Shown piece by piece: positions 1-64,000 of a stretch of 64,000 bases of DNA. This stretch comes from an uncultured candidate division Zixibacteria bacterium (GTDB lineage: Bacteria; Zixibacteria; MSB-5A5; GN15; FEB-12). Below the pieces are notes generated by a model. That model was given only the letters and a program-made list of their open reading frames with translations, searched no databases and was not told the DNA's origin. The stretch spans positions 1,024,001 to 1,088,000 of the forward strand of contig CAVTJJ010000004.1 of the NCBI GenBank assembly GCA_963735035.1. Reading direction: 5' to 3'. The first letter of the stretch is position 1. Every line of letters begins with the position of its first letter. The translations under genes and the position numbers were made by a program.

Positions 1-1
1 G

Positions 2-1348
2 CCCCAGTTGTACGTCGATGAAGCCGTCAACGGCATATACTTCCTGCTCCTGTCGCAGCATGCTCCGCTGTCGGAGAAATTGCTTTCCATACTGTCGCGG
101 ATGAAGGCTGTTCCTGACCTGTTCGAGACCGCCCGCCAGAATCTCAAGCATCCCCCCAAAGTCTATCTCGATCTGGCCGGCGAGTCATTGGAGTCGGCAC
201 AGACTTTCTATCAGGATGTGGCCGGCGAACTGATGCGCCAGATTCCCGACCGGGCCGATGAAATCCTTCAGGTATCCACGCGGGCGCGTGAATCCATGAA
301 TGATTTTGCCGGTTTTCTGAGTGGCCTGCAGGCTGGTCCCGACACGGCCATCGCTATAGGGAAAGTCAATTTCGACTACATGCTGTCGCACACCCACTTT
401 CTCAATTTCGGTTCTGATTCCCTTCTGGCGCTGGGAGAAAATCTGCTCGCCCAGGCGCAGAACGATTACGCCGAATATCAGAAATATGTCGACGAGAACC
501 GCCAGACCGGGCGCGACTCCATTTTTGTCCCTGCCAGTTTCTGCAAGAAAGACGTCCTCGACTATTACCAGTGGGAAACGAATCAACTGCGCGTGTTCCT
601 GACAGATAATAACATCCTCAATATACCGGACGATATCGCGCCGGTAGAAGTCGTGGAGATACCGCCGTTCCTTAAGAGCATGGTGGCCGGAATAGCCTAT
701 CAGGGAGGCGGTCCTTTCGATCAGGTGCAGCGTGGTATTTTCTACGTACGTCCGATTCAGGATACCCTGGATCCGATACAGCGCGATGCCTGGTACCGGT
801 ATGTGCATCGTCGCGGCTTCAAAGGCTCAGCCGTGCACGAGGCCTATCCGGGTCACCACCTGCAGATGCAAATGGCCGGGCGGAACCGGTCCCCGATCCG
901 GAAATGGCAGTCGAACACGATGATGATCGAAGGTTGGGCGCTGTACTCCGAAGAGTTGATGTACCAGGCTGGACTCTATGGTGATGAAGACCCCGCGATG
1001 TGGCTCGCCATCCTTGGGGGAATCCGCTACCGCGCGGCGCGAATAGTCGCCGATGTCAAACTTCAGACCGGTCAGTTCACCTACGATCAGTGTGCAGAGT
1101 GGATGATTCAGACGCTCTGCGCCGAATCTGAATCTGACAAAGAGTACCATCGGAAGATGGTCCGCAAGTACACTTTGACGCCTACCAACTGGATGGCTTA
1201 TCTGGTCGGCAAAATCGAGATCGAGCGACTACGCGATGACGTCATGAATCGCGACGGCGACGAGTACAACGAGGGCATGTTTTACGATCAGTTGCTGTCG
1301 CTCGGTTCGATCCCACCCGCTCTGGCGCGGGAGGCGTTCGGACTGTAA
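2..1348 (+). CDS. DUF885 family protein (putative metallopeptidase-like), 5' end outside the window
   Basis: HEAYPGHHLQ, EGWALYSEE, RAARIVADV and YLVGKIEI motifs typical of DUF885; frame open to the window edge. Confidence 0.85.
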   Translation, partial: PQLYVDEAVNGIYFLLLSQHAPLSEKLLSILSRMKAVPDLFETARQNLKHPPKVYLDLAGESLESAQTFYQDVAGELMRQIPDRADEILQVSTRARESMNDFAGFLSGLQAGPDTAIAIGKVNFDYMLSHTHFLNFGSDSLLALGENLLAQAQNDYAEYQKYVDENRQTGRDSIFVPASFCKKDVLDYYQWETNQLRVFLTDNNILNIPDDIAPVEVVEIPPFLKSMVAGIAYQGGGPFDQVQRGIFYVRPIQDTLDPIQRDAWYRYVHRRGFKGSAVHEAYPGHHLQMQMAGRNRSPIRKWQSNTMMIEGWALYSEELMYQAGLYGDEDPAMWLAILGGIRYRAARIVADVKLQTGQFTYDQCAEWMIQTLCAESESDKEYHRKMVRKYTLTPTNWMAYLVGKIEIERLRDDVMNRDGDEYNEGMFYDQLLSLGSIPPALAREAFGL

Positions 1349-1586
1349 TAATGCCGACCTGAGCGGCTGACTCTCGCTCACAGGCTGGTAAGGTCGTGTT
1401 GCGGATTTGAGACAAGCCCGTAACCAGCTTTGCGCCAATAAAATACCGGAAACGCTTTCAGGGCAGGCTAAGAGAGGAAAATGATTCCTGGTCTCTTAGA
1501 ACCAAGCTCCTACCGGGCAAGAAGATAGAGGATAGAACTCCCTTTTTCGCTGTTGCACACTCCAACCGCTTCGTATATTGAGACAT

Positions 1587-2075
1587 ATGGCTGGGAATAT
1601 GATGTGGGCTCCTTGGAGAGCCGCCTTTATTTTGGGCAAGAAAGAGAAGGGGTGTGTCTTCTGCAACCGGCTCGGGATGAAGGATACGGTCGAAAGCCTG
1701 ATACTTTATCGCGGCGAGAAGAACTTCGTCATTCTCAACAAATATCCTTACAACTCCGGTCATACGCTGGTGGTCCCCAATCGACACGTGGGACAGCTCG
1801 AAAAACTTACTGAAGCCGAAGCCGTTGAGTTCTTCGATCTGACTCGCAAGAGCGTCGCGATCATCAAGAATACTCTGAAGCCGCAGGCTCTGAACGTAGG
1901 TATGAATCTCGGCCGGATGTCCGGCGCCGGCATTCCGGGACACTTGCACATGCACATCGTTCCGCGCTGGAATGGTGACACTAACTTCATGCCGGTTCTC
2001 GGTCGTACTTCCGTAATTTCTGTTCCCCTGGAGCCCATCTGGAAAAAGCTTCGTCGGGAGTTCAGCCGCCTATGA
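1587..2075 (+). CDS. HIT-family nucleotide hydrolase (Ap4A phosphorylase/Fhit-like)
   Basis: WAPWR, CVFC, LNKYPYNSGH, HLHMHIVPRW histidine triad; ATG at 1587 lies 7 nt after TATATT. Confidence 0.9.
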   Translation: MAGNMMWAPWRAAFILGKKEKGCVFCNRLGMKDTVESLILYRGEKNFVILNKYPYNSGHTLVVPNRHVGQLEKLTEAEAVEFFDLTRKSVAIIKNTLKPQALNVGMNLGRMSGAGIPGHLHMHIVPRWNGDTNFMPVLGRTSVISVPLEPIWKKLRREFSRL

Positions 2076-3670
2076 AGAAGGGTACGATCCCGACCAAGTC
2101 GGAGCTGCTCCGACTTCAGAAGCTTTACAAGACCGACGAGAAGATCGGTGAGCGGTTGGGTGGCGCCCCGGCCTATCTGGTGGCCTACTGGCGGCGCAAG
2201 AAGGATGTCCCCAAGTATTCGCTGCCCAAGTTCTCTGAAATTGAAGTCCGAAATCTCTGGGAGCGATACGGTGACGACGAAAAGGCCGGACTTGAGTTGG
2301 GCATTTCCAAAGCCGCCTTTTACAATTGGCGCCGTCGCTATGGATTGCGACAGAAGCCGGAATTTCTCAAGCTCGAGCAATTGGAACTGAATTTCCCCGG
2401 CATGGTGGTGCCGTCGCACGCCAATTCTCTTTATGGACATCGGACCGTGGCGCAAAAGATTCTCGCAAGGCTGGCTGAACTTGAGCAAGTAGAGGTCGGA
2501 CAGGAAGTGGAAATCGAGCCTGATCTGACCGTCACGCCCGGCGGCGCAGCTCCGGCAGTGCGAGAGTTCCTCCGCCAGTCGGAACATGTCTGGAATCCAT
2601 CCCGTATTGTTCTTCTTCCCGGTCACGCCCCTGAGGATGCAAGCAGTTCGATCTCCGAGGGACATCAGCAAGTGCGGGATTTCGCCCGTAGGCAGAGTAT
2701 CAAAGCGTTCTACGATCTTCAGGAAGGCAACTGCCCGCAGATTGCTCTAGAGCGTGGTTATGTTACCCCGGGCAGTCTGATTATCGGTACCGGACGACAG
2801 ACCCTTGTTTACGGTGCGTTGTCGGCGATGGCTGTGACCGTCAGCCCCGCCGAGCTGGCAGCCGCGTGGGTAGGAGGCAAGCATCGTATCGTCGTGCCTG
2901 AGACGGTTCGCATTGTTATCAGCGGTCGCCGGGCGCGTGGTGTGAACGCGGTGGATATCGCTCTTTGTGTGATCAAACGACTGGCCGGAGAGGATCTCTC
3001 GGGCCGCGTCATCGAATACACCGGCGGTGTCATCTCACAGATGTCAATCGGCGAGCGCTGCACCCTGGCGGACGTTGTCCGCCGACACCGGGGCGTTCGC
3101 GGCGTGTGCGCCTATGATGCCACGACCCGTCGCTATCTGACCGGGCGAACTATGAATCGGTTCCAGCCGGTGATCCCGGACAAGGACGCCGAGTACCGGC
3201 AGATGTACCAGATTAACATCGATCAACTGACTCCACAGGGAGCGCCGCTCAATAAATTGTCGGAGGCTCGCGCCATCGCCGAGTTGCGAGACCTGCCGAT
3301 CCAACACATTCTGCTCGGGGGCTGTACTTGCGGACGTTTAGAGGATCTTCGGATCGCCGCTGAAATTATTCGCGGTCACGAAGTTCACGAAGGTTGTCGG
3401 CTTTATATCGTCCCCGGTTCACGCGCGGTCTTTCTCGAAGCGCTAAAGAAGGGGCTGATCCGGGTATTCGTCGAGGCCGGAGCGATTGTGGATCACCCCG
3501 GAAGTCTGATCGCTCTCCCTGCCCACACCGCGGGGGAGAAGGGCTTGACCACGTTTCGACTCGACTCTTCCGGACTCTCCGATGCTGATATAACGTTCTG
3601 TTCACCCGCGACCGCGGCGGCGTCGGCACTCCACGGTGTCATCACCGATCCGACCGGGTACGGACGGTAG
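2072..3670 (+). CDS. Tandem HTH domain fused to a degenerate aconitase/LeuC-family large subunit
   Basis: TVAQKILAR, GGCTCGRLEDLRIAAEI and SPATAAASALHGVITDP match LeuC/HacA; N-terminal ~105 aa holds two HTH-like repeats; catalytic and Fe-S motifs altered; ATGA overlap with the HIT gene. Confidence 0.8.
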   Translation: MKKGTIPTKSELLRLQKLYKTDEKIGERLGGAPAYLVAYWRRKKDVPKYSLPKFSEIEVRNLWERYGDDEKAGLELGISKAAFYNWRRRYGLRQKPEFLKLEQLELNFPGMVVPSHANSLYGHRTVAQKILARLAELEQVEVGQEVEIEPDLTVTPGGAAPAVREFLRQSEHVWNPSRIVLLPGHAPEDASSSISEGHQQVRDFARRQSIKAFYDLQEGNCPQIALERGYVTPGSLIIGTGRQTLVYGALSAMAVTVSPAELAAAWVGGKHRIVVPETVRIVISGRRARGVNAVDIALCVIKRLAGEDLSGRVIEYTGGVISQMSIGERCTLADVVRRHRGVRGVCAYDATTRRYLTGRTMNRFQPVIPDKDAEYRQMYQINIDQLTPQGAPLNKLSEARAIAELRDLPIQHILLGGCTCGRLEDLRIAAEIIRGHEVHEGCRLYIVPGSRAVFLEALKKGLIRVFVEAGAIVDHPGSLIALPAHTAGEKGLTTFRLDSSGLSDADITFCSPATAAASALHGVITDPTGYGR

Positions 3671-3900
3671 GACTTTACCTCGATTCATCGGGTCTTCGGC
3701 CCTCGAGCGTATTTCAAATAGACTCGGGACTCTTGCTCTTCATCATTTTTTTATTTACAGCCTCATTTGAGGCTTGTAGGTTCTTTGCCGCTGAAGCTCT
3801 ATTTATGTGTGGCTCGGCGAATGGAAACTTGGCTGTACGACAGAGACAATGGACAGATAACCGATAGCGGGAACACGGACGAACCTTTCAAGGAGGTGTT

Positions 3901-4551
3901 ATGAGAAAAGCAATAGCGGTGACATTGTTGATGGTGATTCTCTCAAGTGCCAGTGTCGCACTTGCCGGAGAAATGAAGCCCGCCTTTTACTTAGGTGGCG
4001 GCCTGACTATGCCGATGAGCCCGAAGTTCCTTAGCGACAACTATAACATGGGTATTAGTGGGGCAGGTCGTGTCGGTTTTGCTCTCTCTCCAGCGGTTGA
4101 ATTGGGTTTTTCAATTGGCTACAACATCATCCCGATGGATGATGCGAAGCGTACGGCATGGATCGAGTCAGCGTTGGGAGAGCCGCTTCCAGTAGGTGTA
4201 ACTGTCGATGGTCTTAGCGGCAAGGCCCTCGAATTTTTGGCTGATGCCAAATATGTGTTTGGTGAGAGCGCCGAGGCAAAACCGTTTGCCCCGTACATGC
4301 TTGCGGCTCTTGGGATGACCAAGACTTCATGGGGTGACATTACTATGTCCGGTGGAGGACTAAGTGTATCGATTCCGGTCCCCGGAAGCTCGACTGATTT
4401 TACTCTGGGATTTGGCGCCGGATTCCAGTACATGTTCGGCCCGAAGGTCGGGTTCTGGCTTGACGGCAAGTATATGGTAATCTTGACCGAAGGCGAGAGT
4501 ACGGCTCATCTGCCAATACGCGCCGGCCTCAAGTTCATGCTCGGCCAGTAA
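3901..4551 (+). CDS. Outer-membrane beta-barrel protein (OmpA/OmpW-like 8-stranded)
   Basis: AGGAGG RBS, signal peptide, alternating amphipathic strands (FYLGGG, PYMLAALG, GFGAGFQY, RAGLKF). Confidence 0.75.
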   Translation: MRKAIAVTLLMVILSSASVALAGEMKPAFYLGGGLTMPMSPKFLSDNYNMGISGAGRVGFALSPAVELGFSIGYNIIPMDDAKRTAWIESALGEPLPVGVTVDGLSGKALEFLADAKYVFGESAEAKPFAPYMLAALGMTKTSWGDITMSGGGLSVSIPVPGSSTDFTLGFGAGFQYMFGPKVGFWLDGKYMVILTEGESTAHLPIRAGLKFMLGQ

Positions 4552-4576
4552 GTCAATCCGCGTTCTTCGAGGTCTG

Positions 4577-4607
4577 AAAGCCCCGCCCTTGTGCGGGGTT
4601 TTCTTTT
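4577..4607 (+). terminator. Rho-independent terminator
   Basis: aaagCCCCGC-ccttgt-GCGGGG followed by ttttctttt downstream of the barrel gene. Confidence 0.8.
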
Positions 4608-4654
4608 GCCAGCTTTTTGTTGCCTCCTGGACCAAGTGCGCTGCTAGGTAAGGG

Positions 4655-5623
4655 GTGGAAACGAGAGACGCGGTAGCCTTCGATCTTACCGATGTTCGCA
4701 CCCGAGCCGAATTGCTTCCACTTTGTCGTCTCGGACCCGGTGAACTGTGGCGCGACCCGGTCAACGGCCATATCGTCGCCTGCGGCGACGCCACCGATGC
4801 GGATTTCATCCGTTCAATATTCTCTGATGAGACGCGCCCGACCCTGGCCCTTCACGACCCACCCTACAATATGGTCGCGTTTGATCGTCGCCCTGTTACG
4901 GAATACGTCGACTGGTGCCGCAAGTGGATCGACCTTACGCATGACCTGCTTGCTGATGACAGCGCTCTCTATATCTGGCTGGGGGCGGATCAGAAGAATC
5001 ATTTCCAGCCGTTGCCGCAGTTCATGGCGATGATGGCCGATACCAGATTCGATTCGCGGTCATTCATCACGATGCGCAATCAACGTGGATACGGTACGCA
5101 AAAGAACTGGATGGCCGTACGTCAGGAGCTGCTGTATTACATCAAAGGTCAGCCGTCGTTTCAGGTCCAGTACACTGATATTCCCAAAATCCTTCGCGGA
5201 TATTACAAAGAAGTCAACGGCGCCCGCACCGAGAATCTGGAACGCTCACACTCCGATTGTATTCGTCCGGGCAACGTCTGGGTGGATATCCAGCAGGTGT
5301 TCTATCGCATGGAAGAAAATGTCCCCGGTTGTTACGCGCAGAAGCCGCTGAAGGCGATCGAGCGGATCGTGGCGTCGTCATCACAACCGGGGGATACGGT
5401 GATAGATTTCTTCGCCCATTCCGGCACGACTGTGCTCGCGTGCGAGCGACTGGGACGGCGCTGTGTGACGATTGATATTGATCCGATCTTCGCGGAGATT
5501 ACCATCCGTCGACTGGAGCATTATCGTGCGACCGGTAGAACCGGCTGGCAGAGGGAGAGCCCGTTTAGTGCGGACGTAGTCCCAGAGAAGTCGGCAGATG
5601 TGGGCATCTGCCGGGCACGCTGA
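4655..5623 (+). CDS. Site-specific DNA methyltransferase (N6-adenine/N4-cytosine, beta class), orphan
   Basis: DPPY catalytic motif precedes the DFFAHSGTT SAM-binding motif; QKPLKAIERIV. Confidence 0.9.
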   Translation: METRDAVAFDLTDVRTRAELLPLCRLGPGELWRDPVNGHIVACGDATDADFIRSIFSDETRPTLALHDPPYNMVAFDRRPVTEYVDWCRKWIDLTHDLLADDSALYIWLGADQKNHFQPLPQFMAMMADTRFDSRSFITMRNQRGYGTQKNWMAVRQELLYYIKGQPSFQVQYTDIPKILRGYYKEVNGARTENLERSHSDCIRPGNVWVDIQQVFYRMEENVPGCYAQKPLKAIERIVASSSQPGDTVIDFFAHSGTTVLACERLGRRCVTIDIDPIFAEITIRRLEHYRATGRTGWQRESPFSADVVPEKSADVGICRAR

Positions 5624-5865
5624 TCCCATAGGGCGGGTCCGCTTCGAACCCGCCATCTTACGCTCTTGGGGCAGACGAGGATGTCCGCCGCCCACGCATG
5701 ACCGCAGAGAAGTCGGCAGATGTGGACATCTGCCAGGCACGGTGATCCCGTAGGGCGGGTCCGCTTCGAACCCGCCATCTTACGCTCTTGGGGCAGACGA
5801 GGACATCTGCCGCCCACGCATGACCTCAGAGAAGTCGGCAGATGTGGGCATCTGCCGGGCACGGT
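5584..5865. repeat. Tandem array of 122-bp composite palindromic units (about 2.3 copies)
   Basis: Units start agagaagtcggcagatg at 5584, 5706 and 5828; each full unit carries three hairpins, including (g/a)tagggcgggtccgcttcgaacccgcc. Confidence 0.95.
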
Positions 5866-5972
5866 AATGTTGAAAAGTCACGATAGCGGGCAGGAACAAG
5901 GGGGCGAGTCAATAGTCACTTAGAGAAGCCGGCTTGTAAGCATGTTTGGAGCGACAGACCGCTCGCTTCGGC

Positions 5973-6647
5973 TCAGAAGTGATAAGTAAGTTGCGCCCCC
6001 ACGCCTTTCTTGGTTGGCCCAAGATCAAAACCCAGAACTTCTTCATCGCTTTGTATTTCGATGAGATGGCCAAAGCCGGGGTTAGCTTTCTTGTTCATTC
6101 TGCTCGCGGTAATAGGGGCGTCAATCATTGACCAGATGGCCGCTCCTCCCGCTAAGCCCAACCCCACATACCACCAGGTGGTAGTTTCGGTCACGACATG
6201 ATCGTAGTACCCACCCCGGTTCGGGTCGAAGCGGGACTCCGTGCGATTATCATACCCCAGACCGAATAACGTAACTGCACCGCCGACGTACACGGTTGTC
6301 TGTATAATACCTTTAGTTGTCTGGCCATTGTAGTATTGACCACCGCCTGGTATCAAGAAGGAGAGCAGAAATGACAGGGTTGGTGATTTTGCTTTGGTTC
6401 CTGCCGCAGGTTGAAAGGATTCGATCTCCTCTGTATATATCTTCTGGACATTTGCCATTTCATAAGAGAAGATCTTGCCGTCGTCAGTCTGAATCTTCAG
6501 CGACACATTCGGTACTTGTTCGATTATCGTGCCCCGGACAACGGAGCCATCTTTCAGTTGCACCACATCTTGCGCGGTTTGTTGAGCCAGGGAGCAAGTA
6601 TTTGCCAGCAGCATTCCGAAGAAACACAGCAGGAAACTCTTGAACAT
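5973..6647 (-). CDS. Exported/membrane hypothetical protein with a TM2-like segment
   Basis: GGAGG RBS before ATG 6647, signal peptide, DVVQLKDGSVVRGTIIE module, KSPTLSFLLSFLIPGGGQYYNGQ motif. Confidence 0.7.
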   Translation of the reverse strand: MFKSFLLCFFGMLLANTCSLAQQTAQDVVQLKDGSVVRGTIIEQVPNVSLKIQTDDGKIFSYEMANVQKIYTEEIESFQPAAGTKAKSPTLSFLLSFLIPGGGQYYNGQTTKGIIQTTVYVGGAVTLFGLGYDNRTESRFDPNRGGYYDHVVTETTTWWYVGLGLAGGAAIWSMIDAPITASRMNKKANPGFGHLIEIQSDEEVLGFDLGPTKKGVGAQLTYHF

Positions 6648-6692
6648 ACCTTCCTCCAAATCATGTCGAAGTCGCGAACCTGTCTCCACTAT

Positions 6693-6721
6693 AGACTAAT
6701 CACTTGACGTCCACACGTCAA
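6693..6721 (-). promoter_or_regulatory. Sigma70-like promoter overlapped by an inverted repeat
   Basis: TTGACG-17nt-TAGTCT on the minus strand; cttgacgt-ccac-acgtcaag palindrome covers the -35 and spacer. Confidence 0.55.
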
Positions 6722-6749
6722 GGGGTATTGGTTTCGCATTGTATGACGA

Positions 6750-7006
6750 GGTCTTGTAGATCGAAACCAGCCCGCTTCGGGCGGATTCGACACTCACGAT
6801 AGCAGAACCACGGGGTCATGCTCTGCAACTAATCTACATGTCGAAACCGTCCGCCAAGGGCGGCCTGGTTTCGACCTACAACTATCGAAACATCCAAATC
6901 AGAGCTGTGAACTACGGGTTGCAGAGAAGTCGGCAGATGTGGACATCTGCCGGGCACGTTAGTAAGTCACCCTGAGCCCTGAGCTTGCCGAAGGGTCGAA
7001 GGGTGA
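6750..7006. repeat. REP/REPIN cluster
   Basis: Inverted GTAG...CTAC doublet 6756-6879; agagaagtcggcagatg...gggcacg copy 6923-6958; ctgagc..tcgaag-type palindrome 6966-7006. Confidence 0.85.
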
Positions 7007-7008
7007 TT

Positions 7009-7740
7009 CTACAAAACGACCTGCTTCAGATAACGCAGATCGATCCCCGCGTCGTCCACGCGTCCATATGAGAAGTGTTCGATAAAGTCGCCGGTATTCA
7101 CATATACGCCCTTGTCAAACCTCTTCAACACGGGAATATGCAGGTGGCCGATGAAGACGCCGTCATAGCCATCGCGAAGTTTGTTCTCTGCGAACCGTTC
7201 GTAGTCAGCGGCGAAAGTGTTTTCGCGCCGCGACGAGTATCGTCGCGATGATCTCGACACATACTTGGCCAGGGGGATAGCCCAGTCGGGCGGGAGCCTG
7301 CGATACAGCCAGATATTCACCGGATTGCGCAGGACGCTTTTCAGAATTCGATATCCCTTATCGGCCTCGGCGATACCGTCACCGTGAGTCATGTGCAGTC
7401 GAAGGCCGCCGTACTTGAGATCCAGGTTGTCGCGGTGAAGATATACTCCTATTCGCCTCTGGAAATAGTCATCCATCCAGAAGTCGTGGTTGCCGCTGAC
7501 ATAGTCAACCCTGATGCCGTCGCGAACCAGCTCCCGCAATTGAAGGAGCACGTCGGTGTGTTCTTTCGGGATGGCATGTTTGTATTCGAACCAGAAATCG
7601 AAGAGGTCACCAAGAATGATCAGCCGGTCACCGTCTTTACGGACCAGCGCGATCAGTTCGCTGATCTTCCTGACCTTAGCGTTTTCTTCTTCGTCCGAGC
7701 CACAACCGAGATGAGCGTCGGAGAATACGTAAAGGGCCAT
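7009..7740 (-). CDS. lpxH: UDP-2,3-diacylglucosamine diphosphatase
   Basis: SDAHLG, LGDLFDFWFEY, GNHDFW, HGD, GHLH metallophosphoesterase motifs. Confidence 0.85.
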   Translation of the reverse strand: MALYVFSDAHLGCGSDEEENAKVRKISELIALVRKDGDRLIILGDLFDFWFEYKHAIPKEHTDVLLQLRELVRDGIRVDYVSGNHDFWMDDYFQRRIGVYLHRDNLDLKYGGLRLHMTHGDGIAEADKGYRILKSVLRNPVNIWLYRRLPPDWAIPLAKYVSRSSRRYSSRRENTFAADYERFAENKLRDGYDGVFIGHLHIPVLKRFDKGVYVNTGDFIEHFSYGRVDDAGIDLRYLKQVVL

Positions 7741-7743
7741 GTC

Positions 7744-9990
7744 TTAACCCTTGGTTATTTCCTGCATCATGTGCGGCAGGGCGTTGTACCAATAATCATC
7801 GAGCTCGCTCAGGGGTAGGTCGATCAAACTATTGATCTTCAATCGGTCGCCGCCGACCCGGCCGATTTCCGCCATCGGCAAACTGAGGCGCGAACAGAGT
7901 TCGCGAATGAAGCTGACTTTCTGCGGATCGCACGAGATGATCACTCTCGATTGACTTTCGCCGAACAGGAGACAATCCGGGCGCAGCTTGTCTTCGAGCT
8001 TGATCGTCGCGCCAATTTGATCCTCACGGTTGCTGATGCAACCTTCGGCCAGCGCCACCGCCAGGCCGCCGTCGCTGACATCGTGCGCCGACTTCACCCA
8101 TCCGGATCGGATCGCCGCCAGCACCGCCTGCTGAAGCCGCTTCTCGAAGGCCAGGTCCAGTTCGGGCACCGGGCCACGTGTCTCACCGTGGATGGTGTGT
8201 AGATATTCCGACGCTCCCAGCTCCTCTTTGTTGACGCCGATCAACAGGATGACGTCGCCGTCGCTCTTGAACCACTGGGTCGTGATGTGATCCACGTGCT
8301 CGACCAGGCCGATCATGCCGATGGTCGGTGTCGGAAAGACCGCGCGCTGCGGGTCTTCGTTGTAGAACGAAACATTGCCGCCGGTGACCGGTGTCTCGAA
8401 CACCCGGCAGGCTTCGCCCATCCCGGCGACGGCCTCGGCGAACCCGTAATAGATCTCCGGCTTATACGGATTGCCGAAATTCAGGCAGTTGGTAATTGCG
8501 AGCGGTTTGCCGCCGGAACAGACGATATTTCGCGCCGCCTCGGCCACGGCGCTACGGGCGCCCAGACGCGGATTGAGATAGCAGTAGCGGCCGTTGCAGT
8601 CGGTCGCCATGGCCAGCGCTTTGTCGGTCTTGCGGAGCCGCAACACGGCGGCATCTGAGCCGGGCCCGACCACGGTGTTGGTGCGGACCTGCGAATCGTA
8701 TTGTTCGAACACCCATCCTTTGTGGCACAGGTTGGGGGATGAAAGCATCGTCAGCAGGGTCTCATTCCAGTCGCGGTTGGTCGGATATCGGGAGAGATCG
8801 ATTTGGTTAAGTTCATCGATATACGCCGGCCGCTTGCTCTCGCGATGGTACACCGGCGCGCCGCCACCGAGGACCAACGAGTGCGACGGAATCTGGGCGA
8901 CAATTTCGCCGTTCAGACGGACGGTCATTAGTCCGTCACTGGTGACCTTGCCGACGATTGTCGAATCGAGTCCCCACTTGTCGAACACGGCGCTGACCGC
9001 CTTCTCGTTGCCCTTCTTCACACAGACCAGCATCCGTTCCTGCGATTCGGACAGCAGGATTTCGTACGGGGTCATACCGGTTTCGCGGACGGGGACTTTG
9101 TCGATGTCAAGCAGGATACCGGATTCACCTTTGGCGGACATTTCCGACGACGAACAGGTGAGCCCCGCGGCGCCCATATCCTGAATGCCGACAATCAAAT
9201 CCTGTTCGATGATTTCGAGCGTGGCTTCGAGCAGGAGCTTCTCGGTGAACGGATCGCCGATCTGCACCGAGGGACGTTTCTCCTGTGAGGCTGCGGTGAG
9301 TTCTTCCGAAGCGAACGTGGCGCCATGGATGCCGTCGCGGCCGGTCTTTGAGCCGACCATCATGATCGGGTTGCCCTCGCCCTTGGCGACCGCTGAAGCC
9401 ATCCGGTTGCTCTTGACAATCCCGACCGCCATCGCGTTGACGAGCGGATTGCTGGTGTAGGCATCTTCGAAAATCGTCTCGCCGGCGACGGTCGGTACGC
9501 CGAACGAATTGCCGTAGTCGCCGATCCCGCGCACGACCCCGTCGACCAAATACCGCACACGTGGATTCTTCAGCGAACCGAAACGGAGGGAGTTGAGCGA
9601 AGCAATCGGGCGGGCGCCCATCGTGAAGATATCGCGCATAATGCCACCCACGCCGGTGGCCGCACCCTGATATGGTTCGATTGCCGACGGGTGGTTGTGC
9701 GATTCGATTTTGAAGACGACCGCGAGGCCGTCGCCGATATCAACCGCCCCAGCGTTTTCTTCGCCCGCCTTGGCCAGCAGCGCGGCACCGTCGCGGGGGA
9801 GAGTTTTCAGAAGCGCGATCGAATTCTTGTAGGAACAGTGTTCCGACCACATGACCGAGTAGATACCGAGTTCGGTGAAATTCGGTTCGCGGCCGAGAAC
9901 TTTCTTGATTGATTCGTATTCTTCGTCGGTAAGCCCGTGCTGTTTAATCAGTTCGGGGGTTACTTTCGGTTGGAGAAAAGCTGCGGACAC
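7744..9990 (-). CDS. purL: Phosphoribosylformylglycinamidine synthase subunit PurL (small form)
   Basis: [41 protein letters not shown] start inferred downstream of the promoter. Confidence 0.97.
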
Positions 9991-10018
9991 AAGCGACCCT
10001 TTCGTAATAGAAAGGGCG

Positions 10019-10047
10019 AATATAGACCCCCCTTGGGGCAGGGTCAA
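10019..10047 (-). promoter_or_regulatory. Sigma70-like promoter of purL-lpxH
   Basis: TTGACC-17nt-TATATT on the minus strand (the ORF-track start codon is the -35 box). Confidence 0.65.
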
Positions 10048-10087
10048 CAGGTAAAGCGACTTAGAATTCCAACGCGGTCAGAGACGC

Positions 10088-10139
10088 GTAGGTCGGGTTC
10101 ACGAGCCGTGAGCACAGCGAACGACGAGCAACCCGACAC
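10088..10139 (+). repeat. GTAG-type REP-like palindrome
   Basis: gtaggtcgggtt ... aacccgac stem with a long loop. Confidence 0.6.
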
Positions 10140-10145
10140 TCGCCT

Positions 10146-11108
10146 CTATAGACACTCCGGCAGCATGCCCGCCTGCGGCCCCGTGATAAACAAATAATCA
10201 ATCAGCATCGAGATATCCCCTATCGTAATGTCGTCGCAAGTGGGATTGATTCCGCCGGATTGATTGACATCAGCTTCGGCCAAACAACCTATGATTGCGT
10301 CGCAGGTTCCTCTCATAAACTTCGCATCAATTATTCGGCTAATGTCAGCGATCGTCGGTATATTCCCGTCGCTGCCGTCGGGGTCACCAACGTGGTAAGT
10401 GCAGCAAGAAGCGCAGTCGCCGTTGGGTGCTGCTGCCGCGTTTGGTGGTGCATTGACGGGCAAGCACGGATCAAGTAGTTCCCAGCAGCGTGGTCCGCTG
10501 ACACCAAGGCCGTTGTCCCACAGAGGGAAGTCAGATCCCGTGACAGGTGCAGCCCACTCCCAGGCGACATCAGATGCCATTGTATCAATACATAAGTGGA
10601 GACCGATATCGGCACGATTGCTCGTAAATTCCAACACCACTGCAATATCGTTGTCTGTTCCTCCGACAAAGCCTACGTCATAAAAATCTATGACGCAAAG
10701 AGAGTAAGCAGCGCGAGTATTAGATCCGGCCGAGCCTCCTGCGGAATCTGCCCCGGTATGTTCCGTCTTCCGATAGCTCAAACCGTTGTCGGTCGAGTAT
10801 CGGTGTATGCGCATTGGTCTAATAGTTTGTGGCAGGGCGGTTACCAGAGGCCCGTCCGACCCCTTGAAATAGCCCCAATCAGCACCATCAGGTGAGTAGA
10901 TTTCAAAACCGTTTTGGGTATTCCATCTACAAATAGAGGGATTGTTTCTGAGGTCGAAGCGAATGCTCGCACGGTGTATACGTCCGACCTGAAGTTGAGT
11001 GTCAGAAATTTCGTTTGTGACCCCGTCAATCGAGAGCACGCCCAAGTGCGTCTGTGCGAACGCGCCTGAGGCAGCAGCCAATGTCAGAAGTAGAATCCAG
11101 AGCTTCAT
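10146..11108 (-). CDS. Secreted protein with C-terminal dockerin-like domain (paralogue 4)
   Basis: Signal peptide; NGFEIYSPDGADW domain; CC..VGDPDG..IADIS..ID and EADVNQSGG..DDITIGDISMLIDYLF duplicated EF-hand-like motifs. Confidence 0.75.
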   Translation of the reverse strand: MKLWILLLTLAAASGAFAQTHLGVLSIDGVTNEISDTQLQVGRIHRASIRFDLRNNPSICRWNTQNGFEIYSPDGADWGYFKGSDGPLVTALPQTIRPMRIHRYSTDNGLSYRKTEHTGADSAGGSAGSNTRAAYSLCVIDFYDVGFVGGTDNDIAVVLEFTSNRADIGLHLCIDTMASDVAWEWAAPVTGSDFPLWDNGLGVSGPRCWELLDPCLPVNAPPNAAAAPNGDCASCCTYHVGDPDGSDGNIPTIADISRIIDAKFMRGTCDAIIGCLAEADVNQSGGINPTCDDITIGDISMLIDYLFITGPQAGMLPECL

Positions 11109-11134
11109 CAACGCACCTCTTCCTGTGTTGTGTT

Positions 11135-12115
11135 TCACATACACGCCGGCAGTGTGCCCGCCTGCGGACCGGTTATGAACAAGTAGTCAATCAGTGCTGA
11201 AACGTCGCCGATAGTGATGTCGTCTGCGTAAGGCGTGGCACCGCCCGATTGGTTGACGTCAGCTTCCTCAATACATGTGAGTGTCCCACCGGAGATGAAC
11301 AGGAAGTCGATCAAAGTAGAGATGTCTCCAACTGTAGGCTCATCATCTCCACTGTTGTTGGCGTCCCCCACACGAAGATTGCAGCAGCCCAGGCAGCCTA
11401 CCCGCGACATTGCAGTTCCCTCAGTCCCGGGCCTGCCGGCGGTCTTTACGCAGGGAAGATGATATATATCCCAACAGCGGGGGCCGCTTACACCAAGACC
11501 ATTATCCCATATCGGGAAGTCAGAACCGACGACCGGCGCCGCCCATTCCCAGACAGTAACGACTTGGGTTGTGTCGAGACACATGGTCTTCCCGGCATCA
11601 GTGGCAAGTGTCTGAAACTGAAGAATCACGGCAATTCCGTTAGTGCCACCAGGCCCGCCCACAAAGCCTGACGCGCCGGTTCCATCAAACGTTGCGAGCA
11701 TATAGGCTACTCGGCTGTTAGGGCCGGTGCTACCGCCCGGCTGGGTGTGACCGCCGGGTATTGTCGACGCGTAGAGGACGCCGTTGTTTGAGGATGTAAG
11801 ATATTTCTGCAATTTGGACACTGACGGTGGCAGATTGTCTACCATCTGACCGAATGTTCCCAGCAGGTTTACCCAATTGGCGCCGTCGGGGGAATACAAC
11901 TCAAAAGCGTTGGAACTGTTCCACCAACCTGACGGCAGCGCCGTAAAGTTGTACCGAATGCTCACATTGTGTAAGCTGCCGGCAATGAGCTTGAGTTGGC
12001 CCGCGTCATTAATTTGGTTTGTCACGTTGTCAATTGAAACCCTGCCCAGATGCGTCTGAGCGGATGTTCCCGAGGCAACAACCAATGTTAGAAGTACAAT
12101 CAACAGTCTCGTCAT
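11135..12115 (-). CDS. Secreted protein with C-terminal dockerin-like domain (paralogue 3)
   Basis: AGGAGG RBS, signal peptide, NAFELYSPDGANW domain, GDANNSGDDEPTVGDISTLIDFLF / EADVNQSGG motifs. Confidence 0.75.
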   Translation of the reverse strand: MTRLLIVLLTLVVASGTSAQTHLGRVSIDNVTNQINDAGQLKLIAGSLHNVSIRYNFTALPSGWWNSSNAFELYSPDGANWVNLLGTFGQMVDNLPPSVSKLQKYLTSSNNGVLYASTIPGGHTQPGGSTGPNSRVAYMLATFDGTGASGFVGGPGGTNGIAVILQFQTLATDAGKTMCLDTTQVVTVWEWAAPVVGSDFPIWDNGLGVSGPRCWDIYHLPCVKTAGRPGTEGTAMSRVGCLGCCNLRVGDANNSGDDEPTVGDISTLIDFLFISGGTLTCIEEADVNQSGGATPYADDITIGDVSALIDYLFITGPQAGTLPACM

Positions 12116-12138
12116 AGCCCGTCCTCCTTTTTCTTCCA

Positions 12139-13338
12139 CTACATGCACGCTGGCAAGGCGCCCTCTTGCGGACCGGTAATAAACAGGTAGTCGATTAACG
12201 CCGAAACGTCGCCGATAGTGATGTCGTCTGCGTAAGGCGTGGCACCGCCCGATTGGTTGACGTCAGCCTCTTCAATGCAATTCAGCCAGGCACCCGAAAT
12301 AAACAGGTGGTCAATTAAGGTCGAGATGTCGCCAACCGTCGGTTCATCTTCGCCGCTACCGTTCGCGTCGCCAGTGCGGGCGACACAGCAGTCGCATCCG
12401 TTAGTGGTGGAGGTCACATGGAGTGTGAAGAGATTGTACGAATCTCCGTCGGCTAGGAACTTAATATCAACGGAGCTTCCCGGGGCAAGCTGAGGATTGG
12501 GCCATGTCCACTGACCGCTCTGAGCATCCACCGAACCATAGTCGCCGTTATTGTATGGCGGCATCAGGCGGTACTCGACGGGCAAGTATTGGCAAGCCGG
12601 GAGGGCGCAAAGACTGTACGACGGCGAATGACAGTATCCGAAAGAAAGATTGCCTTCATTTCCCATGCACCACTGCGGACAGCAGTTGGGGCAGACGCCT
12701 ATCACCCAGCAGCGGGGGCCGTCCACACCGAGACCGTTGTCCCAGGCCGGGAAGTCCTCTTCACCGTTGGACCATTCCCAGGCCGTGATGGCTGCACAGG
12801 TGTCGAAACAGATGGTCTTGCCTTCGTCGGCCATACGGCTTTGGAACTGGAAAATCAGCGATATATCATTGTCCAGTCCACCTTCGTAACCGTCAGTTCC
12901 CTGCGCGTCAAAGGTGGCCAGAGAGAAACCTGCCCGGCTGAAAGGTCCGGTACTTCCACCGGCCGCATCTGCGCCGTTGTTGCCAGTGACAGTCCAGTTA
13001 GTACCGTCGTAATTGAAATACTTATTGAATTTACTTACCCCGGCACCAAGTTGGTTTACCAGAGGACCCCGAGTCCCTGTGAAACTGACCCAGTCGGCAC
13101 CGTCGGGCGAGTAAATCTCAAACCCGTTAGAACCATACCAGTGGGACAAGGGCGAGGTTGGGTTGCCGAGGAAATTGTATCTAACGGAAACGATATGGGT
13201 GCTTCCGGCCGACAGAGCGCTTGCACCCAAGGAATTGGTGATCCCGTCAAGTGAGACAACACCATTTTGGGCGAGCGCGTCGGTTCCGCAAGCGGCCGTG
13301 ATTAAGACCGCCGCAAAGATTACAAGAGAGCGTTTCAT
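12139..13338 (-). CDS. Secreted protein with C-terminal dockerin-like domain (paralogue 2, extra Cys-rich Ig-like segment)
   Basis: Signal peptide, NGFEIYSPDGADW domain, GDANGSGEDEPTVGDISTLIDHLF motif; ATGA overlap with the upstream gene. Confidence 0.75.
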   Translation of the reverse strand: MKRSLVIFAAVLITAACGTDALAQNGVVSLDGITNSLGASALSAGSTHIVSVRYNFLGNPTSPLSHWYGSNGFEIYSPDGADWVSFTGTRGPLVNQLGAGVSKFNKYFNYDGTNWTVTGNNGADAAGGSTGPFSRAGFSLATFDAQGTDGYEGGLDNDISLIFQFQSRMADEGKTICFDTCAAITAWEWSNGEEDFPAWDNGLGVDGPRCWVIGVCPNCCPQWCMGNEGNLSFGYCHSPSYSLCALPACQYLPVEYRLMPPYNNGDYGSVDAQSGQWTWPNPQLAPGSSVDIKFLADGDSYNLFTLHVTSTTNGCDCCVARTGDANGSGEDEPTVGDISTLIDHLFISGAWLNCIEEADVNQSGGATPYADDITIGDVSALIDYLFITGPQEGALPACM

Positions 13339-13805
13339 CGCACACCACCTTCCAGGCAAGGTAAGAGGCTCGAGCCGTAGGGGCCGGCAATAAACAGGTA
13401 GTTTATCAACAGGCTGACATCACCAATCGTAATATCGTCGATAGTTGGATTGGCCCCGCCGCTTTGATTTATATCTGCCTCTCCTATACACGGTATGAAG
13501 GTGGGTGTGACACCTTCGATGATGCCGCCGAGGATAGCGAGATCGACGATATCGCCGATGGTTGGCTCGTCACCGCCGGTTCCGTTGACATCACCTACGC
13601 GACCGATACAGCACGAAGCCAAAGCAGACACGGGGAATCCATTTCCGCCAACGTTGTCGGTCGCAGGATCGATGTCACTGCTGCGGGTTGCGGCGGTAGT
13701 GGTCGAGCCCCAGGCATCAGTCTGTGCCATCAGACTGCCTGGCAACATCCCCACCAGTAAAACTACAAGAATTAGCGACCAGTACTCATGATAATTACGC
13801 TTCAT
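13335..13805 (-). CDS. Small secreted dockerin-only protein (paralogue 1)
   Basis: GGAGG RBS, signal peptide, short linker, CCIGRVGDVNGTGGDEPTIGD / EADINQSGG motifs. Confidence 0.72.
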   Translation of the reverse strand: MKRNYHEYWSLILVVLLVGMLPGSLMAQTDAWGSTTTAATRSSDIDPATDNVGGNGFPVSALASCCIGRVGDVNGTGGDEPTIGDIVDLAILGGIIEGVTPTFIPCIGEADINQSGGANPTIDDITIGDVSLLINYLFIAGPYGSSLLPCLEGGVR

Positions 13806-13952
13806 GATTTCTTACCTCCTTGAACCCCATGATCCAGCAGGGTTGCAGATCGGTCCTGATATGTCTGTATTTCTAACGAAAAGATACACTATCGAGGTAT
13901 GACGTGTCAATGATTTTCTTTGATGAATCCGATCGGGATTGTGTGAAGTCTG

Positions 13953-14242
13953 GTAGGGCGGGTCCGCTTCGAACCCGCCATGAACGATGGCGCAAGACGG
14001 AACCGCAGGTTCCGTCATCCCGACGAAAGTCGGGAACCAGTTGTGACGGCTATGGCGAGACAGCCAATGTGAGAAGAGACTGAGCGAAAGGAATCGAAAT
14101 CATGAGTCTGGTGATCGGCTAACACAACTGGGCCCCGGTTTACACCGGGGTGACGGCCTGGCGGCCGTCGCCTGATATCGTAACGGTCACTCATGACCAC
14201 GCTGCAACGAGTTATGTAGGGCGGGTCTGCTTCAAACCCGCC
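13953..14242. repeat. REP/MITE-like cluster upstream of tilS
   Basis: gtagggcgggtc(c/t)gcttc(g/a)aacccgcc at 13953 and 14216; 145-bp element with palindromic inverted ends at 14012-14156; 26-bp copy of the tilS start at 14187-14212. Confidence 0.88.
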
Positions 14243-14299
14243 ATGAGCGAAACGGCGTTTTTTTGTTCCGTCTACAACTGTGATGCATATCTTTCACTC

Positions 14300-15700
14300 A
14301 TGACCACGCTCCAACGAGTCAAAGAAACAATCATGCGTTATGAGCTACTAACGCATGGTGATGCCGTGCTTGTCGCTCTCTCCGGCGGACCCGACTCCGT
14401 GGCGTTGTTACACATTCTGTCACGATTGAGAAAGAACTTTAAGCTTCGACTAGGCGCGGTCTACATCAATCATCAGATGCGTCCTCGCGCGGCAAATAAG
14501 GAAGAGAAGTTCTGTCAGAGTTTATGCGATGATTTGAAAGTGCCGCTCATCATCATCCGCGAAGACGTCCCGGCACTTTCGCGCAGACTACATTTGGGTC
14601 TTGAAGAGACGGCGCGACAAGTTCGTTACGCCACGTTCGACCGTCTGGCCTCCGCCTATAGTTATGATCACGTAGCGCTCGGGCATCATGCCGACGACCA
14701 GGTTGAGACGATTCTGTTTCGTCTGGCTCGGGGAACCGGACCTTCCGGGCTGGCCGGGATGCCGATCAAACGAGGGAAATACATCCGGCCGCTCCTCGAT
14801 CTAACTCGCGCCGACATTCTCGATTACCTGAAAGAGCACTCACTGGATTGGTGCGATGACGCCAGCAACCGCTCGATCCGCTTCAAGCGCAACTGGATCC
14901 GCCATCGCCTGCTGCCGGAGTTGCGACGTCATCTGAACCCAAAGGTAGATACCGCTATTCTCGCCCTGGCCGAAACCGTTTCAGAGGAAGAGGCCTATTT
15001 CGATGCCGAAGTAGCTCGTCTGGCCAAACAGACTCTAAGAGTTAGCGCCGGCGGCAAGATTGAGCTTGCTTTGAAAAAATACTCGCATTATGCTATCGGC
15101 GTCAGGCGCAGACTGTTAAGGCATTGTCTGAAAGTGACTTGCCCGAACGAATCCGGCTTGGACAAGGAAGTGATTCAGCGTCTTGACGGTTTAGCGTTGA
15201 GCGGAAACGGATCATTGTCGATGCCCGGTCGTGTCCAGGCGGTGGTTGTCGACGGTCGGTTGTTTCTCTGGCGACGGGCTCCCCGGCAGGTCTGCGAATC
15301 GTTCCAGCCGGGTAAGTCAATGAACCTCAACTGGCCGGCCGTGAGAGTCGCGGGACGCGTCGTCGCGAAGAAGACGACGAAAGTTCGATTTCCTGACGGA
15401 CCACGAGTCTGGCTTGATTGGGATCGAATAGAACCGCCGTTCGAAGTGAGAACGGCGCGCCCGGGTGATCGATTTAGGCCACTCGGTATGAAAGGGCACA
15501 AGAAGGTCAGCGCATATTTATCCGACCGAAAAGTGCCGCGTCCGTTGCGGGACGAAGTCCTGTTGTTGTGTGACCGGTCGGGACCGGTGTGGCTAATAGG
15601 TTATGAAATCGCGGAACGAGCGAAAGTTGATGATAAGACCAGGAGGGTATTGACCGTTGCCGTCAGTATCAGAAAAGAAACGCATGGCGCAGCCGTTTGA
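14300..15700 (+). CDS. tilS: tRNA(Ile)-lysidine synthetase
   Basis: VALSGGPDS PP-loop, EETAR..RY, GHHADDQVET, IRPLL, RNWIRH, C-terminal TilS domain. Confidence 0.95.
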   Translation: MTTLQRVKETIMRYELLTHGDAVLVALSGGPDSVALLHILSRLRKNFKLRLGAVYINHQMRPRAANKEEKFCQSLCDDLKVPLIIIREDVPALSRRLHLGLEETARQVRYATFDRLASAYSYDHVALGHHADDQVETILFRLARGTGPSGLAGMPIKRGKYIRPLLDLTRADILDYLKEHSLDWCDDASNRSIRFKRNWIRHRLLPELRRHLNPKVDTAILALAETVSEEEAYFDAEVARLAKQTLRVSAGGKIELALKKYSHYAIGVRRRLLRHCLKVTCPNESGLDKEVIQRLDGLALSGNGSLSMPGRVQAVVVDGRLFLWRRAPRQVCESFQPGKSMNLNWPAVRVAGRVVAKKTTKVRFPDGPRVWLDWDRIEPPFEVRTARPGDRFRPLGMKGHKKVSAYLSDRKVPRPLRDEVLLLCDRSGPVWLIGYEIAERAKVDDKTRRVLTVAVSIRKETHGAAV

Positions 15701-16208
15701 GCTGCTCCTGGATCAGCAGACGATTCAAAGACGCGTGGTCGAATTGGGAAATCAGATTACCCAGGACTACGCCGGGAAGACGCTTCTCTTGATCGGTGTC
15801 CTGAAGGGGTGTGTCGTCTTCATGTCCGACCTGATCCGGCACATCAGCCTGCCGGTGGAGCTGGAATTTGTGTCGGCCGCCTCGTATCGCAAGGGAGCCA
15901 GCCGTGAGACCGAAATAGTTTTCAGCGGCGGCGCTCCGTTTCCGGTCAAGGGACGGCATATCCTTCTCGTGGACGGGATAATCGATTCGGCCCGTACGGC
16001 GGTGACCGTTCTGCAGTGGCTGCAAAAAGAGGAACCGGCCACGGTTGAAATTGTTACTCTCCTGGATAAACCGGCCAGCCACCGGACTCGTATAAACATC
16101 AAGTATCGCGGTTTCACGGTCGGTAACGACTTTGTGATAGGGTACGGGCTGGACAACACCCAGAAATACCGTAACCTGCCCTTCGTGGGGCGAATGATTG
16201 ATAAGTAG
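15684..16208 (+). CDS. hpt: Hypoxanthine phosphoribosyltransferase
   Basis: GVLKG, LLVDGIIDSART PRPP loop (variant), FVIGYGLD..YRNLP; tilS-hpt-ftsH synteny. Confidence 0.9.
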   Translation: MAQPFELLLDQQTIQRRVVELGNQITQDYAGKTLLLIGVLKGCVVFMSDLIRHISLPVELEFVSAASYRKGASRETEIVFSGGAPFPVKGRHILLVDGIIDSARTAVTVLQWLQKEEPATVEIVTLLDKPASHRTRINIKYRGFTVGNDFVIGYGLDNTQKYRNLPFVGRMIDK

Positions 16209-16298
16209 AGCGACCGGTAAAGTGTCCGATAATATGAATTATGCTCAGGTTTTCGAGTATTTCTTCAAGTAACCGGTCGGGCAAAGAACGGAGAGAGA

Positions 16299-18263
<1,965 letters not shown>

Positions 18264-18276
18264 GCTTGAAATCAAC

Positions 18277-18307
18277 GCCCGGTCGCTTTCGCGACCGGGT
18301 TTTTCTT
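18277..18307 (+). terminator. Rho-independent terminator after ftsH
   Basis: CCCGGTCGC-tttc-GCGACCGGG followed by a T run. Confidence 0.85.
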
Positions 18308-18389
18308 GTGGCTTCAGTTCGGTGGGATTCTACTTGCCAGAATACCGGTTGTTTTTTGGGTGTGAATCGTATACTTTGAAAATACGTCT

Positions 18390-19274
18390 ATGATGCAGGA
18401 GCAGGCCATGGTCAAACCCGAAGAGATTGAACGAGTTATCGTCTTATCCGACGACCGCCGCATCTCTTTGGCTCCTCCTCTGGTCGTGGGCGTGCTGAAC
18501 GTTACTCCCGATTCGTTTTCCGATGGCGGCCGGTTTGACACTCTGGAAAAGGCGCTGGCTCATGCTCACCGAATGGTCCGGGAAGGAGCCGGTGTCATCG
18601 ATATCGGCGGGGAGTCATCCCGTCCCGGTTCGAAGCGCGTGACTCCTGATGAAGAATTGCGGCGGGTGATTCCGGTTATCGAGCATCTTTCGACCGAGAT
18701 CAAAGTACCAATCTCGATAGACACCTGTCGAGCGTCGACTGCCCGCGCGGCCTTAGCCGCCGGGGCATCAATCATCAATGATATTTCGGCGTTGCGATTT
18801 GATCCGGAGATGACCACCCTGGTCGCTGAGGCGGGAGTGCCTGTTATCCTGATGCACATGCAGGGGACCCCACGAGTCATGCAGGTAGATCCGTATTATG
18901 ATGATTGTGTCGACGAAGTGGGCGTCTTCTTCGATGAGCGCATCAAGTATTGCATCGCCCACGGGATCAACCGAAGCAAGATTGTTCTCGATCCGGGTAT
19001 AGGTTTCGGCAAGAGGTTGTCCGACAATCTGGCACTCCTCTCGAATCTATGCACCTTCCGGCGATTCGGACTCCCGCTGATGGTGGGCGCGTCTCGTAAG
19101 ACGTTCATAGCTATGTTATCGCCGACCACAGAGATACCGGATCATCGGCTTGGCGGATCGATTGCCGCAGCTGTGGCCGCGGTCCAGAACGGAGCGGACA
19201 TTGTGAGAGTGCACGATGTCGCTGAGACGGTCGAGGCGCTCCGCATCATTCAGGGAATAGGAACGGCGGGCTGA
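18390..19274 (+). CDS. folP: Dihydropteroate synthase
   Basis: GVLNVTPDSFSDGG, IDIGGESSRPG, DPGIGFGK, SRK, VRVHDV. Confidence 0.96.
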   Translation: MMQEQAMVKPEEIERVIVLSDDRRISLAPPLVVGVLNVTPDSFSDGGRFDTLEKALAHAHRMVREGAGVIDIGGESSRPGSKRVTPDEELRRVIPVIEHLSTEIKVPISIDTCRASTARAALAAGASIINDISALRFDPEMTTLVAEAGVPVILMHMQGTPRVMQVDPYYDDCVDEVGVFFDERIKYCIAHGINRSKIVLDPGIGFGKRLSDNLALLSNLCTFRRFGLPLMVGASRKTFIAMLSPTTEIPDHRLGGSIAAAVAAVQNGADIVRVHDVAETVEALRIIQGIGTAG

Positions 19275-19277
19275 GCG

Positions 19278-20030
19278 ATGCGTTTCGAATTTCTCGAATT
19301 CAGCTTCAAGGACCTGATCGACGTACTCATCGTCTCGTTCATCATCTATCAGGTTCTCCGACTAACCAGGGGCACCCGTTCGGCCCAGATCATTGTCGGG
19401 TTGCTGCTGCTGGCGGTTATCGCGGTTGGATCGTATTGGTTTCAGCTCGAAGGTCTGGCGTGGATGTTCTCCACGCTGGCGACATTCGGGATTATCGTGC
19501 TGGTGGTGGTGTTCCAGCCGGAACTCCGCTCGGCCCTGGCCAGTATCGGGCAGAATCGACTGATGCGGGCGCTGGTGCCGATTGAGCAGAAGAGGGTTCT
19601 TTCGGAAGTTTCCCGGGCGGCGTTGAGGTTGGCTGAACTGGGCTACGGTGCGCTGATCGTCATCCAGCGAAGCACCGGCCTTCGCAATTTCGCCGAGTCC
19701 GGCAAGGCCGTGAAATCAGAACTATCCTCAGAACTGCTGATAACTCTCTTTACGCCCTATACGCCCTTGCACGACGGAGCCGTGATTATTACAGGGGAGA
19801 CTATCGAGGCCGCGGCCGCCTCGCTGCCGCTGACCAACAATCACCGCTACCACAAGCTCTACGGTATGCGCCACAAGGCGGCTATCGGGGTCAGCGAAGT
19901 CTCCGACGCCGTGGTGGTGGTAGTGTCAGAAGAAACTCATCAGATATCGGTGGCGGTCGACGGCAATCTGCACTCCGATATCCCCAAAGCGGAATTCCGC
20001 GACCGCCTGGCGGAGTTCCTTCACGGCTAG
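19278..20030 (+). CDS. cdaA: Membrane-bound diadenylate cyclase CdaA/DacA
   Basis: Three N-terminal TM helices, FQPELR, PLHDGA, GMRHKAA, VSEET. Confidence 0.92.
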   Translation: MRFEFLEFSFKDLIDVLIVSFIIYQVLRLTRGTRSAQIIVGLLLLAVIAVGSYWFQLEGLAWMFSTLATFGIIVLVVVFQPELRSALASIGQNRLMRALVPIEQKRVLSEVSRAALRLAELGYGALIVIQRSTGLRNFAESGKAVKSELSSELLITLFTPYTPLHDGAVIITGETIEAAAASLPLTNNHRYHKLYGMRHKAAIGVSEVSDAVVVVVSEETHQISVAVDGNLHSDIPKAEFRDRLAEFLHG

Positions 20031-20143
20031 CGGCAATCTTGTCGCCGGACCTTCCTCAATTGACAGAACGCCTCTTGTTGACGTTATTGGCGCGCCTGAT
20101 GTATCGTCCGGTCTAATGCCGGTCAACTGAAAAAGTGAGAGAA

Positions 20144-21946
20144 ATGTACGACCTGAATCACATACGCAATTTTTCGATTATCGCCCATATCGATCATGGC
20201 AAATCCACCCTGGCCGACCGCCTGCTCGAAGCTACCCATACGCTGGGCATTCGCCAGATGCACGCCCAGGTGCTCGATTCGATGGACCTCGAACAGGAGC
20301 GCGGGATTACTATCAAGGCTCATGCCATCAGGCTGATCTATCCGGCGCGCGATGGCGAGAAATACCAGCTCAATCTGATCGATACCCCGGGACATGTCGA
20401 TTTTACTTACGAAGTCAGTCGTTCGCTGGCCGCCTGTGAAGGTGCCATACTGGTGGTAGATGCTTCTCAGGGGATCGAGGCTCAAACGCTTTCTAATCTG
20501 TATCTCGCGATGGAAAACGATCTCGAAATTCTGCCCGTCATCAACAAGATAGATCTGCCCAGCGCCAACCCGGATTCGGTTCGTCGCGATCTGGTCGAAC
20601 TGATCGGCTGCAAGCCCGAAGATGTCCTTCAGGTTTCGGCCAAGGAAGGTAAGGGGATCGCCGAATTACTGGAACAGATTGTGCAGGTGTTTCCGCCGCC
20701 CAAAGGTGATCCGGACGCGCCGCTTCAGGCGATGGTGTTCGATTCGGTATTTGATACCTACCGGGGCGCCATGCCGGTGATCCGGGTGAAGAACGGGACG
20801 TTGAAACGCGGCGATAAAGTCAGGTTCTTCTCCCACGATACGCTTTACGATGTGGATGAAATCGGATTCCTGCGCCTTCAGCCGATGCCTCTGGAGCAAC
20901 TTCGCGCCGGCGAGGTAGGATACTTCTTTGCATCGATCCGGCGGGTGCAGGATACGAAAATCGGCGACACGGCCACCGTGGCCAATCGCCCGGCCGACGC
21001 ACCGCTGCCGGGATTCGTCAATGTCAAGCCGATGGTCTTCGCCGGGATTTACCCGGCCGTGGCGGAAGATTTCGGACAGCTTCGTGACGCCCTCGAAAAG
21101 CTCGGTCTTAATGACTCCGCGCTTTCGTTTGTACCTGAGTCCTCAGTTGCGCTCGGGTTCGGATTCCGCGTAGGATTTCTGGGACTCCTGCATATGGAGA
21201 TCGTCACCGAGCGGCTCTCGCGCGAGTTCAACCAGACTACAGTCAATACGGTCCCCAGCGTCGAGAATCATGTCTTCGGCACGGATAGCACGATGATAGT
21301 CGTGGACAACCCGGCCAAGATGCCGCCGGTCGGGAAGATTGAATACATCGAAGAACCGTATGTCGACGGTCAAATAATCATGCCGGCTGAGTATATCGGC
21401 GCGATCATGAAACTCGCCTCGGAACGGCGCGGTGAATATCGGAACACCGAATATCTGTCACCCACCCGGTGCAGTGTGACTTTCCATTTCCCGCTGACCG
21501 AGATCATTTTCGATTTCTACGACAAGCTTAAGTCGATCACTCGTGGATACGCCTCGTTTGACTACGGCCTGCCGTACTATCGCCGCTCGGATCTAGTAAA
21601 GCTCGACATCCTGGTCAACGGCGACTCGGTGGATGCTCTCTCGGTGGTTTTGCATCGCGACAAATCGTACGCCTACGGCCTTAAGTTATGCGAGAAGCTG
21701 CGGCAGTTGATTCCACGGCAGATGTTCGAGGTGGTGGTGCAGGCGGCTATCGGAAGCCGGATCATCAGCCGGGCCAGCATTCGACCACTTCGCAAGAACG
21801 TGACGGCCCGTTGCTACGGCGGTGATATTTCGCGCAAGCGCAAGCTTCTGGAGAACCAGAAAGCGGGCAAGAAGCGGATGAAGCAGATCGGCAGTGTGGA
21901 GATTCCGCAGGAAGCTTTCCTGGCGGCGCTGCAAGTGGAGCAGTGA
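20144..21946 (+). CDS. lepA: Translation elongation factor 4
   Basis: [41 protein letters not shown]. Confidence 0.98.
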
Positions 21947-21953
21947 GGGATTT

Positions 21954-22420
21954 GGTCTTGTAGATCGTTTCGACCTACAAGTCGCTCGTTTTTGTAGGGC
22001 GGGTCCGCTTCGAACCCGCCAGTTTACGTTCTTGGGGCAGACGAGGATCCCCGATCAAGTCGGGGGCAGGCTCTGCCGCCCACGGGGGAAAAACGGGACG
22101 CATGTCCCGTCATCCTGGCGGAAGCCAGGACCCAGTTGTGATCGCAAAGGCACCGTCGTAATACCTATCCACTCCCTTCGACAAGAAAGCTTGAACATTG
22201 GCGTCCGTGCTCTATCCGAGACAACTGGGCCCCGATTTTCATCGGGGTGACGGAGCTAGCGCTCCGTAATATTCCATCCCCCACGGTACCCCACAGCTTG
22301 CTGTGGGTTGGCCTGCTCATGAAAAGTGCCCGGCCCGCCGCCGCGGACCGTCCACTAAGACACAAGCGGTTCTGCCCTACGATTTATTGCTGTGTCAGGC
22401 GTCAAGTCCGCCTGACCTAC
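21954..22420. repeat. REP/MITE-like cluster after lepA
   Basis: Collapsed REPIN 21954-21980; GTAG REP 21994-22020; nested palindrome 22033-22083; 147-bp element 22107-22253; inverted gtcaggcgtcaagtccgcctgacctac ending at 22420. Confidence 0.88.
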
Positions 22421-22542
22421 GAAACTCTCCCTCTGCATTTTTCTCGCAACCGATCTTGAAATCCTTCGTCTAATTACACTAGCGCAGGCGCTGACCTTCG
22501 AAACAGAAGGTACACATCACGAACAAACCCGGCCCGGCCGGG

Positions 22543-25070
22543 ATGCGGTTGGAGGAAACACGATTGAGGACACCGTCCCCACTCTGTGTACTGGCGTGGC
22601 TGCTGGTACCAAGTCTGGGCACTCCGACCTATGCAGGGGTTAACGACAGTACGAAAGCACCGGAACGGGTCGTTCCGGAAATCCACGCCTACCGTGTGAA
22701 TCCGCACGCGCCGGTGATCGACGGCAATCTCGATGATCCGGTGTGGACTGGTTCGCACTTACAAAAGGTAGGCAACTTCACTCAAACCGATCCCGATGAG
22801 GGCAAGCAGCCCACCGAGTCGACCCTGGTCGCCGTTTCGTACGATGAGAATGCGCTCTACGTCGCGTTCTGGTGCTACGATTCGGAGCCCGACAAGATCG
22901 TGCGTCAACTCGTGCGGCGGGATCGATCGTCACCGTCAGACGCGGTAAGCCTTCGGGTCGACGCTTACCACGACCATCAGACCGGATTCGTATTTACGGT
23001 CCATGCGGCCGGGAACCAGCGTGACCTGCGGGTCTACAACAACACCAACATGGATGAATCCTGGGACGGCGTCTGGAGCTCGGCCGTCCGCGAACAACCG
23101 TGGGGATGGTCGGCTGAAATCGCAATTCCCTACCACTGTCTTCGGTTTCCCGAACAGGCTGAACACACTTGGGGGATAGACTTCATTCGCACCATCGGGC
23201 GCAAGAACGAATGGGAGTCCTGGGCCTTTGTGCCCAGCAAGGTGGGCGGGTTTGCGTCGAACTTCGGCCACCTGACCGGACTTACCGGAATTGTACCGAC
23301 ACGACACCTCGAGGTGATGCCATACGCGGTTTCGAATCTCGAGACCAAGCCGTCGGGTCGTTGGGTCGAAGGGAGTAATGTATTCGGAAATGCCGGAGTT
23401 GATGTCAAATACGGCATCTCCAGCAATCTTACGTTGGACGCCACCATCAATCCCGATTTCGGCCAGGTCGAGCTGGATCAACCGGTTTTGAATCTCTCGA
23501 CTTACGAGACCTGGTTCTCCGAAAAGCGACCGTTCTTTATTGAAGGCTCGGATCTGTTCGCTACTGATTTCACGCTCTTTTATTCTCGACGCATCGGCCG
23601 CTCACCGGTTTTCCGGTGAAGGACCCGTTTCTGTTCAAAGAACTGGAACGCCCACGCGCCTCGACAATCCTCGGTGCCGCCAAGCTGGCGGGGAAATTGG
23701 GAGACCGGACGTCAATTGCGGTTCTTGCAGCAGTCACCGACCGGGAGAAATCAAGATACGTCGATACCGTAGTTCATTACGAACAAGACAGCACCGGCCA
23801 ACTTGTCCCACGCGACACTACTTTCTCCTTCCATACCGGAGTGGTCGAGCCGCAGGCGGGGTACACGGTCGTGCGGGTCAAGCAGGACTTCCTCGCTCGT
23901 TCGTCGGCAGGTCTTATGCTGACGGTCGCAAGTCAGGATACCCGCTATCCAGCCGTGACCGGTGGGGGAGACTGGCGGCTCTACACGAACGATGGCAAAT
24001 GGTACGTGTCCGGTCAGTCGATATTCAGCCGGGTAGATCCGAATCACACCGGTTTCGGCTTGATGATGAGTGCCGGAAAGGATGCCGGCGAACATGTACT
24101 CGCTCAAGTCAGCCTGACTATCGAAGATCCGTACCTGAATATCAACCGGCTCGGTTACATCTCGCGCAACAATCGCCGTAGTTTCGGGTCGTGGGTGCAG
24201 TATCGTACCACCGACGATTGGTGGATTATCCGGAACTCATACAACAATTTCAACTTCTGGTACGAAAAGAACTACGAGGGAGTTGAAATCAGCAAGGGGG
24301 GAAACTGGAACCTCAATCTGGACTTCACCAACAACTGGTATCTAGGATGCGGAGCGAGCATTCAGGCGGAGAAGTACAACGACCTCGAAACCCGCGGGCA
24401 TGGTATTTGGCAGTGGCCGATTGCGCCAACTTACAGTTGGTGGTTCAACCTGAGCACTGATCCGCGCCGCATGTTTTCTTTCACACTCAACCCCGGTTCC
24501 GGTGGCGATCGCGGCGGTCTTTGGTGGGCGAATTATATCGGGGTCAATTTCCGTCCCCGATCCAACATGGAATTTTCGCTCGGCACGAACTATACCCGCA
24601 ATTTTCACGTCACCCGGTGGGTTGATAATCCCACCAACTCCACGACCGTTTTTGCTGACCTGGATCGCGACGAGATCAGCCTGAGTGCGAGCGCCGGCAT
24701 CATGTTCAGCCGCAATTTCTCCTGCCAGCTTTCGGCCGAGGGACTCCTTTCGGGGCTGGACTATCGAAACTATCGACCCTATCTCGGCGGCAACGAGTAC
24801 GGACCGCCGGGGTCATGGCCTGAGGGAACCTATTCGGGAGTGGGAAACAACCCCAACTTCGATTCCAACCTGGGGGCTCTCAACTCAACCTTACTGCTGC
24901 GGTGGGAATACCGACCGGGAAGTACTATCTATTTGGTTTGGACCAGGTCCAAGTCGGATTTCGATTCCAGGCGGAACCACCTGGATGTGAAGAAAGATAT
25001 GGAGCGATTCTTCTCCGCCGGGTCGGAGAACCTGTTTCTGGTCAAGGCCAGCTACTGGATGAATATCTGA
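22543..25070 (+). CDS. CBM9-like + DUF5916 outer-membrane protein (one apparent frameshift near 23610)
   Basis: PVIDGNLDDPVW, WSAEIAIP, TINPDFGQVELD, EKRPFFIEG, LFYSRRIG, then LRWEYRPGSTIYLVW...VKASYW in the next frame. Confidence 0.8.
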
Positions 25071-25094
25071 CCTCGAAAGGTAGGCTTTGAATAC

Positions 25095-25310
25095 CCCGGC
25101 AGATGTTGACATCTGCCGGGCACGTGAATATTTTAGGATTCGGCGTCCCACCTTCATCGCCCTTTCGACCTGCTGCCCTCGGGCGGCAGGTCGTTTGATA
25201 TATAGCCGTGCCGTTGGGCGTCTCAATCTTTGTAGGGCGGGACCGCTTCGATTCCGCCAAGCAAAACGGCGGAAGCCGCCGTGGCAGGTTCGAAGACGGA
25301 CCTGCCCTAC
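25095..25310. repeat. REP/REPIN cluster before lepB
   Basis: cggcagatgttgacatctgccgggcacg palindrome; inverted doublet gtagggcggg...(25232) / ...cctgccctac (25310). Confidence 0.85.
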
Positions 25311-25474
25311 AGGTGTGGACATGCTGGTGGACGAGGACGACCACCAGCCACGGAATCCGTTGCGCCCGCGGCCCTCTTTCCAGTTGCGTATCTCCCTAAA
25401 ACATAGCAACTTAGCTGTAGCAAACCACCTTCGCCGTTAAGAAACGACGAGGGGAAACCGATAATCTTTAGAGT

Positions 25475-26200
25475 ATGGATCAAGACTTCCTTATCCAGGA
25501 GATAACGCAGGCCGAGACCCAGAAACAGGCCCGCAAGGTTCTTCACAAGCAGGAACACAAACCGCTTTGGAGAGAATACCTTGAAACAGCCACCCTCGCG
25601 CTCGTGGCGGCAGTGCTGTTGCGCCTGTTTGTGGTCTCAGCTTATCGCGTCAATTCCGCGTCGATGGAAGACACACTGCTTGACGGCGATTACATTTTCG
25701 TCAACAAGCTCGCCTACGAATTCGGCACCGAACCACAGCTCGGAGATATCATCGTCTTCGAGTACCCCAACAACCCGGAGAAGAAGTACATCAAGCGTAT
25801 CATCGCCGGGCCGGGGTCGCAGGTTCAGATAGCCGACAAGGTGGTGTTTGTCGACGGCAAAGTGGCCGCCATACCGGACCTGTCCAAGCACATCGACCAG
25901 CGGGTTATTCCCGGTGACCTGTCTTTCCGCGACAATTTCGGACCCTACACGGTGCCCGACGGCAACTATTTCGTCATGGGCGACAATCGCGATGACTCTC
26001 GCGACAGCCGTTTCTGGGGTTCGGTTCCTCGGGCCAATATCCGGGGCAAAGCGGTCTTCATCTACTGGTCGTGGGAACCGGACGCCAATCCTCCCGGATG
26101 GAGCTTTCCATACGTACACCATGTCGTCCAGTGGGTAGGGCATTTCCTGTATAATTTCCCGACCCATATTCGCTGGGACCGACTCGGTGTCTCGATCTGA
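25475..26200 (+). CDS. lepB: Signal peptidase I
   Basis: SASMEDTL (catalytic Ser), YIKRII (Lys), GDNRDDSRDSRFWG. Confidence 0.95.
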   Translation: MDQDFLIQEITQAETQKQARKVLHKQEHKPLWREYLETATLALVAAVLLRLFVVSAYRVNSASMEDTLLDGDYIFVNKLAYEFGTEPQLGDIIVFEYPNNPEKKYIKRIIAGPGSQVQIADKVVFVDGKVAAIPDLSKHIDQRVIPGDLSFRDNFGPYTVPDGNYFVMGDNRDDSRDSRFWGSVPRANIRGKAVFIYWSWEPDANPPGWSFPYVHHVVQWVGHFLYNFPTHIRWDRLGVSI

Positions 26201-26203
26201 CGC

Positions 26204-27601
26204 ATGCCGCTCGGACTCTATCTCCATTTTCCCTTCTGTCGCCACAAGTGCGCCTATTGTGATTTCTACAAGGAGCACTTCGACGTCTCTCTTGAAGCTC
26301 GCTTCTACGATGCCCTTCGCATCGAAACCGACTTAGCGGCAGAATCACTTCGTGACCACGACTCTCGTATTGCCACGCTCTATATAGGCGGCGGGACGCC
26401 GTCGCTGACGTCGACCGAGCGCTTTCGCATCTGGCTGGAGCAGGTGTGGAAGTTGTTCGGACGCGAAAGTCGGATCGAATTCTCGTTTGAGATCAATCCA
26501 GAGTCATGTAGCCGCGAGTTGCTACAATCACTGTTAGAACTGGGTGTGAATCGTCCGGTCTTCGGGATACAGTCGTTCGACCGCAAACTGCTCAATTTGC
26601 TCTCGCGCAGACACGAACTCCGTCAGGTGCATGAGGCGGTCTATCTGGCGAATGCGCTCGGCTTTGATAGTTTCGGATGTGATTTGCTATATGCGATGCC
26701 GGGGCAGACGGGGAAGATGCTGTCATCGGACCTGGACCAGTTGACCGATCTCAATCCGCCGCATATTTCGTTCTATCAACTGACGGTCGAAGAGGGGACC
26801 GAGCTGGACCGGATGGTCGAGCGGGGGACGGTGACACTGCCGGATCAGGATTTCGCGCAGGCGCTCTATTCGGCCGGGTATGAACATTTCAAAGACCACG
26901 GCTATGAGCGCTACGAAGTTTGCTCGTTTGCAAAAACAACCAACGCCCGAGTGGCCCACCCAAATGACAACGTGCCCGGCAGATGCCCACATCTGCCGAC
27001 GCAAAAGGATGAAAACAAGGTTGCGTCAGTTCCTGCGACCCGCCGCGGGTCGTGTGAACTGACGCCTTTGGATTTGCCTCGCTCAAGGCGTCAGGTCACA
27101 ACCCCGACTTCGTCGGGGTCAGGACCCCCGATCAAGTCGGGGGCAGGCTCTGACGCAACAATTCCATCCAGCCTCGTGAGTGGATATGCCCTTCCCGCGC
27201 ACGCCTGCCGCCATAACATGAACTACTGGACCGGCGGGGAGTATCTCGGTCTCGGCCCGGCAGCGCATTCGTTTCTGGACGGCCGTCGCTTCTCCAATGC
27301 GGCTAACCTGTACGAGTATCTTGATGCTCTGGAGAAGAGACAACGTCCCACAATCGAAGACCGCTCCGGCGAGAAAGAGCGAATCTTCGAAACTATCATG
27401 CTCGGCCTGCGGACGACACAGGGGATCGACCGGGTGTCGTTCGAGCGACGGTTCCATCGTCCGTTGTCCGACGCGATTGATCCTCGTCAATACGAACTTC
27501 TGTTGAACTCCGGCCACTTAGTTGACGTCGGCGATTTCCTTCGCCTCTCCGACGAAGCACTTATTCTGGCCGACGAAATCACGCAACGATTGTCCAGGTA
27601 G
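26204..27601 (+). CDS. hemW: Radical-SAM heme chaperone HemW (HemN-like) with an in-frame insertion
   Basis: YLHFPFCRHKCAYCDF, GGGTPS, HISFYQLTVEEGT, CRHNMNYW, YLGLGPAAHS. Confidence 0.9.
   Translation: MPLGLYLHFPFCRHKCAYCDFYKEHFDVSLEARFYDALRIETDLAAESLRDHDSRIATLYIGGGTPSLTSTERFRIWLEQVWKLFGRESRIEFSFEINPESCSRELLQSLLELGVNRPVFGIQSFDRKLLNLLSRRHELRQVHEAVYLANALGFDSFGCDLLYAMPGQTGKMLSSDLDQLTDLNPPHISFYQLTVEEGTELDRMVERGTVTLPDQDFAQALYSAGYEHFKDHGYERYEVCSFAKTTNARVAHPNDNVPGRCPHLPTQKDENKVASVPATRRGSCELTPLDLPRSRRQVTTPTSSGSGPPIKSGAGSDATIPSSLVSGYALPAHACRHNMNYWTGGEYLGLGPAAHSFLDGRRFSNAANLYEYLDALEKRQRPTIEDRSGEKERIFETIMLGLRTTQGIDRVSFERRFHRPLSDAIDPRQYELLLNSGHLVDVGDFLRLSDEALILADEITQRLSR
26936..27193. repeat. Palindrome-containing 258-bp in-frame insert within hemW
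   Basis: Lies between FAK and PAHACRHN; contains the reverse complement of the 5584-type palindrome (26971-27000) and ccccgatcaagtcgggggcaggctctg, also seen near 22049. Confidence 0.85.
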
Positions 27602-27718
27602 GTCAGGCCTACTTGGGGCCTGACAGAGAGTGATCGGAATGTCAGGCGTCGAGTCCGCCTGACCTACGAATCACACGGAGCGCCAGCTCCGTCACCCCGA
27701 TGAAAATCGGGGCCCAGC
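27598..27718. repeat. Direct repeat A (REPIN doublet plus palindrome), overlapping the hemW stop
   Basis: gtaggtcaggcctacttggggcctgaca...tgtcaggcgtcgagtccgcctgacctac; near-identical copy starts at 28677. Confidence 0.92.
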
Positions 27719-27742
27719 GTGGGCGTTGGGGCCTGTACCCGG

Positions 27743-28510
27743 CTAACGTCTCCCCACACGCGCGAATTCTTCGCGCTGCTGTTCGGAAACCCATTGAGCT
27801 ACTTCCACGGATCGAGCCAAGTCGACCACCCGCAGGCACACCAGGAGCCCCCATGCCGTCTCGTTGACCACTTTCCCCCGGCCGACGTTAGTTCGTCCTA
27901 CTACCTGTGTGGGCAGACACGGGTAGAACCCTTTGGCGAGGGCGGTAGGCTCGACCGCCGCGCCAAACTGAGTGGCAACGAGCTTCAAGAAGTCCCTGGC
28001 TCGATCTCGGTCGCGGCTTCGGAATTGCATCGTGACAAGGTCGGCCGGAAGACTTTTCGGTTCTTCCATCTTCAGAAGGCTCGACGTATCCACGTAGGTA
28101 CATATCCCGGAAATCAGATCCATTTTGAACACGGCCGTATCGGTTCTGAGAATCACCCGGAGGGTAAACGGCTTCTGTGGAAACCATATCTTGTCTGTCG
28201 GGCCGAATCGATTACGGGCCCGGAGCTTCAGGACAACCTCCGAGTCGGACTCGTTATGTTCGAAATCAACCATCGTATACTGACTCATGATCTCGAACCA
28301 GTAATTGCCGCTGGTGAGAGTGGGAACGTTGGGAGAGTCGCACACCTTGTAGAATATGAACGTGAACGGTTTGAGAGGGGTCGGTTTCGGCAACGGTCTC
28401 GCGTTGTCGGTCGGCGGCGGGGTGTCTTTGTCCACGTCCCAGCGTCCCTGGGCGTGCGATGTCGACATAAGGATGAGGAGGGCCGGTACGATGACAGCAA
28501 TTGGTCTCAA
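27743..28510 (-). CDS. Secreted hypothetical protein (cargo gene 1)
   Basis: GGAG RBS before TTG, signal peptide MRPIAVIVPALLILMSTSHA; no recognised domain. Confidence 0.6.
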   Translation of the reverse strand: MRPIAVIVPALLILMSTSHAQGRWDVDKDTPPPTDNARPLPKPTPLKPFTFIFYKVCDSPNVPTLTSGNYWFEIMSQYTMVDFEHNESDSEVVLKLRARNRFGPTDKIWFPQKPFTLRVILRTDTAVFKMDLISGICTYVDTSSLLKMEEPKSLPADLVTMQFRSRDRDRARDFLKLVATQFGAAVEPTALAKGFYPCLPTQVVGRTNVGRGKVVNETAWGLLVCLRVVDLARSVEVAQWVSEQQREEFARVGRR

Positions 28511-28676
28511 GTTGTCTCCGCGGAGCAGTGTCGCCGGTTTATCAATCTGATAGAGTAACGTCTGAGATTCGATTCTGTCCAGCCAAATTTGGTGGCGGGA
28601 TTATTGTGCTGGTCGGCAGGTTTCCGCCCCTGCCGCTTTGATGCCTTTCTGCGGCTTGACCGGGCACCCAAGGGTT

Positions 28677-28899
28677 GTAGGTCAGGCCTACTCGGGGCCT
28701 GACAAAGAGCGATCAGAATGTCAGGCGTCAAGTCCGCCTGACCTACGAATTACGGAGCGCAAGCTCCGTCACCCCCGAGACGTCGGGGATCTATGGGGTA
28801 ATCAAGTCCGATAGACCTAGGTCGTTACGCTTGGGGCCTGGCGGTCGCGAGTGGTCATGGATTCCCGACTGAATCGGGAATGACAGGACTGGCGTCCCG
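28677..28899. repeat. Direct repeat A' (28677-28775) overlapping direct repeat B (28752-28899)
   Basis: A' matches 27598-27698; B matches 30662-30809. Confidence 0.92.
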
Positions 28900-28949
28900 T
28901 ATCAAACTCCACCGGCAAGCGGGCGGGCCACCTGACGCTTGATCTACGA

Positions 28950-28978
28950 TTGACTTCACGAAAAGATCACATTATGTT
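28950..28978 (+). promoter_or_regulatory. Sigma70-like promoter of cargo gene 2
   Basis: TTGACT-17nt-TATGTT. Confidence 0.6.
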
Positions 28979-29052
28979 ATCTAATAATGGCATTATTCGA
29001 GGCCAAGATTCCGATCAGACTCTGTTGGTGTAGTCATTGTGGGAGTTGAGCC

Positions 29053-30483
29053 ATGCGTAGACTTCGGTGCTCACTAGTTATCAGTTCGTTGCTCTGGGCC
29101 ATCTGCATTACTAATAGCAGCGGCGCTTTGTCGTTGGACAGTCTTAAGAGTGCAGTTGCGCCGATTCTATCTACGTTCCGCGCCTACAGTGGGAGTGGCA
29201 GTCCCATGAGACTGGCAAGCGGAGTTCTGGTCGGCAACGATATGATTATGATCCCTGAGGACATGTACGACTGTGAATCGATGGACATGGAGGTCGCCGG
29301 TGATAAGTACGACCAGGTGTCGGACCTATTCGTCGCGGCAAGGAGGGGATTCGCAGTTGTCTCGATAGATCATGATTTTCCCGCGACTATTCGTTACGAT
29401 ACGGCGTTTCGCTGGGCAGCTGGTGACACGGTATACCTGGTTGCGAGGGATAGTGTCAATATCGGTTTGTATCCTGCTGCAATTCGCAGGTACGGGAATT
29501 TCGGGGAACCACCGTTTGCTGACACCAAGTACATGAGAACGAACCTGGATGAATTCGAGCTGCCCAATGATTTTGACTTCATGTTCAATCCTATAATGGC
29601 TGGCGACGGCAGAGTTGTCGGTGTATGTATTTCTCCTTATAGGGTCGACAGTACCATAGTCTTCGTCTCGGCTTCAGAAATCGTCAAGTTTTCGGCCGAC
29701 CGCTATCGTCCTATGCTTAAGCCGAGGGCAGGATCCTTCAATTGGTGGACGTCCGCGCTTGCACTGGCTACCAATCTCAGTTACAGGGCGATGATGACAG
29801 CGGATATCTGGTTTGTGCCATTAGTGGTTTTAGTCAGCTTGATTGTAGCGGCCTTTGGCCTCGCTTCGAATTATAGAACAGAAAGAAGAATGGCCACAGG
29901 GGCTGCATCTGAGGGGTCAACAGGTCGCTTCCAAGGCAGAAGAGCACGGATAGGCATCTGGCTGCTAATGGCTGTATTAGTCTCGATTGGGATTCTCTCC
30001 TTCCGGTCAAATAGTAGAAGAGCCGAGCTCAAAATATCCGAGTCGGCCAGAGAACTGGCAGGACCGCTGCCAACAGAGGAGCAATGGAAGATGGCTCTTA
30101 ATCAATTCTTAGAGGCTGAAAGTCGTACCGGTCTCTTCATGCTGTTGACCGGTGACGAATGTGCTCTCAAGTATGACGTCGTCAAGACCAACGGACGTTG
30201 GTTCTTCTGCATAATCAGCAAGCGAAAAGACACCCGGGCGGTCTCTGTAGCTTGTGTAGGGAAACTTGAAGGCGATGAAATCTACTCTGTTTGGTTGCGG
30301 ACCAAGAACAACCGTCTTCAAGGGGAAGCCCTTCAAAGCTACCTTCGCCTATCTGAACGTGATTCGCTCTGGTCGATGTACGGAAAGAGAGGATTCTGGG
30401 AAGAAGAGAGCGCGCTAGAGGCGATGTATGAGGAGTGCGAGAAGAATGGTGCAATGATCTCTATACTCAGCTTGCACCCATAG
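29053..30483 (+). CDS. Membrane protein with a degenerate trypsin-like N-terminal domain (cargo gene 2)
   Basis: Signal peptide; ASGVLVG and NPIMAGDGRVVGV resemble trypsin-2 fold segments but lack the GxSGG serine; two TM helices. Confidence 0.55.
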   Translation: MRRLRCSLVISSLLWAICITNSSGALSLDSLKSAVAPILSTFRAYSGSGSPMRLASGVLVGNDMIMIPEDMYDCESMDMEVAGDKYDQVSDLFVAARRGFAVVSIDHDFPATIRYDTAFRWAAGDTVYLVARDSVNIGLYPAAIRRYGNFGEPPFADTKYMRTNLDEFELPNDFDFMFNPIMAGDGRVVGVCISPYRVDSTIVFVSASEIVKFSADRYRPMLKPRAGSFNWWTSALALATNLSYRAMMTADIWFVPLVVLVSLIVAAFGLASNYRTERRMATGAASEGSTGRFQGRRARIGIWLLMAVLVSIGILSFRSNSRRAELKISESARELAGPLPTEEQWKMALNQFLEAESRTGLFMLLTGDECALKYDVVKTNGRWFFCIISKRKDTRAVSVACVGKLEGDEIYSVWLRTKNNRLQGEALQSYLRLSERDSLWSMYGKRGFWEEESALEAMYEECEKNGAMISILSLHP

Positions 30484-30518
30484 TTGAGCATTCGAGAGTC
30501 AAATCGCCCCCCCCCCCG

Positions 30519-30630
30519 CACTAAGTGATTGCCCCACCTTAACCAATCAACCCTATATTCCCGGCATGGATTTCTTCGAAGAGGAGCAACCCGAACATAA
30601 GCGCGCGTCGGTCGCGCCACTCGCCGGCCG
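30519..30630 (+). pseudogene. Orphan duplicate of the rarA promoter region and first 22 codons
   Basis: ATG at 30566 encodes MDFFEEEQPEHKRASVAPLAGR; matches 32372-32481 with mainly synonymous changes. Confidence 0.9.
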
Positions 30631-30661
30631 GTGGCCCACCCTTCGGGTGGGATTGCATACG

Positions 30662-30905
30662 ACGGAGCGCTAGCTCCGTCACCCCCGAGACGTCGGGGGT
30701 CTATGGGGTAATCAAGTCCGATAGACTTAGATCGTTACGCTTGGGGATTGTCGGTCGCGAGTGGTCATGGATCCCCGACCAAGTCGGGGATGACGGGATT
30801 GGCGGCCCGGTTCAATTGAGAGCGGTCTCTTTCTGCGTCATGCTGAGCCTGTCGAAGCATGACGGCGGACGAACCTAAGCCACACTTCGACAAGCTCAGT
30901 GTGAC
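30662..30905. repeat. Direct repeat B' (30662-30809) plus a ctgagc..tcgaag inverted doublet (30837-30905)
   Basis: 148 bp colinear with B; gtcatgctgagcctgtcgaagcatgac / cttcgacaagctcagtgtgac. Confidence 0.9.
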
Positions 30906-30963
30906 TTGTGGGGTACCGGGTTCTACTTGCGTGCAGCCCTGTCATTTAGTAGCTTCTTCCATC

Positions 30964-32352
30964 ATGCAAGAAACATTTGCGAGGACTACAGTTGAAGCAC
31001 TCAGGCGACTCGTTGAGTCCGGGATGACACTCATTGTCGAGGCAAATGAGCACAAGTTCCCAACCGAGATGGCAGAGCGTTTGCGTGTTGATGACCAAGG
31101 AAATCTTGGTATTGCTAAGGAAATCCGGCCGAATACGTGGGAGTGCGCAAGTACCTTGTCACATCTCTTACAGGATCATCCGGATTGTGAGATAGCCAAG
31201 CGGGCGATAGAGGCGGATCCGCTGATTGCCTCCCACCTGGGAAAAATGGTGGGCACAGAAATGGAGTGCATTCGTCTCACGTCAGAAGATGTAGTTATGA
31301 AGTTTCTTTTGGAATTCCTTGGTGATGGAAATGTTGGAGGACTGTTGGACTGCGCGGTGTGTGAGGGAACACGTCAAGATGAACTTGAAGAGGCCTCTTT
31401 CACACGAGCGCTCAGCCGCTTTCAGAATGCCTTTGCAGGCAAGTCGGTTGAGACCGAGATTTTTACAATTCTCGACAGTTTCCAGATGGAAGGCGGCCGG
31501 TTGGAATTGGAGCCGGGTCTTGTGTTAGAAGGGTTGAGCAAAGAGGCGGTGGCCCTGCTTTGGAATACGAATTCTCACGTCCGTCAGTTCTATTCACTTT
31601 GGGAGTTTCCTCGCAAGGCAATCGAGGAGGTTTCCGGCGTGCTCTGGCTACGGGTCCAGACTCCTAAGATCGTGTACGATGAGAAACTGCCGCCGCAAGA
31701 TACGAAGTACACAATCAAAGACGCCATCGACTCTCTGCTATTGGTGACGAACGCATTGCATCTAGTCAAGGCGGGGGCTGTCACGATCGGTCCGATATTC
31801 GCCGGTGCCGCGTTTCCATTCCTGCATGAATCGACCTACACGCTCCCGCGATATGGTTTCAGTGCGTTCGGAGGACAGAGATACAAGCTAGAGGCGACAG
31901 ATCATCAGTTGCTAATAGCAATCGTTGGGGCTTTGCGCAAGGCTTTACAAGGCACCCGCAATAATCTGCTGACGGGTGTGAAACGCATTGGATACGCGAG
32001 CGAACGTGTCTCCAGTGAAGACGCTCTACTAGATACCATGATTGCGTTGGAAGCGCTTGTACTAAGTGGAAAGGGCGATTCGAAATATCGTGGCGAACTC
32101 AGGTTCAGACTTTCGCTTTATGTAGCTCGGCTTCTTGCCGAACACGAGAATGAACGAAAGCGTTTGTTCGAGCTTGTACGAGGGGCCTATGATTTGCGAA
32201 GCAAAGTCGTGCACGGCGATACGCTGGACAGGCATGAAGAGGCAAGAGTAGGTGAGATTTCAGAAATAGCCCGCAAGGTTGCCTTGGAACTCCTCAGGAG
32301 GACGGCTGCGAACGAATCTCCTCCTGACTGGGATTCGCTGACTCTGAAATGA
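30964..32352 (+). CDS. ApeA-like HEPN domain protein (cargo gene 3), candidate defence RNase
   Basis: DTMIALEALV...ELRFRLSLYVARLL...AYDLRSKVVHG (RxxxxH); TTGCGT-17-TAGCTT lies 8 nt before ATG 30964. Confidence 0.75.
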   Translation: MQETFARTTVEALRRLVESGMTLIVEANEHKFPTEMAERLRVDDQGNLGIAKEIRPNTWECASTLSHLLQDHPDCEIAKRAIEADPLIASHLGKMVGTEMECIRLTSEDVVMKFLLEFLGDGNVGGLLDCAVCEGTRQDELEEASFTRALSRFQNAFAGKSVETEIFTILDSFQMEGGRLELEPGLVLEGLSKEAVALLWNTNSHVRQFYSLWEFPRKAIEEVSGVLWLRVQTPKIVYDEKLPPQDTKYTIKDAIDSLLLVTNALHLVKAGAVTIGPIFAGAAFPFLHESTYTLPRYGFSAFGGQRYKLEATDHQLLIAIVGALRKALQGTRNNLLTGVKRIGYASERVSSEDALLDTMIALEALVLSGKGDSKYRGELRFRLSLYVARLLAEHENERKRLFELVRGAYDLRSKVVHGDTLDRHEEARVGEISEIARKVALELLRRTAANESPPDWDSLTLK

Positions 32353-32416
32353 GCCCTTAACGCTACCCCCTCACTAAGTGATTGTCCCGCCGATTCGTAA
32401 CCCCTATATTCCCCGC

Positions 32417-33784
32417 ATGGATTTCTTCGAAGAGGAGCAACCCGAACATAAGCGCGCCTCCGTCGCGCCCCTCGCCGACCGCATGCGGCCCCGCTCATTC
32501 GATGAGTTCGTCGGCCAGCAGAAAATTGTCGGCAAAGGCGCCCCGTTGCGCAAAGCGATCGAAGAAGACCGGGTGCCATCGATAATTTTCTGGGGCCCCC
32601 CCGGCACCGGCAAGACCACTCTCGCACACCTGATCGCCGCCCACACCAAAGGGCAGTTCGTGCCGTATTCGGCAGTTACGTCCGGCATCAAAGAAATCAA
32701 GGCGCTCATCAGCAAGTCGGGCGACTACTACAAGATGTCCGGCCGTCGCACCTACGTGCTCGTCGACGAAATCCACCGCTTCAACAAGGCGCAGCAGGAC
32801 GCGTTCCTGCCGTATGTCGAGAAGGGGGACATCGTCCTGATAGGAGCCACCACCGAGAACCCGTCGTTCGAAGTCAACGCGGCGCTCCTCTCACGAATGA
32901 AAGTGTACGTGCTCGACCGTCTCGCGCCCGAAGATATCGCGCATGTCATAACGACCGCGCTCAAAGACGACGAGCGCGGGCTCGGCAAGGCGGGCATCGA
33001 AATCGACGCGGACGCGCTCGAACTAATCTCAGTCGCGGCGGACGGCGATGCACGGCGGGGCCTTTCGTTGCTCGAAGCGGTAGCGTCGTTTGTCGGCAAG
33101 GAGCACAAGATCACGCTCGACGCCGCACGCGAGGTGCATCAGAAGGGGACGTTCGTTTACGACAAAGTGGGGGAAGAGCATTACAACCTAATTTCGGCGT
33201 TGCACAAAACTTTGCGCGACGGCGATCCCGACGCGGCGCTCTACTGGCTGGCGCGGATGCTCGAATCGGGGGAAGACCCGCTCTATGTAGTGCGGCGGTT
33301 GATTCGGTTCGCGACCGAAGATATCGGCCTGGCTGATTCGTACGCGCTGACACTCGCGCTCAACGCCCGCGACACGTACCACTTTCTCGGTTCACCTGAA
33401 GGAGAGTTGGCCATCGCGCAGTTGGTGATCTACATGGCCTGTGCACCGAAATCGAATTCGGCCTATATCGCGTTTGACAAGGCCAAGAAGGACGCCGCCG
33501 AATTTGGTTCGCTGCCGGTCCCGCTGTGGATTCGGAACGCTCCGACCGGGTTGATGAAAGAGCTCGGCTACGGCAAGGGGTACAAATACGCGCACGAATT
33601 CGAGGGGGCGCTGGTCGAGCAGGAGCATTTCCCCGATCAGCTTAAGGGGCGAATCTACTATGAGCCCAAGGGCGTCGGGCGGGAAGACCGGCTGGCGGAG
33701 TATGTTCAGAAGTATCGCGCCTTCCGTCACCAGGCGGAGAAAAACCCCAAGCCGAACCCAAAACCGACCGATAAGACTGAATGA
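32417..33784 (+). CDS. rarA: Replication-associated recombination protein A
   Basis: [50 protein letters not shown]. Confidence 0.96.
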   Translation: MDFFEEEQPEHKRASVAPLADRMRPRSFDEFVGQQKIVGKGAPLRKAIEEDRVPSIIFWGPPGTGKTTLAHLIAAHTKGQFVPYSAVTSGIKEIKALISKSGDYYKMSGRRTYVLVDEIHRFNKAQQDAFLPYVEKGDIVLIGATTENPSFEVNAALLSRMKVYVLDRLAPEDIAHVITTALKDDERGLGKAGIEIDADALELISVAADGDARRGLSLLEAVASFVGKEHKITLDAAREVHQKGTFVYDKVGEEHYNLISALHKTLRDGDPDAALYWLARMLESGEDPLYVVRRLIRFATEDIGLADSYALTLALNARDTYHFLGSPEGELAIAQLVIYMACAPKSNSAYIAFDKAKKDAAEFGSLPVPLWIRNAPTGLMKELGYGKGYKYAHEFEGALVEQEHFPDQLKGRIYYEPKGVGREDRLAEYVQKYRAFRHQAEKNPKPNPKPTDKTE

Positions 33785-33816
33785 ACCGACCATCCGTTCG
33801 AGGGTTTAATAGAATT

Positions 33817-35079
33817 ATGCGCCGATTCCTGCTCAGCCTTGCTGTCTTGCTCGTCCTGCCCTGGTCAACCCGGGCGGCCAGTATACTCATCCCGATGGAT
33901 TCGACTCAGACCAATCATCTCAAGGCGTACGGCGTCGTTTTCAAATCCCTGCAGAAGGGGTACAAGTCGGAATGGCTGCTCAACTATCGCGGGGGATCGT
34001 TTCTGATCGATGAGACCCAGGACGTGCCGAACATGTGTCTGCTGATGGGGGTCTCGTACGAAAGCGCCGATCAGGGCAAGATCGCGGACATCTATCGCAC
34101 GATCGAGGTCGAAAACATGGAGCGGGTGGAACTGGAGAAGGCGCCGTCGATTGCGGTCTATGTCCCGCCGTCGAATCGACCCTGGGACGATGCGGTCACA
34201 CTCGCACTGACTTACGCCGAGATCAAGTACGATGTCATCTGGGACGAGGATATCCTGACCGGCAAACTGAACGATTACGACTGGTTGCATTGCCACCACG
34301 AGGATTTTACCGGGCAGTACGGCAAGTTCTACGGCGCGTTTCGGAACGAGCTCTGGTACCAGGCCGACGTGAAAGCGAACGAGGCGATGGCGGCCAAGAT
34401 GGGGTACACGAAAGTCTCGGAGCTCAAGCGTGACGTAGTTAAGACGATTTACGACTTCGTGCGCCGGGGCGGGTTCCTCTTCTCAATGTGTTCTGCGCCG
34501 GAGACAATGGATATCGCGCTGGCCGCCGACGGAGTTGATATCGTGCCGCGCGAGTTCGACGGCGACCCGGTCGATCCGGGATGCCAGGAGAAACTCGATT
34601 TCAGCAAGACGTTTGCCTTCGAGAATTTCAAGATTAATACCGACCCGCTGGTGTATGCCCGGTCGGATATTGACACCTACCCGGACCGGATTGTCAGATT
34701 TCCGTCCCCTGAGTTGGATTACTTCTTGCTGTTCGAGTTCTCGGCCAAGCTCGATCCGGTGCCAACTATGTTGGTGCAGGATCATGTCAACACGATCAAC
34801 GGCTTCATGGGGCAGGTGACCGGGTTCCGCAAGTCGCTCCTGAAGAAATACGTGACAGTTCTGGCGCAGCCGGAGAATTTCGACGAAGTTCGGTACATCC
34901 ACGGCAATCTCGGTCGCGGGACGTTTACGTTTTTGTCGGGGCACGATCCGGAGGATTACCGTCACATGGTGCACGATCCGCCGACCGACTTGAGTTTGCA
35001 TCCGAATTCGCCGGGGTATCGGTTGATTCTCAACAACGTCTTGTTTCCCGCCGCGAAGAAGAAAGAGCGGAAGACGTAG
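33817..35079 (+). CDS. Conserved exported hypothetical protein of FCB-group bacteria (often labelled asparagine synthetase B; function unverified)
   Basis: Signal peptide; NHLKAYG, WLLNYRGGSF, WLHCHHEDFTGQYGKFY, GHDPEDY, SPGYRLILNNVLFPAA. Confidence 0.7.
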   Translation: MRRFLLSLAVLLVLPWSTRAASILIPMDSTQTNHLKAYGVVFKSLQKGYKSEWLLNYRGGSFLIDETQDVPNMCLLMGVSYESADQGKIADIYRTIEVENMERVELEKAPSIAVYVPPSNRPWDDAVTLALTYAEIKYDVIWDEDILTGKLNDYDWLHCHHEDFTGQYGKFYGAFRNELWYQADVKANEAMAAKMGYTKVSELKRDVVKTIYDFVRRGGFLFSMCSAPETMDIALAADGVDIVPREFDGDPVDPGCQEKLDFSKTFAFENFKINTDPLVYARSDIDTYPDRIVRFPSPELDYFLLFEFSAKLDPVPTMLVQDHVNTINGFMGQVTGFRKSLLKKYVTVLAQPENFDEVRYIHGNLGRGTFTFLSGHDPEDYRHMVHDPPTDLSLHPNSPGYRLILNNVLFPAAKKKERKT

Positions 35080-35108
35080 GGGAGAGGCTCTGCCGGCTTT
35101 GATCTCTT

Positions 35109-36401
35109 CTACAGAAGCAGGTCGAAATGCAGACCAAGAGTCAGGTACAGGCGCTCCACCAGGTTATCCTTTTTCATGTTGTAGAACAGGGACACTTCCG
35201 AGCTGACACCGAACTTGCTGGTCGGAGTAGGCACAAACTGGAGGCCTAATGAAGTCGTCCCGATAGCAGTGCTGCCGCTACGAGCATCCAGGACATAGCG
35301 ATTGGGGATGTCCGCCTCAGAAGTATCTGCAGATGGTGTCAGCACTACGCATTGTGCTTCTTTCTGGCTGTATCCTCTAAGCCCCACACCCAAATCAACA
35401 TACGGACGGAGGCCTATGGACGAACGAAACAGATACCGTCCGCTCACCGAGGCATACCAGTGACGGACATCGAAGGCGGTCGAGAATGAACGCGGATCGA
35501 GTTTCGTCGTGAACGAATATTTGACTGTGTACAGCGTTACCCCGGCCTGGAATTTCTCGCTCAGGCTTCGCCAGACTTGAATTCCTATCGCGAAAGGAAA
35601 ACGGGTTTCCTGCTCGGACAAAGTGACCCGAAGGGTCGACGTGTCGTTGTGGATCGACAGCGGCATCGGTGTGCCGGGCGTCTGGACGGCGAGGTGGGTA
35701 ATGAGCGAGAAGGCATATGATGACTGTACAACCTCGTGTTGCTGCCAGAGATATTTTCGCTGCTCGATCCGCGCCAGGGCCCGGTTAACTTTTCCGCTTA
35801 GCGCATTCAGGGAGTCGGCCAGACCGGGCTCGGTCAGTCGATGTTCCGGATCCCAGGTTATGGAATATAGCTCTTTAGCGGCCCGGTTGAGATCGTTTTG
35901 ATCGAAGGAGCGACTGGCATCCGCCATCAAGCGTCGAGTGTTAGACAAGGTTCGATCAGTGTAGATTATTTTGAGCATGCGCGCAATGCGGAGAAACTTG
36001 GTCGCCTCGACCGAAGGCCCGGACTTAGAGAGCGCTTCGAATTTCGAATAAGCGGCGGCCGCACTTCTCCCGGCGCGGCTTTCGGTATAGAGATGAGCCG
36101 ACTTCCTGCCGTCTTCGGCTATAAGAGATAGAGCCGCAGGCTGTGCTTGGCCGGCCTGGGCAACGTACTGGACCAGGTCATTGAAGAGCACCCGGTACTT
36201 TCCGAGTTCCTTCAGTTGTAGGGAATCGGGAGGGTTGCTGGTGAATTCAACTTCAGTACTCTTCAAAATAGAATCAACTTGTTCCAACCTACCCAGAACA
36301 AGCAGCGAGTCAGCGGTCCGAAAGTCGGGGGATTGTCCCAGGGCTATGACTGGAGAAGACATCGCAACGCCGAGAACGAATGAGACCGTGATGATCTTCA
36401 T
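35109..36401 (-). CDS. Exported protein with a helical N-terminus and C-terminal outer-membrane beta-barrel
   Basis: AGGAG RBS, signal peptide, amphipathic strands (RPYVDLGVG, YLTLGLHF); opposite strand to its neighbours. Confidence 0.6.
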   Translation of the reverse strand: MKIITVSFVLGVAMSSPVIALGQSPDFRTADSLLVLGRLEQVDSILKSTEVEFTSNPPDSLQLKELGKYRVLFNDLVQYVAQAGQAQPAALSLIAEDGRKSAHLYTESRAGRSAAAAYSKFEALSKSGPSVEATKFLRIARMLKIIYTDRTLSNTRRLMADASRSFDQNDLNRAAKELYSITWDPEHRLTEPGLADSLNALSGKVNRALARIEQRKYLWQQHEVVQSSYAFSLITHLAVQTPGTPMPLSIHNDTSTLRVTLSEQETRFPFAIGIQVWRSLSEKFQAGVTLYTVKYSFTTKLDPRSFSTAFDVRHWYASVSGRYLFRSSIGLRPYVDLGVGLRGYSQKEAQCVVLTPSADTSEADIPNRYVLDARSGSTAIGTTSLGLQFVPTPTSKFGVSSEVSLFYNMKKDNLVERLYLTLGLHFDLLL

Positions 36402-36601
36402 GAGAGTCTCCTGTACTGATTGTCGATTTTCTTCCCGTAGCACCATGCCGTAAAGTCGATGGAAGAAATCAACCACTTGTTGAACAGAATCCTTAGCTAT
36501 ATTATTCGGATCAATGCTTCGGATCAAGTGAAAATCTTGGTTTCGGGATTTTCTATCGTTAGTGCAGGTTTAGTCGTGCGCAAATCGGGCCGTATTTATT
36601 T

Positions 36602-36630
36602 TTGACAACGGCCGGTGTGTCGCGTACCTT
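36602..36630 (+). promoter_or_regulatory. Sigma70-like promoter, probably leaderless ruvX
   Basis: TTGACA-17nt-TACCTT, with ATG 7 nt downstream. Confidence 0.6.
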
Positions 36631-36637
36631 TTCGCGC

Positions 36638-37063
36638 ATGGCCGAAAGCACACGTACATTTCTCGCCATCGACTACGGCGTCCGCCGGATCGGGTTGGCC
36701 AAGAGCGATCCGTCGGGGATCATCGCCACGGCGCTCGAAACGCTGCAGGTTAAATCGGACGACGAAGCGATTGGCAAGCTCAAACGTACAATATCCGAGA
36801 TACAACCGTCGGCGCTCGTAATCGGATATCCGGTCAACGCCAACGGGACGATGGGTGAGGCCTGTCGGAAAGTCGATGCGTTTGTGCTTCGGCTGACGAA
36901 AATATTCGATGGGCCGATTCACAAAGTGGACGAGTATGGGACGTCCGAGGAAGCCGCTGATGTTGTCCACGCCCACGGCATGAAGATCGGCAAGAAGAAG
37001 GCCCGGATCGACCGTCTTGCCGCGGTCATTATTCTTCGGAGGTTTCTCGATGAGCAGCAGTGA
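36638..37063 (+). CDS. ruvX: Putative pre-16S rRNA nuclease / Holliday junction resolvase-like YqgF
   Basis: LAIDYGVRRIGLAKSD, VIGYP, VDEYGTS, IDRLAAVIIL. Confidence 0.93.
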   Translation: MAESTRTFLAIDYGVRRIGLAKSDPSGIIATALETLQVKSDDEAIGKLKRTISEIQPSALVIGYPVNANGTMGEACRKVDAFVLRLTKIFDGPIHKVDEYGTSEEAADVVHAHGMKIGKKKARIDRLAAVIILRRFLDEQQ

Positions 37064-37208
37064 TACCGGAATGCGAGTGCGCCTGTGGGAATATCCGGTC
37101 TGGCTGTTGGTCACAGTTCCGCTGTTGTTAATTGGCATTGTGTTGTGGATATTTGGGCGATTGTTTGGTTTAGTAAGCATGATTGGAAAGCGCCGTACTG
37201 ATGGTTAG
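37050..37208 (+). CDS. Small membrane protein
   Basis: Hydrophobic 52-aa ORF overlapping the ruvX end and mltG start, filling the gap between them. Confidence 0.45.
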   Translation: MSSSDTGMRVRLWEYPVWLLVTVPLLLIGIVLWIFGRLFGLVSMIGKRRTDG

Positions 37209-38184
37209 GGCTGTCTTCATAACGATCGTTCTCTTGGTCTTGATCGCTGCGGTCTGGGGCTATGTGTCGTACGTTACGACCGTCGATCTGGGTGATCGGG
37301 TTGTCTCGGTCATTATCGCTCCCGGCGACAGTTTCGAGAAGATTGCTTCCTACCTGGTCGATAGTGGAGTGGTCCGTTCAGGGGTCGTGCTAAGGTACGT
37401 GGCACAACGGCGCGGACTCGATCGGAAACTCATCCCCGGTCGGTACGATTTCATGGGGAAGAACTCCTGCCGCTCAGTGCTCGGCAAGCTGGAGCGCGGT
37501 GACGTGGTCACCATTCGAGTAACCATCTACGAGGGCGCCCCGATCTGGAAAGTGGCGTCGATTTTGTCACGTCGGATGTCGGTTGACTCGGCCGAAGTCG
37601 TTCGCCTCAATCGCGATTCGGCCTGGCTGGCCGAACTGGGCGTGCCTTCACTCGAAGGGTATCTCTTTCCCGAAACGTATTTCTTTCTCTGGGGGACGAG
37701 TATCCACGGCATGCTCAGGACCATGGTCGAGATGTACCACACCAAGACCGATACGATATGGCCGCCGACACTTCCCGATGGCCTCACTCGGCAGGATGTG
37801 ATCGTGCTGGCGTCGATAGTTGAGTCCGAAGCGCTTCTTGACGCCGAGAAACCGCAGATAGCGTCTGTCTATCATAACCGGATCAGAGAGAAGATGAAAC
37901 TGGATGCCGATCCGACTATCATCTATGCGCTCGGTGGGCTGGCCCGTCCCCTTACCAAACGAGATCTCGAAATCGAATCGCCCTACAATACTTACCGAAG
38001 GCGCGGCCTTCCGCCCACACCAATCAATTCACCCGGACTGTCCGCCATTCGCGCGGCACTGAATCCGGGCCTGACAGATTATTTCTTCTTCGTGGCTGAC
38101 GGGAGCGGTGGTCATCGGTTCTCTCGCACCAACGACGAGCACAATCGGGTACGTCAGGAGCTACGACGGGCTTTGCGAAAGTGA
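37201..38184 (+). CDS. mltG: Endolytic transglycosylase
   Basis: LEGYLFPETY, LASIVESE, LDADPT, SPYNTY, GLPPTPINSPG. Confidence 0.94.
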   Translation: MVRAVFITIVLLVLIAAVWGYVSYVTTVDLGDRVVSVIIAPGDSFEKIASYLVDSGVVRSGVVLRYVAQRRGLDRKLIPGRYDFMGKNSCRSVLGKLERGDVVTIRVTIYEGAPIWKVASILSRRMSVDSAEVVRLNRDSAWLAELGVPSLEGYLFPETYFFLWGTSIHGMLRTMVEMYHTKTDTIWPPTLPDGLTRQDVIVLASIVESEALLDAEKPQIASVYHNRIREKMKLDADPTIIYALGGLARPLTKRDLEIESPYNTYRRRGLPPTPINSPGLSAIRAALNPGLTDYFFFVADGSGGHRFSRTNDEHNRVRQELRRALRK

Positions 38185-38186
38185 CC

Positions 38187-38262
38187 GTAGGGCAGAATCC
38201 GCCGCCGTTTCGGTGGCGTGATTCTGCCGACACCAAGACATGCTGAGCTTGTCGAAGCATGG
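38187..38262. repeat. REP-like palindromes between convergent genes
   Basis: gtagggcagaatc...gattctgcc and catgctgagcttgtcgaagcatg. Confidence 0.7.
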
Positions 38263-38336
38263 CAGAACCGCTCACCCGCCGTGGTGGGCGCAAGACCTAA
38301 CGCAACGACGTTCGTGCGTTTCAGCCCCACATTTTT

Positions 38337-38888
38337 TCAGATAGGAGAGTGTTCTGTTTGCCGGCGACCGATTACCGCCGCTAATTGATCGAACGCTGCG
38401 TCGAGCTGACCTGATTCAACAGTTGCGAACGCTTCAGGAACGTCGGAACTATATCCCAACATGCCTACAAGCTGACCGTCGTGCTTCAGCGGCCGAAGCA
38501 TGAATGAAACCGTGTCGTCATCGAACAAGAGCCGGCGCTCGATCGAGTTGCCGTCGAAGAATTGGGTGATGCTTTCGGAGTAGAGTTGGCCGTGCTCGGC
38601 AACTTTCTCGAAAAACGAAGGAGTTTGCGGGAGTCGGAGTGATAGAGTCTTGTGGGTGCCGTCGTTCTTCCAACTGGCGATGGCCAGGAATCGTGTCCGG
38701 TCACCTTCGCGCAAGGCCAGAAATCCTTTGCGGATTTCCAGGAAACGTTCCAACAGACGGGAAAATTGCACGAAAGCGTTCCCCGGATCAGCCGCGCCCT
38801 CGAGAGATTGGCCTAGTTCCGAGAGCACTCGCACGGCGGGATCGTTATTGGCGTTCCTCGCCTGCTCGCTATGCTTCCACCGGTTCAT
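38337..38888 (-). CDS. Stand-alone GAF-like domain protein
   Basis: AGGAGG RBS; SFMLRPLKHDGQLVGMLGY...AF C-terminal GAF pattern. Confidence 0.6.
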   Translation of the reverse strand: MNRWKHSEQARNANNDPAVRVLSELGQSLEGAADPGNAFVQFSRLLERFLEIRKGFLALREGDRTRFLAIASWKNDGTHKTLSLRLPQTPSFFEKVAEHGQLYSESITQFFDGNSIERRLLFDDDTVSFMLRPLKHDGQLVGMLGYSSDVPEAFATVESGQLDAAFDQLAAVIGRRQTEHSPI

Positions 38889-40311
38889 CGACCTCCTGCA
38901 TAGGCGATCCATCCGGCTGCCGGTTGAGATCGTACCTCTTGATCTTGCGCCAAAGAGTCGTGCGACCGATTCCGAGGTCGCTGGCCGTTCTGGTATAGTT
39001 CCAGTCGTTTTCGTTCAGAGCCTGAACGATCAATTGACGCTGATTATTGTCGAGCAGATTCCCCTTCAGTCGGAGGGTGGTGCGAGTCGGGCCGATCGGT
39101 TGTACCAGATGATTGTTATCTGTGGCCACGAACATTATATCCGTCGCCTCGAGATGGTTCGACGGACAAAGCGCCGCAGCTCTCTTGAGGGTGTTTTCCA
39201 ATTCCCTGATGTTACCCGGCCAGGTGTGGGCGAGCAGTTTGTCCACCGCGTCCCGACCAATAGTCAGGCTGGGGCGGCCGATTTCGGAAGCGATCCGACG
39301 GAGGAAATAATCGGTCAATATTTCGACATCCTCGGCTCTCTCTTTCAAGGTAGGCAGGTAGAGCGGGATGACATTCAGCCGGTAGTAAAGGTCTTCGCGA
39401 AATTTCCCTTCGGCCACCATGCTGCCCAGGTCGCGGTTGGTGGCGGCCACGATACGGACCTCGACTTTGCGGGAGGTTGAAGCGCCCACGCGTCGAATCA
39501 CCGAATCCTGAATGAAGCGCAGCAGTTTGACCTGAATGCCGGGCGGAATATTGCTCACTTCGTCAAGGAATAACGTGCCGGTGTCGGCTTCTTCAAACAA
39601 GCCGGCCCGGTTCTGAGAGGCCGACGTAAATGATCCCTTCGTATGTCCAAAGAGCTCGGACTCCATCAGAGCTTCCGGGATTGCGCTGCAGTCGACTGCG
39701 ACAAACGGCTTGTGACGACGATTGGAGTGATGGTGGATGGCTCGGGCGAAAAGCTCCTTGCCGGTACCGGATGCGCCTGTGATCAGGACCGTGATGTCGG
39801 TGGGGGCGATCCGACGCGCGGTTTCTTTTATCTGCGCCAGTTGCTTGGATATCCCCACGATATTGTCGAATCCGTAGTTCATGGCGACACGCTGCCGAAG
39901 AGAGACGATTTCCTGTTTGAGCTGTCGGCGTTCGAGCGCTTTGGAAACTCGAAGGAGGAACTCGTCGTTGCTGAAAGGCTTCGTCACGTAATCGAACGCG
40001 CCCGCTTTCATAGCGGCCACCGAACTTTCGATCGTGCCGTAACCGGTCAGCAGAATAGCCTCGGTGTCGGGGTGTCTTTCTTTTACAAGGCGGATAAGGT
40101 CGATGCCGTCTTCGTCACCCAGTCTGAGATCGACTATGACCAGATCGACCGATTGTTCTCCGAGCAACTGTGCGGCCTGACGGATGTTGTCCGCGTCCAG
40201 TACCCGGTAATGCACGCGGCGCAACAAGACCGTCATGGTGCTGCGCACAGCCGGGTCGTCGTCTACGATCAGTATGGTGCCTTCGGCCTTGTTGTTGACA
40301 ATTTCAGACAT
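38869..40311 (-). CDS. Sigma54-dependent (NtrC/AtoC-type) response regulator
   Basis: Receiver VDDD..VDLRL..KPF; GASGTGKE; ESELFGH-x-KGSFTSA; FREDLYYRLNV; WPGNIREL; Fis HTH. Confidence 0.93.
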   Translation of the reverse strand: MSEIVNNKAEGTILIVDDDPAVRSTMTVLLRRVHYRVLDADNIRQAAQLLGEQSVDLVIVDLRLGDEDGIDLIRLVKERHPDTEAILLTGYGTIESSVAAMKAGAFDYVTKPFSNDEFLLRVSKALERRQLKQEIVSLRQRVAMNYGFDNIVGISKQLAQIKETARRIAPTDITVLITGASGTGKELFARAIHHHSNRRHKPFVAVDCSAIPEALMESELFGHTKGSFTSASQNRAGLFEEADTGTLFLDEVSNIPPGIQVKLLRFIQDSVIRRVGASTSRKVEVRIVAATNRDLGSMVAEGKFREDLYYRLNVIPLYLPTLKERAEDVEILTDYFLRRIASEIGRPSLTIGRDAVDKLLAHTWPGNIRELENTLKRAAALCPSNHLEATDIMFVATDNNHLVQPIGPTRTTLRLKGNLLDNNQRQLIVQALNENDWNYTRTASDLGIGRTTLWRKIKRYDLNRQPDGSPMQEVDEPVEA

Positions 40312-41710
40312 GAGTCGGTTTTCCTTCGACAGGGATGCTTATGGTTGTAGTCAGGTTGCCGTCTTCCAGGGCCTCATACGAGCAGGCGAATCCGAGTCGA
40401 TCGGCCAGCCGGGTCGCATATGTTTTCCACTGAGAGTGAAACTTGGTGGTCTGGGAGCCGTCGCCCAGAGTTGCGACGTCCACTACGATGTTGTCGTCTT
40501 CCTGACGCAATCTTATGCGACTTGAGGCGCCGATGCCCTGAACGGTGTGCGAACGCAATACCGCCTCTGCCAGCGTGGACAAGGAAGATCCGGGAGCGGC
40601 CAAGGTAGTCTGTTCGGTCATTTCGTCGGGAACGATAGTAATGGGTCGGTTCAAGCGAGATCGGGCCAGCTTTACGGCGCCACTGATCTCACCGACCAGC
40701 GAGACATGTCGCCGGGCAGGGCGTTGGCCGCCGGCGAGCAGATCGAGACCGTCAACCAATCGATCCAGCTCACCCGTTTCGGATGAGATTATCTCAGCGA
40801 GTTTGCGCCTGTCTGAAGCCGCGTCTTTGCCCGTCAGCCCTTCCAATTGACTGGAAGCGGTGGTGATTACCGAGATCTTGTTTCGCATGGCATGAACAAA
40901 GAATTCTGAGAAGAAGTTGTCGCCGGCTTCGCGGGCCTGGCGGCGTCGCTCCGGAAGCAAGGTCATCACGGCCAGATGGGTCTCACCTATGGTGACATTT
41001 TCCAGATGCAGACCGCGGGTATTCACAATTTGGTGCAACTCGTCGGAAAGGGTCGAGAATTCCTTATCGACCACGGTTGTGTTGTCTCCGCCCAGCAGTC
41101 GGCACAACTGTTCGTCGGCAGCTACGACTCGGCCGGAGGCGCGGTTTACCACCAGATACGGATTCCCTTGATTCAAATGGGAGTGCAGTTCCGTGAATGT
41201 CCGAGCGGCCGATTTGAGGGCGGTCCGCCATTCCGCTATTTGTGATTCGAACCCTGTAACTCGCACTGAACGATCCCACTGGCGATCAGGTTCGGCCAGC
41301 CCCAGCATCAGTTCGCAGCCGCCGATCGTGCCGATTCGAGCCGTGTGCATCTCACACGGAACGGTATCCGGTCCACCGAATCGAACCCTATGTGTGAACA
41401 CTGCGTCGGGATGATGCAGAATCGAGGGGGCGAAATCCGGGACACACAACGCCTCAGTCTCGGTAGGAAACAGCATGTGATCGTCAGCCATGAGCAGGAT
41501 TCGGCCAGGAGCCAACCACCTCAGAAAGCGCTGGTCGCTCTCAGTCAGCCAGTCACGGAAATGCAGACCCAGCAACAGAGTCTCCAGGGCAGGTCGTGAA
41601 TCTGTGTGGACCGAGAATTCAGGATTTGTCACACAGATTGTGTGGGGCACGTCCGCCTGAGTCGGTTCAGTATGAAACCTGGGATGTGGCACGAAGGGCT
41701 CCTGTTTCAA
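40304..41710 (-). CDS. Histidine-kinase-like protein with a degenerate ATPase domain
   Basis: H-box-like VHAMRNKIS, helix ETGELDRLVDGLDLL, PAS-like segment; N and G boxes not recognisable. Confidence 0.55.
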   Translation of the reverse strand: MKQEPFVPHPRFHTEPTQADVPHTICVTNPEFSVHTDSRPALETLLLGLHFRDWLTESDQRFLRWLAPGRILLMADDHMLFPTETEALCVPDFAPSILHHPDAVFTHRVRFGGPDTVPCEMHTARIGTIGGCELMLGLAEPDRQWDRSVRVTGFESQIAEWRTALKSAARTFTELHSHLNQGNPYLVVNRASGRVVAADEQLCRLLGGDNTTVVDKEFSTLSDELHQIVNTRGLHLENVTIGETHLAVMTLLPERRRQAREAGDNFFSEFFVHAMRNKISVITTASSQLEGLTGKDAASDRRKLAEIISSETGELDRLVDGLDLLAGGQRPARRHVSLVGEISGAVKLARSRLNRPITIVPDEMTEQTTLAAPGSSLSTLAEAVLRSHTVQGIGASSRIRLRQEDDNIVVDVATLGDGSQTTKFHSQWKTYATRLADRLGFACSYEALEDGNLTTTISIPVEGKPTHV

Positions 41711-41807
41711 TATGGGACATCATGTCAATCTTATCGGTTTCGATTCAGAACACTTTAGGCCACACCCGAGGAATGTGGTGAAACTGACCCGCGGATTCTT
41801 TTCAACC

Positions 41808-41836
41808 TTGACGCCGCCCACGCGCCGGCGTATCTT
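41808..41836 (+). promoter_or_regulatory. Sigma70-like promoter of kdsB-pyrG
   Basis: TTGACG-17nt-TATCTT. Confidence 0.55.
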
Positions 41837-42022
41837 GGTCAATGCCGCTAGGTTTTCTAAATTCTGTCGCTGCTTGTGAGCGGATTTCCGACCATCGGGA
41901 GGTCACATTGACCACTCTTGCCGTCAGTGAGTCGTACGGCACCTTCTCGTATCTCTCGGCTACACAGATAGTTACGAGGCGATTTCGATTTAGCCTGTCG
42001 GCCGTTCTTGAAGGGATTCGGA

Positions 42023-42757
42023 ATGAAGACTGACGTTGTTGCGGTGATTCCGGCCCGGCTCGGCTCTACGCGATTTCCAGGCAAGCTTTTGTACCGGCAT
42101 CGCGGGAAACCGCTGCTATTCTATGTCTGGCGGCAGGTTACCAAAGCGAAGTTGGTTGATCGGGTCGTGATCGCTACGGACAGCTTCGAAATCGCCTCTG
42201 CAGCAGAATCGTTTGGGGCCGAAGTTGTTAAGACGTCGAACCGTCCCAAAAGCGGCACTGACCGGGTTGCAGAAGCGGTAGCTTCTATAAGCGGCAATAT
42301 TATTGTCAATGTTCAAGGAGATTGCTTCGGTCTGAATCCCGCACTTCTGGATCGGGTCATACAGGCCATGAAGAAGGAATCTCGTATCAAGTATGCTACT
42401 TTGGCCCGCCCCGTTGCTTCCGACGAAGAACTGTTCAATCCCTCCGTTGTCAAGGTGGCGGTGGGACGGGACGGCCGTGCGCTCTGGTTTTCGCGGTTCC
42501 CGATCCCGTATTTGCAGCGGCCCGACGAAAAACCCCGGTGCAAGCAGTTTGATTTTCTCGCCCATATCGGGGTCTATTTCTTCCGCCGCGCGGGTCTGGA
42601 ATCTTTCGCGGGCTGGAAACAATCCCCGTTCGAGAAAGCCGAGTCTTTGGAACAACTTCGGATTCTTGACAACGGCGGAATAATTCAGGTCTTTACGACG
42701 CGCGCGGCTATTTTTTCCGTGGACACGCCCGCCGATTTGAATAAGATAGGCAAGTAA
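42023..42757 (+). CDS. kdsB: 3-deoxy-manno-octulosonate cytidylyltransferase
   Basis: IPARLGSTRFPGK, SGTDR, NVQGD, ESLEQLR, VDTPADL. Confidence 0.95.
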   Translation: MKTDVVAVIPARLGSTRFPGKLLYRHRGKPLLFYVWRQVTKAKLVDRVVIATDSFEIASAAESFGAEVVKTSNRPKSGTDRVAEAVASISGNIIVNVQGDCFGLNPALLDRVIQAMKKESRIKYATLARPVASDEELFNPSVVKVAVGRDGRALWFSRFPIPYLQRPDEKPRCKQFDFLAHIGVYFFRRAGLESFAGWKQSPFEKAESLEQLRILDNGGIIQVFTTRAAIFSVDTPADLNKIGK

Positions 42758-44458
<1,701 letters not shown>

Positions 44459-44508
44459 ACACCGCCAACCCCGCAACCTGGGGCATTGCAGGCCTTTTAT
44501 CATTCCGG

Positions 44509-44537
44509 TTGACAACGATCAACCTCAGGGCTATCGT
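44509..44537 (+). promoter_or_regulatory. Sigma70-like promoter of the polysaccharide cluster
   Basis: TTGACA-17nt-TATCGT. Confidence 0.6.
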
Positions 44538-44568
44538 GCCATCTACTAACGCAAGGTATTGGAATACA

Positions 44569-45912
44569 GTGAATTCGCAGATACGATTGATGCTGTTAGC
44601 CGCCTCCGCGGCAATTCTGTTCTTGGCCACCCCAGCCGTGACCGCCCAGATCAGACTTGATACCGGTTTTGTGACTACCGGAGCTCCTCCTTTTGACGAA
44701 CCGATCAATCCCGATCGATACTTGATAAGACCTGGGGAGCGTCTGGAAGTCACTTTCATCGACGTGAATCTTCCACCCCTGACTCTCACCGTCAATCCGG
44801 AAGGCCAGGTTGTTTATAGCGGGTTGGGTGTGATTGAGCTGTCCGGTTTGACCCTCAACGAGGCCAGAAAGCTGCTTATTGATGATCTGAAGAAGCTCTA
44901 CAACACGAAAGAAGTAGCGATTTCTGTGAGCTTGATCTATCCGGTTCAGGTGCAGGTTCTCGGCATGGTGAATCGTCCTGGCATCTACCGAGGATATACG
45001 TCGCAGCGCGTGAGAGACATAATCGACTCCGCCGCCGGGATAGCTCCCGGAGGATCATCGCGTAGGATTCTCTTCCGTGGCGGCCCCAACGACCTTCAGG
45101 CTGACATAGATTTAACCACCTACACTGAAAAAGCCGGGTTCAACCCGTATCTATATGGCGGTCGCAAAGTAATCGTCCCGGAACTGACCGATGTTCCGGT
45201 GACCGTGATTGGTGCGGTAGTTAACCCGCGCGATATCGAGCTGTTGCCCGGCGAAGGTCTGGCCGACCTGGTCACGCTTGCCGGCGGTCTCAAGAGTGGG
45301 GCCGATACAGCCTCTGCCGTGGCCGTCAACGAACCGTCCCGTGATATCCATCGGCCCGGCGGCATCAAACCGGGCGATCAAATTTCAGTTCCGTTCGCAG
45401 GCCGCAGCGCGGATGGGGGCGCGGTTGTGATTGTCGGCGCCGTAGCAAATTCTTCCCTTCGCGCTCCCATCGGCAGTGTTGTTACCGTGGCGGACGTGAT
45501 AGCCAAGGCCGGCGGCGTGACTCCTGAAGCAAATCGCGATCGTATTGCCGTCTTTCGGCTCATACAGCTTGAAGCGGCAACATCTGCTCCACCCCAACGT
45601 TTTCCGATCTGGATCACTCCCGGCTCGGAGACGACTTTTCATTTGAAAGCCTCCGATTCGGTTTTTGTGCCTGTCCGACTGGGGTTCGTCGAACTAAGCG
45701 GCTCAGTAGTGCGTCCAGGATTGTACCCGTACTCTGACGGTCTCAAGGTGGTCGACTGTATGACCATGGCCGGAGGACAGGTGGCTGGAATAGTGCGGGT
45801 ATCTTTTGAAATTACTGATCATGTTACGGGCGTCACCCGTTTGGTGACCGCATCGACTCCGGTAAGCGACGGCGACAAGGTGATGGTTAAATCGCTGGCG
45901 GAGGAACAATGA
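44569..45912 (+). CDS. Polysaccharide export protein with SLBB repeats (Wza/KpsD-like)
   Basis: YLIRPGERL, VNPEGQV, repeated V.G.V.RPG.Y...AGG SLBB motifs; exact start uncertain. Confidence 0.85.
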   Translation: MNSQIRLMLLAASAAILFLATPAVTAQIRLDTGFVTTGAPPFDEPINPDRYLIRPGERLEVTFIDVNLPPLTLTVNPEGQVVYSGLGVIELSGLTLNEARKLLIDDLKKLYNTKEVAISVSLIYPVQVQVLGMVNRPGIYRGYTSQRVRDIIDSAAGIAPGGSSRRILFRGGPNDLQADIDLTTYTEKAGFNPYLYGGRKVIVPELTDVPVTVIGAVVNPRDIELLPGEGLADLVTLAGGLKSGADTASAVAVNEPSRDIHRPGGIKPGDQISVPFAGRSADGGAVVIVGAVANSSLRAPIGSVVTVADVIAKAGGVTPEANRDRIAVFRLIQLEAATSAPPQRFPIWITPGSETTFHLKASDSVFVPVRLGFVELSGSVVRPGLYPYSDGLKVVDCMTMAGGQVAGIVRVSFEITDHVTGVTRLVTASTPVSDGDKVMVKSLAEEQ

Positions 45913-47114
45913 ACGGCGAATCCAAGACAAATGTGTGGGTGTTCCTGGAACTGCTCGCACGCCGTCGCGGCTTGATTCTTTCGCTCGTTCTTGTAGTTAC
46001 AATCGGCGCCGCTATCATCTCGTTCCTGCTGCCGCAATGGTTCCTGGCTACGGCACTTCTCTTGCCGCCACCGGATGAATCCACCCGCGGGGGGCTGAGC
46101 CAGCTCACTGAGATCGCCACCTATACAGGCGGTGTAAGACTCCCCGGTTTGGTCACTCCGAACGATGTCTACGCGCGGATGCTGCGCAGTCGACGCGTCG
46201 CTGACAAGATCGTCGAGAAGTTCAATTTGATGGAGCGTTACGAAGCTCCTAACGCCACCGCGCTCTATCTGGTGTTAGGCCAGCGAACGGTGGTAGGTGT
46301 AACCGAAGAAGGTCTGCTGAGCATTTCGGTGGAAGATCGCGATCCGAAGATGGCCGCCGACATGGTAACCGCCTATGTCAACGAGCTCATCCAATTGAAT
46401 CGTGAGTTGCTCTCATCGACCGCGCGACAGAAACGCGAATTTATCGAAGCCCGTCTGAATGAAATAAAGGGCCAGCTCGATTCCGCCCGGAAGGAACTTG
46501 AGAGCTTCCAACTCGAAAATCGGACGGTCAATCTGGATGAGCAGGCCAGCATGGCGCTCAATCAGGCGGTGCAGTTGAAAATTCAGCAGGCGAGCCTTGA
46601 ACTCGATATCAATATGAACCTCAAGGTGCTCGGCGAGCATCATCCGAGTCTGATTGAAAAGCGTCAGCGACTCAGTCTCATAAACCAACAGTTGGCCAAA
46701 TTGGAATGGGGTGGCGGGCGCGACAGCTCGTTTTTCTCGGTTCCGATTTCGGCCATTCCAGAACTTCGGGGACGTTATGAATCGCTCTTCGCCCGGGTGC
46801 AAGTGAATGAATCGCTCTACTCGACCTTGCTGGAACTGTACGAACAGGCGCGCATACAAGAACAGGAAAACAGCCCGACGATTGCGGTGCTCGATTGGCC
46901 GCGCGTACCGGATATCCGCTATCGGCCACAGCGGACGGTGATTGTTCTCGCCGCTTTCATTTGCTCGTTGATACTCGCCGTCTTTCTGGCGGCCTGGCTC
47001 GAGTTCGTGAAACGTATGAAAGAATCGCAGCCCCGCGACTACGACCGACTGACAATTTTCTACCGGGCGTTTTTCGGCTGGCTGCCGGGCGTCCGACGAG
47101 CCCCAAGGTTATAG
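45909..47114 (+). CDS. Wzz/GumC-like chain-length determinant (polysaccharide co-polymerase)
   Basis: N- and C-terminal TM helices, coiled-coil middle, [16 protein letters not shown] motif. Confidence 0.85.
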
Positions 47115-47161
47115 CGACAGCGATTATCGCTTCAGGTACTGACAGAACAGGGAAGACCGAC

Positions 47162-47920
47162 GTGACCAACTCTTCGATATCAAAAACGGCATTTCTGGGT
47201 GAGAACACCCACCTGGGCGAATTCTGCCGCATCGGCGATAATGTCGTCATCGGCCAGGGCTGCGAAATCGGACACAATGTCGTAATCCACGACGGCACCA
47301 CGATAGGTGATCAGGTTCGAATCGACGACGGCGCTGTGATCGGAAAGCAGCCGATGCGGGCCGCCAATTCGGCCGTCACCAAAGATCAACAATTGCAGCC
47401 CGCCCGGATCGGCCCCAATTGCATCATTGGCACTGGGGCAGTGATCTATCGCGGCTGCGATATCGGTCGTAAGGTTCTGGTGGCTGACCTGGCCACTATA
47501 CGAGAAAATGTCACGGTCGGCGACTTTACTATTGTGGGGCGCGGCGTGGCGATTGAAAACTACTGCCGCATCGGCCGGTACGTTAAACTCGAAACCAATT
47601 CCTATATCACGGCGTACTCGGAACTTGATGATCGCGTGTTCATTGCCCCCTGTGTGGCGACGTCCAACGACAATTACATCGGGCGCACCGAAGAACGATT
47701 CAAGCATTTCAAAGGCATCACAGTCAGGCGAGGCGGACGCATCGGGGTCAACGCTACTATCCTTCCCGGTATCGTCATCGGCGAGGATGCCCTGGTGGCA
47801 GCGGGTGCGTTGGTCACCAAAGACGTGCCGGCGCGCAAGATCGTTGCCGGGGTACCGGCCAAAGTGTTTCGTGATGTTCCGCCCGAACAGCTTCTGGAAA
47901 ATCAAAACTGGAAAGACTGA
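47162..47920 (+). CDS. Hexapeptide-repeat sugar N-acetyltransferase (WbpD-like)
   Basis: Left-handed beta-helix repeats; [21 protein letters not shown]. Confidence 0.85.
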
Positions 47921-47931
47921 GGTTTCGTTCG

Positions 47932-49041
47932 ATGGGTATTCCTCTTCTTGATCTACATAGACAATACGAAAAGATCCGGCCCGAAATGGATCGGGCGGTT
48001 CTGGCTGTGCTCGAAAGCTGTCATTTCATACTCGGCCCTGAAGTCAAGCAACTGGAACAACGGATGATCGAATTGTGCCGGACGAAATACGCTATCGGCA
48101 CCGCGTCCGGCACCGATGCCCTTCTGCTGGCTCTTCGCGCTGTGGGTGTGAAGCCGGGCGACGAGGTCATCACAAGTGATTTTTCATTCTTTGCCTCGGC
48201 TGGAGTGATTTCCCGTCTGGGAGCCCGACCGGTTTTTGTCGACATCGAGCCCGACTCCTACAATATCGATCCGAAACTCATCGAGGCCGCTATCACACCG
48301 CGCACCCGGGCGATTGTTCCGGTGCACTTGTACGGTCAAATGGCCGACATGGATCCGATCATGGAGATCGCGCGTCGTAGAGGCATCAAAGTAATTGAAG
48401 ACGCTGCGCAGGCGATTGGCGCTGAGTACAAGGGACACAGGGCCGGTTCGATCGGTGACCTGGGCTGTTTCTCATATTATCCGTCGAAAAACCTCGGAGC
48501 GGGAGGGGACGCTGGTATGATCGTTACCAATGACGATCAGTCCGAGAAAGATTGTCGCTCTCTGCGTGTCCACGGCGAAAGCCCGAAATATTTCCATCAC
48601 ACCGTCGGCTACAACTCGCGCCTCGATACACTTCAGGCGGCCATGTTGCTCGTTAAGTTTCCCTATTTGCAGGAATGGTCGGAAAAGCGGATCGAGCACG
48701 CACGTATATATGATAAGAGTTTCGCGGGCGTGCCTAATCTGACGGTACCGGTGGTCAAACCGTACACGACCTTCCACATCTTCAATCAGTACACTCTGGC
48801 CTCGCCGAAACGGGACCATATCATTGACGGTCTCAACAAGGCCGGCATCGGCAATTGCATCTACTACCCGCTGCCGTTCCACAGCCAGAAGTGTTTCGCC
48901 AATCTCGACTATGCTCTGGATGAATTCCCGGTTTCGACTCGGGCCTCCCAGCAGGTGTTCTCCATACCGGTCTATCCCGAACTGACTCCTGCAGAACAGC
49001 AGGAAGTGATCGCCACTGTGAGTCGACTGGCATCCGAATGA
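47932..49041 (+). CDS. DegT/DnrJ/EryC1/StrS aminotransferase (WbpE-like)
   Basis: SGTDAL, VHLYGQ, EDAAQAIG, SYYPSKNLG, NSRLDTLQAA. Confidence 0.93.
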   Translation: MGIPLLDLHRQYEKIRPEMDRAVLAVLESCHFILGPEVKQLEQRMIELCRTKYAIGTASGTDALLLALRAVGVKPGDEVITSDFSFFASAGVISRLGARPVFVDIEPDSYNIDPKLIEAAITPRTRAIVPVHLYGQMADMDPIMEIARRRGIKVIEDAAQAIGAEYKGHRAGSIGDLGCFSYYPSKNLGAGGDAGMIVTNDDQSEKDCRSLRVHGESPKYFHHTVGYNSRLDTLQAAMLLVKFPYLQEWSEKRIEHARIYDKSFAGVPNLTVPVVKPYTTFHIFNQYTLASPKRDHIIDGLNKAGIGNCIYYPLPFHSQKCFANLDYALDEFPVSTRASQQVFSIPVYPELTPAEQQEVIATVSRLASE

Positions 49042-49086
49042 AGAAATCTCCTCCCGACCCTTCAACGAATTGCCCGGAGTAACGGC

Positions 49087-50136
49087 ATGCCGGGTCGGGT
49101 GGTCATCTTTGGCTGGTCAGTATCAATTCACGTTCGTCGTTGGGTCGCTGGTCTGACCGAGCGGGGTTGGAGTATCCGTCTGATTTCCCAGGGGGGAAGC
49201 CCGATACCGGGAGTCGAGACCTTCAATCTCGGAGAGTACGGGAAATTCTCATACCTAAGACATGCCGCCGAAGCCGCTCGGCTCGCCCGAGAATACAAGC
49301 CCGATCTAGTACACGTTCATTACGCCGGTGGCTTTGGCTGGTGGGGACTGAAGTGTGATTTCGCACCGAAGCTCGTATCGGCCTGGGGATCGGATGTCGT
49401 CGGATTGGAACGAAATCTGTTGCAGCGGTTTCTGGTCCGGCGAGTCCTTCGAAAGGCTGAAGCAATTTCTGTAACCAGCGAGTTTCTTCGACGGGCGTGC
49501 AACAATCTGAGCGATGACCTGGATAGCAAGATTACCGTTATTCCTTTCGGGGTGTCGATTCCAGAGACCGTGACCCCGCTGCCACCCCCGCCCCTGAAGA
49601 TTTGTTTCATCAAATTGCATCGCCCACAGTACGGACCGGATATTCTCCTGCAAGCCATGGCGAAGGTTCGGGGTCATATTCCCGATGTCCATCTGACGAT
49701 GGCGGGTGACGGAATCATGACTTCTCGACTAAAGCGGATGTGTGCGGAGTTGGGCCTGGAATCTAACGTCGATTTTGTTGGTTTCATTCCGAACGAGCGG
49801 ATATATTCGCTGTTGAGCGCACACCATGCGATGGTGATGCCGTCGCTGGCAGAGTCGTTCGGCGTAGCGGTGCTCGAGGCCGGCGCCTGTGGACGACCGG
49901 TCATCGCCAGCCGCGTCGGCGGAGTGCCCGAAGTGATGCGTGATGGTGAAACCGGGCTGCTGGTTCCGCCGGGCGATCCGAACGCACTGGCGGACGCGAT
50001 TATCAAGCTTGCCGGTGATCGGGCGCTCTGTGCGCGCCTGGGTGAAGCCGGACGCAACTTCGTGGCCGCCCACTACCTGTGGAAGAACTCGCTGGATCGG
50101 ATGCAGGCCCTGTACGAGAGTATGATTAATGGCTGA
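49087..50136 (+). CDS. Glycosyltransferase family 4
   Basis: PSLAESFGVAVLEAGACGRPVIASRVGGVPE. Confidence 0.92.
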   Translation: MPGRVVIFGWSVSIHVRRWVAGLTERGWSIRLISQGGSPIPGVETFNLGEYGKFSYLRHAAEAARLAREYKPDLVHVHYAGGFGWWGLKCDFAPKLVSAWGSDVVGLERNLLQRFLVRRVLRKAEAISVTSEFLRRACNNLSDDLDSKITVIPFGVSIPETVTPLPPPPLKICFIKLHRPQYGPDILLQAMAKVRGHIPDVHLTMAGDGIMTSRLKRMCAELGLESNVDFVGFIPNERIYSLLSAHHAMVMPSLAESFGVAVLEAGACGRPVIASRVGGVPEVMRDGETGLLVPPGDPNALADAIIKLAGDRALCARLGEAGRNFVAAHYLWKNSLDRMQALYESMING

Positions 50137-51286
50137 GAAACATATCCCTCTTTTTGATCTTCAACTGCCGGCCGCGTCTTTACGCGGCGTGCAGGATGTC
50201 CTGAAATCGGGCTGGCTCAATACCGGACCGAAGGTGGCCGAGTTCGAAAAAGCCATAGGGTCGCTGGTCAAAGAGAAATACGCTGTAGCAGTCAACTCGG
50301 CGACCGCCGGGCTGCAGGCGACTCTCGAGGCTCTTGGCGCCGGGCCGGGTCGCGAGGTCATTACCACATCATTCACTTTTGCCGCCACCGCAGCGTCGAT
50401 CATCCGCTCCGGGGCGATGCCGGTGCTGGCCGATATCGACCCCGCCACTTTGAATATTGATCCCGACGAAGTCGCGCGCAAAGTGACCCCACAGACTATG
50501 GCTATCCTGGCGGTCGATATCGCCGGGCATCCGGCCCAGTATCCGTCACTGTTGGCTATCAGCGCTAAACGACGCCTGCCGCTTATAGCCGATGCCGCCC
50601 ACTCACTGGGGGCGACATACGCCGGGAAATCTATCGCCCAGTTGACCGATGCCGCAATTTACTCGTTTCAGGCAACCAAGAATCTGACCACGGCCGACGG
50701 TGGCATGGTAGTCACACGCCATAAGCTTATTGCCGAGCGGGCCCGTCTGCTCACTCAGCACGCCATGACCTCGAACGCCTATCAGAGGCGCAAAGATAAT
50801 CGTTGGGAATACGATGTACTTGCGCCCGGTCTGAAAGCTAATCTAACCGATGTACATGCCGCGATTGGTCTAGGCCAGCTTGCCGGTTTCGAGGCGACTC
50901 AGAAACGCCGCCAGAAAGTCGCCGACCGGTATCTCCGTAACCTGGCCGACCTGTCCGACTATCTGGCGATTCCGGAAGTGCGGCCGGGGTGCCAGCATGC
51001 CTGGCATTTGTTCATTATTCGACTTCACCTGTCCCGTCTTAGAATCGGTCGGACCAAGCTAATGGCACTTATGTCCGAAGCTGGGATCGAATGCGGTGTC
51101 CATTATAAGCCGTTGTTCGAGATGAGTTTCTATCGTGAGCTCGGGTTCGAGGCGAAGCATTTCCCGAACGCCGTCTACGCCGGACGAAGGGTTGTCAGCC
51201 TGCCCATGTATCCTCACTTGAAACCGGCCCAGATCGACCGGGTTTGCGATGTCTTGCGCGATCTGGTCGTGCGGCACCGGCGGTAG
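50129..51286 (+). CDS. DegT/DnrJ/EryC1/StrS aminotransferase (ArnB/SpsC-like)
   Basis: NSATAGL, DAAHSLG, SFQATKNLTTADGG, GVHY, SLPMYP. Confidence 0.92.
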   Translation: MAEKHIPLFDLQLPAASLRGVQDVLKSGWLNTGPKVAEFEKAIGSLVKEKYAVAVNSATAGLQATLEALGAGPGREVITTSFTFAATAASIIRSGAMPVLADIDPATLNIDPDEVARKVTPQTMAILAVDIAGHPAQYPSLLAISAKRRLPLIADAAHSLGATYAGKSIAQLTDAAIYSFQATKNLTTADGGMVVTRHKLIAERARLLTQHAMTSNAYQRRKDNRWEYDVLAPGLKANLTDVHAAIGLGQLAGFEATQKRRQKVADRYLRNLADLSDYLAIPEVRPGCQHAWHLFIIRLHLSRLRIGRTKLMALMSEAGIECGVHYKPLFEMSFYRELGFEAKHFPNAVYAGRRVVSLPMYPHLKPAQIDRVCDVLRDLVVRHRR

Positions 51287-51341
51287 CGACCGGGATATTC
51301 TCAGACTTGTAAAATCGGGCGGGAGTGATTATTAATCCGGT

Positions 51342-52337
51342 ATGCCTGCCAACCTTCCGCCACAATATTACGAACTCGAGCGCGAGTTCAGCAAAGAGAA
51401 GGACCCCAAAGAGCGTCTTCGGATGGCCGAGGAACTTCTCCGCATCATGCCCAAACACAAGGGGACGTCGCATCTTCAGGCCGACATGAAGACCAAGATT
51501 GCGAAACTCAAGCAGATGGTCGAGGCTCCCAAAAAAGCGGGCGGTACGAGGCAGGCGACACTTGAGGATCACATCGAACGGGAAGGCGCAGGACAAGTTA
51601 TTCTTATAGGTCCGCCCAATACCGGCAAGTCATCACTGTTAGACGTACTTACGAACGCCCACCCACTTATCGGTGACTATCCTTTCACCACGCGCGAGCC
51701 CGAGGCCGGTATGATGGAATTTGAGACAGTCCAGATACAGCTTATCGACACCCCGCCGATTTCTGTGGATCACTACGAAAATTACCTCGGCAATCTAATC
51801 CGCAACGCCGATCTCGCAGTGCTAGTCTGCGACTTGACCGATGCGGGGATGCTGGACAATGTCAAGATTCTCATCGATGTTTTGGAGACGAAACATATCA
51901 TCCTCAAGCCGGATGTTACGGAGCTTCCCGAAGACCCCAAGTACAAGTACCAGAAGACCTTGATCTGCGCCCACAAGGGGGAAGAGGACAGTTCTGGGGA
52001 GCGCCTCACAATGCTCAAGGCCCGATTCCCTGGCTTTCCAGTGACGCCGACTTCGGTGCTGGACGATGCCAGCTTGCAGGAGTTCAAGCGGGCGGTGTTC
52101 AACGGCCTGGGCATTATGCGGGTCTACACCAAGCAGATCGGGAAAGAAGTTGATCGCCACGATCCGGTAGTGCTGAAGACCGGCGGCACGGTTGAAGACG
52201 CCGCTAATTCAATTCACAAGGATTTCGGGCAGAGACTCAAGTTTGCTAAGATTTGGGGCGAGGGGAAGTTCGATGGCCAGCGAGTCAAGTCCGACTATGT
52301 GCTAAGCGACGGGGATGTGGTGGAATTTCACATCTGA
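51342..52337 (+). CDS. DRG-like OBG-family GTPase with TGS domain
   Basis: MPANLPPQY, PKHKGT, GPPNTGKSS, YPFTT, IDTPP, IHKDF..FAKIWG..LSDGDVVEFH. Confidence 0.88.
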   Translation: MPANLPPQYYELEREFSKEKDPKERLRMAEELLRIMPKHKGTSHLQADMKTKIAKLKQMVEAPKKAGGTRQATLEDHIEREGAGQVILIGPPNTGKSSLLDVLTNAHPLIGDYPFTTREPEAGMMEFETVQIQLIDTPPISVDHYENYLGNLIRNADLAVLVCDLTDAGMLDNVKILIDVLETKHIILKPDVTELPEDPKYKYQKTLICAHKGEEDSSGERLTMLKARFPGFPVTPTSVLDDASLQEFKRAVFNGLGIMRVYTKQIGKEVDRHDPVVLKTGGTVEDAANSIHKDFGQRLKFAKIWGEGKFDGQRVKSDYVLSDGDVVEFHI

Positions 52338-52441
52338 CGTTACTATTCTCTTTGGTGGCTTTCGCGCTATAGCTTCGTCCCTTCTGGGACGCGTGCAATA
52401 AATGCTTGACATTGAAGCAGTTCCGGGAGAAATTCATTCCT

Positions 52442-53572
52442 ATGGAGCATCCGCCCCACTTCAATTTCAAAGATGTGCTTAGAGCTCCGGCTGTAGCTCT
52501 GTCGGCCAAGCAGATTCTGGTGATGAGTCTGGCGATCCTTGCGTCGCTGGTCGTCTATGACTTTGTGGCCTATATCGCGATGATGGCTCAGGGGGAACCG
52601 CTGTTTGATTCGATTGGCGCCTATGGCCTATTCCCGTTCGAGAGTCAGCCGATCGATACATTTCTGTCCGCCGCAATCTACTGGATCGGAGTAGGTCTGG
52701 CGGTGCTGACCTTGATGCTCGGTTTCTTCGCGGTTTCGGCCATCAACATCGAGGCAGTTCGGGGCAACCGGTTCCTTTCTCCCGGCCAGGCGATTCGATT
52801 CGCGTTACAACGTTTGCCGCAGATCTTCCTGGCCGAATTGTCAATCATCCTGTTTGTCGGGTTGATCGTACTGGTGTTTGCCCTGCTGGGCCTGGTCAGC
52901 CGCTTACCGTTGATCGGTGAGTGGTTGTATGTCCTGCTGTTTGCCGTCCCGAATTTCATCATCGCCCTCTTTGCGATCTTCGTAATCTTCGTGCTGACTC
53001 TGTCGGTGTTGTTGATGCCGGCCGTGGCCGCCGCGGAACGTCGCGGCGAGACCTTTACTGCTATCCTGGAAACGTTCTCGACCATCATCCTGCAGCCCTT
53101 TCGCTGGTTCGGATATACGCTCTACTCGCTGAGCGCGGCCAAGATATGCGGATTCATCTTCGCCTACTTTGCCTATCGAGGGGTCGAATTCCTCGTTTGG
53201 TCGGCTTCGCTGGGCGGAGGCGGACGCATCGTCAATATGGCCCGTTCCAGCCTGACCCATCTTCCGGTCAGGTCGGAGTTCGTCCACGAGATCCTAAACA
53301 TCTTCCCCTGGATTCCATTCGGGTTCGATCTTCGCACTCAGGTCGGCTATCCTTCCGGGAGTGTGATCTCCTATGTGATGGCTTTCATGTTGTTCCTGAT
53401 CTTTGTTGCGGTCCTCGGGTACATTTTCTCGGTAGTAGCGGCCGGACAGGCGCGGGGGTATGTCGCCCTCAAGTTCATCAAGGACAAGTATTCGATCGCG
53501 GCCGAAGAGTCGCTCTTCTTTAAGGATGAGCCGATCAACGACCCGGTCGATCAGAGTCCCGAAAATCAATAA
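52442..53572 (+). CDS. Multi-pass membrane hypothetical protein
   Basis: Several hydrophobic helices; start uncertain (52406 or 52442). Confidence 0.7.
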   Translation: MEHPPHFNFKDVLRAPAVALSAKQILVMSLAILASLVVYDFVAYIAMMAQGEPLFDSIGAYGLFPFESQPIDTFLSAAIYWIGVGLAVLTLMLGFFAVSAINIEAVRGNRFLSPGQAIRFALQRLPQIFLAELSIILFVGLIVLVFALLGLVSRLPLIGEWLYVLLFAVPNFIIALFAIFVIFVLTLSVLLMPAVAAAERRGETFTAILETFSTIILQPFRWFGYTLYSLSAAKICGFIFAYFAYRGVEFLVWSASLGGGGRIVNMARSSLTHLPVRSEFVHEILNIFPWIPFGFDLRTQVGYPSGSVISYVMAFMLFLIFVAVLGYIFSVVAAGQARGYVALKFIKDKYSIAAEESLFFKDEPINDPVDQSPENQ

Positions 53573-53741
53573 ATCGAATTGCCGGCAGTCTCATCGTTAT
53601 CGACTGACTCGACCCACTTTTACACGTTTGACATTTCTGTTATCTTAATGAAATTTGGTAAGTTACGCATGTGGTACAAGACCGGCCTGAGCAGCCGTGT
53701 AATCAACTGAAAAAAACTTCCAACCTAAGACCAGTTAGAGC

Positions 53742-53770
53742 TTGACTTTAGCGGCCTTCTTGTCTAATAT
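53742..53770 (+). promoter_or_regulatory. Sigma70-like promoter of the giant surface protein
   Basis: TTGACT-17nt-TAATAT in an AT-rich intergenic region. Confidence 0.6.
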
Positions 53771-53950
53771 AGAACATCTGACAATTGGTCTAACGCACGT
53801 TTTACGCGAATAAATACACATGAAGCCGTTCTTGGCTAGTTTTATAAGTTGGACAGGAAAATCGGGACCGCCCTAGACGTATGTCTTTGGTTGCCCGTTT
53901 TCTATGGACGAGAAAACAGGTAACGCACAAGAGAGTAACACGGAGTGCAC

Positions 53951-56900
53951 ATGTATCAGCCCAAACTTTTCCGGTTTGCGTTCCAGCCCCTCTGCGCCAC
54001 ATCGAATTTCACAAGACCAATCAAGACGCTGTTCTTGCTTGGTCTTTTTGCTGTGGTATTGGGTGCCGGTTCCTCGGTTAATGCCGCGGCAACTATTCGA
54101 ACTGATTCGCTGGCCTATGAACCGGGTTCGACCGTCGGGATCATCGGCACCAGCTTCATGGCCGGTGAAAACGTTAACCTGGTCGTGACCTACATTGACG
54201 GAACCCCGCTTGCTCCGGAAGTCCAGAGCAGCTGGACCGTCGTGGCCAGCGGCACCGGCACGATTGAAACCGGTGGTACATCCGGTTACAGCGGTCTGGA
54301 CGGAGGAGAGTTCAAGGGGTTTTCCACTTTCTGGACGATGTTCACGGGTGCGGCACCGGGGGATTCACTCCTGCTGACCGCCACGGGCGGAACCTCGGGA
54401 TACGTGGCAACTACGACGCTCCTTTGTCCGTCAAGCAACTTCGACCAGCTTCAAAATGGCACTCCAACGAACCCGTCGTGGGCAAATGGCAACATCAACC
54501 AGAATAATTCCTGCTATACTGAGGGAAACTCAGTCCCGTTCCGATTCTTCGTGCAAAGCCTCAGTTCCAATTCCACGCATACATTCCAGATATCGTTTGC
54601 TGCCACGAACGGTGGAAAGCACGCTTACGACTATCTTACCCAGTACAACCTGAGCGAGTCGGGGGCGATCATCACGGTGGGCGGTGAATGTAGTTCGGTA
54701 AGCCAGGCAGCGCCGGGTGATTGTGCGACCCCGGTCGCCGTGGTGGCGCTTCGTGATCCTCGTCTAAGCGCCAACTACAACTCCACACCCGGACCGGAGT
54801 TGTCGGGTATCCTTAATCTCTCGTTCCCGATCGACGGCCCTGGCAGTCTGTTTGCCTACAACGCCACCAACGTTACGATCAGCAAGTTCACGATCGGAGG
54901 AACGGTCTCCAATCGCACCTTGACGGCGACCGTTACCTTCAAGACCCTTCATAGCGGCAGTGCCGGTTTCTTCTGGGGCGGGCACATGGCTGAAGGTGTG
55001 ACTCCCGGCTGGGGTGTCAACATGGGGGCCGGTTCGATCACCGGTTCTTCATGGCATATGGATGCCGGTAAGGTCGACGGGTCCGGCGGGATGGTTGGCC
55101 GATCCGTTCAGAAGGGTACTATTTGTGTCGCCCCGACGGTTACTCTTTCCTGCAGTGCCGGTCCTTATTGTACCAACACCACCCAGACCTGCTCTGCGAC
55201 GGCCGGAGCTGGGACTTACTTCTGGACGATCACCGGTGGTACGCTTCTCACCGGCCAGGGTACCAATTCGATCACTTATAAGATTACCGCCTTGGCCGGA
55301 AGCCCGGTTACCGTCGCGGTGAACGCGAGCAACAATAACGGTGGCTGTGCCGGGAGTACTTGCAGCACCGACGCGAGCACACAGTTTACGGCCGAGGACT
55401 GCTGTACCGTGGCGATTACGTGCCCTCCGACCGCTACCGTTGCTTGCAATCAATCCATCAATCCCAGCAATACCGGAACGGCTACTTTCACGACTACCGG
55501 TTCCTGCCCGCTTCCGATAACTGTAAGTTACACCGATACCGAGACCGCCGGTGCCTGCCCGCAAGCGAAGACTGTTTCCCGTCTGTGGAAGGCCACCGAC
55601 GCCAACGGCCAGGTACGTGCTCAGTGCACCCAGACGATCAATGTTATTGATAATGTCGCGCCGGTGCTTTCCAGCGCTCCGGCCAATGTGACGGTTGAAT
55701 GCAGCAGCATTCCGGCTCCGGCCACTCTGACCGCCACCGACAACTGCGATCCGTCGCCGACCGTTGCAATGACGCAGACCACGACTCCTGGTTCCTGCGC
55801 CCAGCGGTATACTTTGACCCGCACCTGGACCGCGACCGATCACTGCGGCAACGCTTCGTCACGCTCGCAGGTCATTACGGTACAGGACACGCAGGCTCCT
55901 ACCATTACGTGTCCGCAGACAGTCACGGTGCAATGCGCCAGTCTGGTGCCGGCGCCTAATACGGCCCTGGTAGTAGTGAGCGACAACTGTGATCCGGCTC
56001 CGGTGGTTGCGTTTGTGAGCGACGTTTCCAACAATCTGACCTGCCCCGAGACGATCACCCGCACCTATCGGGCGACCGATGCCTGTGGCAACTCGGCCAC
56101 TTGCACCCAGCAAATCGTCGTTCATGATACGACCGCGCCGGTTGTGACTTGCCCTGCTCCTGTTTCGGTGCAGTGTCTGGCCGACGTGCCCGCTCCGAAT
56201 CTGGCTTTAGTGAGTGTGACCGACAATTGCGATCCGAACCCGGTCAAGGCCTGGGTGAGCGATCAACTTGGCACCACTACCTGTCCCAAGACCATTACCC
56301 GGACTTACAAAGCTACCGACGCCTGTGGTAACATCGGAAGCTGCACGCAGACTATTACAATAGATGATACTACGCCGCCGGCGATTACCTGCCCGGCTAA
56401 TACGTCGGTGTTGTGCGGCCAGTCCAGCGATCCTGCCCACACCGGCTATGCGACTGCAACCGACAACTGTACCCCCACTGGCAGTATCGTGATTACATAC
56501 GCAGACGTAGCCAACGGCGTAATTACCCGCACCTGGACTGCGACCGATGCCTGTGGCAACCAATCGACTTGCGTTCAAACTATCAACACTCCTCCGGATA
56601 CGGCTCCGCCGGTAATTACATCCTGTGCGGCGCCGGTAACGGTTGACTGCTTCGCCGATGTTCCCGCGCCGAACCCGGCGCTGGTCGTGGCCACTGATGC
56701 CTGTGACCCGAATCCGGTGACTACTTTTGTAAATGACGTACAAACCGGTTCGAGCTGTCCGTATACGGTTACCCGGACTTATCGCGTAACGGACGCTTCG
56801 GGCAACTCGTCAACCTGTACTCAGACAATTACAATCGACGACAACACGCCGCCAGTATTGGTCGGCACGCCGGCCAATGTAACGGTGAGCTGCGATGCTA

Positions 56901-59900
56901 TCCCGGCCCCGGCGACAGTGACGGCGACCGACAATTGCGCCGGAGTGACGGTCAACTATGACCAGTCCGATACTCCCGGCGCCTGTGCTCAGGCCAAGAC
57001 GATCACGCGCACCTGGACCGCGACCGATTTCTGCGGCAACCAGACGGCCTACTCGCAGACTATCACGGTTGTAGACAACACCGCGCCGGTGATTACGAGC
57101 TCTCCGGGTGCTGTCTCAGTACAGTGTGTAGCGAATATCCCGGTTCCTAATACTACCCTGGTAACGGCCACCGACAATTGCGATCCTGCTCCTGTGATTT
57201 CGTTCGTGAGCGATGTTTCCAACGGCCTGACTTGTCCGGAGACTTTCACGCGCACCTACAAGGCCCTGGATGCCTGTGGCAATGTGTCGTTCTGTACGCA
57301 GACGATAACGGTTCACGATACCACGCCGCCGACGATTTCCGGTCCGGCACCGGTCTCAGTTCAGTGTCTGACAGCAGTCCCGACACCCAACCCGGCTCTG
57401 TGCTCGGCGAGCGACAACTGTGACCCGACGCCCACTATCACCTTCGTGAGCGATGTGCCGAACGGTTCCGGCTGCCCGATAACCATCACTCGCACCTACA
57501 ATGCGACTGACGATTGCGGCAACTCGGTGACTTGTACTCAGACAATTACGGTTCACGACCAGACCGCGCCGCAGATCACCGACCCCGCGCCGGTCTCCGT
57601 ACAGTGTATGGGAGAAGTGCCTCAGCCGAATCCGACCCTGTGCACGGCTACTGACAACTGCGACCCGACCCCGACCGTCACGTTTGTGAGCGACGTCCCG
57701 AACGGCTCCGGTTGCCCTATGACTATCACTCGCACCTACAAGGCGACCGACGATTGCGGCAATGAGGCGACCTGTACGCAGACGATCACGGTGAATGACC
57801 AGACGCCGCCGCAAATTACCTGTCCGGCGCCGGTTTCGGTCCAGTGTCTGTCTCAGGTGCCGACACCTAACCCGGCTTTGTGTGTGGCGACCGACAACTG
57901 TGATCCGAATCCGACCGTTGCTTTTGTGAGCGACGTTCCGAATGGCACCGGTTGCCCGATGACCATCACTCGTACTTACAAGGCGACGGATGATTGCGGC
58001 AACGAGGCGACCTGTACGCAGACAATCACGGTCAATGATCAGACCCCCCCGCAGGTAACTTGTCCCGCGCCGATATCGGTACAGTGCGCGTCGCTGGTGC
58101 CGGCTCCGAACACGGCTCTGTGTATGGCGACCGACAACTGTGACCCGAATCCGGTTATCGCTTTCGTGAGCGACGTCTCCAACGGTCTGTCGTGTCCGGA
58201 GACGATCACCCGTACTTACAAGGCGACCGACGATTGCGGCAACGTCGCGACCAGCACTCAGACGATTACGATACATGATTTGACTGCGCCGCAGTTGACC
58301 TGCCCGGCGCCGGTAACGGTTCAGTGTATGTCGGCGGTTCCGCAGCCGAACCCGACACTGTGCACGGCCACTGACAATTGCGATCCGACTCCGACCGTTA
58401 CTTTTGTAAGCGATGTTCCGAACGGTTCCGGTTGTCCTCTGACCATCACGCGTACCTACAAGGCGACCGATGATTGCGGCAACGAGACATTCTGCACGCA
58501 GACGATTACGGTGAACGACCAGACCCCGCCGCAGATTTCCTGTCCGGGTCCTCTTGCTTTCTCCTGCGTAGGCGACGTGCCGCAGGCGAATCCGGCTCTT
58601 TGCACTGCCACCGACAATTGTGATCCGAATCCGGTGGTGGTGTGGGTGAGCGATGTGCCTCTGGGCTCGTGCCCGATGACCATAACTCGCACTTACAAGG
58701 CTACTGATAATTGCGGCAATCAGGCTACCTGTCAGCAGATCATCACGGTGCATGACCAGACGCCACCACAAATGGTGGGATGTCCGGCCAACGTGACCGT
58801 GGAATGCAACAATATCCCGGCGCCGGCCAATGTGACGGCCACGGACAACTGTTCCGGTGTAACGGTTGCCATGGTGGAGACCACCATTCCCGGTGCGTGC
58901 GCTCAGTTCTACACTATCACTCGCACATGGACGGCTACCGACGGCTGTAACAATCATGCTTCATGCCAGCAGACCATAACGGTCCATGACACCACGCCGC
59001 CGCAAGTTACCTGTCCCGATGCGATTACGGTTAACTGTCTTGGCGAGGTGCCGTCGCCAAATACGGCGCTTGTCATAGCCAACGACAATTGCGATCCCAA
59101 TCCCACGATCACTTTCGTGTCCGACGTTCGCGAAGGGACCGGCTGCCCGATGTACGTCGCTCGCACTTACCGTGCGGTCGATGCCTGTGGCAATGCGGCT
59201 ACCTGCACGCAGATGATTACTATAGATGATCGGTTGGCGCCGCAATTGTCCGGTTGCCCGCAGAATGTCACAGTGAGCTGTGGCCAGATTCCGCCGGTCG
59301 CTACCGTGACGGCCACCGACAACTGTGACGGTACGGTGAGCGTCACTCTCAACGAGGTTACTACTCCCGGGAGCTGTACTTACAACTACACGGTAACTCG
59401 TACCTGGACCGCGTCGGACATCTGTGGGAACCAGGCGCAGTGTCAACAGGTCATTACGGTTCGTGACGACACCGACCCTGAGATGACCTGCCCGGCCCCG
59501 CTCACGGTACAGTGTATCGGCGAAGTGCCACAGCCGAATCCGGCATCGGTGACCGTGTCCGACAACTGCGATCCGCATCCGGTCGTCTCGTTCGTGAGCG
59601 ACGTGCGCGGGCCTCAAAGCTGTTCGACCCTGATCATGCGTACTTATCGGGCCGTGGATGCCTGTGGCAACGAGGCCACTTGCACGCAGATGATTACGCT
59701 GAACGATGAGACACCGCCTGTCTTTACAACTTTCCCAACCGATCAGAACTTGTCCCAGTGTCAACCGACTCAGATTTGTTTGCCGGTGGTGGCTTCCGAC
59801 AATTGCCTTGGCAGTGTGGTCTATTCCGTGACGGCCGGTCAGGGCGCCATAGCCAACGGGCAATGGTGTTTCACACCGACCGCTTCGACCTCATTCGCGG

Positions 59901-62026
59901 TTACCGTCAGAGCGGCTGATACCTGCGGCAATTTTGTAGAGAGAACCTTTAACCTGGCCGTTCAAGTCAACCGGGTGCCGTCGTTCACCAATTGTCCGAC
60001 CAATGCCCAGGTTCACTGGGGTCAGACTTACACGGTTGATCTTGATGCGACCGATCTGGATGCCGGTCAGACTTTGACCTACAGCCTCTGTCCGAGCGCT
60101 CCGGCCGGAGCGTCGATAAACCCGACCACCGGCGTGCTGACATTTGCCGCGACCGCGCACGACATCTGCGATCCGAGCCTGTGTGTCATCGTCAAGGACA
60201 ACTGCAATTCGGCCGATACCTGCTCGTTCGACATCTGTGTCACCAACGATCCGCCGGTGATCACGTGTCCGGAATCGCAGACCCTTTGCTACGGCTATCC
60301 GCTCGAGACCCAGGTGACTGCGACGGATCCCGACCACGGCCCGTACCAGTTCTTCCATCTGGTCAACGGTCCGGCCGGTCTGCAGGTCAACGCCACTACG
60401 GGTCAGGTGACCTGGCCGAATCCGGTTCCCGGTTCGTACCAGGTGTGCGTCACGGTTACCGACAGTGCTGCGGTCTGTTCGCCGTGCAGCCCGTCGAATT
60501 CCGATACTTGCTGTTTTGCGGTGAACATTGTATCGCTCGACCTGGTCATCGAAAAACTTCACGATCAGATTCAGGGTCAATACACTGACGTCAGCATTGA
60601 TTTCAAGAACCAGGGCACGAACTGGCCGATAGCCGGTTTCGACCTGCTCATACAGTATGACGGCACGGCGCTGAGCTTCCAGATGGCGACCGAAGGCAAG
60701 TTCTTCACCGACTGTGCCTGGGAGTATTTCACCTATCGCTTTGGCGCCAATGGCAACTGCGGCGGTGGCGCATGTCCGTCGGGTATAGTACGCATCGTCG
60801 GGATGGCCGAAACTTCGGGCGGCAACATGGCCAACCACCCGGACTGCTATTCCAACGACGGCATTCCGAATCCAGGCCCCGGATCGACGACCTCAACCGA
60901 AATGGCGAATCTCAGATTCCTGGTCTCGGATAACCGTACGCTGGAATGTCAGTACGTTCCGATTCGTTTTGTCTGGTACGATTGCGGCGACAACGCCCTT
61001 TCGAACGTGCGTGGCGATACCATGTACGTATCACACTTCGTCTATGACTACGCCGGCGAGACCGGCCTTCCCCCGGTGGTGCAGTGGAACGACATTACCG
61101 GTCTGGACAATGACATGCCGACATTCACCGGTGCTCCGTCGCCGCAGTGTGATACCAGGTTTAAGTTCTGGCCGGTACGTTGTGCCAACTTCTACAACGG
61201 CGGTGTGGATATAATTTGCGCCGATTCGATCGACGCTCCTGGCGACATCAACCTGAACAACGTGGCGTATGAAATCGCCGACGCCGTAATGCTGACCAAT
61301 TACTTCACCATCGGCATGTCGGCTTTCGAAGGACACATTGAAGGCTCAATTGCGGCGTCCGATGTCAACCGTGACGGTCTCACGCTGTCAGTCGCCGACC
61401 TGGTTCTGCTGATTCGGGTGGTGGTAGGTGACTGCCTGCCGTACGCCAAGGAAATGCCGATGGCGCCTGTGGCCGCGGGATATTCCGTCGACGACGGAGT
61501 GGTGGCGGTATCGACCGACGTTGATATAAGCGGCGCTGCTCTCGTGGTGCGCGGAAACGTGGCGCCGGAGCTGCTGGCTACCGGTATGGACATGGCTTAC
61601 GCGTACGACGGCACGGTCACACGGATCGTTGTAACACCGCCGGTCAACGCGACTTCGATGCATTCCTTCCGCGGGGCCTTCATAAAGGGTATATACGGCG
61701 ACATCGTGTCGCTTGAGTTGGCCACGGCTCAGGGTGTCCCGGTGACGGCTCGAAACGTACCCGCGCGGTACTCGCTGAGCCAGAACTATCCGAACCCGTT
61801 CAACCCGATGACGACAGTCGAGTTTGCCTTACCGGCGGCCGGAGACTACCGTCTGACGATCTACAACATTGAAGGTCGCCAGGTGGATGTGTTCGAAGGA
61901 CGCGCGGACGCGCCGGGTGTATTCCGGATTGACTGGAATGCAGTTGACCGGGCCAGCGGTGTGTACCTGTACCGACTTGATGCCGGGAAGTTCTCACAGA
62001 CCCGCAAGATGTTGCTCTTGAAGTAG
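53951..62026 (+). CDS. Giant secreted protein: 18 Cys-rich HYR-like repeats, cadherin/Ig-like domains, cohesin-like and dockerin-like domains, T9SS-type CTD
   Basis: Signal peptide; repeats TCP..V.C..P...ATDNCDP...TITRTY.ATD.CGN; IAGFDLLIQYD; GDINLN..IADAV / SDVNRDG..SVADLV; YSLSQNYPNPFNP...TRKMLLLK. Confidence 0.9.
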   Translation: MYQPKLFRFAFQPLCATSNFTRPIKTLFLLGLFAVVLGAGSSVNAAATIRTDSLAYEPGSTVGIIGTSFMAGENVNLVVTYIDGTPLAPEVQSSWTVVASGTGTIETGGTSGYSGLDGGEFKGFSTFWTMFTGAAPGDSLLLTATGGTSGYVATTTLLCPSSNFDQLQNGTPTNPSWANGNINQNNSCYTEGNSVPFRFFVQSLSSNSTHTFQISFAATNGGKHAYDYLTQYNLSESGAIITVGGECSSVSQAAPGDCATPVAVVALRDPRLSANYNSTPGPELSGILNLSFPIDGPGSLFAYNATNVTISKFTIGGTVSNRTLTATVTFKTLHSGSAGFFWGGHMAEGVTPGWGVNMGAGSITGSSWHMDAGKVDGSGGMVGRSVQKGTICVAPTVTLSCSAGPYCTNTTQTCSATAGAGTYFWTITGGTLLTGQGTNSITYKITALAGSPVTVAVNASNNNGGCAGSTCSTDASTQFTAEDCCTVAITCPPTATVACNQSINPSNTGTATFTTTGSCPLPITVSYTDTETAGACPQAKTVSRLWKATDANGQVRAQCTQTINVIDNVAPVLSSAPANVTVECSSIPAPATLTATDNCDPSPTVAMTQTTTPGSCAQRYTLTRTWTATDHCGNASSRSQVITVQDTQAPTITCPQTVTVQCASLVPAPNTALVVVSDNCDPAPVVAFVSDVSNNLTCPETITRTYRATDACGNSATCTQQIVVHDTTAPVVTCPAPVSVQCLADVPAPNLALVSVTDNCDPNPVKAWVSDQLGTTTCPKTITRTYKATDACGNIGSCTQTITIDDTTPPAITCPANTSVLCGQSSDPAHTGYATATDNCTPTGSIVITYADVANGVITRTWTATDACGNQSTCVQTINTPPDTAPPVITSCAAPVTVDCFADVPAPNPALVVATDACDPNPVTTFVNDVQTGSSCPYTVTRTYRVTDASGNSSTCTQTITIDDNTPPVLVGTPANVTVSCDAIPAPATVTATDNCAGVTVNYDQSDTPGACAQAKTITRTWTATDFCGNQTAYSQTITVVDNTAPVITSSPGAVSVQCVANIPVPNTTLVTATDNCDPAPVISFVSDVSNGLTCPETFTRTYKALDACGNVSFCTQTITVHDTTPPTISGPAPVSVQCLTAVPTPNPALCSASDNCDPTPTITFVSDVPNGSGCPITITRTYNATDDCGNSVTCTQTITVHDQTAPQITDPAPVSVQCMGEVPQPNPTLCTATDNCDPTPTVTFVSDVPNGSGCPMTITRTYKATDDCGNEATCTQTITVNDQTPPQITCPAPVSVQCLSQVPTPNPALCVATDNCDPNPTVAFVSDVPNGTGCPMTITRTYKATDDCGNEATCTQTITVNDQTPPQVTCPAPISVQCASLVPAPNTALCMATDNCDPNPVIAFVSDVSNGLSCPETITRTYKATDDCGNVATSTQTITIHDLTAPQLTCPAPVTVQCMSAVPQPNPTLCTATDNCDPTPTVTFVSDVPNGSGCPLTITRTYKATDDCGNETFCTQTITVNDQTPPQISCPGPLAFSCVGDVPQANPALCTATDNCDPNPVVVWVSDVPLGSCPMTITRTYKATDNCGNQATCQQIITVHDQTPPQMVGCPANVTVECNNIPAPANVTATDNCSGVTVAMVETTIPGACAQFYTITRTWTATDGCNNHASCQQTITVHDTTPPQVTCPDAITVNCLGEVPSPNTALVIANDNCDPNPTITFVSDVREGTGCPMYVARTYRAVDACGNAATCTQMITIDDRLAPQLSGCPQNVTVSCGQIPPVATVTATDNCDGTVSVTLNEVTTPGSCTYNYTVTRTWTASDICGNQAQCQQVITVRDDTDPEMTCPAPLTVQCIGEVPQPNPASVTVSDNCDPHPVVSFVSDVRGPQSCSTLIMRTYRAVDACGNEATCTQMITLNDETPPVFTTFPTDQNLSQCQPTQICLPVVASDNCLGSVVYSVTAGQGAIANGQWCFTPTASTSFAVTVRAADTCGNFVERTFNLAVQVNRVPSFTNCPTNAQVHWGQTYTVDLDATDLDAGQTLTYSLCPSAPAGASINPTTGVLTFAATAHDICDPSLCVIVKDNCNSADTCSFDICVTNDPPVITCPESQTLCYGYPLETQVTATDPDHGPYQFFHLVNGPAGLQVNATTGQVTWPNPVPGSYQVCVTVTDSAAVCSPCSPSNSDTCCFAVNIVSLDLVIEKLHDQIQGQYTDVSIDFKNQGTNWPIAGFDLLIQYDGTALSFQMATEGKFFTDCAWEYFTYRFGANGNCGGGACPSGIVRIVGMAETSGGNMANHPDCYSNDGIPNPGPGSTTSTEMANLRFLVSDNRTLECQYVPIRFVWYDCGDNALSNVRGDTMYVSHFVYDYAGETGLPPVVQWNDITGLDNDMPTFTGAPSPQCDTRFKFWPVRCANFYNGGVDIICADSIDAPGDINLNNVAYEIADAVMLTNYFTIGMSAFEGHIEGSIAASDVNRDGLTLSVADLVLLIRVVVGDCLPYAKEMPMAPVAAGYSVDDGVVAVSTDVDISGAALVVRGNVAPELLATGMDMAYAYDGTVTRIVVTPPVNATSMHSFRGAFIKGIYGDIVSLELATAQGVPVTARNVPARYSLSQNYPNPFNPMTTVEFALPAAGDYRLTIYNIEGRQVDVFEGRADAPGVFRIDWNAVDRASGVYLYRLDAGKFSQTRKMLLLK
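55398..59710 (+). repeat. Intragenic tandem repeats of ~80 codons (~240 bp), 18 units
   Basis: Counted from the translation; units 9-14 (~57320-58760) are the most similar. Confidence 0.9.
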
Positions 62027-62063
62027 ACGTTCGATCTCGTCCTATGAAGGACGGCTGAAATAG

Positions 62064-62097
62064 AAGGCCCCTCGGTCACGGCAACCGAGGGGCCTTT
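62064..62097. terminator. Probable bidirectional terminator between convergent genes
   Basis: aaggcccctcggt-cacggca-accgaggggccttt. Confidence 0.8.
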
Positions 62098-62158
62098 ATC
62101 TTGCTTACACTGTTCGAGGACGAATTAGAGACGGCGGCAACCGGAAGATTCCCTGCGT

Positions 62159-64000
62159 TTACATTATCACCACCAGCTTGCCGATCTGGACGTTACCTTT
62201 GTCGTCCTCGACGGTCCAGTAATAGAGTCCCGCGACCACCAATTGGGCGTTGCGGTTGATAAGATCCCAGGTGTCGTGGTTGGCGAGATAATCATCGGCA
62301 TCCCGTTCGTGATGCAATTCTCTGATCAAGTCGCCGTCGAGTGAGAAGATGCGAATGTCGCATTTGGGCGGAAGGTTAGCGAAGTGTATCAGCCGGGTCT
62401 TGTCTTCGGGTACCGTCATGTGCCCCCGACCCTCGTAGCCGGTCGCGCGATAGTCGTCATCTATACGATACGGATTCGGATACACGAATGCCTTCAGGTC
62501 CTGGTTCGCGATGTCGTCCGAAGAAGCGAGAGGGAAGACCGCCTTGGGGAGCAGCGCCGGGCTTGTCTCAAGACCGGGCAGGTCCAATTCAGGAAAGCCA
62601 TAGTCAAAGGCCGTTACGTTGACATAATAGGATACTGTCGGAAGCAGATCGTCGAAAGTGTACTCGTATTCATAGTACTTAAGATAGCCGTCGGGTGTGA
62701 AGTAGAGCGTGTCACCGCGATCGGGGAAGTAGTGTTGGAGAGAATCGGGATTGACGTACGGCGGTTTGGGCGAATAAGGATATACCTTTCGGATCTGGGT
62801 CGTGGCGATTGACGGGTCGTCCGACATGACCGAGCGATTGTCGCTCTGCGGAGTGAAGAAGTAGACCGCGTCTTTGCCCTTGGGGCCTCCGAGAATAACG
62901 AGCGGTCGGGTCCGGGGATAGTTGTCCGGGTGCCAGGTAACGTCATTGCACGAGTCTCCGTAAATGCAGCGAAGTTCCTGGAGGGTGAACGGGGGATCGG
63001 TCAGAACGAATCGTTTCGACGCGCTGTCCCAGCGCCAGCGATTGTAGTCTTCGCGATCGTACGAATCAACCAGCGAGAAGCTGGAAGGGCGGTCGTCTCT
63101 CGCGATGTAAACGCGATAACCTTCGAAGTCATATTCGCGGGTAAACGGGTCGGCGGTGTTTTCGGCCATAACGCCGTTCCAGACTAGTCTTATGCTCCCA
63201 ACTTCGGGATAAACCCTCAATCCGCGCAAGGTATCGCCCTGCGCATTTATGAACGTGTAGGTCGACGGATTGGGCGGGGGGGAAGCGCCGCGCAAATCAG
63301 GAATGCCGTCACCCTTGCGCCAGACCGTGTCCACCGCGGCGTAGGCCCAGTGACACTCAACATAATTGGTGTCCGGGGTGGCGTTCGTATCTACAAGGGT
63401 ATCGCAGACCAGCACGGAGTCGTCGCCCAGGTTGCAGAGCGTATACTCACCGGCGTAGCCGTCGCTGTCAGTGTCCACGCCCGGATTGTCGTACACCCAC
63501 TCCGCCCAGGTAGAGCTGGTGAAAAGGGAGTCGAAGTGGACGTTCTTGTACCACTGCTCAGGGTTATCGGGGAGATTCTCGATGTTGTCCGGGTCGCGAT
63601 GAAACTTCATGCCCGCGACATAAGCGAATGCCAGCGGTAGAGTTTGCCCCGGGTCCAGGGCAAACGGACCAAAAGACAACAGGTAGCGGGAGTCCAACCC
63701 CGAGACCACCGAGTCTATCCATTGCGGTGGAGGAGTCACCCAGGTGCCGTCAAGAAATTGAATCTTACCGATCATGACCTGATCGTAGTCGTGTTCGCCG
63801 TTGCGAAGAAAATGGTACGAGTTGCGGTCACCCCACGGCGTGCCCAGGTTTCCGAAGCCGAGATCGCGGTAGCTGGCGATCGCCTGAGGTCCGAAATCCC
63901 GATAAGGGGTTGACCAGTCTGTCGACCACCAGTTGAAGGAAACTCGGAGCGAGTCCACGGGGGTGCGGATAATTCTGGCTCCGGTTATGTTCGGCATCCA
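62159..64000 (-). CDS. Large secreted protein, C-terminal part, with FN3-like and T9SS/FlgD-like CTD (5' end outside the window)
   Basis: SFGPFALDPGQTLPLAFAYV, FEGYRVY, YYVNVTAFD, VYPNPY...ANLPPKCDIRIFSLDGDLIREL...GLYYWTVE...GKLVVIM. Confidence 0.8.
   Translation of the reverse strand, partial: WMPNITGARIIRTPVDSLRVSFNWWSTDWSTPYRDFGPQAIASYRDLGFGNLGTPWGDRNSYHFLRNGEHDYDQVMIGKIQFLDGTWVTPPPQWIDSVVSGLDSRYLLSFGPFALDPGQTLPLAFAYVAGMKFHRDPDNIENLPDNPEQWYKNVHFDSLFTSSTWAEWVYDNPGVDTDSDGYAGEYTLCNLGDDSVLVCDTLVDTNATPDTNYVECHWAYAAVDTVWRKGDGIPDLRGASPPPNPSTYTFINAQGDTLRGLRVYPEVGSIRLVWNGVMAENTADPFTREYDFEGYRVYIARDDRPSSFSLVDSYDREDYNRWRWDSASKRFVLTDPPFTLQELRCIYGDSCNDVTWHPDNYPRTRPLVILGGPKGKDAVYFFTPQSDNRSVMSDDPSIATTQIRKVYPYSPKPPYVNPDSLQHYFPDRGDTLYFTPDGYLKYYEYEYTFDDLLPTVSYYVNVTAFDYGFPELDLPGLETSPALLPKAVFPLASSDDIANQDLKAFVYPNPYRIDDDYRATGYEGRGHMTVPEDKTRLIHFANLPPKCDIRIFSLDGDLIRELHHERDADDYLANHDTWDLINRNAQLVVAGLYYWTVEDDKGNVQIGKLVVIM

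Follow-up and report, generated by a model that had tools for sequence, protein, structure and literature searches.

In the real enzymes of the aconitase superfamily, domain 4 or the separate LeuD subunit completes the substrate site, and a well-known member of the superfamily also serves in regulation: IRP1 is a four-domain protein that alternates between an Fe-S enzyme state and an apo state, the latter binding RNA with the enzyme cleft itself. The enzyme-like domains of other regulators, such as MocR/GabR, PutA, BirA and NadR, retain a conserved site for a cofactor or ligand (PLP, FAD or biotinyl-AMP). The mechanism of Ap4A signalling in bacteria is a long-standing question. As described in PMC8184944, canonical members of the aconitase superfamily have more than 15 of 20 active-site residues identical, and the [4Fe-4S] ligands of mAcn are Cys358, Cys421 and Cys424. 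In mammalian cells, the HIT protein HINT1 is described as regulating the transcription factor MITF via Ap4A (PMC7705103).

Here, we analysed a two-gene locus in a 64-kb stretch of DNA (hereafter, the window), in which a HIT-family gene precedes an ORF that joins an HTH module to a LeuC/HacA-like body (Table 1). Full-text literature searches found no published description of an HTH-LeuC fusion, and we know of no report of an aconitase/LeuC fold as an HTH-fused regulator. Both ORFs lie at the positions given for them in a preliminary description of this DNA. The gene junction reads CTATGAAG, and the start of the fusion gene and the stop of the HIT gene therefore have ATGA in common, an overlap that indicates translational coupling of the two genes. 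Given a conserved HTH module, a decayed active site and a constant pairing with HIT, the fusion protein is probably a regulator and not the annotated enzyme. We propose, with a probability of about 0.5, that it acts as a DNA-binding regulator in one module with the HIT protein, and that its dead body serves as a scaffold or docking platform.

Table 1 Features of the HIT/fusion locus and its surroundings (positions in the window)
Feature	Position	Strand	Remarks
Imperfect palindrome CTACCGGGCAAGAAGATAG	1510..1528	+	~59-77 nt 5' of the HIT start codon; candidate regulatory site
-10-like hexamer TATATT	1574..1579	+	ends 7 nt before the HIT ATG
HIT-family gene, 162 aa	1587..2075	+	ATG at 1587, stop 2073-2075
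ATGA start/stop overlap of the HIT and fusion genes	2072..2075	+	
Fusion-protein ORF, 532 aa	2072-3670	+	HTH module and LeuC/HacA-like body
HTH unit 1, residues 9-44	2096..2203	+	recognition-helix end YWRRKK
HTH unit 2, residues 56-89	2237..2338	+	recognition-helix end NWRRRYG
Linker, residues 90-124	2339..2443	+	invariant short helix KP.FLKLEQLE
LeuC/HacA-like body, residues 125-532, aconitase domains 1-3	2444..3670	+	degenerate active site
N6/N4 DNA methyltransferase	4655..5623	+	Pfam N6_N4_Mtase 8.1e-30; loosely linked to the operon

LeuC-like homology spans residues 125-528 of the fusion protein, and the body matched Pfam Aconitase with an E-value of 6.3e-45. Its closest solved relative is the large subunit of M. 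jannaschii isopropylmalate isomerase (4kp1_A; phmmer 8.5e-60). The full-length AlphaFold2 model had a pLDDT of 84, and Foldseek aligned the modelled body to 4kp1 with an E-value of 1.7e-41, a TM(target) of 0.88 and an rmsd of 2.9 Å. As modelled, the body is a complete three-domain (domains 1-3) LeuC/HacA large-subunit fold, and HMM searches and structure prediction both bear out the full-length LeuC-like body that had been read from the sequence. Of the 49 ORFs in the 64-kb window that reach 90 aa or more and do not overlap one another, none matched Aconitase_C/LeuD at a Pfam E-value of 1e-5 or below, in agreement with the earlier remark that no leuD-like gene is nearby, and none is a second aconitase-family ORF.

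Alignment of the residues to 4kp1 revealed replacements throughout the active site. MVHD is replaced by VTPG (P156, G157), FDHQ by PGHA (G184, H185), GVCHQ by GNCPQ (P222), GADSHT by GTGRQT (residues 239-244), GSCTNGR by GGCTCGR (residues 416-422), PSCSAC by PGSLIA (residues 476-481) and STSNRNFRGR by TTFRLD--SS (residues 493-500), reproducing each motif change listed in the preliminary description; the equivalents of N258 and E262 are D334 and R338, a change absent from that list. The window protein keeps two of the 15 canonical catalytic and Fe-S positions examined (H185 and C418), and its three Fe-S Cys ligand positions are occupied by C418, S478 and A481, leaving one ligand of three and no CxxC. 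The 116 family members keep between 1 and 9 of the 15 positions and none keeps more than 9; all three Cys ligands are present in 3 members and none of the three in 36. The columns that once formed the active site rank with the most variable of the family, both in the 116 members and in 16 distant members, and in the latter the conserved residues of the body are fold-type G, P and D only. Neither a replacement set of conserved Cys, His, Asp or Ser in the body (116 members and 16 distant ones) nor new conserved pocket residues in place of the lost ones were seen in the family alignments. The best NCBIfam model for the body, PRK00402, gave 293.6 bits against a cut-off of 385, and the fusion protein falls under the cut-off for all 19 NCBIfam LeuC/HacA/aconitase models listed. 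Judged from its sequence, the LeuC/HacA fold of the body is catalytically dead, its Fe-S ligands and catalytic residues having been lost, as the preliminary description had claimed; two of 15 positions kept, family-wide losses and scores below the NCBIfam cut-offs all agree with it.

These data also bear on the database annotation as a 3-isopropylmalate dehydratase large subunit. That this annotation is correct, or that the oddities are assembly errors, has in our judgement a negligible probability. Relatives are named LeuC or homoaconitase large subunit in databases, and the window does contain broken genes (FtsH in at least three frames and a split DUF5916). However, the ORF is full length, as are its 116 relatives, the same substitutions are found in P0002 and P0003, which are 80% identical to the window fusion, and the losses recur across the family in independent assemblies. 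An active LeuC is contradicted by these family-wide losses together with the alignment to 4kp1 and a score under every NCBIfam cut-off. A further alternative is that the protein has kept enzyme activity, as a dehydratase or isomerase with other ligands or without a cluster, possibly together with a distant LeuD-like partner, and that its HTH serves PutA-like autoregulation. The fold is fully preserved, the LeuD search covered 64 kb of the genome and a distant LeuD is possible, and AcnX is described as an example of how both cluster type and ligand positions can vary within the superfamily (PMC8184944). Nevertheless, this alternative appears very improbable, as the family has no alternative conserved set of Cys, His, Asp or Ser, the partner providing the catalytic base (domain 4 or a small subunit) is absent locally, and a canonical fused homoaconitase (860 bits above cut-off), with all motifs kept, is present as a separate protein in a Zixibacterial genome.

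For the N-terminus, an hhalign comparison aligned repeat 1 (residues 5-52) with repeat 2 (residues 53-100) over 39 columns at 33% identity (E 4.1e-5). AlphaFold2 modelled two three-helix units, with helices at residues 9-19, 22-28 and 34-43 in unit 1 (pLDDT ~92 in the domain model) and at residues 56-66, 69-76 and 80-89 in unit 2. The HTH helices reached a pLDDT of 89-94 in the domain model, and the full-length model gave the same helix pattern, in keeping with the two HTH-like repeats of the preliminary description. Direct Pfam matches of unit 2 were weak (HTH_23, E 0.0078; HTH_Tnp_1, E 0.0081), and the Pfam matches stayed under the gathering scores (HTH_23, 16.5 against 24.6 bits; HTH_Tnp_1, 16.8 against 24.1; HTH_50, 14.4 against 27). 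A profile of the HTH module, searched against 1.84 billion representatives, retrieved 149 proteins, comprising fusions, fusion fragments and then HTH_23 arrays. It matched multi-HTH proteins at 5e-28 to 1e-13, which themselves score Pfam HTH_23 at 1e-17 to 2e-60, and hhalign paired the N-terminal profile with the HTH_23 array P0171 at a probability of 98.1% and an E-value of 6.6e-14. As modelled, the N-terminus is a tandem HTH homologous to HTH_23 and its arrays, so that the HTH expected there on first reading was recovered by structure prediction.

The N-terminus of the fusion protein is basic, with a pI of 9.8 compared with 7.1 for the body, and its recognition helices end in WRRKK (unit 1) and WRRRY (unit 2); we infer that the predicted HTH module binds DNA. 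A fold search with the N-terminus returned zero matches at an E-value of 0.001 or below; the top matches, all non-significant (best E 0.048, TM 0.33), were bipartite DNA-bound HTH domains, namely Mos1, Tc3, Myb R2R3, tandem homeodomains, DUX4 and SETMAR. The N-terminal profile found no solved relative among PDB sequences, its best match (E 0.042) being an unrelated enzyme. An ESM Atlas search gave best scores of 0.77-0.78, under the level of a trustworthy lead, although all of its matches were of the HTH_23 type; no model was present in the Atlas. Searching phage and plasmid collections by tblastn gave 0 matches to the HTH module. PF28406, which is listed on two family members, was considered as the HTH and rejected, because unfused LeuC-like proteins of 432-444 aa carry it too. 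Between the HTH units and the body, 70 sequences agree without exception at K95, P96, F98, L99, L101, E102, Q103, L104 and E105. In the domain model residues 97-104 are helical, and residues 99-109 have a pLDDT below 50 in the full-length model; the linker probably acts as a flexible tether or as a motif for binding a partner.

The fusion is encoded by 185 species-level genomes, essentially all of them Zixibacteria, and is thus not confined to a single assembly, an outcome that would have spoken against the preliminary description; the gene is single-copy and in conserved synteny. Mean column identity is 85% in the N-terminus and 73% in HIT, and the mean top-residue frequency in the body is ~0.56-0.68. 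Distant members retain 54-82% identity in the N-terminus versus 20-45% in the body, and dN/dS is 0.000-0.023 in the N-terminus versus 0.06-0.19 in the body at similar dS, the body evolving about ten times faster than the HTH module. By these comparisons, the HTH module is the conserved core of the fusion, and we propose that the body is held by purifying selection as a structural domain. A search for unfused close relatives with a 300-aa body query (proteins of 165-525 aa), which relies on shared words and is non-exhaustive, gave 13 matches at 41-62% identity, all on contigs no longer than 8.7 kb and some of them, at least, truncated, followed by ordinary LeuC-like proteins at 26-32% identity.

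The preliminary description had read the body as a sensor, and the dead LeuC fold could be the effector domain that senses a ligand in a one-component transcription factor, in which a metabolite, metal or redox signal in the old cleft switches the HTH. Such a layout is found in other enzyme-derived regulators (MocR/GabR, PutA and BirA), and the dN/dS of the body, 0.06-0.19, indicates purifying selection. Furthermore, family-specific arginines are conserved in the body within Zixibacteria (R207, R286, R289, R353, R354, R359 and R464); a site for a ligand or for nucleic acid could be built from them, which would speak for the sensor reading, and the ligand could be an anion, for instance a nucleotide polyphosphate. 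However, the former pocket is hypervariable in the 116 members and the 16 distant ones, with fold-type residues alone conserved in the wider family and no new pocket residues, and the cleft has neither domain 4 nor LeuD, the window containing no LeuD. The "new CTC motif", suggested earlier as a metal or redox site, is no family feature, with Cys at C420 in 3 of the 116 members (at C418, in 60 of 116). Sensing through the old pocket is therefore doubtful, and a conserved small-molecule pocket in the body appears unlikely from the alignments.

The protein encoded upstream matched Pfam HIT at 6.9e-16 (59.1 bits, gathering score 21.5), and its solved relatives are 6af2_A (3.1e-34) and the AP-4-A phosphorylases 3ano and 3wo5 (~1e-33). 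On these matches it is Ap4A-phosphorylase-like, with 144.7 bits against the NCBIfam ATP adenylyltransferase model NF052622, under the cut-off of 290 and thus short of the equivalog level; it also matches DcpS_C at 1.1e-06. The histidine triad HLHMHIV is intact in the window protein, and the triad and a CxFC motif are invariant in 61 orthologues. In all 80 fetched loci, the HIT gene lies directly 5' of the fusion gene. The two genes overlap by 4 nt in 47 of 58 gene pairs and by 1 nt in a further 8 (a 59th row, an unrelated canonical ORF in L076, was excluded), so that the coupling noticed at this locus extends to 55 of 58 pairs. From this translationally coupled two-gene operon with an intact HIT enzyme, we therefore infer that HIT and the fusion form one module, in which the HIT protein would contact the fusion protein. 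A mirror-tree comparison of HIT and body distances (r 0.41, partial r 0.28) stayed below a body-methylase control (r 0.55, partial r 0.48) and gave no specific co-evolution signal. It may also be that HIT is an ordinary housekeeping enzyme that clears Ap4A and does no more than share the operon.

The pairing also admits a role apart from transcription control, in which the HTH protein would bring HIT to nucleic acid, where HIT would take adenylate or NpnN groups off DNA or RNA ends. HIT enzymes with nucleic-acid ends as their substrates are known, and aprataxin, to which this arrangement can be likened, as it can to the decapping of Np4N-capped RNA, combines HIT with a DNA-binding finger. The obligate operon coupling and the DcpS_C match of 1.1e-06 would fit such targeting, as would the Np4N mRNA caps mentioned in PMC7705103. 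We nevertheless consider it improbable, since the closest relatives of HIT are free-nucleotide Ap4A phosphorylases, no repair or RNA-decay genes are consistently linked in the neighbour clusters, and the large dead enzyme body is left unexplained.

Upstream of the operon, 65 of 66 upstream regions contain a hexamer matching TATAAT at four or more of six positions, and in 42 of them the distance from its end to the ATG is 7-9 nt; the two-gene mRNA is probably leaderless and bicistronic, as read from the sequence. The palindrome occurs once in the window against 0.05 expected and is limited to one sub-clade; a loose form lies 75-92 nt 5' of the HIT start in 13 loci, with 7 matches elsewhere in 2 x 1.04 Mb. 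An operator search by 7-mer enrichment (64 upstream versus 337 control regions) returned promoter-like words only and no DNA target. In 47 of 80 loci, an N6/N4 methyltransferase is encoded no more than 8 kb from the operon, upstream and divergent in 36 (at 183-412 bp in 16) and downstream on the same strand in 11, and is absent from 13 loci with at least 5 kb on both flanks; whether it is part of the HIT/fusion system is uncertain. PADLOC has no defence-system model for the fusion protein, and neither Rfam (gathering scores) nor ARAGORN found anything in the 64-kb window. Broken genes in the window include FtsH, in at least three frames, and DUF5916, which is split.

Returning to the regulator reading, we propose that its working core would be the near-invariant, basic, bipartite HTH module, laid out like the DNA-binding domains of Tc1/mariner transposases, and that the conserved but flexible linker would tie this module to the dead LeuC/HacA body, whose role may be that of a scaffold for oligomerisation, of a docking platform, or of both. 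HIT and the fusion protein would be made from the two-gene, probably leaderless operon via translational coupling. The HIT enzyme would be the nucleotide-responsive partner, binding or cleaving dinucleoside polyphosphates, and the HTH protein would be the DNA-bound output of the module, in a switch that would parallel HINT1 holding MITF until Ap4A frees it; by this analogy, we suggest that the signal to the fusion protein may be a nucleotide (Ap4A). A more far-reaching version, which is speculative and to which we give a small chance, is that HIT joins the HTH-pseudo-LeuC protein in a bacterial transcription switch that answers to Ap4A (NpnN) and would be the equivalent of HINT1-MITF in prokaryotes. 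There, a HIT dimer would dock on the dead body, perhaps in the cleft emptied of cluster and LeuD domain, or on the linker helix, and binding or phosphorolysis of the alarmone would release or activate a phylum-wide global regulator, whose HTH would read a conserved DNA signal, possibly written by the linked orphan N6/N4 methyltransferase.

Hundreds of database entries name the fusion protein 3-isopropylmalate dehydratase, homoaconitase or aconitase large subunit, a misnaming by which metabolic reconstructions of Zixibacteria come to contain too many leucine- and lysine-pathway calls. An aconitase-fold pseudoenzyme with a dedicated, predicted DNA-binding module widens the list of enzyme folds recruited to regulation, and it offers a clean case of domain-specific selection, in which the added HTH is nearly frozen and the old catalytic site drifts. 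The obligate, coupled pairing with an Ap4A-phosphorylase-like HIT protein suggests, by analogy, a dinucleoside-polyphosphate-responsive transcription factor, and HIT and the fusion protein are of a size that permits expression and assays in vitro, though the phylum is uncultured.

The body is closest to archaeal-type LeuC/HacA (MJ0499 and MJ1003; 4KP1, 4NQY and 4KP2), with Foldseek E-values of 1.7e-41 to 1.3e-38, TM(target) of 0.87-0.90 and ~31% identity, and has the fold-level motifs GRLEDLR, PGS and SPATAA in common with these proteins. By contrast, the window protein has a single one of the three Cys ligands and no CxxC, other residues stand in place of the catalytic DH, H, DSH, N/E and NR, and the fusion has no adjacent small subunit and adds a 124-residue HTH module and linker. 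IRP1/cytosolic aconitase (2B3X and 3SNP) is a distant structural relative of the body (E ~1e-17 to 1e-18), and in both proteins an aconitase-superfamily fold would take part in regulation by nucleic-acid binding, DNA binding being predicted here. Unlike IRP1, however, the fusion has no domain 4, has permanently lost cluster binding and carries a separate HTH module; the IRP1 analogy drawn in the preliminary description is loose, as no alternation with an Fe-S form is possible. MocR/GabR, PutA, BirA and NadR resemble the fusion in joining an HTH DNA-binding domain to an enzyme or enzyme-like fold, whereas the old site is not conserved in the fusion. The HTH module is reminiscent of Tc1/mariner and IS630-type transposases (Mos1, 5HOO; Tc3, 1U78; SETMAR, 7S03), which have tandem three-helix HTH units joined by a short linker and Pfam relatives HTH_23, HTH_28 and HTH_Tnp_1, with non-significant fold matches (best E 0.048). 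Different from these elements, the fusion has no transposase catalytic domain and no terminal repeats, is single-copy, and its HTH module is unmatched in the phage and plasmid collections. The HINT1-MITF system is eukaryotic and has no operon, MITF (bHLH-Zip) is unrelated, and HINT1 is of the Hint type rather than the phosphorylase type. Still, in both cases a HIT protein is paired with a DNA-binding factor, here a predicted one encoded in the same operon, and a dinucleoside polyphosphate would be the signal here as it is there; HINT1-MITF-Ap4A is the closest model for how the HIT/fusion system may work.

Residues 125–528 of the fusion protein form an aconitase-superfamily large subunit (Pfam Aconitase, 6.3e-45) whose best NCBIfam models are archaeal-type LeuC/HacA families, with all 19 listed models under their curated cut-offs (best PRK00402, 293.6 versus 385), and among solved proteins the nearest is 4KP1, the large subunit of M. 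jannaschii isopropylmalate isomerase (8.5e-60). Alignment to 4KP1 reproduced every LeuC motif change listed in the preliminary description and revealed further losses, the equivalents of N258 and E262 being D334 and R338. The window protein has the expected residue at two of 15 canonical positions (His-Asp, Asp-His, His, Asp-Ser-His, Asn, Glu, Asn-Arg and three Cys ligands), namely H185 and C418, and no family member keeps more than nine (n = 116); for comparison, over 15 of 20 active-site residues are common to canonical superfamily members, as are the ligands Cys358/421/424, according to an aconitase-superfamily evolution paper (PMC8184944). Cysteine occupies the three ligand positions in 60, 30 and 22 of the 116 members and all three at once in 3, and the former active-site columns are among the most variable in the family. 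Residual enzyme activity of the fusion protein is highly improbable. The "CTC" motif, suggested to bind metal or sense redox, is not a feature of the family, as its second cysteine, C420, is Cys in only 3/116 members.

The AlphaFold2 model of the fusion protein (53-sequence family alignment; mean pLDDT 84.0, pTM 0.76) had as its best Foldseek matches 4KP1, 4KP2 and 4NQY (TM(target) 0.87–0.90, r.m.s.d. 2.4–2.9 Å, E 1.7e-41 to 1.3e-38), followed by aconitases, IRP1 and AcnX. The predicted LeuC fold of the body is intact, and with two canonical positions left the body is, as first proposed, a catalytically dead LeuC fold, and one that remains under selection. One Zixibacterial genome among the loci also encodes a separate, canonical homoaconitase, 6.8 kb upstream of its dead fusion gene. 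This single chain combines large- and small-subunit domains, retains the canonical motifs, scores 860 bits on its family model (cut-off 529.9) and shares 23% identity with the window protein.

Features of the window and of one related locus (L076, a Zixibacterial GTDB contig)
Feature	Coordinates	Strand	Remarks
Palindrome-like motif CTAYC-N3-CAA-N3-GATAG	1510-1528	+	upstream of HIT
-10-like hexamer TATATT	1574-1579	+	upstream of HIT ATG
HIT gene	1587-2075	+	162 aa
Fusion-protein gene	2072-3670	+	532 aa
N6/N4 DNA methyltransferase	4655-5623	+	61-76% identical across phylum
Four consecutive, partly overlapping ORFs	10146-13805	-	332, 337, 406, 156 aa; Pfam-negative
FtsH homologue, broken	16299-18263	+	at least 3 frames; FtsH_ext, AAA, Peptidase_M41 in separate ORFs
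DUF5916 protein, split	22543-25070	+	ORFs 22543-23619 and 23616-25070, 4-nt overlap
2693-aa protein	53945-62026	+	11 HYR_4C repeats and Por_Secre_tail (type IX secretion sorting)
Canonical fused homoaconitase	L076:1137-3122	+	TIGR00139, 661 aa

Relatives of the fusion protein make up an old and conserved family. A cluster search gave 881 matches among 5.8 billion clusters, the best 120 of which were all 50–81% identical, 116 of them full length (520–550 aa), and their taxon-named members were overwhelmingly Zixibacteria or GN15. A relative was encoded by 185 stretches of GTDB contigs (one genome per species), so the fusion is not unique to one assembly; 80 of these loci were kept. NCBI titles among the loci named 39 Zixibacteria, 24 "Ignavibacteriales", 2 Calditrichota and 1 Deferrimicrobiota, and because the labels interleave down to near-identical pairs (FastTree, 63 proteins), we read them as labelling noise in one lineage. 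Indel errors in the assembly are indicated by the broken FtsH and DUF5916 genes elsewhere in the window: the FtsH reading frame runs in the order 2, 0, 1, 2, from either assembly indels or a pseudogene, and the two DUF5916 ORFs cover consecutive parts of the Pfam model. We rejected assembly error as the source of the fusion's own oddities, since its ORF is full length and the substitutions recur in 80%-identical relatives.

Constraint is concentrated at the N-terminus, where the mean top-residue frequency was 0.88–0.92 (residues 1–100) versus 0.56–0.68 in the body (116 members), and 16 distant representatives were 54–82% identical to the window protein there but only 20–45% in the body. Across ten independent locus pairs, dN/dS was 0.000–0.023 for the N-terminus and 0.06–0.19 for the body, dS being similar in the two parts (three values are missing owing to saturated dS); therefore both parts are functional and the HTH module is the core. 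Only K129, P150, D151, P233, D295, E315, G318, L332, D349, D370, G416, P448, G470 and G522 of the body are at least 88% conserved in the wider family, and these 14 residues lie in motifs common to ordinary LeuC. The preliminary description took the dead body for the ligand-sensing domain of a regulator, which is doubtful but keeps some weight because purifying selection on the body and family-specific arginines conserved within Zixibacteria leave room for a ligand site.

Direct Pfam matches of the N-terminus were weak and all under gathering scores (HTH_23, 0.0078; HTH_Tnp_1, 0.0081; HTH_50, 0.032). The two HTH-like repeats noticed initially were borne out, as the halves align to each other (hhalign, E 4.1e-5) and both the full and the domain-only model (pLDDT 89–94) predict two three-helix units (9–19, 22–28, 34–43 and 56–66, 69–76, 80–89). 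Of 1.84 billion representative proteins, only 149 matched a profile of residues 1–118 (70 sequences) at E ≤ 1e-3. The top matches were fusion proteins of 483–587 aa or fragments, all 14 scanned fusion-length matches carrying Aconitase (two below gathering score), followed by multi-unit HTH_23 proteins (HTH_23 at 1e-17 to 2e-60), one array aligning at 98.1% probability (E 6.6e-14, hhalign). The database proteins P0171, P0179, P0181, P0186, P0196 and P0200 are made up of 3–6 tandem HTH_23 units, the repeats of which have the signature LQK.Y.TD..IGE.LG in common with the fusion's HTH, and such arrays may be its evolutionary source. A fold search with the HTH domain gave no match at E ≤ 0.001 (best E 0.048, TM 0.33); its top list of bipartite DNA-bound HTHs (Mos1, tandem engrailed, Myb R2R3, IstA, Tc3, DUX4, SETMAR) is consistent with, not proof of, a tandem HTH. 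The module is basic (pI 9.8 versus 7.1 for the body) and single-copy in the window and loci (79 matches, one in the window), with no match in phage or plasmid collections, and a search of the loci's upstream regions found no DNA target. The linker contains an invariant short helix, KP.FLKLEQLE; being invariant yet unstructured in the full model (pLDDT <50 at residues 99–109), this stretch suggests a partner-binding motif.

The frozen bipartite HTH is obligately coupled in translation to an intact, Ap4A-phosphorylase-like HIT protein. At the junction, CTATGAAG, start ATG and stop TGA share the four nucleotides ATGA, as described previously, and the HIT gene lies immediately upstream on the same strand in 80/80 loci (tblastn). 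Among 58 ORF pairs (59 tabulated, the unrelated canonical ORF of L076 left out), 47 overlap by 4 nt and 8 by 1 nt, which bears out the proposed coupling in 55/58, and the other three junctions are −11, −20 and +5. HIT keeps the HLHMHIV triad and CxFC motif in 61/61 aligned orthologues, with mean column identity 73% versus 85% for the fusion N-terminus; the solved structures nearest to HIT are 6AF2 and 3ANO/3WO5, the AP-4-A phosphorylase of M. tuberculosis (~1e-34), and HIT scores below the cut-off of the NCBIfam ATP adenylyltransferase model (144.7 versus 290). A mirror-tree comparison of HIT with the body showed no specific sign of co-evolution. That the HTH protein serves to bring HIT to nucleic-acid ends seems improbable.

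In 42 of 66 upstream regions (window and 65 loci), a -10-like hexamer ends 7–9 nt before the HIT ATG, abutting the start codon with no space for a Shine-Dalgarno sequence, which suggests a leaderless, bicistronic transcript, apparently across the phylum. The gene after the fusion has its own Shine-Dalgarno sequence behind a 230-nt spacer. The palindrome-like motif precedes HIT in 13 loci besides the window, all of one sub-clade, and its distance to the gene is fixed. In 47/80 loci the methyltransferase is found no more than 8 kb from the operon, in at least two arrangements; in 16 it is divergent and only 183–412 bp from the HIT start. It resembles a conserved orphan methylase and is perhaps functionally linked to the operon. 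The four minus-strand ORFs gave no Pfam match at E ≤ 1e-5.

Taking these observations together, we propose, with a probability of about 0.5, that the fusion protein would bind DNA, that its body would act as a scaffold or docking domain rather than a conserved ligand pocket, and that HIT would supply the nucleotide-responsive element. A full-text literature search found no description of an HTH-LeuC fusion, and PMC8184944 does not mention HTH. The principle of enzyme-derived regulators is already known; a LeuC fold in a regulator role with a HIT partner is, as far as we have checked, new. The closest working precedent for a HIT protein with a DNA-binding partner is HINT1-MITF-Ap4A (PMC7705103).

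Follow-up and report, generated by a model that had tools for sequence, protein, structure and literature searches.

The interval between the housekeeping genes hemW and rarA in the genome of an uncultured Zixibacteria bacterium is a variable slot, in which modules of one gene each alternate with mosaic arrays built from hairpins that are dispersed in this genome. With a probability of roughly 55%, the slot is comparable to a minimal mobile element, to which recombination anchored by homology would have added a module, the joint at the end of a hairpin being illegitimate. The source is a metagenome-assembled genome of 3.6 Mb in 6 contigs; coordinates refer to the window, i.e. the whole 64,000-nt stretch that was analysed. 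Three mutually unrelated accessory genes (cargo c1, c2 and c3), separated by hairpin repeats, lie in the order hemW-A-c1-A'B-c2-R-B'-c3-R'(rarA). Sequence comparison recovered the pairs A/A', B/B' and R/R' at the positions and in the order given by an earlier note on this DNA, and Pfam confirms the conserved flanks named there: hemW on the left (26204-27601, plus strand; radical SAM and HemN_C) and rarA/mgsA on the right (32417-33784, plus strand, ATG at 32417; MgsA_C, 1.3e-63), the latter being present in 40 of 41 related genomes. The G+C contents of c2 (about 50-52%) and c3 are below that of the flanks (57-61%). Within hemW, about 85 extra residues are encoded in frame by an insert made up of REP-like hairpins (about 26950-27200), which is missing in family relatives and shorter in the related genome G002 (a sister species), and whose sequence has 64 blast matches genome-wide; the hemW stop codon TAG (27599-27601) falls within the GTAG tag of the first REP.

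The arrangement lepB-hemW-gap-rarA-next gene is kept in eight genomes; the gap measures between 141 bp and 4.8 kb, and its contents are unrelated (MCP, MBL-fold, TSP3, YaaH, DUF4097 and unknown). The cargo is variable and B and R are conserved, as the earlier note had anticipated: a B-like array, different cargo and the rarA promoter succeed one another, in this order, in three members of the genus, namely the source genome (G000, twice), L062 and G002. The left neighbours in L062 and G001 are genes other than hemW, and the slot therefore also marks a rearrangement breakpoint.

Cargo c1 (27743-28510, minus strand, 255 aa) has a signal-peptide-like start and no family match; it has two paralogues in the genome at 49%, and of 160 genomes of the order, 10 contain matches, the source genome among them. 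The N-terminal part of c2 (29053-30483, plus strand, 476 aa; matches in 5 of the 160 genomes) may be trypsin-like, a mere lead from language-model features (score 0.92); hydrophobic segments occur mid-protein, and the C-terminal domain has a paralogue. In c3 (30964-32352, plus strand, 462 aa, with the reading frame open from 30859) a C-terminal HEPN-like domain and an RSKVVH motif were recognised, and residues 331-452 of the predicted structure (pLDDT 85) match HEPN chains with Z of 10.1 and 9.4. Its relatives comprise eight proteins including c3 itself, one of them named HEPN; matches occur in 7 of the 160 genomes, and in the six other genomes none of the relatives lies near rarA. All three cargo genes are thus patchily distributed. 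At least two cargo genes had been thought to carry their own sigma70-like promoter. One such consensus match does precede c2 (TTGACT, 17 nt, TATGTT; 28950-28978, plus strand), and another site from the promoter scan lies before rarA (32382-32410, plus strand), and the number of sites, four in 5.2 kb compared to 3.2 +/- 1.7 in shuffles, is within chance.

The repeat pair R/R' provides insight into how the slot may have been extended. R (30505-30630, plus strand) is a displaced rarA promoter (GTGATTG..TATATT) with the first 20-21 codons, and R' (32358-32481, plus strand), identified by repeat comparison and promoter scan, is the working promoter with the first codons. They share 88% identity between 30513-30538 and 32366-32391 and 94% between 30551-30630 and 32402-32481. 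Blast finds only these two copies in the 3.6-Mb genome, and R is thus a true local duplication. Four of 65 common coding bases differ, three of them in codons 1-20 and all three at synonymous third positions, while about half of the spacer between -35 and -10 is different, R being 2 nt longer there; about 10 of roughly 17 differences sit in this 20-nt spacer. At two of the three synonymous sites R has the state of G002, L062 and L065. The orthologue pair L062/L065 displays the same profile (59/63 at the rarA start), with 90.6% identity over the whole of rarA. Judging from this divergence, R and R' look like two alleles about 90% identical and not like a recent duplication, although the argument is built on a small number of synonymous substitutions, three in R/R' and five to six in G002. 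The earlier interpretation of [B-c2-R][B'-c3-R'] as tandem alleles of one slot is thereby supported.

The truncated rarA fragment adjoins the conserved terminus of a hairpin of the CCCACC..GGTGGGCCACC family (30630-30655, minus strand); in the 65 copies of this family the conservation stops just after GGTGGGCCACCC(g), which is where the rarA fragment begins. A mirror case exists in G002, where a copy of the final 79 nt of hemW, with 82% identity, is located 139 nt downstream; within the codons for FLRLSDEALILADEITQ all changes are synonymous. The space between both copies is filled flush by a REPIN of the GGGTGG.CCACCC family, and the displaced hemW tail abuts the terminus of the same hairpin family as R. 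Both observations support the suggestion of a conserved neighbour gene as the anchor for homologous pairing and of a hairpin as the joint.

The arrays themselves are mosaics. A and A' are 92% identical between 27598-27674 and 28677-28753, and 96% in the continuation (27675-27698 and 28752-28775). B and B' are 89% identical between 28752-28905 and 30662-30815; a second alignment of 148 bases gives 89.9%, matching the 15 substitutions counted manually before, and the compensatory stem pair reported then (ATTCCCGAC..ATCGGGAAT in B, ATCCCCGAC..GTCGGGGAT in B') is readable in the sequence. By its sequence, A is a GTAG-tagged REP doublet (REPIN), and A, B and B' also hold what are, on the same grounds, CGTCA/TGTCA-tagged hairpins of the published NTS/SRM type. 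Array A (27598-27717, plus strand; DNA fold -39.4 kcal/mol, z -9.1) consists of the REPIN, i.e. two inverted GTAG-tagged GTAGGTCAGGC REPs (27598-27667), the hairpin u3 (27675-27692) and a CGTCA-tagged hairpin (27690-27717). Array A'B (28677-28940, plus strand) repeats this succession (REPIN 28677-28746, u3 28752-28769, CGTCA hairpin 28767-28794), followed by the remainder of B to 28905, which includes a minus-strand hairpin (28856-28886) that is TGTCA-tagged and dRS3/NTS-like, and by a degenerate CCACC..GGGCCACC hairpin (28906-28938). Array B' (30662-30815, plus strand) comprises u3, a CGTCA hairpin (from 30677) and a minus-strand CGTCA hairpin (to 30795), and forms a composite unit with the preceding hairpin; the same hairpin-u3 context recurs at C3:591341, C3:988294, C4:70695 and C4:3375. 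An unstranded palindrome of another dispersed family follows (30837-30905, z -3.9), with the core GCTGAGCCTGTCGAAGC, the core words of which have 14 to 18 copies.

None of these repeats is a slot-specific cassette end, since REP/REPIN and NTS/SRM-type hairpins are dispersed throughout the genome. Sub-units of A and B have 74-82 and 29-52 blast matches, respectively, and perfect tagged hairpins number 149 for GTAGG and 151 for CGTCA, compared to 19 and 13 in the control. A search for RAYT and GIY-YIG genes beside palindromes, suggested in the earlier note, found both: one of six Y1_Tnp matches is bracketed by inverted GTAGGTC REPs (RAYT-like), and all five small GIY-YIG genes have flanking hairpin repeats.

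A segment composed of hairpin-B'-c3-R'-rarA start, from a lineage about 90% identical, was probably added to the slot and not swapped with the resident module. Homologous pairing would have occurred in rarA or its promoter on one side, and non-homologous joining at the terminus of a hairpin element on the other, and the resident promoter with 21 codons (R) would have been pushed upstream, behind c2. The route may have been homology-facilitated illegitimate recombination, and just as well a circularised fragment may have entered by a single crossover; homologous recombination alone is insufficient to build the locus because of the non-homologous joint and the displaced promoter copy. A comparable event, with one crossover in 100 bp of homologous array, would fit the A/A' pair around c1. 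Alternatively, A/A' and B/B' could equally result from a gene landing in a pre-existing tandem array. The donor haplotype (B'-c3-R' alone) was not found in a metagenome scan comprising three genus relatives among 19 stretches, and c3 is absent from all three.

Capture driven by hairpin nucleases, in which arrays and Ssn-like GIY-YIG/RAYT nucleases would actively cut and define module ends as a dedicated, integrase-free route of gene gain genome-wide, appears unlikely to us. The joints of both gene-end remnants (rarA in G000, hemW in G002) do coincide precisely with the terminus of a single hairpin family; this family, however, is not the CGTCA type, the closest hairpin of which is about 50 nt away from the R joint. 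A second stack with three B-like arrays exists at C3:591186-596005, but A, B and R are absent from all 17 other loci with relatives of c1, c2 or c3, a tagged hairpin of any kind is near only two of these, and a cargo-plus-repeat unit was not seen at other sites. Non-coding repeat pairs bracketing coding DNA of 0.5-6 kb are direct at 18 loci (three of which are the hemW-rarA slot) and inverted at five; at 6-50 kb the direct:inverted ratio of such pairs is 34:30, and at 50-500 kb it is 164:199. The direct bias can nevertheless come from insertions into tandem arrays. The genome has ComEC and DprA genes, and SsnA is described to cut single-stranded DNA beside NTS hairpins and to alter the integration of transforming DNA, yet the published effect is lower and not higher integration (PMC11893778, in part). 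A crude screen for gene-end copies among 2814 gene calls returned 40 rows, partly checked, which were mostly blocks of tandem paralogues (as was the one further row inspected) and from which rarA stood out. We are similarly doubtful that the repeats are passive, i.e. that arrays fill non-essential intergenic DNA and multiply locally, genes arrive by unrelated events, and R was duplicated in place and later diverged. Hairpins are ubiquitous, repeats make up 8.5% of the genome, hairpins often form tandem arrays (periods of 80-350 bp), and Pseudomonas REPs mark old, stable DNA with strain-specific genes located in REP deserts (PMC3390384, in part). Uniform neutral decay, however, misfits the concentration of R/R' differences in the spacer and the solely synonymous changes across -35, -10 and codons 1-20. 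Moreover, the outgroup states are kept by the displaced R and not by the working copy, and G002 has a like remnant at the opposite flank.

An assembly chimera, with two co-existing strains of different slot cargo strung together, is considerably less probable. The metagenomic origin and the six contigs would allow for it, repeat pairs about 90% alike are expected of strain variants, and ftsH and a DUF5916 gene, each split over several ORFs of the window, suggest residual indel errors. However, the fusion of rarA codon 21 to a hairpin terminus offers no homologous switch point, and a real molecule must therefore carry it; a like joint is seen at hemW in the independent assembly G002, and the 1.6-Mb contig implies long reads able to span 4.8 kb. 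Least probable of all is a decayed integrative element, a CIME-like remnant of a tyrosine or serine recombinase island in the rarA start with c3 as content and R/R' as att sites. Elements that integrate into gene ends typically have direct repeats, here about 125 bp, by which the target gene is rebuilt, but R and R' differ most in mid-repeat, in the spacer, where the crossover core should be identical. A recombinase is absent from the 1.85-kb unit, from 13 interval ORFs of six related genomes and from three ORFs upstream of rarA in G001. The window likewise holds no integrase or transposase, as noted earlier, judged from family matches of 46 of its 47 ORFs of at least 120 aa (all except a 2693-aa ORF at 53945-62026), and the nearest of only three tyrosine recombinases in the genome is 206 kb off.

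Integrons and CALINs present unrelated single genes in a row, with folded repeats between them, beside a fixed point, and the Zixibacteria locus shares all of these features. In contrast to integrons, it has no IntI, its repeats are dispersed genome-wide, c1 is encoded on the other strand, and a promoter-like site of its own precedes at least one cargo gene; nothing at the locus points to site-specific exchange or to cassette excision or re-insertion. Of the gene-capture hotspot with integron-like function envisaged before, the variable slot, the anchor and the hairpin joint therefore stand, and the likeness to integrons is one of outcome (stacked accessory genes) and not of mechanism. Integrons and CALINs are also compared in part of PMC5361080.

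REP, REPIN and BIME elements with RAYT transposases, including the GTAG and CGTC repeat superfamilies (portions of PMC3116915, PMC3337134 and PMC3733652), are paralleled by GTAG-tagged 28-nt hairpins, inverted doublets, mosaic clusters, copies inside genes and the RAYT-like gene between REPs. Different from these systems, no cognate RAYT was found adjoining the GTAGGTCAGGC family in this genome, and the accessory genes sit between arrays, whereas strain-specific genes of Pseudomonas avoid REPs, according to part of PMC3390384. The Ssn GIY-YIG single-strand nucleases with NTS/SRM hairpins and their NTS-gene-NTS layout (Chenal et al. 2025, PMC11893778, in part) are resembled by genes surrounded by CGTCA-tagged hairpins with oriented flanks and by small single-domain GIY-YIG genes flanked by hairpins, likened by domain and context of the genes; the hairpin at the R joint, by contrast, belongs to another family.

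Displacement ("orphan") arrays at T6SS effector-immunity, rhs and cdi loci, for which homology-facilitated illegitimate recombination was proposed, share, as far as the text of PMC5361080 used here goes, the conserved-gene anchor, the new module beside it, and the older module and gene-end remnant that are displaced yet kept. There the remnant is a toxin 3' end and the cargo consists of effector-immunity pairs, whereas here the remnant comes from a housekeeping gene (its promoter with the 5' end), the cargo genes are unrelated, and the joint lies at a hairpin-repeat terminus. Minimal mobile elements of Neisseria (Saunders and Snyder 2002; definition in part of PMC3898611) are likewise comparable, and variable Neisseria genes also sit among dRS3/NTS hairpins (PMC11893778, in part). 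The Zixibacteria slot differs in that its variation is seen between species or genera and not strains, its modules are stacked and not merely swapped, and it has a non-homologous joint with a displaced promoter copy.

The window spans C4:1024001-1088000 of its assembly, and the best named relatives of rarA point to Zixibacteria. The hemW-rarA slot of the source genome (3.6 Mb in six contigs) has the order hemW - A - c1 - A'B - c2 - R - B' - c3 - R'(rarA), where c1 to c3 are cargo genes, A and B hairpin arrays, and R and R' the displaced and the working copy of the rarA start. All three repeat pairs described in the earlier note are present at these positions: A and A' (27598-27698 and 28677-28775) are 92-96% identical, B and B' (28752-28905 and 30662-30815) are 89% identical with 15 mismatches in 148 bases, and R and R' lie at about 30505-30630 and 32358-32481. 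R comprises the rarA promoter and the first 20-21 codons, and its 125 bp are found in two copies only in the whole 3.6-Mb genome. The flanking genes hemW (26204-27601) and rarA (true ATG at 32417) were both confirmed with Pfam, and the first GTAG tag of A contains the hemW stop codon. Rfam searches of positions 26000-34000 (E up to 1) returned chance-level matches only, all far under the gathering scores. An in-frame insert of about 85 residues between the radical-SAM and HemN_C domains of hemW (26950-27200) is made of the genome's hairpin repeats, with 64 blast matches elsewhere in the genome; it is shorter at the same point in the sister species G002 and absent from family relatives. Two other genes are split (16495-18263 and 22543-25070): the N-terminal part, the AAA domain and the M41 peptidase of ftsH lie in three ORFs that overlap, and a DUF5916 gene is in two pieces. 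Residual assembly indel errors, or real frameshifts, are the likely cause.

The derived codons EEEQPEHK are common to R and R', against all relatives, and the two copies therefore come from close lineages. Within codons 1-20 they differ at three sites, all of them synonymous third positions, and at two of these the displaced R has the state of G002 and of L062 and L065, two metagenome loci from genus relatives. The -35 and -10 boxes are intact in both copies, while the 20-nt spacer is about half different and in R alone is 2 nt longer. Orthologues show the same profile: L062 and L065, whose rarA genes are 90.6% identical, agree at 59/63 positions at the start and have about 9/20 spacer differences, a level similar to the divergence of A/A' (91%) and B/B' (89%). 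An allele-like relationship of R and R', with differences unlike those of a decaying duplicate, is thus supported, and the synonymous-only coding differences together with the L062/L065-like divergence lend support to the earlier proposal of two alleles in tandem with the neighbour gene as anchor. DGR-like template and variable repeats were ruled out for R/R', as the differences are not adenine-specific. The rarA promoter itself (GTGATTG, spacer, TATATT, then the ATG 8-9 nt on) is conserved across the family (32380-32420; loci L002-L030), which suggests that rarA mRNA may be leaderless, starting from an ATG only 8-9 nt past the -10 box.

The joint between R and the adjoining array is sharply placed. 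When the 65 genomic copies of GGTGGGCCACC are aligned, their conservation ends directly past ...CCACCC(g), which in the slot copy is where the rarA fragment begins; the hairpin and its context of u3-u4 sub-units in B' recur at four other places. This places the fusion of R at the natural end of a composite array, and since this joint is non-homologous, at least one illegitimate join took place. A mirror case is found in G002 (L032 3987-4204): a second copy of the terminal 79 nt of hemW lies 139 nt further downstream, 82% identical, with frame and stop kept and only synonymous changes in the conserved FLRLSDEALILADEITQ codons. The two hemW-tail copies have a 60-nt REPIN built from the GGGTGG.CCACCC hairpin fitted flush between them. 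Low-copy gene-end copies within 6 kb were sought across 2814 gene calls; this crude screen yielded 40 rows, most in tandem-paralogue blocks; the rarA case stood out, and the one further row inspected (C3:455147) is a tandem paralogue.

The hairpins of the arrays belong to the GTAG and CGTC superfamilies of short palindromic repeats known from the literature (PMC3733652). A is a REPIN of two inverted 28-nt GTAG-tagged hairpins (GTAGGTCAGGC...) with a DNA fold of -39 kcal/mol (z -9), and such inverted doublets were located by repeat comparison and folding at 27598-27667 and 28677-28746. CGTCA-tagged hairpins with oriented non-palindromic flanks lie at 27690, 28767 and 30677 on the plus strand and at 30795 on the minus strand; the opposite-strand TGTCA/CGTCA hairpin closes both B and B' and reads ATTCCCGA..TCGGGAAT in B. 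Genome-wide, perfect GTAGG-tagged hairpins with a stem of at least 7 number 149 against 19 in the reversed-sequence control, and perfect CGTCA-tagged hairpins 151 against 13; a script counted 67 copies of the GTAGGTCAGGC[CG] stem class, and other GTAGGTC classes are also present. Because the bounding hairpin families are dispersed throughout the genome in tens to about 150 copies, the arrays are BIME-like mosaics of its ordinary repeats and not ends made for the slot. Another dispersed family forms the 69-nt palindrome between B' and c3 (30837-30905), whose core words have 14-18 copies. Composite hairpin units also form many tandem arrays, whose periods are about 80-350 bp (C4:97552-98004, C3:165548-165770, C4:101986-102181 and others), and 8.5% of the genome is repeated in self-comparison.

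Candidate enzymes for these hairpins are at hand. The Neisseria NTS consensus CGTCATTCCCGCGMAVGCGGGAATCYRG is cut in single-stranded DNA by the GIY-YIG nuclease SsnA (PMC11893778), and the genome has five small single-domain GIY-YIG (PF01541) genes with hairpin repeats on both sides of each (C6:20161-20379, C5:31487-31702, C4:993345-993566, C3:441868-442059 and C3:918016-918192; L171-L175), two of which, of 93 and 102 aa, were read as ORFs. Every gene has its own hairpin-repeat family, inverted or direct, and these genes and their flanks look like Ssn/SRM pairs; a sequence search of solved structures with the small GIY-YIG proteins gave no match. Y1_Tnp (PF01797) matches number six, and the gene at C6:22391 is bracketed by inverted GTAGGTC-type GTAGGTCGAAACC REPs. 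The GIY-YIG copy at C3:918016, which has an in-frame TGA, lies between inverted u4-type hairpins resembling those of A. None of the six PF01797 genes has a GTAGGTCAGGC REP within 1.5 kb.

The cargo genes are patchy in distribution: among 160 genomes of the order, the source genome counted, relatives of c1 are present in 10, of c2 in 5 and of c3 in 7, in every case at another place in the genome. GC content is about 50-52% in c2 and c3 compared to 57-61% in the flanks. Tandem duplication of modules was ruled out, as the three share no similarity (blastp, 1e-3), and searches of Pfam, NCBIfam and PADLOC gave nothing meaningful for any of them. On the minus strand, c1 encodes a secreted-looking protein with two paralogues, while c2 is trypsin-like by language-model features only. 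The model of c3 is a confident one (pLDDT 85), and HEPN chains match the last 120 residues of the protein (Z 10.1, 9.4, 9.3). Residues 331-452 align with 8xdj (Z 10.1, rmsd 3.0, 106 aligned) and with Csm6 8jbc (Z 9.4), values that are not decisive for helical bundles; in the family, RS.(V/L/I)VH occurs in 7/8 aligned sequences with an invariant H, which fits the HEPN R-x4-6-H motif. The predicted C-terminal domain is thus HEPN-like, with four helices and this motif. Foldseek comparison of the model with the PDB found no match at E 0.001 or better, and the family profile none among PDB sequences. The long ORF of c3 begins inside the 30837-30905 palindrome, and homologues suggest 30964 as the probable true start.

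Among 41 related genomes rarA was found in 40 and the N-terminal half of hemW in 36. The order lepB-hemW-gap-rarA-next is present in eight genomes from two families (own, G014, G015, G024, G027, G033, G036, G039) with gaps of 141 bp to 4.8 kb; in G021, G022 and G040 hemW and rarA lie far apart on one contig, and in the remaining genomes compared they are on separate contigs. The gap contents of the seven relatives are unrelated (MCP, MBL-fold, TSP3-repeat, YaaH, DUF4097, unknowns), as are, compared between genomes, the contents before rarA in L062, L065 and G002, and no recombinase was found among 16 gap or upstream ORFs scanned in relatives. When metagenomes were scanned for the rarA promoter pattern, 19 stretches came up, of which 3 are from genus relatives. 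The L062 locus has a 262-aa Trypsin_2-like gene whose end is 20 nt from the rarA promoter; ahead of this gene come a B-like half-array, a CCCACC..GGGTGGGCCACC hairpin and a promoter-like stretch, and this upstream region aligns with that of c2. Orthology of this gene and c2 is not claimed, BLASTP giving no significant likeness (E 0.01 over 20 residues). In G002 the u3-u4...B-end array is followed by a different small insert and then by the rarA promoter. With L062 and G002 carrying both array and promoter around other cargo, the prediction that cargo varies while a B-like array and the rarA promoter are kept was borne out; further left, the genes in L062 and in another genome, G001, are not hemW.

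A small ORF just upstream of rarA in G002 contains three tandem 21-nt units (L002 428-490), YELAEFD-coding in one frame. In G001 a 440-aa protein is encoded upstream of rarA (L033 7049-8371); its residues 62-151 match more than 70 places in the source genome at 50-72% identity and represent a very large paralogous domain family, which is also found in repeat-bracketed genes at C3:213283 and C4:1011716. For two other bracketed loci, DNA searches against G001 and G002 gave too much noise to judge synteny, the bracketed genes carrying a multi-copy domain.

Repeat pairs of 60-400 bp with at least 85% identity, spaced 0.5-4 kb, are direct in 38 cases and inverted in 3, while for pairs of 50-400 bp the direct:inverted ratio is 34:30 at 6-50 kb and 164:199 at 50-500 kb. 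Reduction to independent loci (both copies non-coding, intervening DNA at least half coding, spacing 0.5-6 kb) leaves 23, of which 18 are direct and 5 inverted; the 18 include three at the hemW-rarA slot, together with one or two cases of genes duplicated in tandem. Insertion by recombination at the arrays would fit this bias, and so would the arrival of genes within tandem arrays, of which this genome has many. Replication-tied orientation was ruled out as its cause because of the 34:30 ratio at 6-50 kb, and transcription-tied orientation because A and A' have one orientation around a reversed gene and a second stack on C3 has mixed gene strands. That stack (C3:591186-596005; L040 4148-9051) is an alternation of unrelated genes, encoded on both strands, and three B-like composite arrays that match each other at 89-98% over 119-171 nt.

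We regard as most economical a slot resembling a minimal mobile element, in which the flanks (B-type array and rarA start) let related lineages exchange cargo. In the source genome a module would have been added, paired by homology at its rarA side and joined illegitimately at the hairpin terminus; a single crossover of a circularised fragment would give the same product and would also explain A/A' around c1. We consider an assembly chimera unlikely: the R-hairpin joint is no homologous switch point, and the same kind of joint occurs in an independent assembly. A much wider and rather improbable reading is a genome-wide, integrase-free route of gene capture by hairpin arrays and their single-strand nucleases, whether Ssn-like GIY-YIG, RAYT or both. 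Single strands, incoming or replicating, would be cut at hairpin termini and their ends joined next to a homologous anchor, and accessory genes would pile up between directly repeated arrays, with displaced gene ends as footprints. We infer that Ssn-like or RAYT nucleases may make the joint ends; ComEC and DprA genes are present, a presence that does not imply competence.

The slot preserves a sequence-level footprint of accessory-gene addition without an integrase, namely a displaced rarA start and, in the sister species, a displaced hemW tail, both joined flush to the terminus of one hairpin-repeat family. NTS/SRM-type and REP-type hairpins are thereby placed directly at recombination joints; their in-vivo roles are still debated, and we know of no study of them in Zixibacteria. 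If hairpin nucleases make the joints, the open suggestion of the Ssn paper that other NTS configurations may modulate recombination differently (PMC11893778) becomes testable; otherwise this is an ordinary variable slot of a genome rich in repeats.

The comparison with integrons drawn in the earlier note is not supported. Integrons have IntI beside the array, whereas no Phage_integrase match occurs among the 46 window ORFs scanned, in line with that note; attC sites are confined to the array, whereas the bounding hairpins are genome-wide (judged on copy distribution); and integron cassettes are mostly promoterless and in one orientation, whereas c1 is reversed and a promoter-like site precedes c2. 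Evidence against a dedicated cassette machine is that no integrase was found among the window ORFs scanned, that the genome has no more than three tyrosine recombinases (the closest 206 kb outside the window), and that 17 other loci with cargo relatives have none of A, B and R. GTAG-tagged short hairpins in high copy, paired as inverted doublets, are a feature shared with REP/REPIN-RAYT systems, and the CGTCA hairpins of A, B and B' share the architecture of the printed Neisseria NTS consensus of Ssn/NTS-SRM systems (PMC11893778). As in minimal mobile elements, a slot between two conserved genes has different whole-gene cassettes in different genomes; their definition (PMC3898611), however, involves solely homologous recombination, in contrast to the non-homologous R-to-hairpin joint. 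Displacement arrays of T6SS and rhs genes, for which homology-anchored illegitimate recombination was proposed (PMC5361080), likewise keep an anchor-gene remnant, here R, beside the older module with allele-like divergence. Each element that the locus combines is already known: REP/REPIN and NTS/SRM hairpins, a slot with variable content, and displacement through illegitimate recombination anchored by homology; new is the displaced promoter and 5' end of a housekeeping gene, with joints flush with a hairpin terminus, in Zixibacteria.
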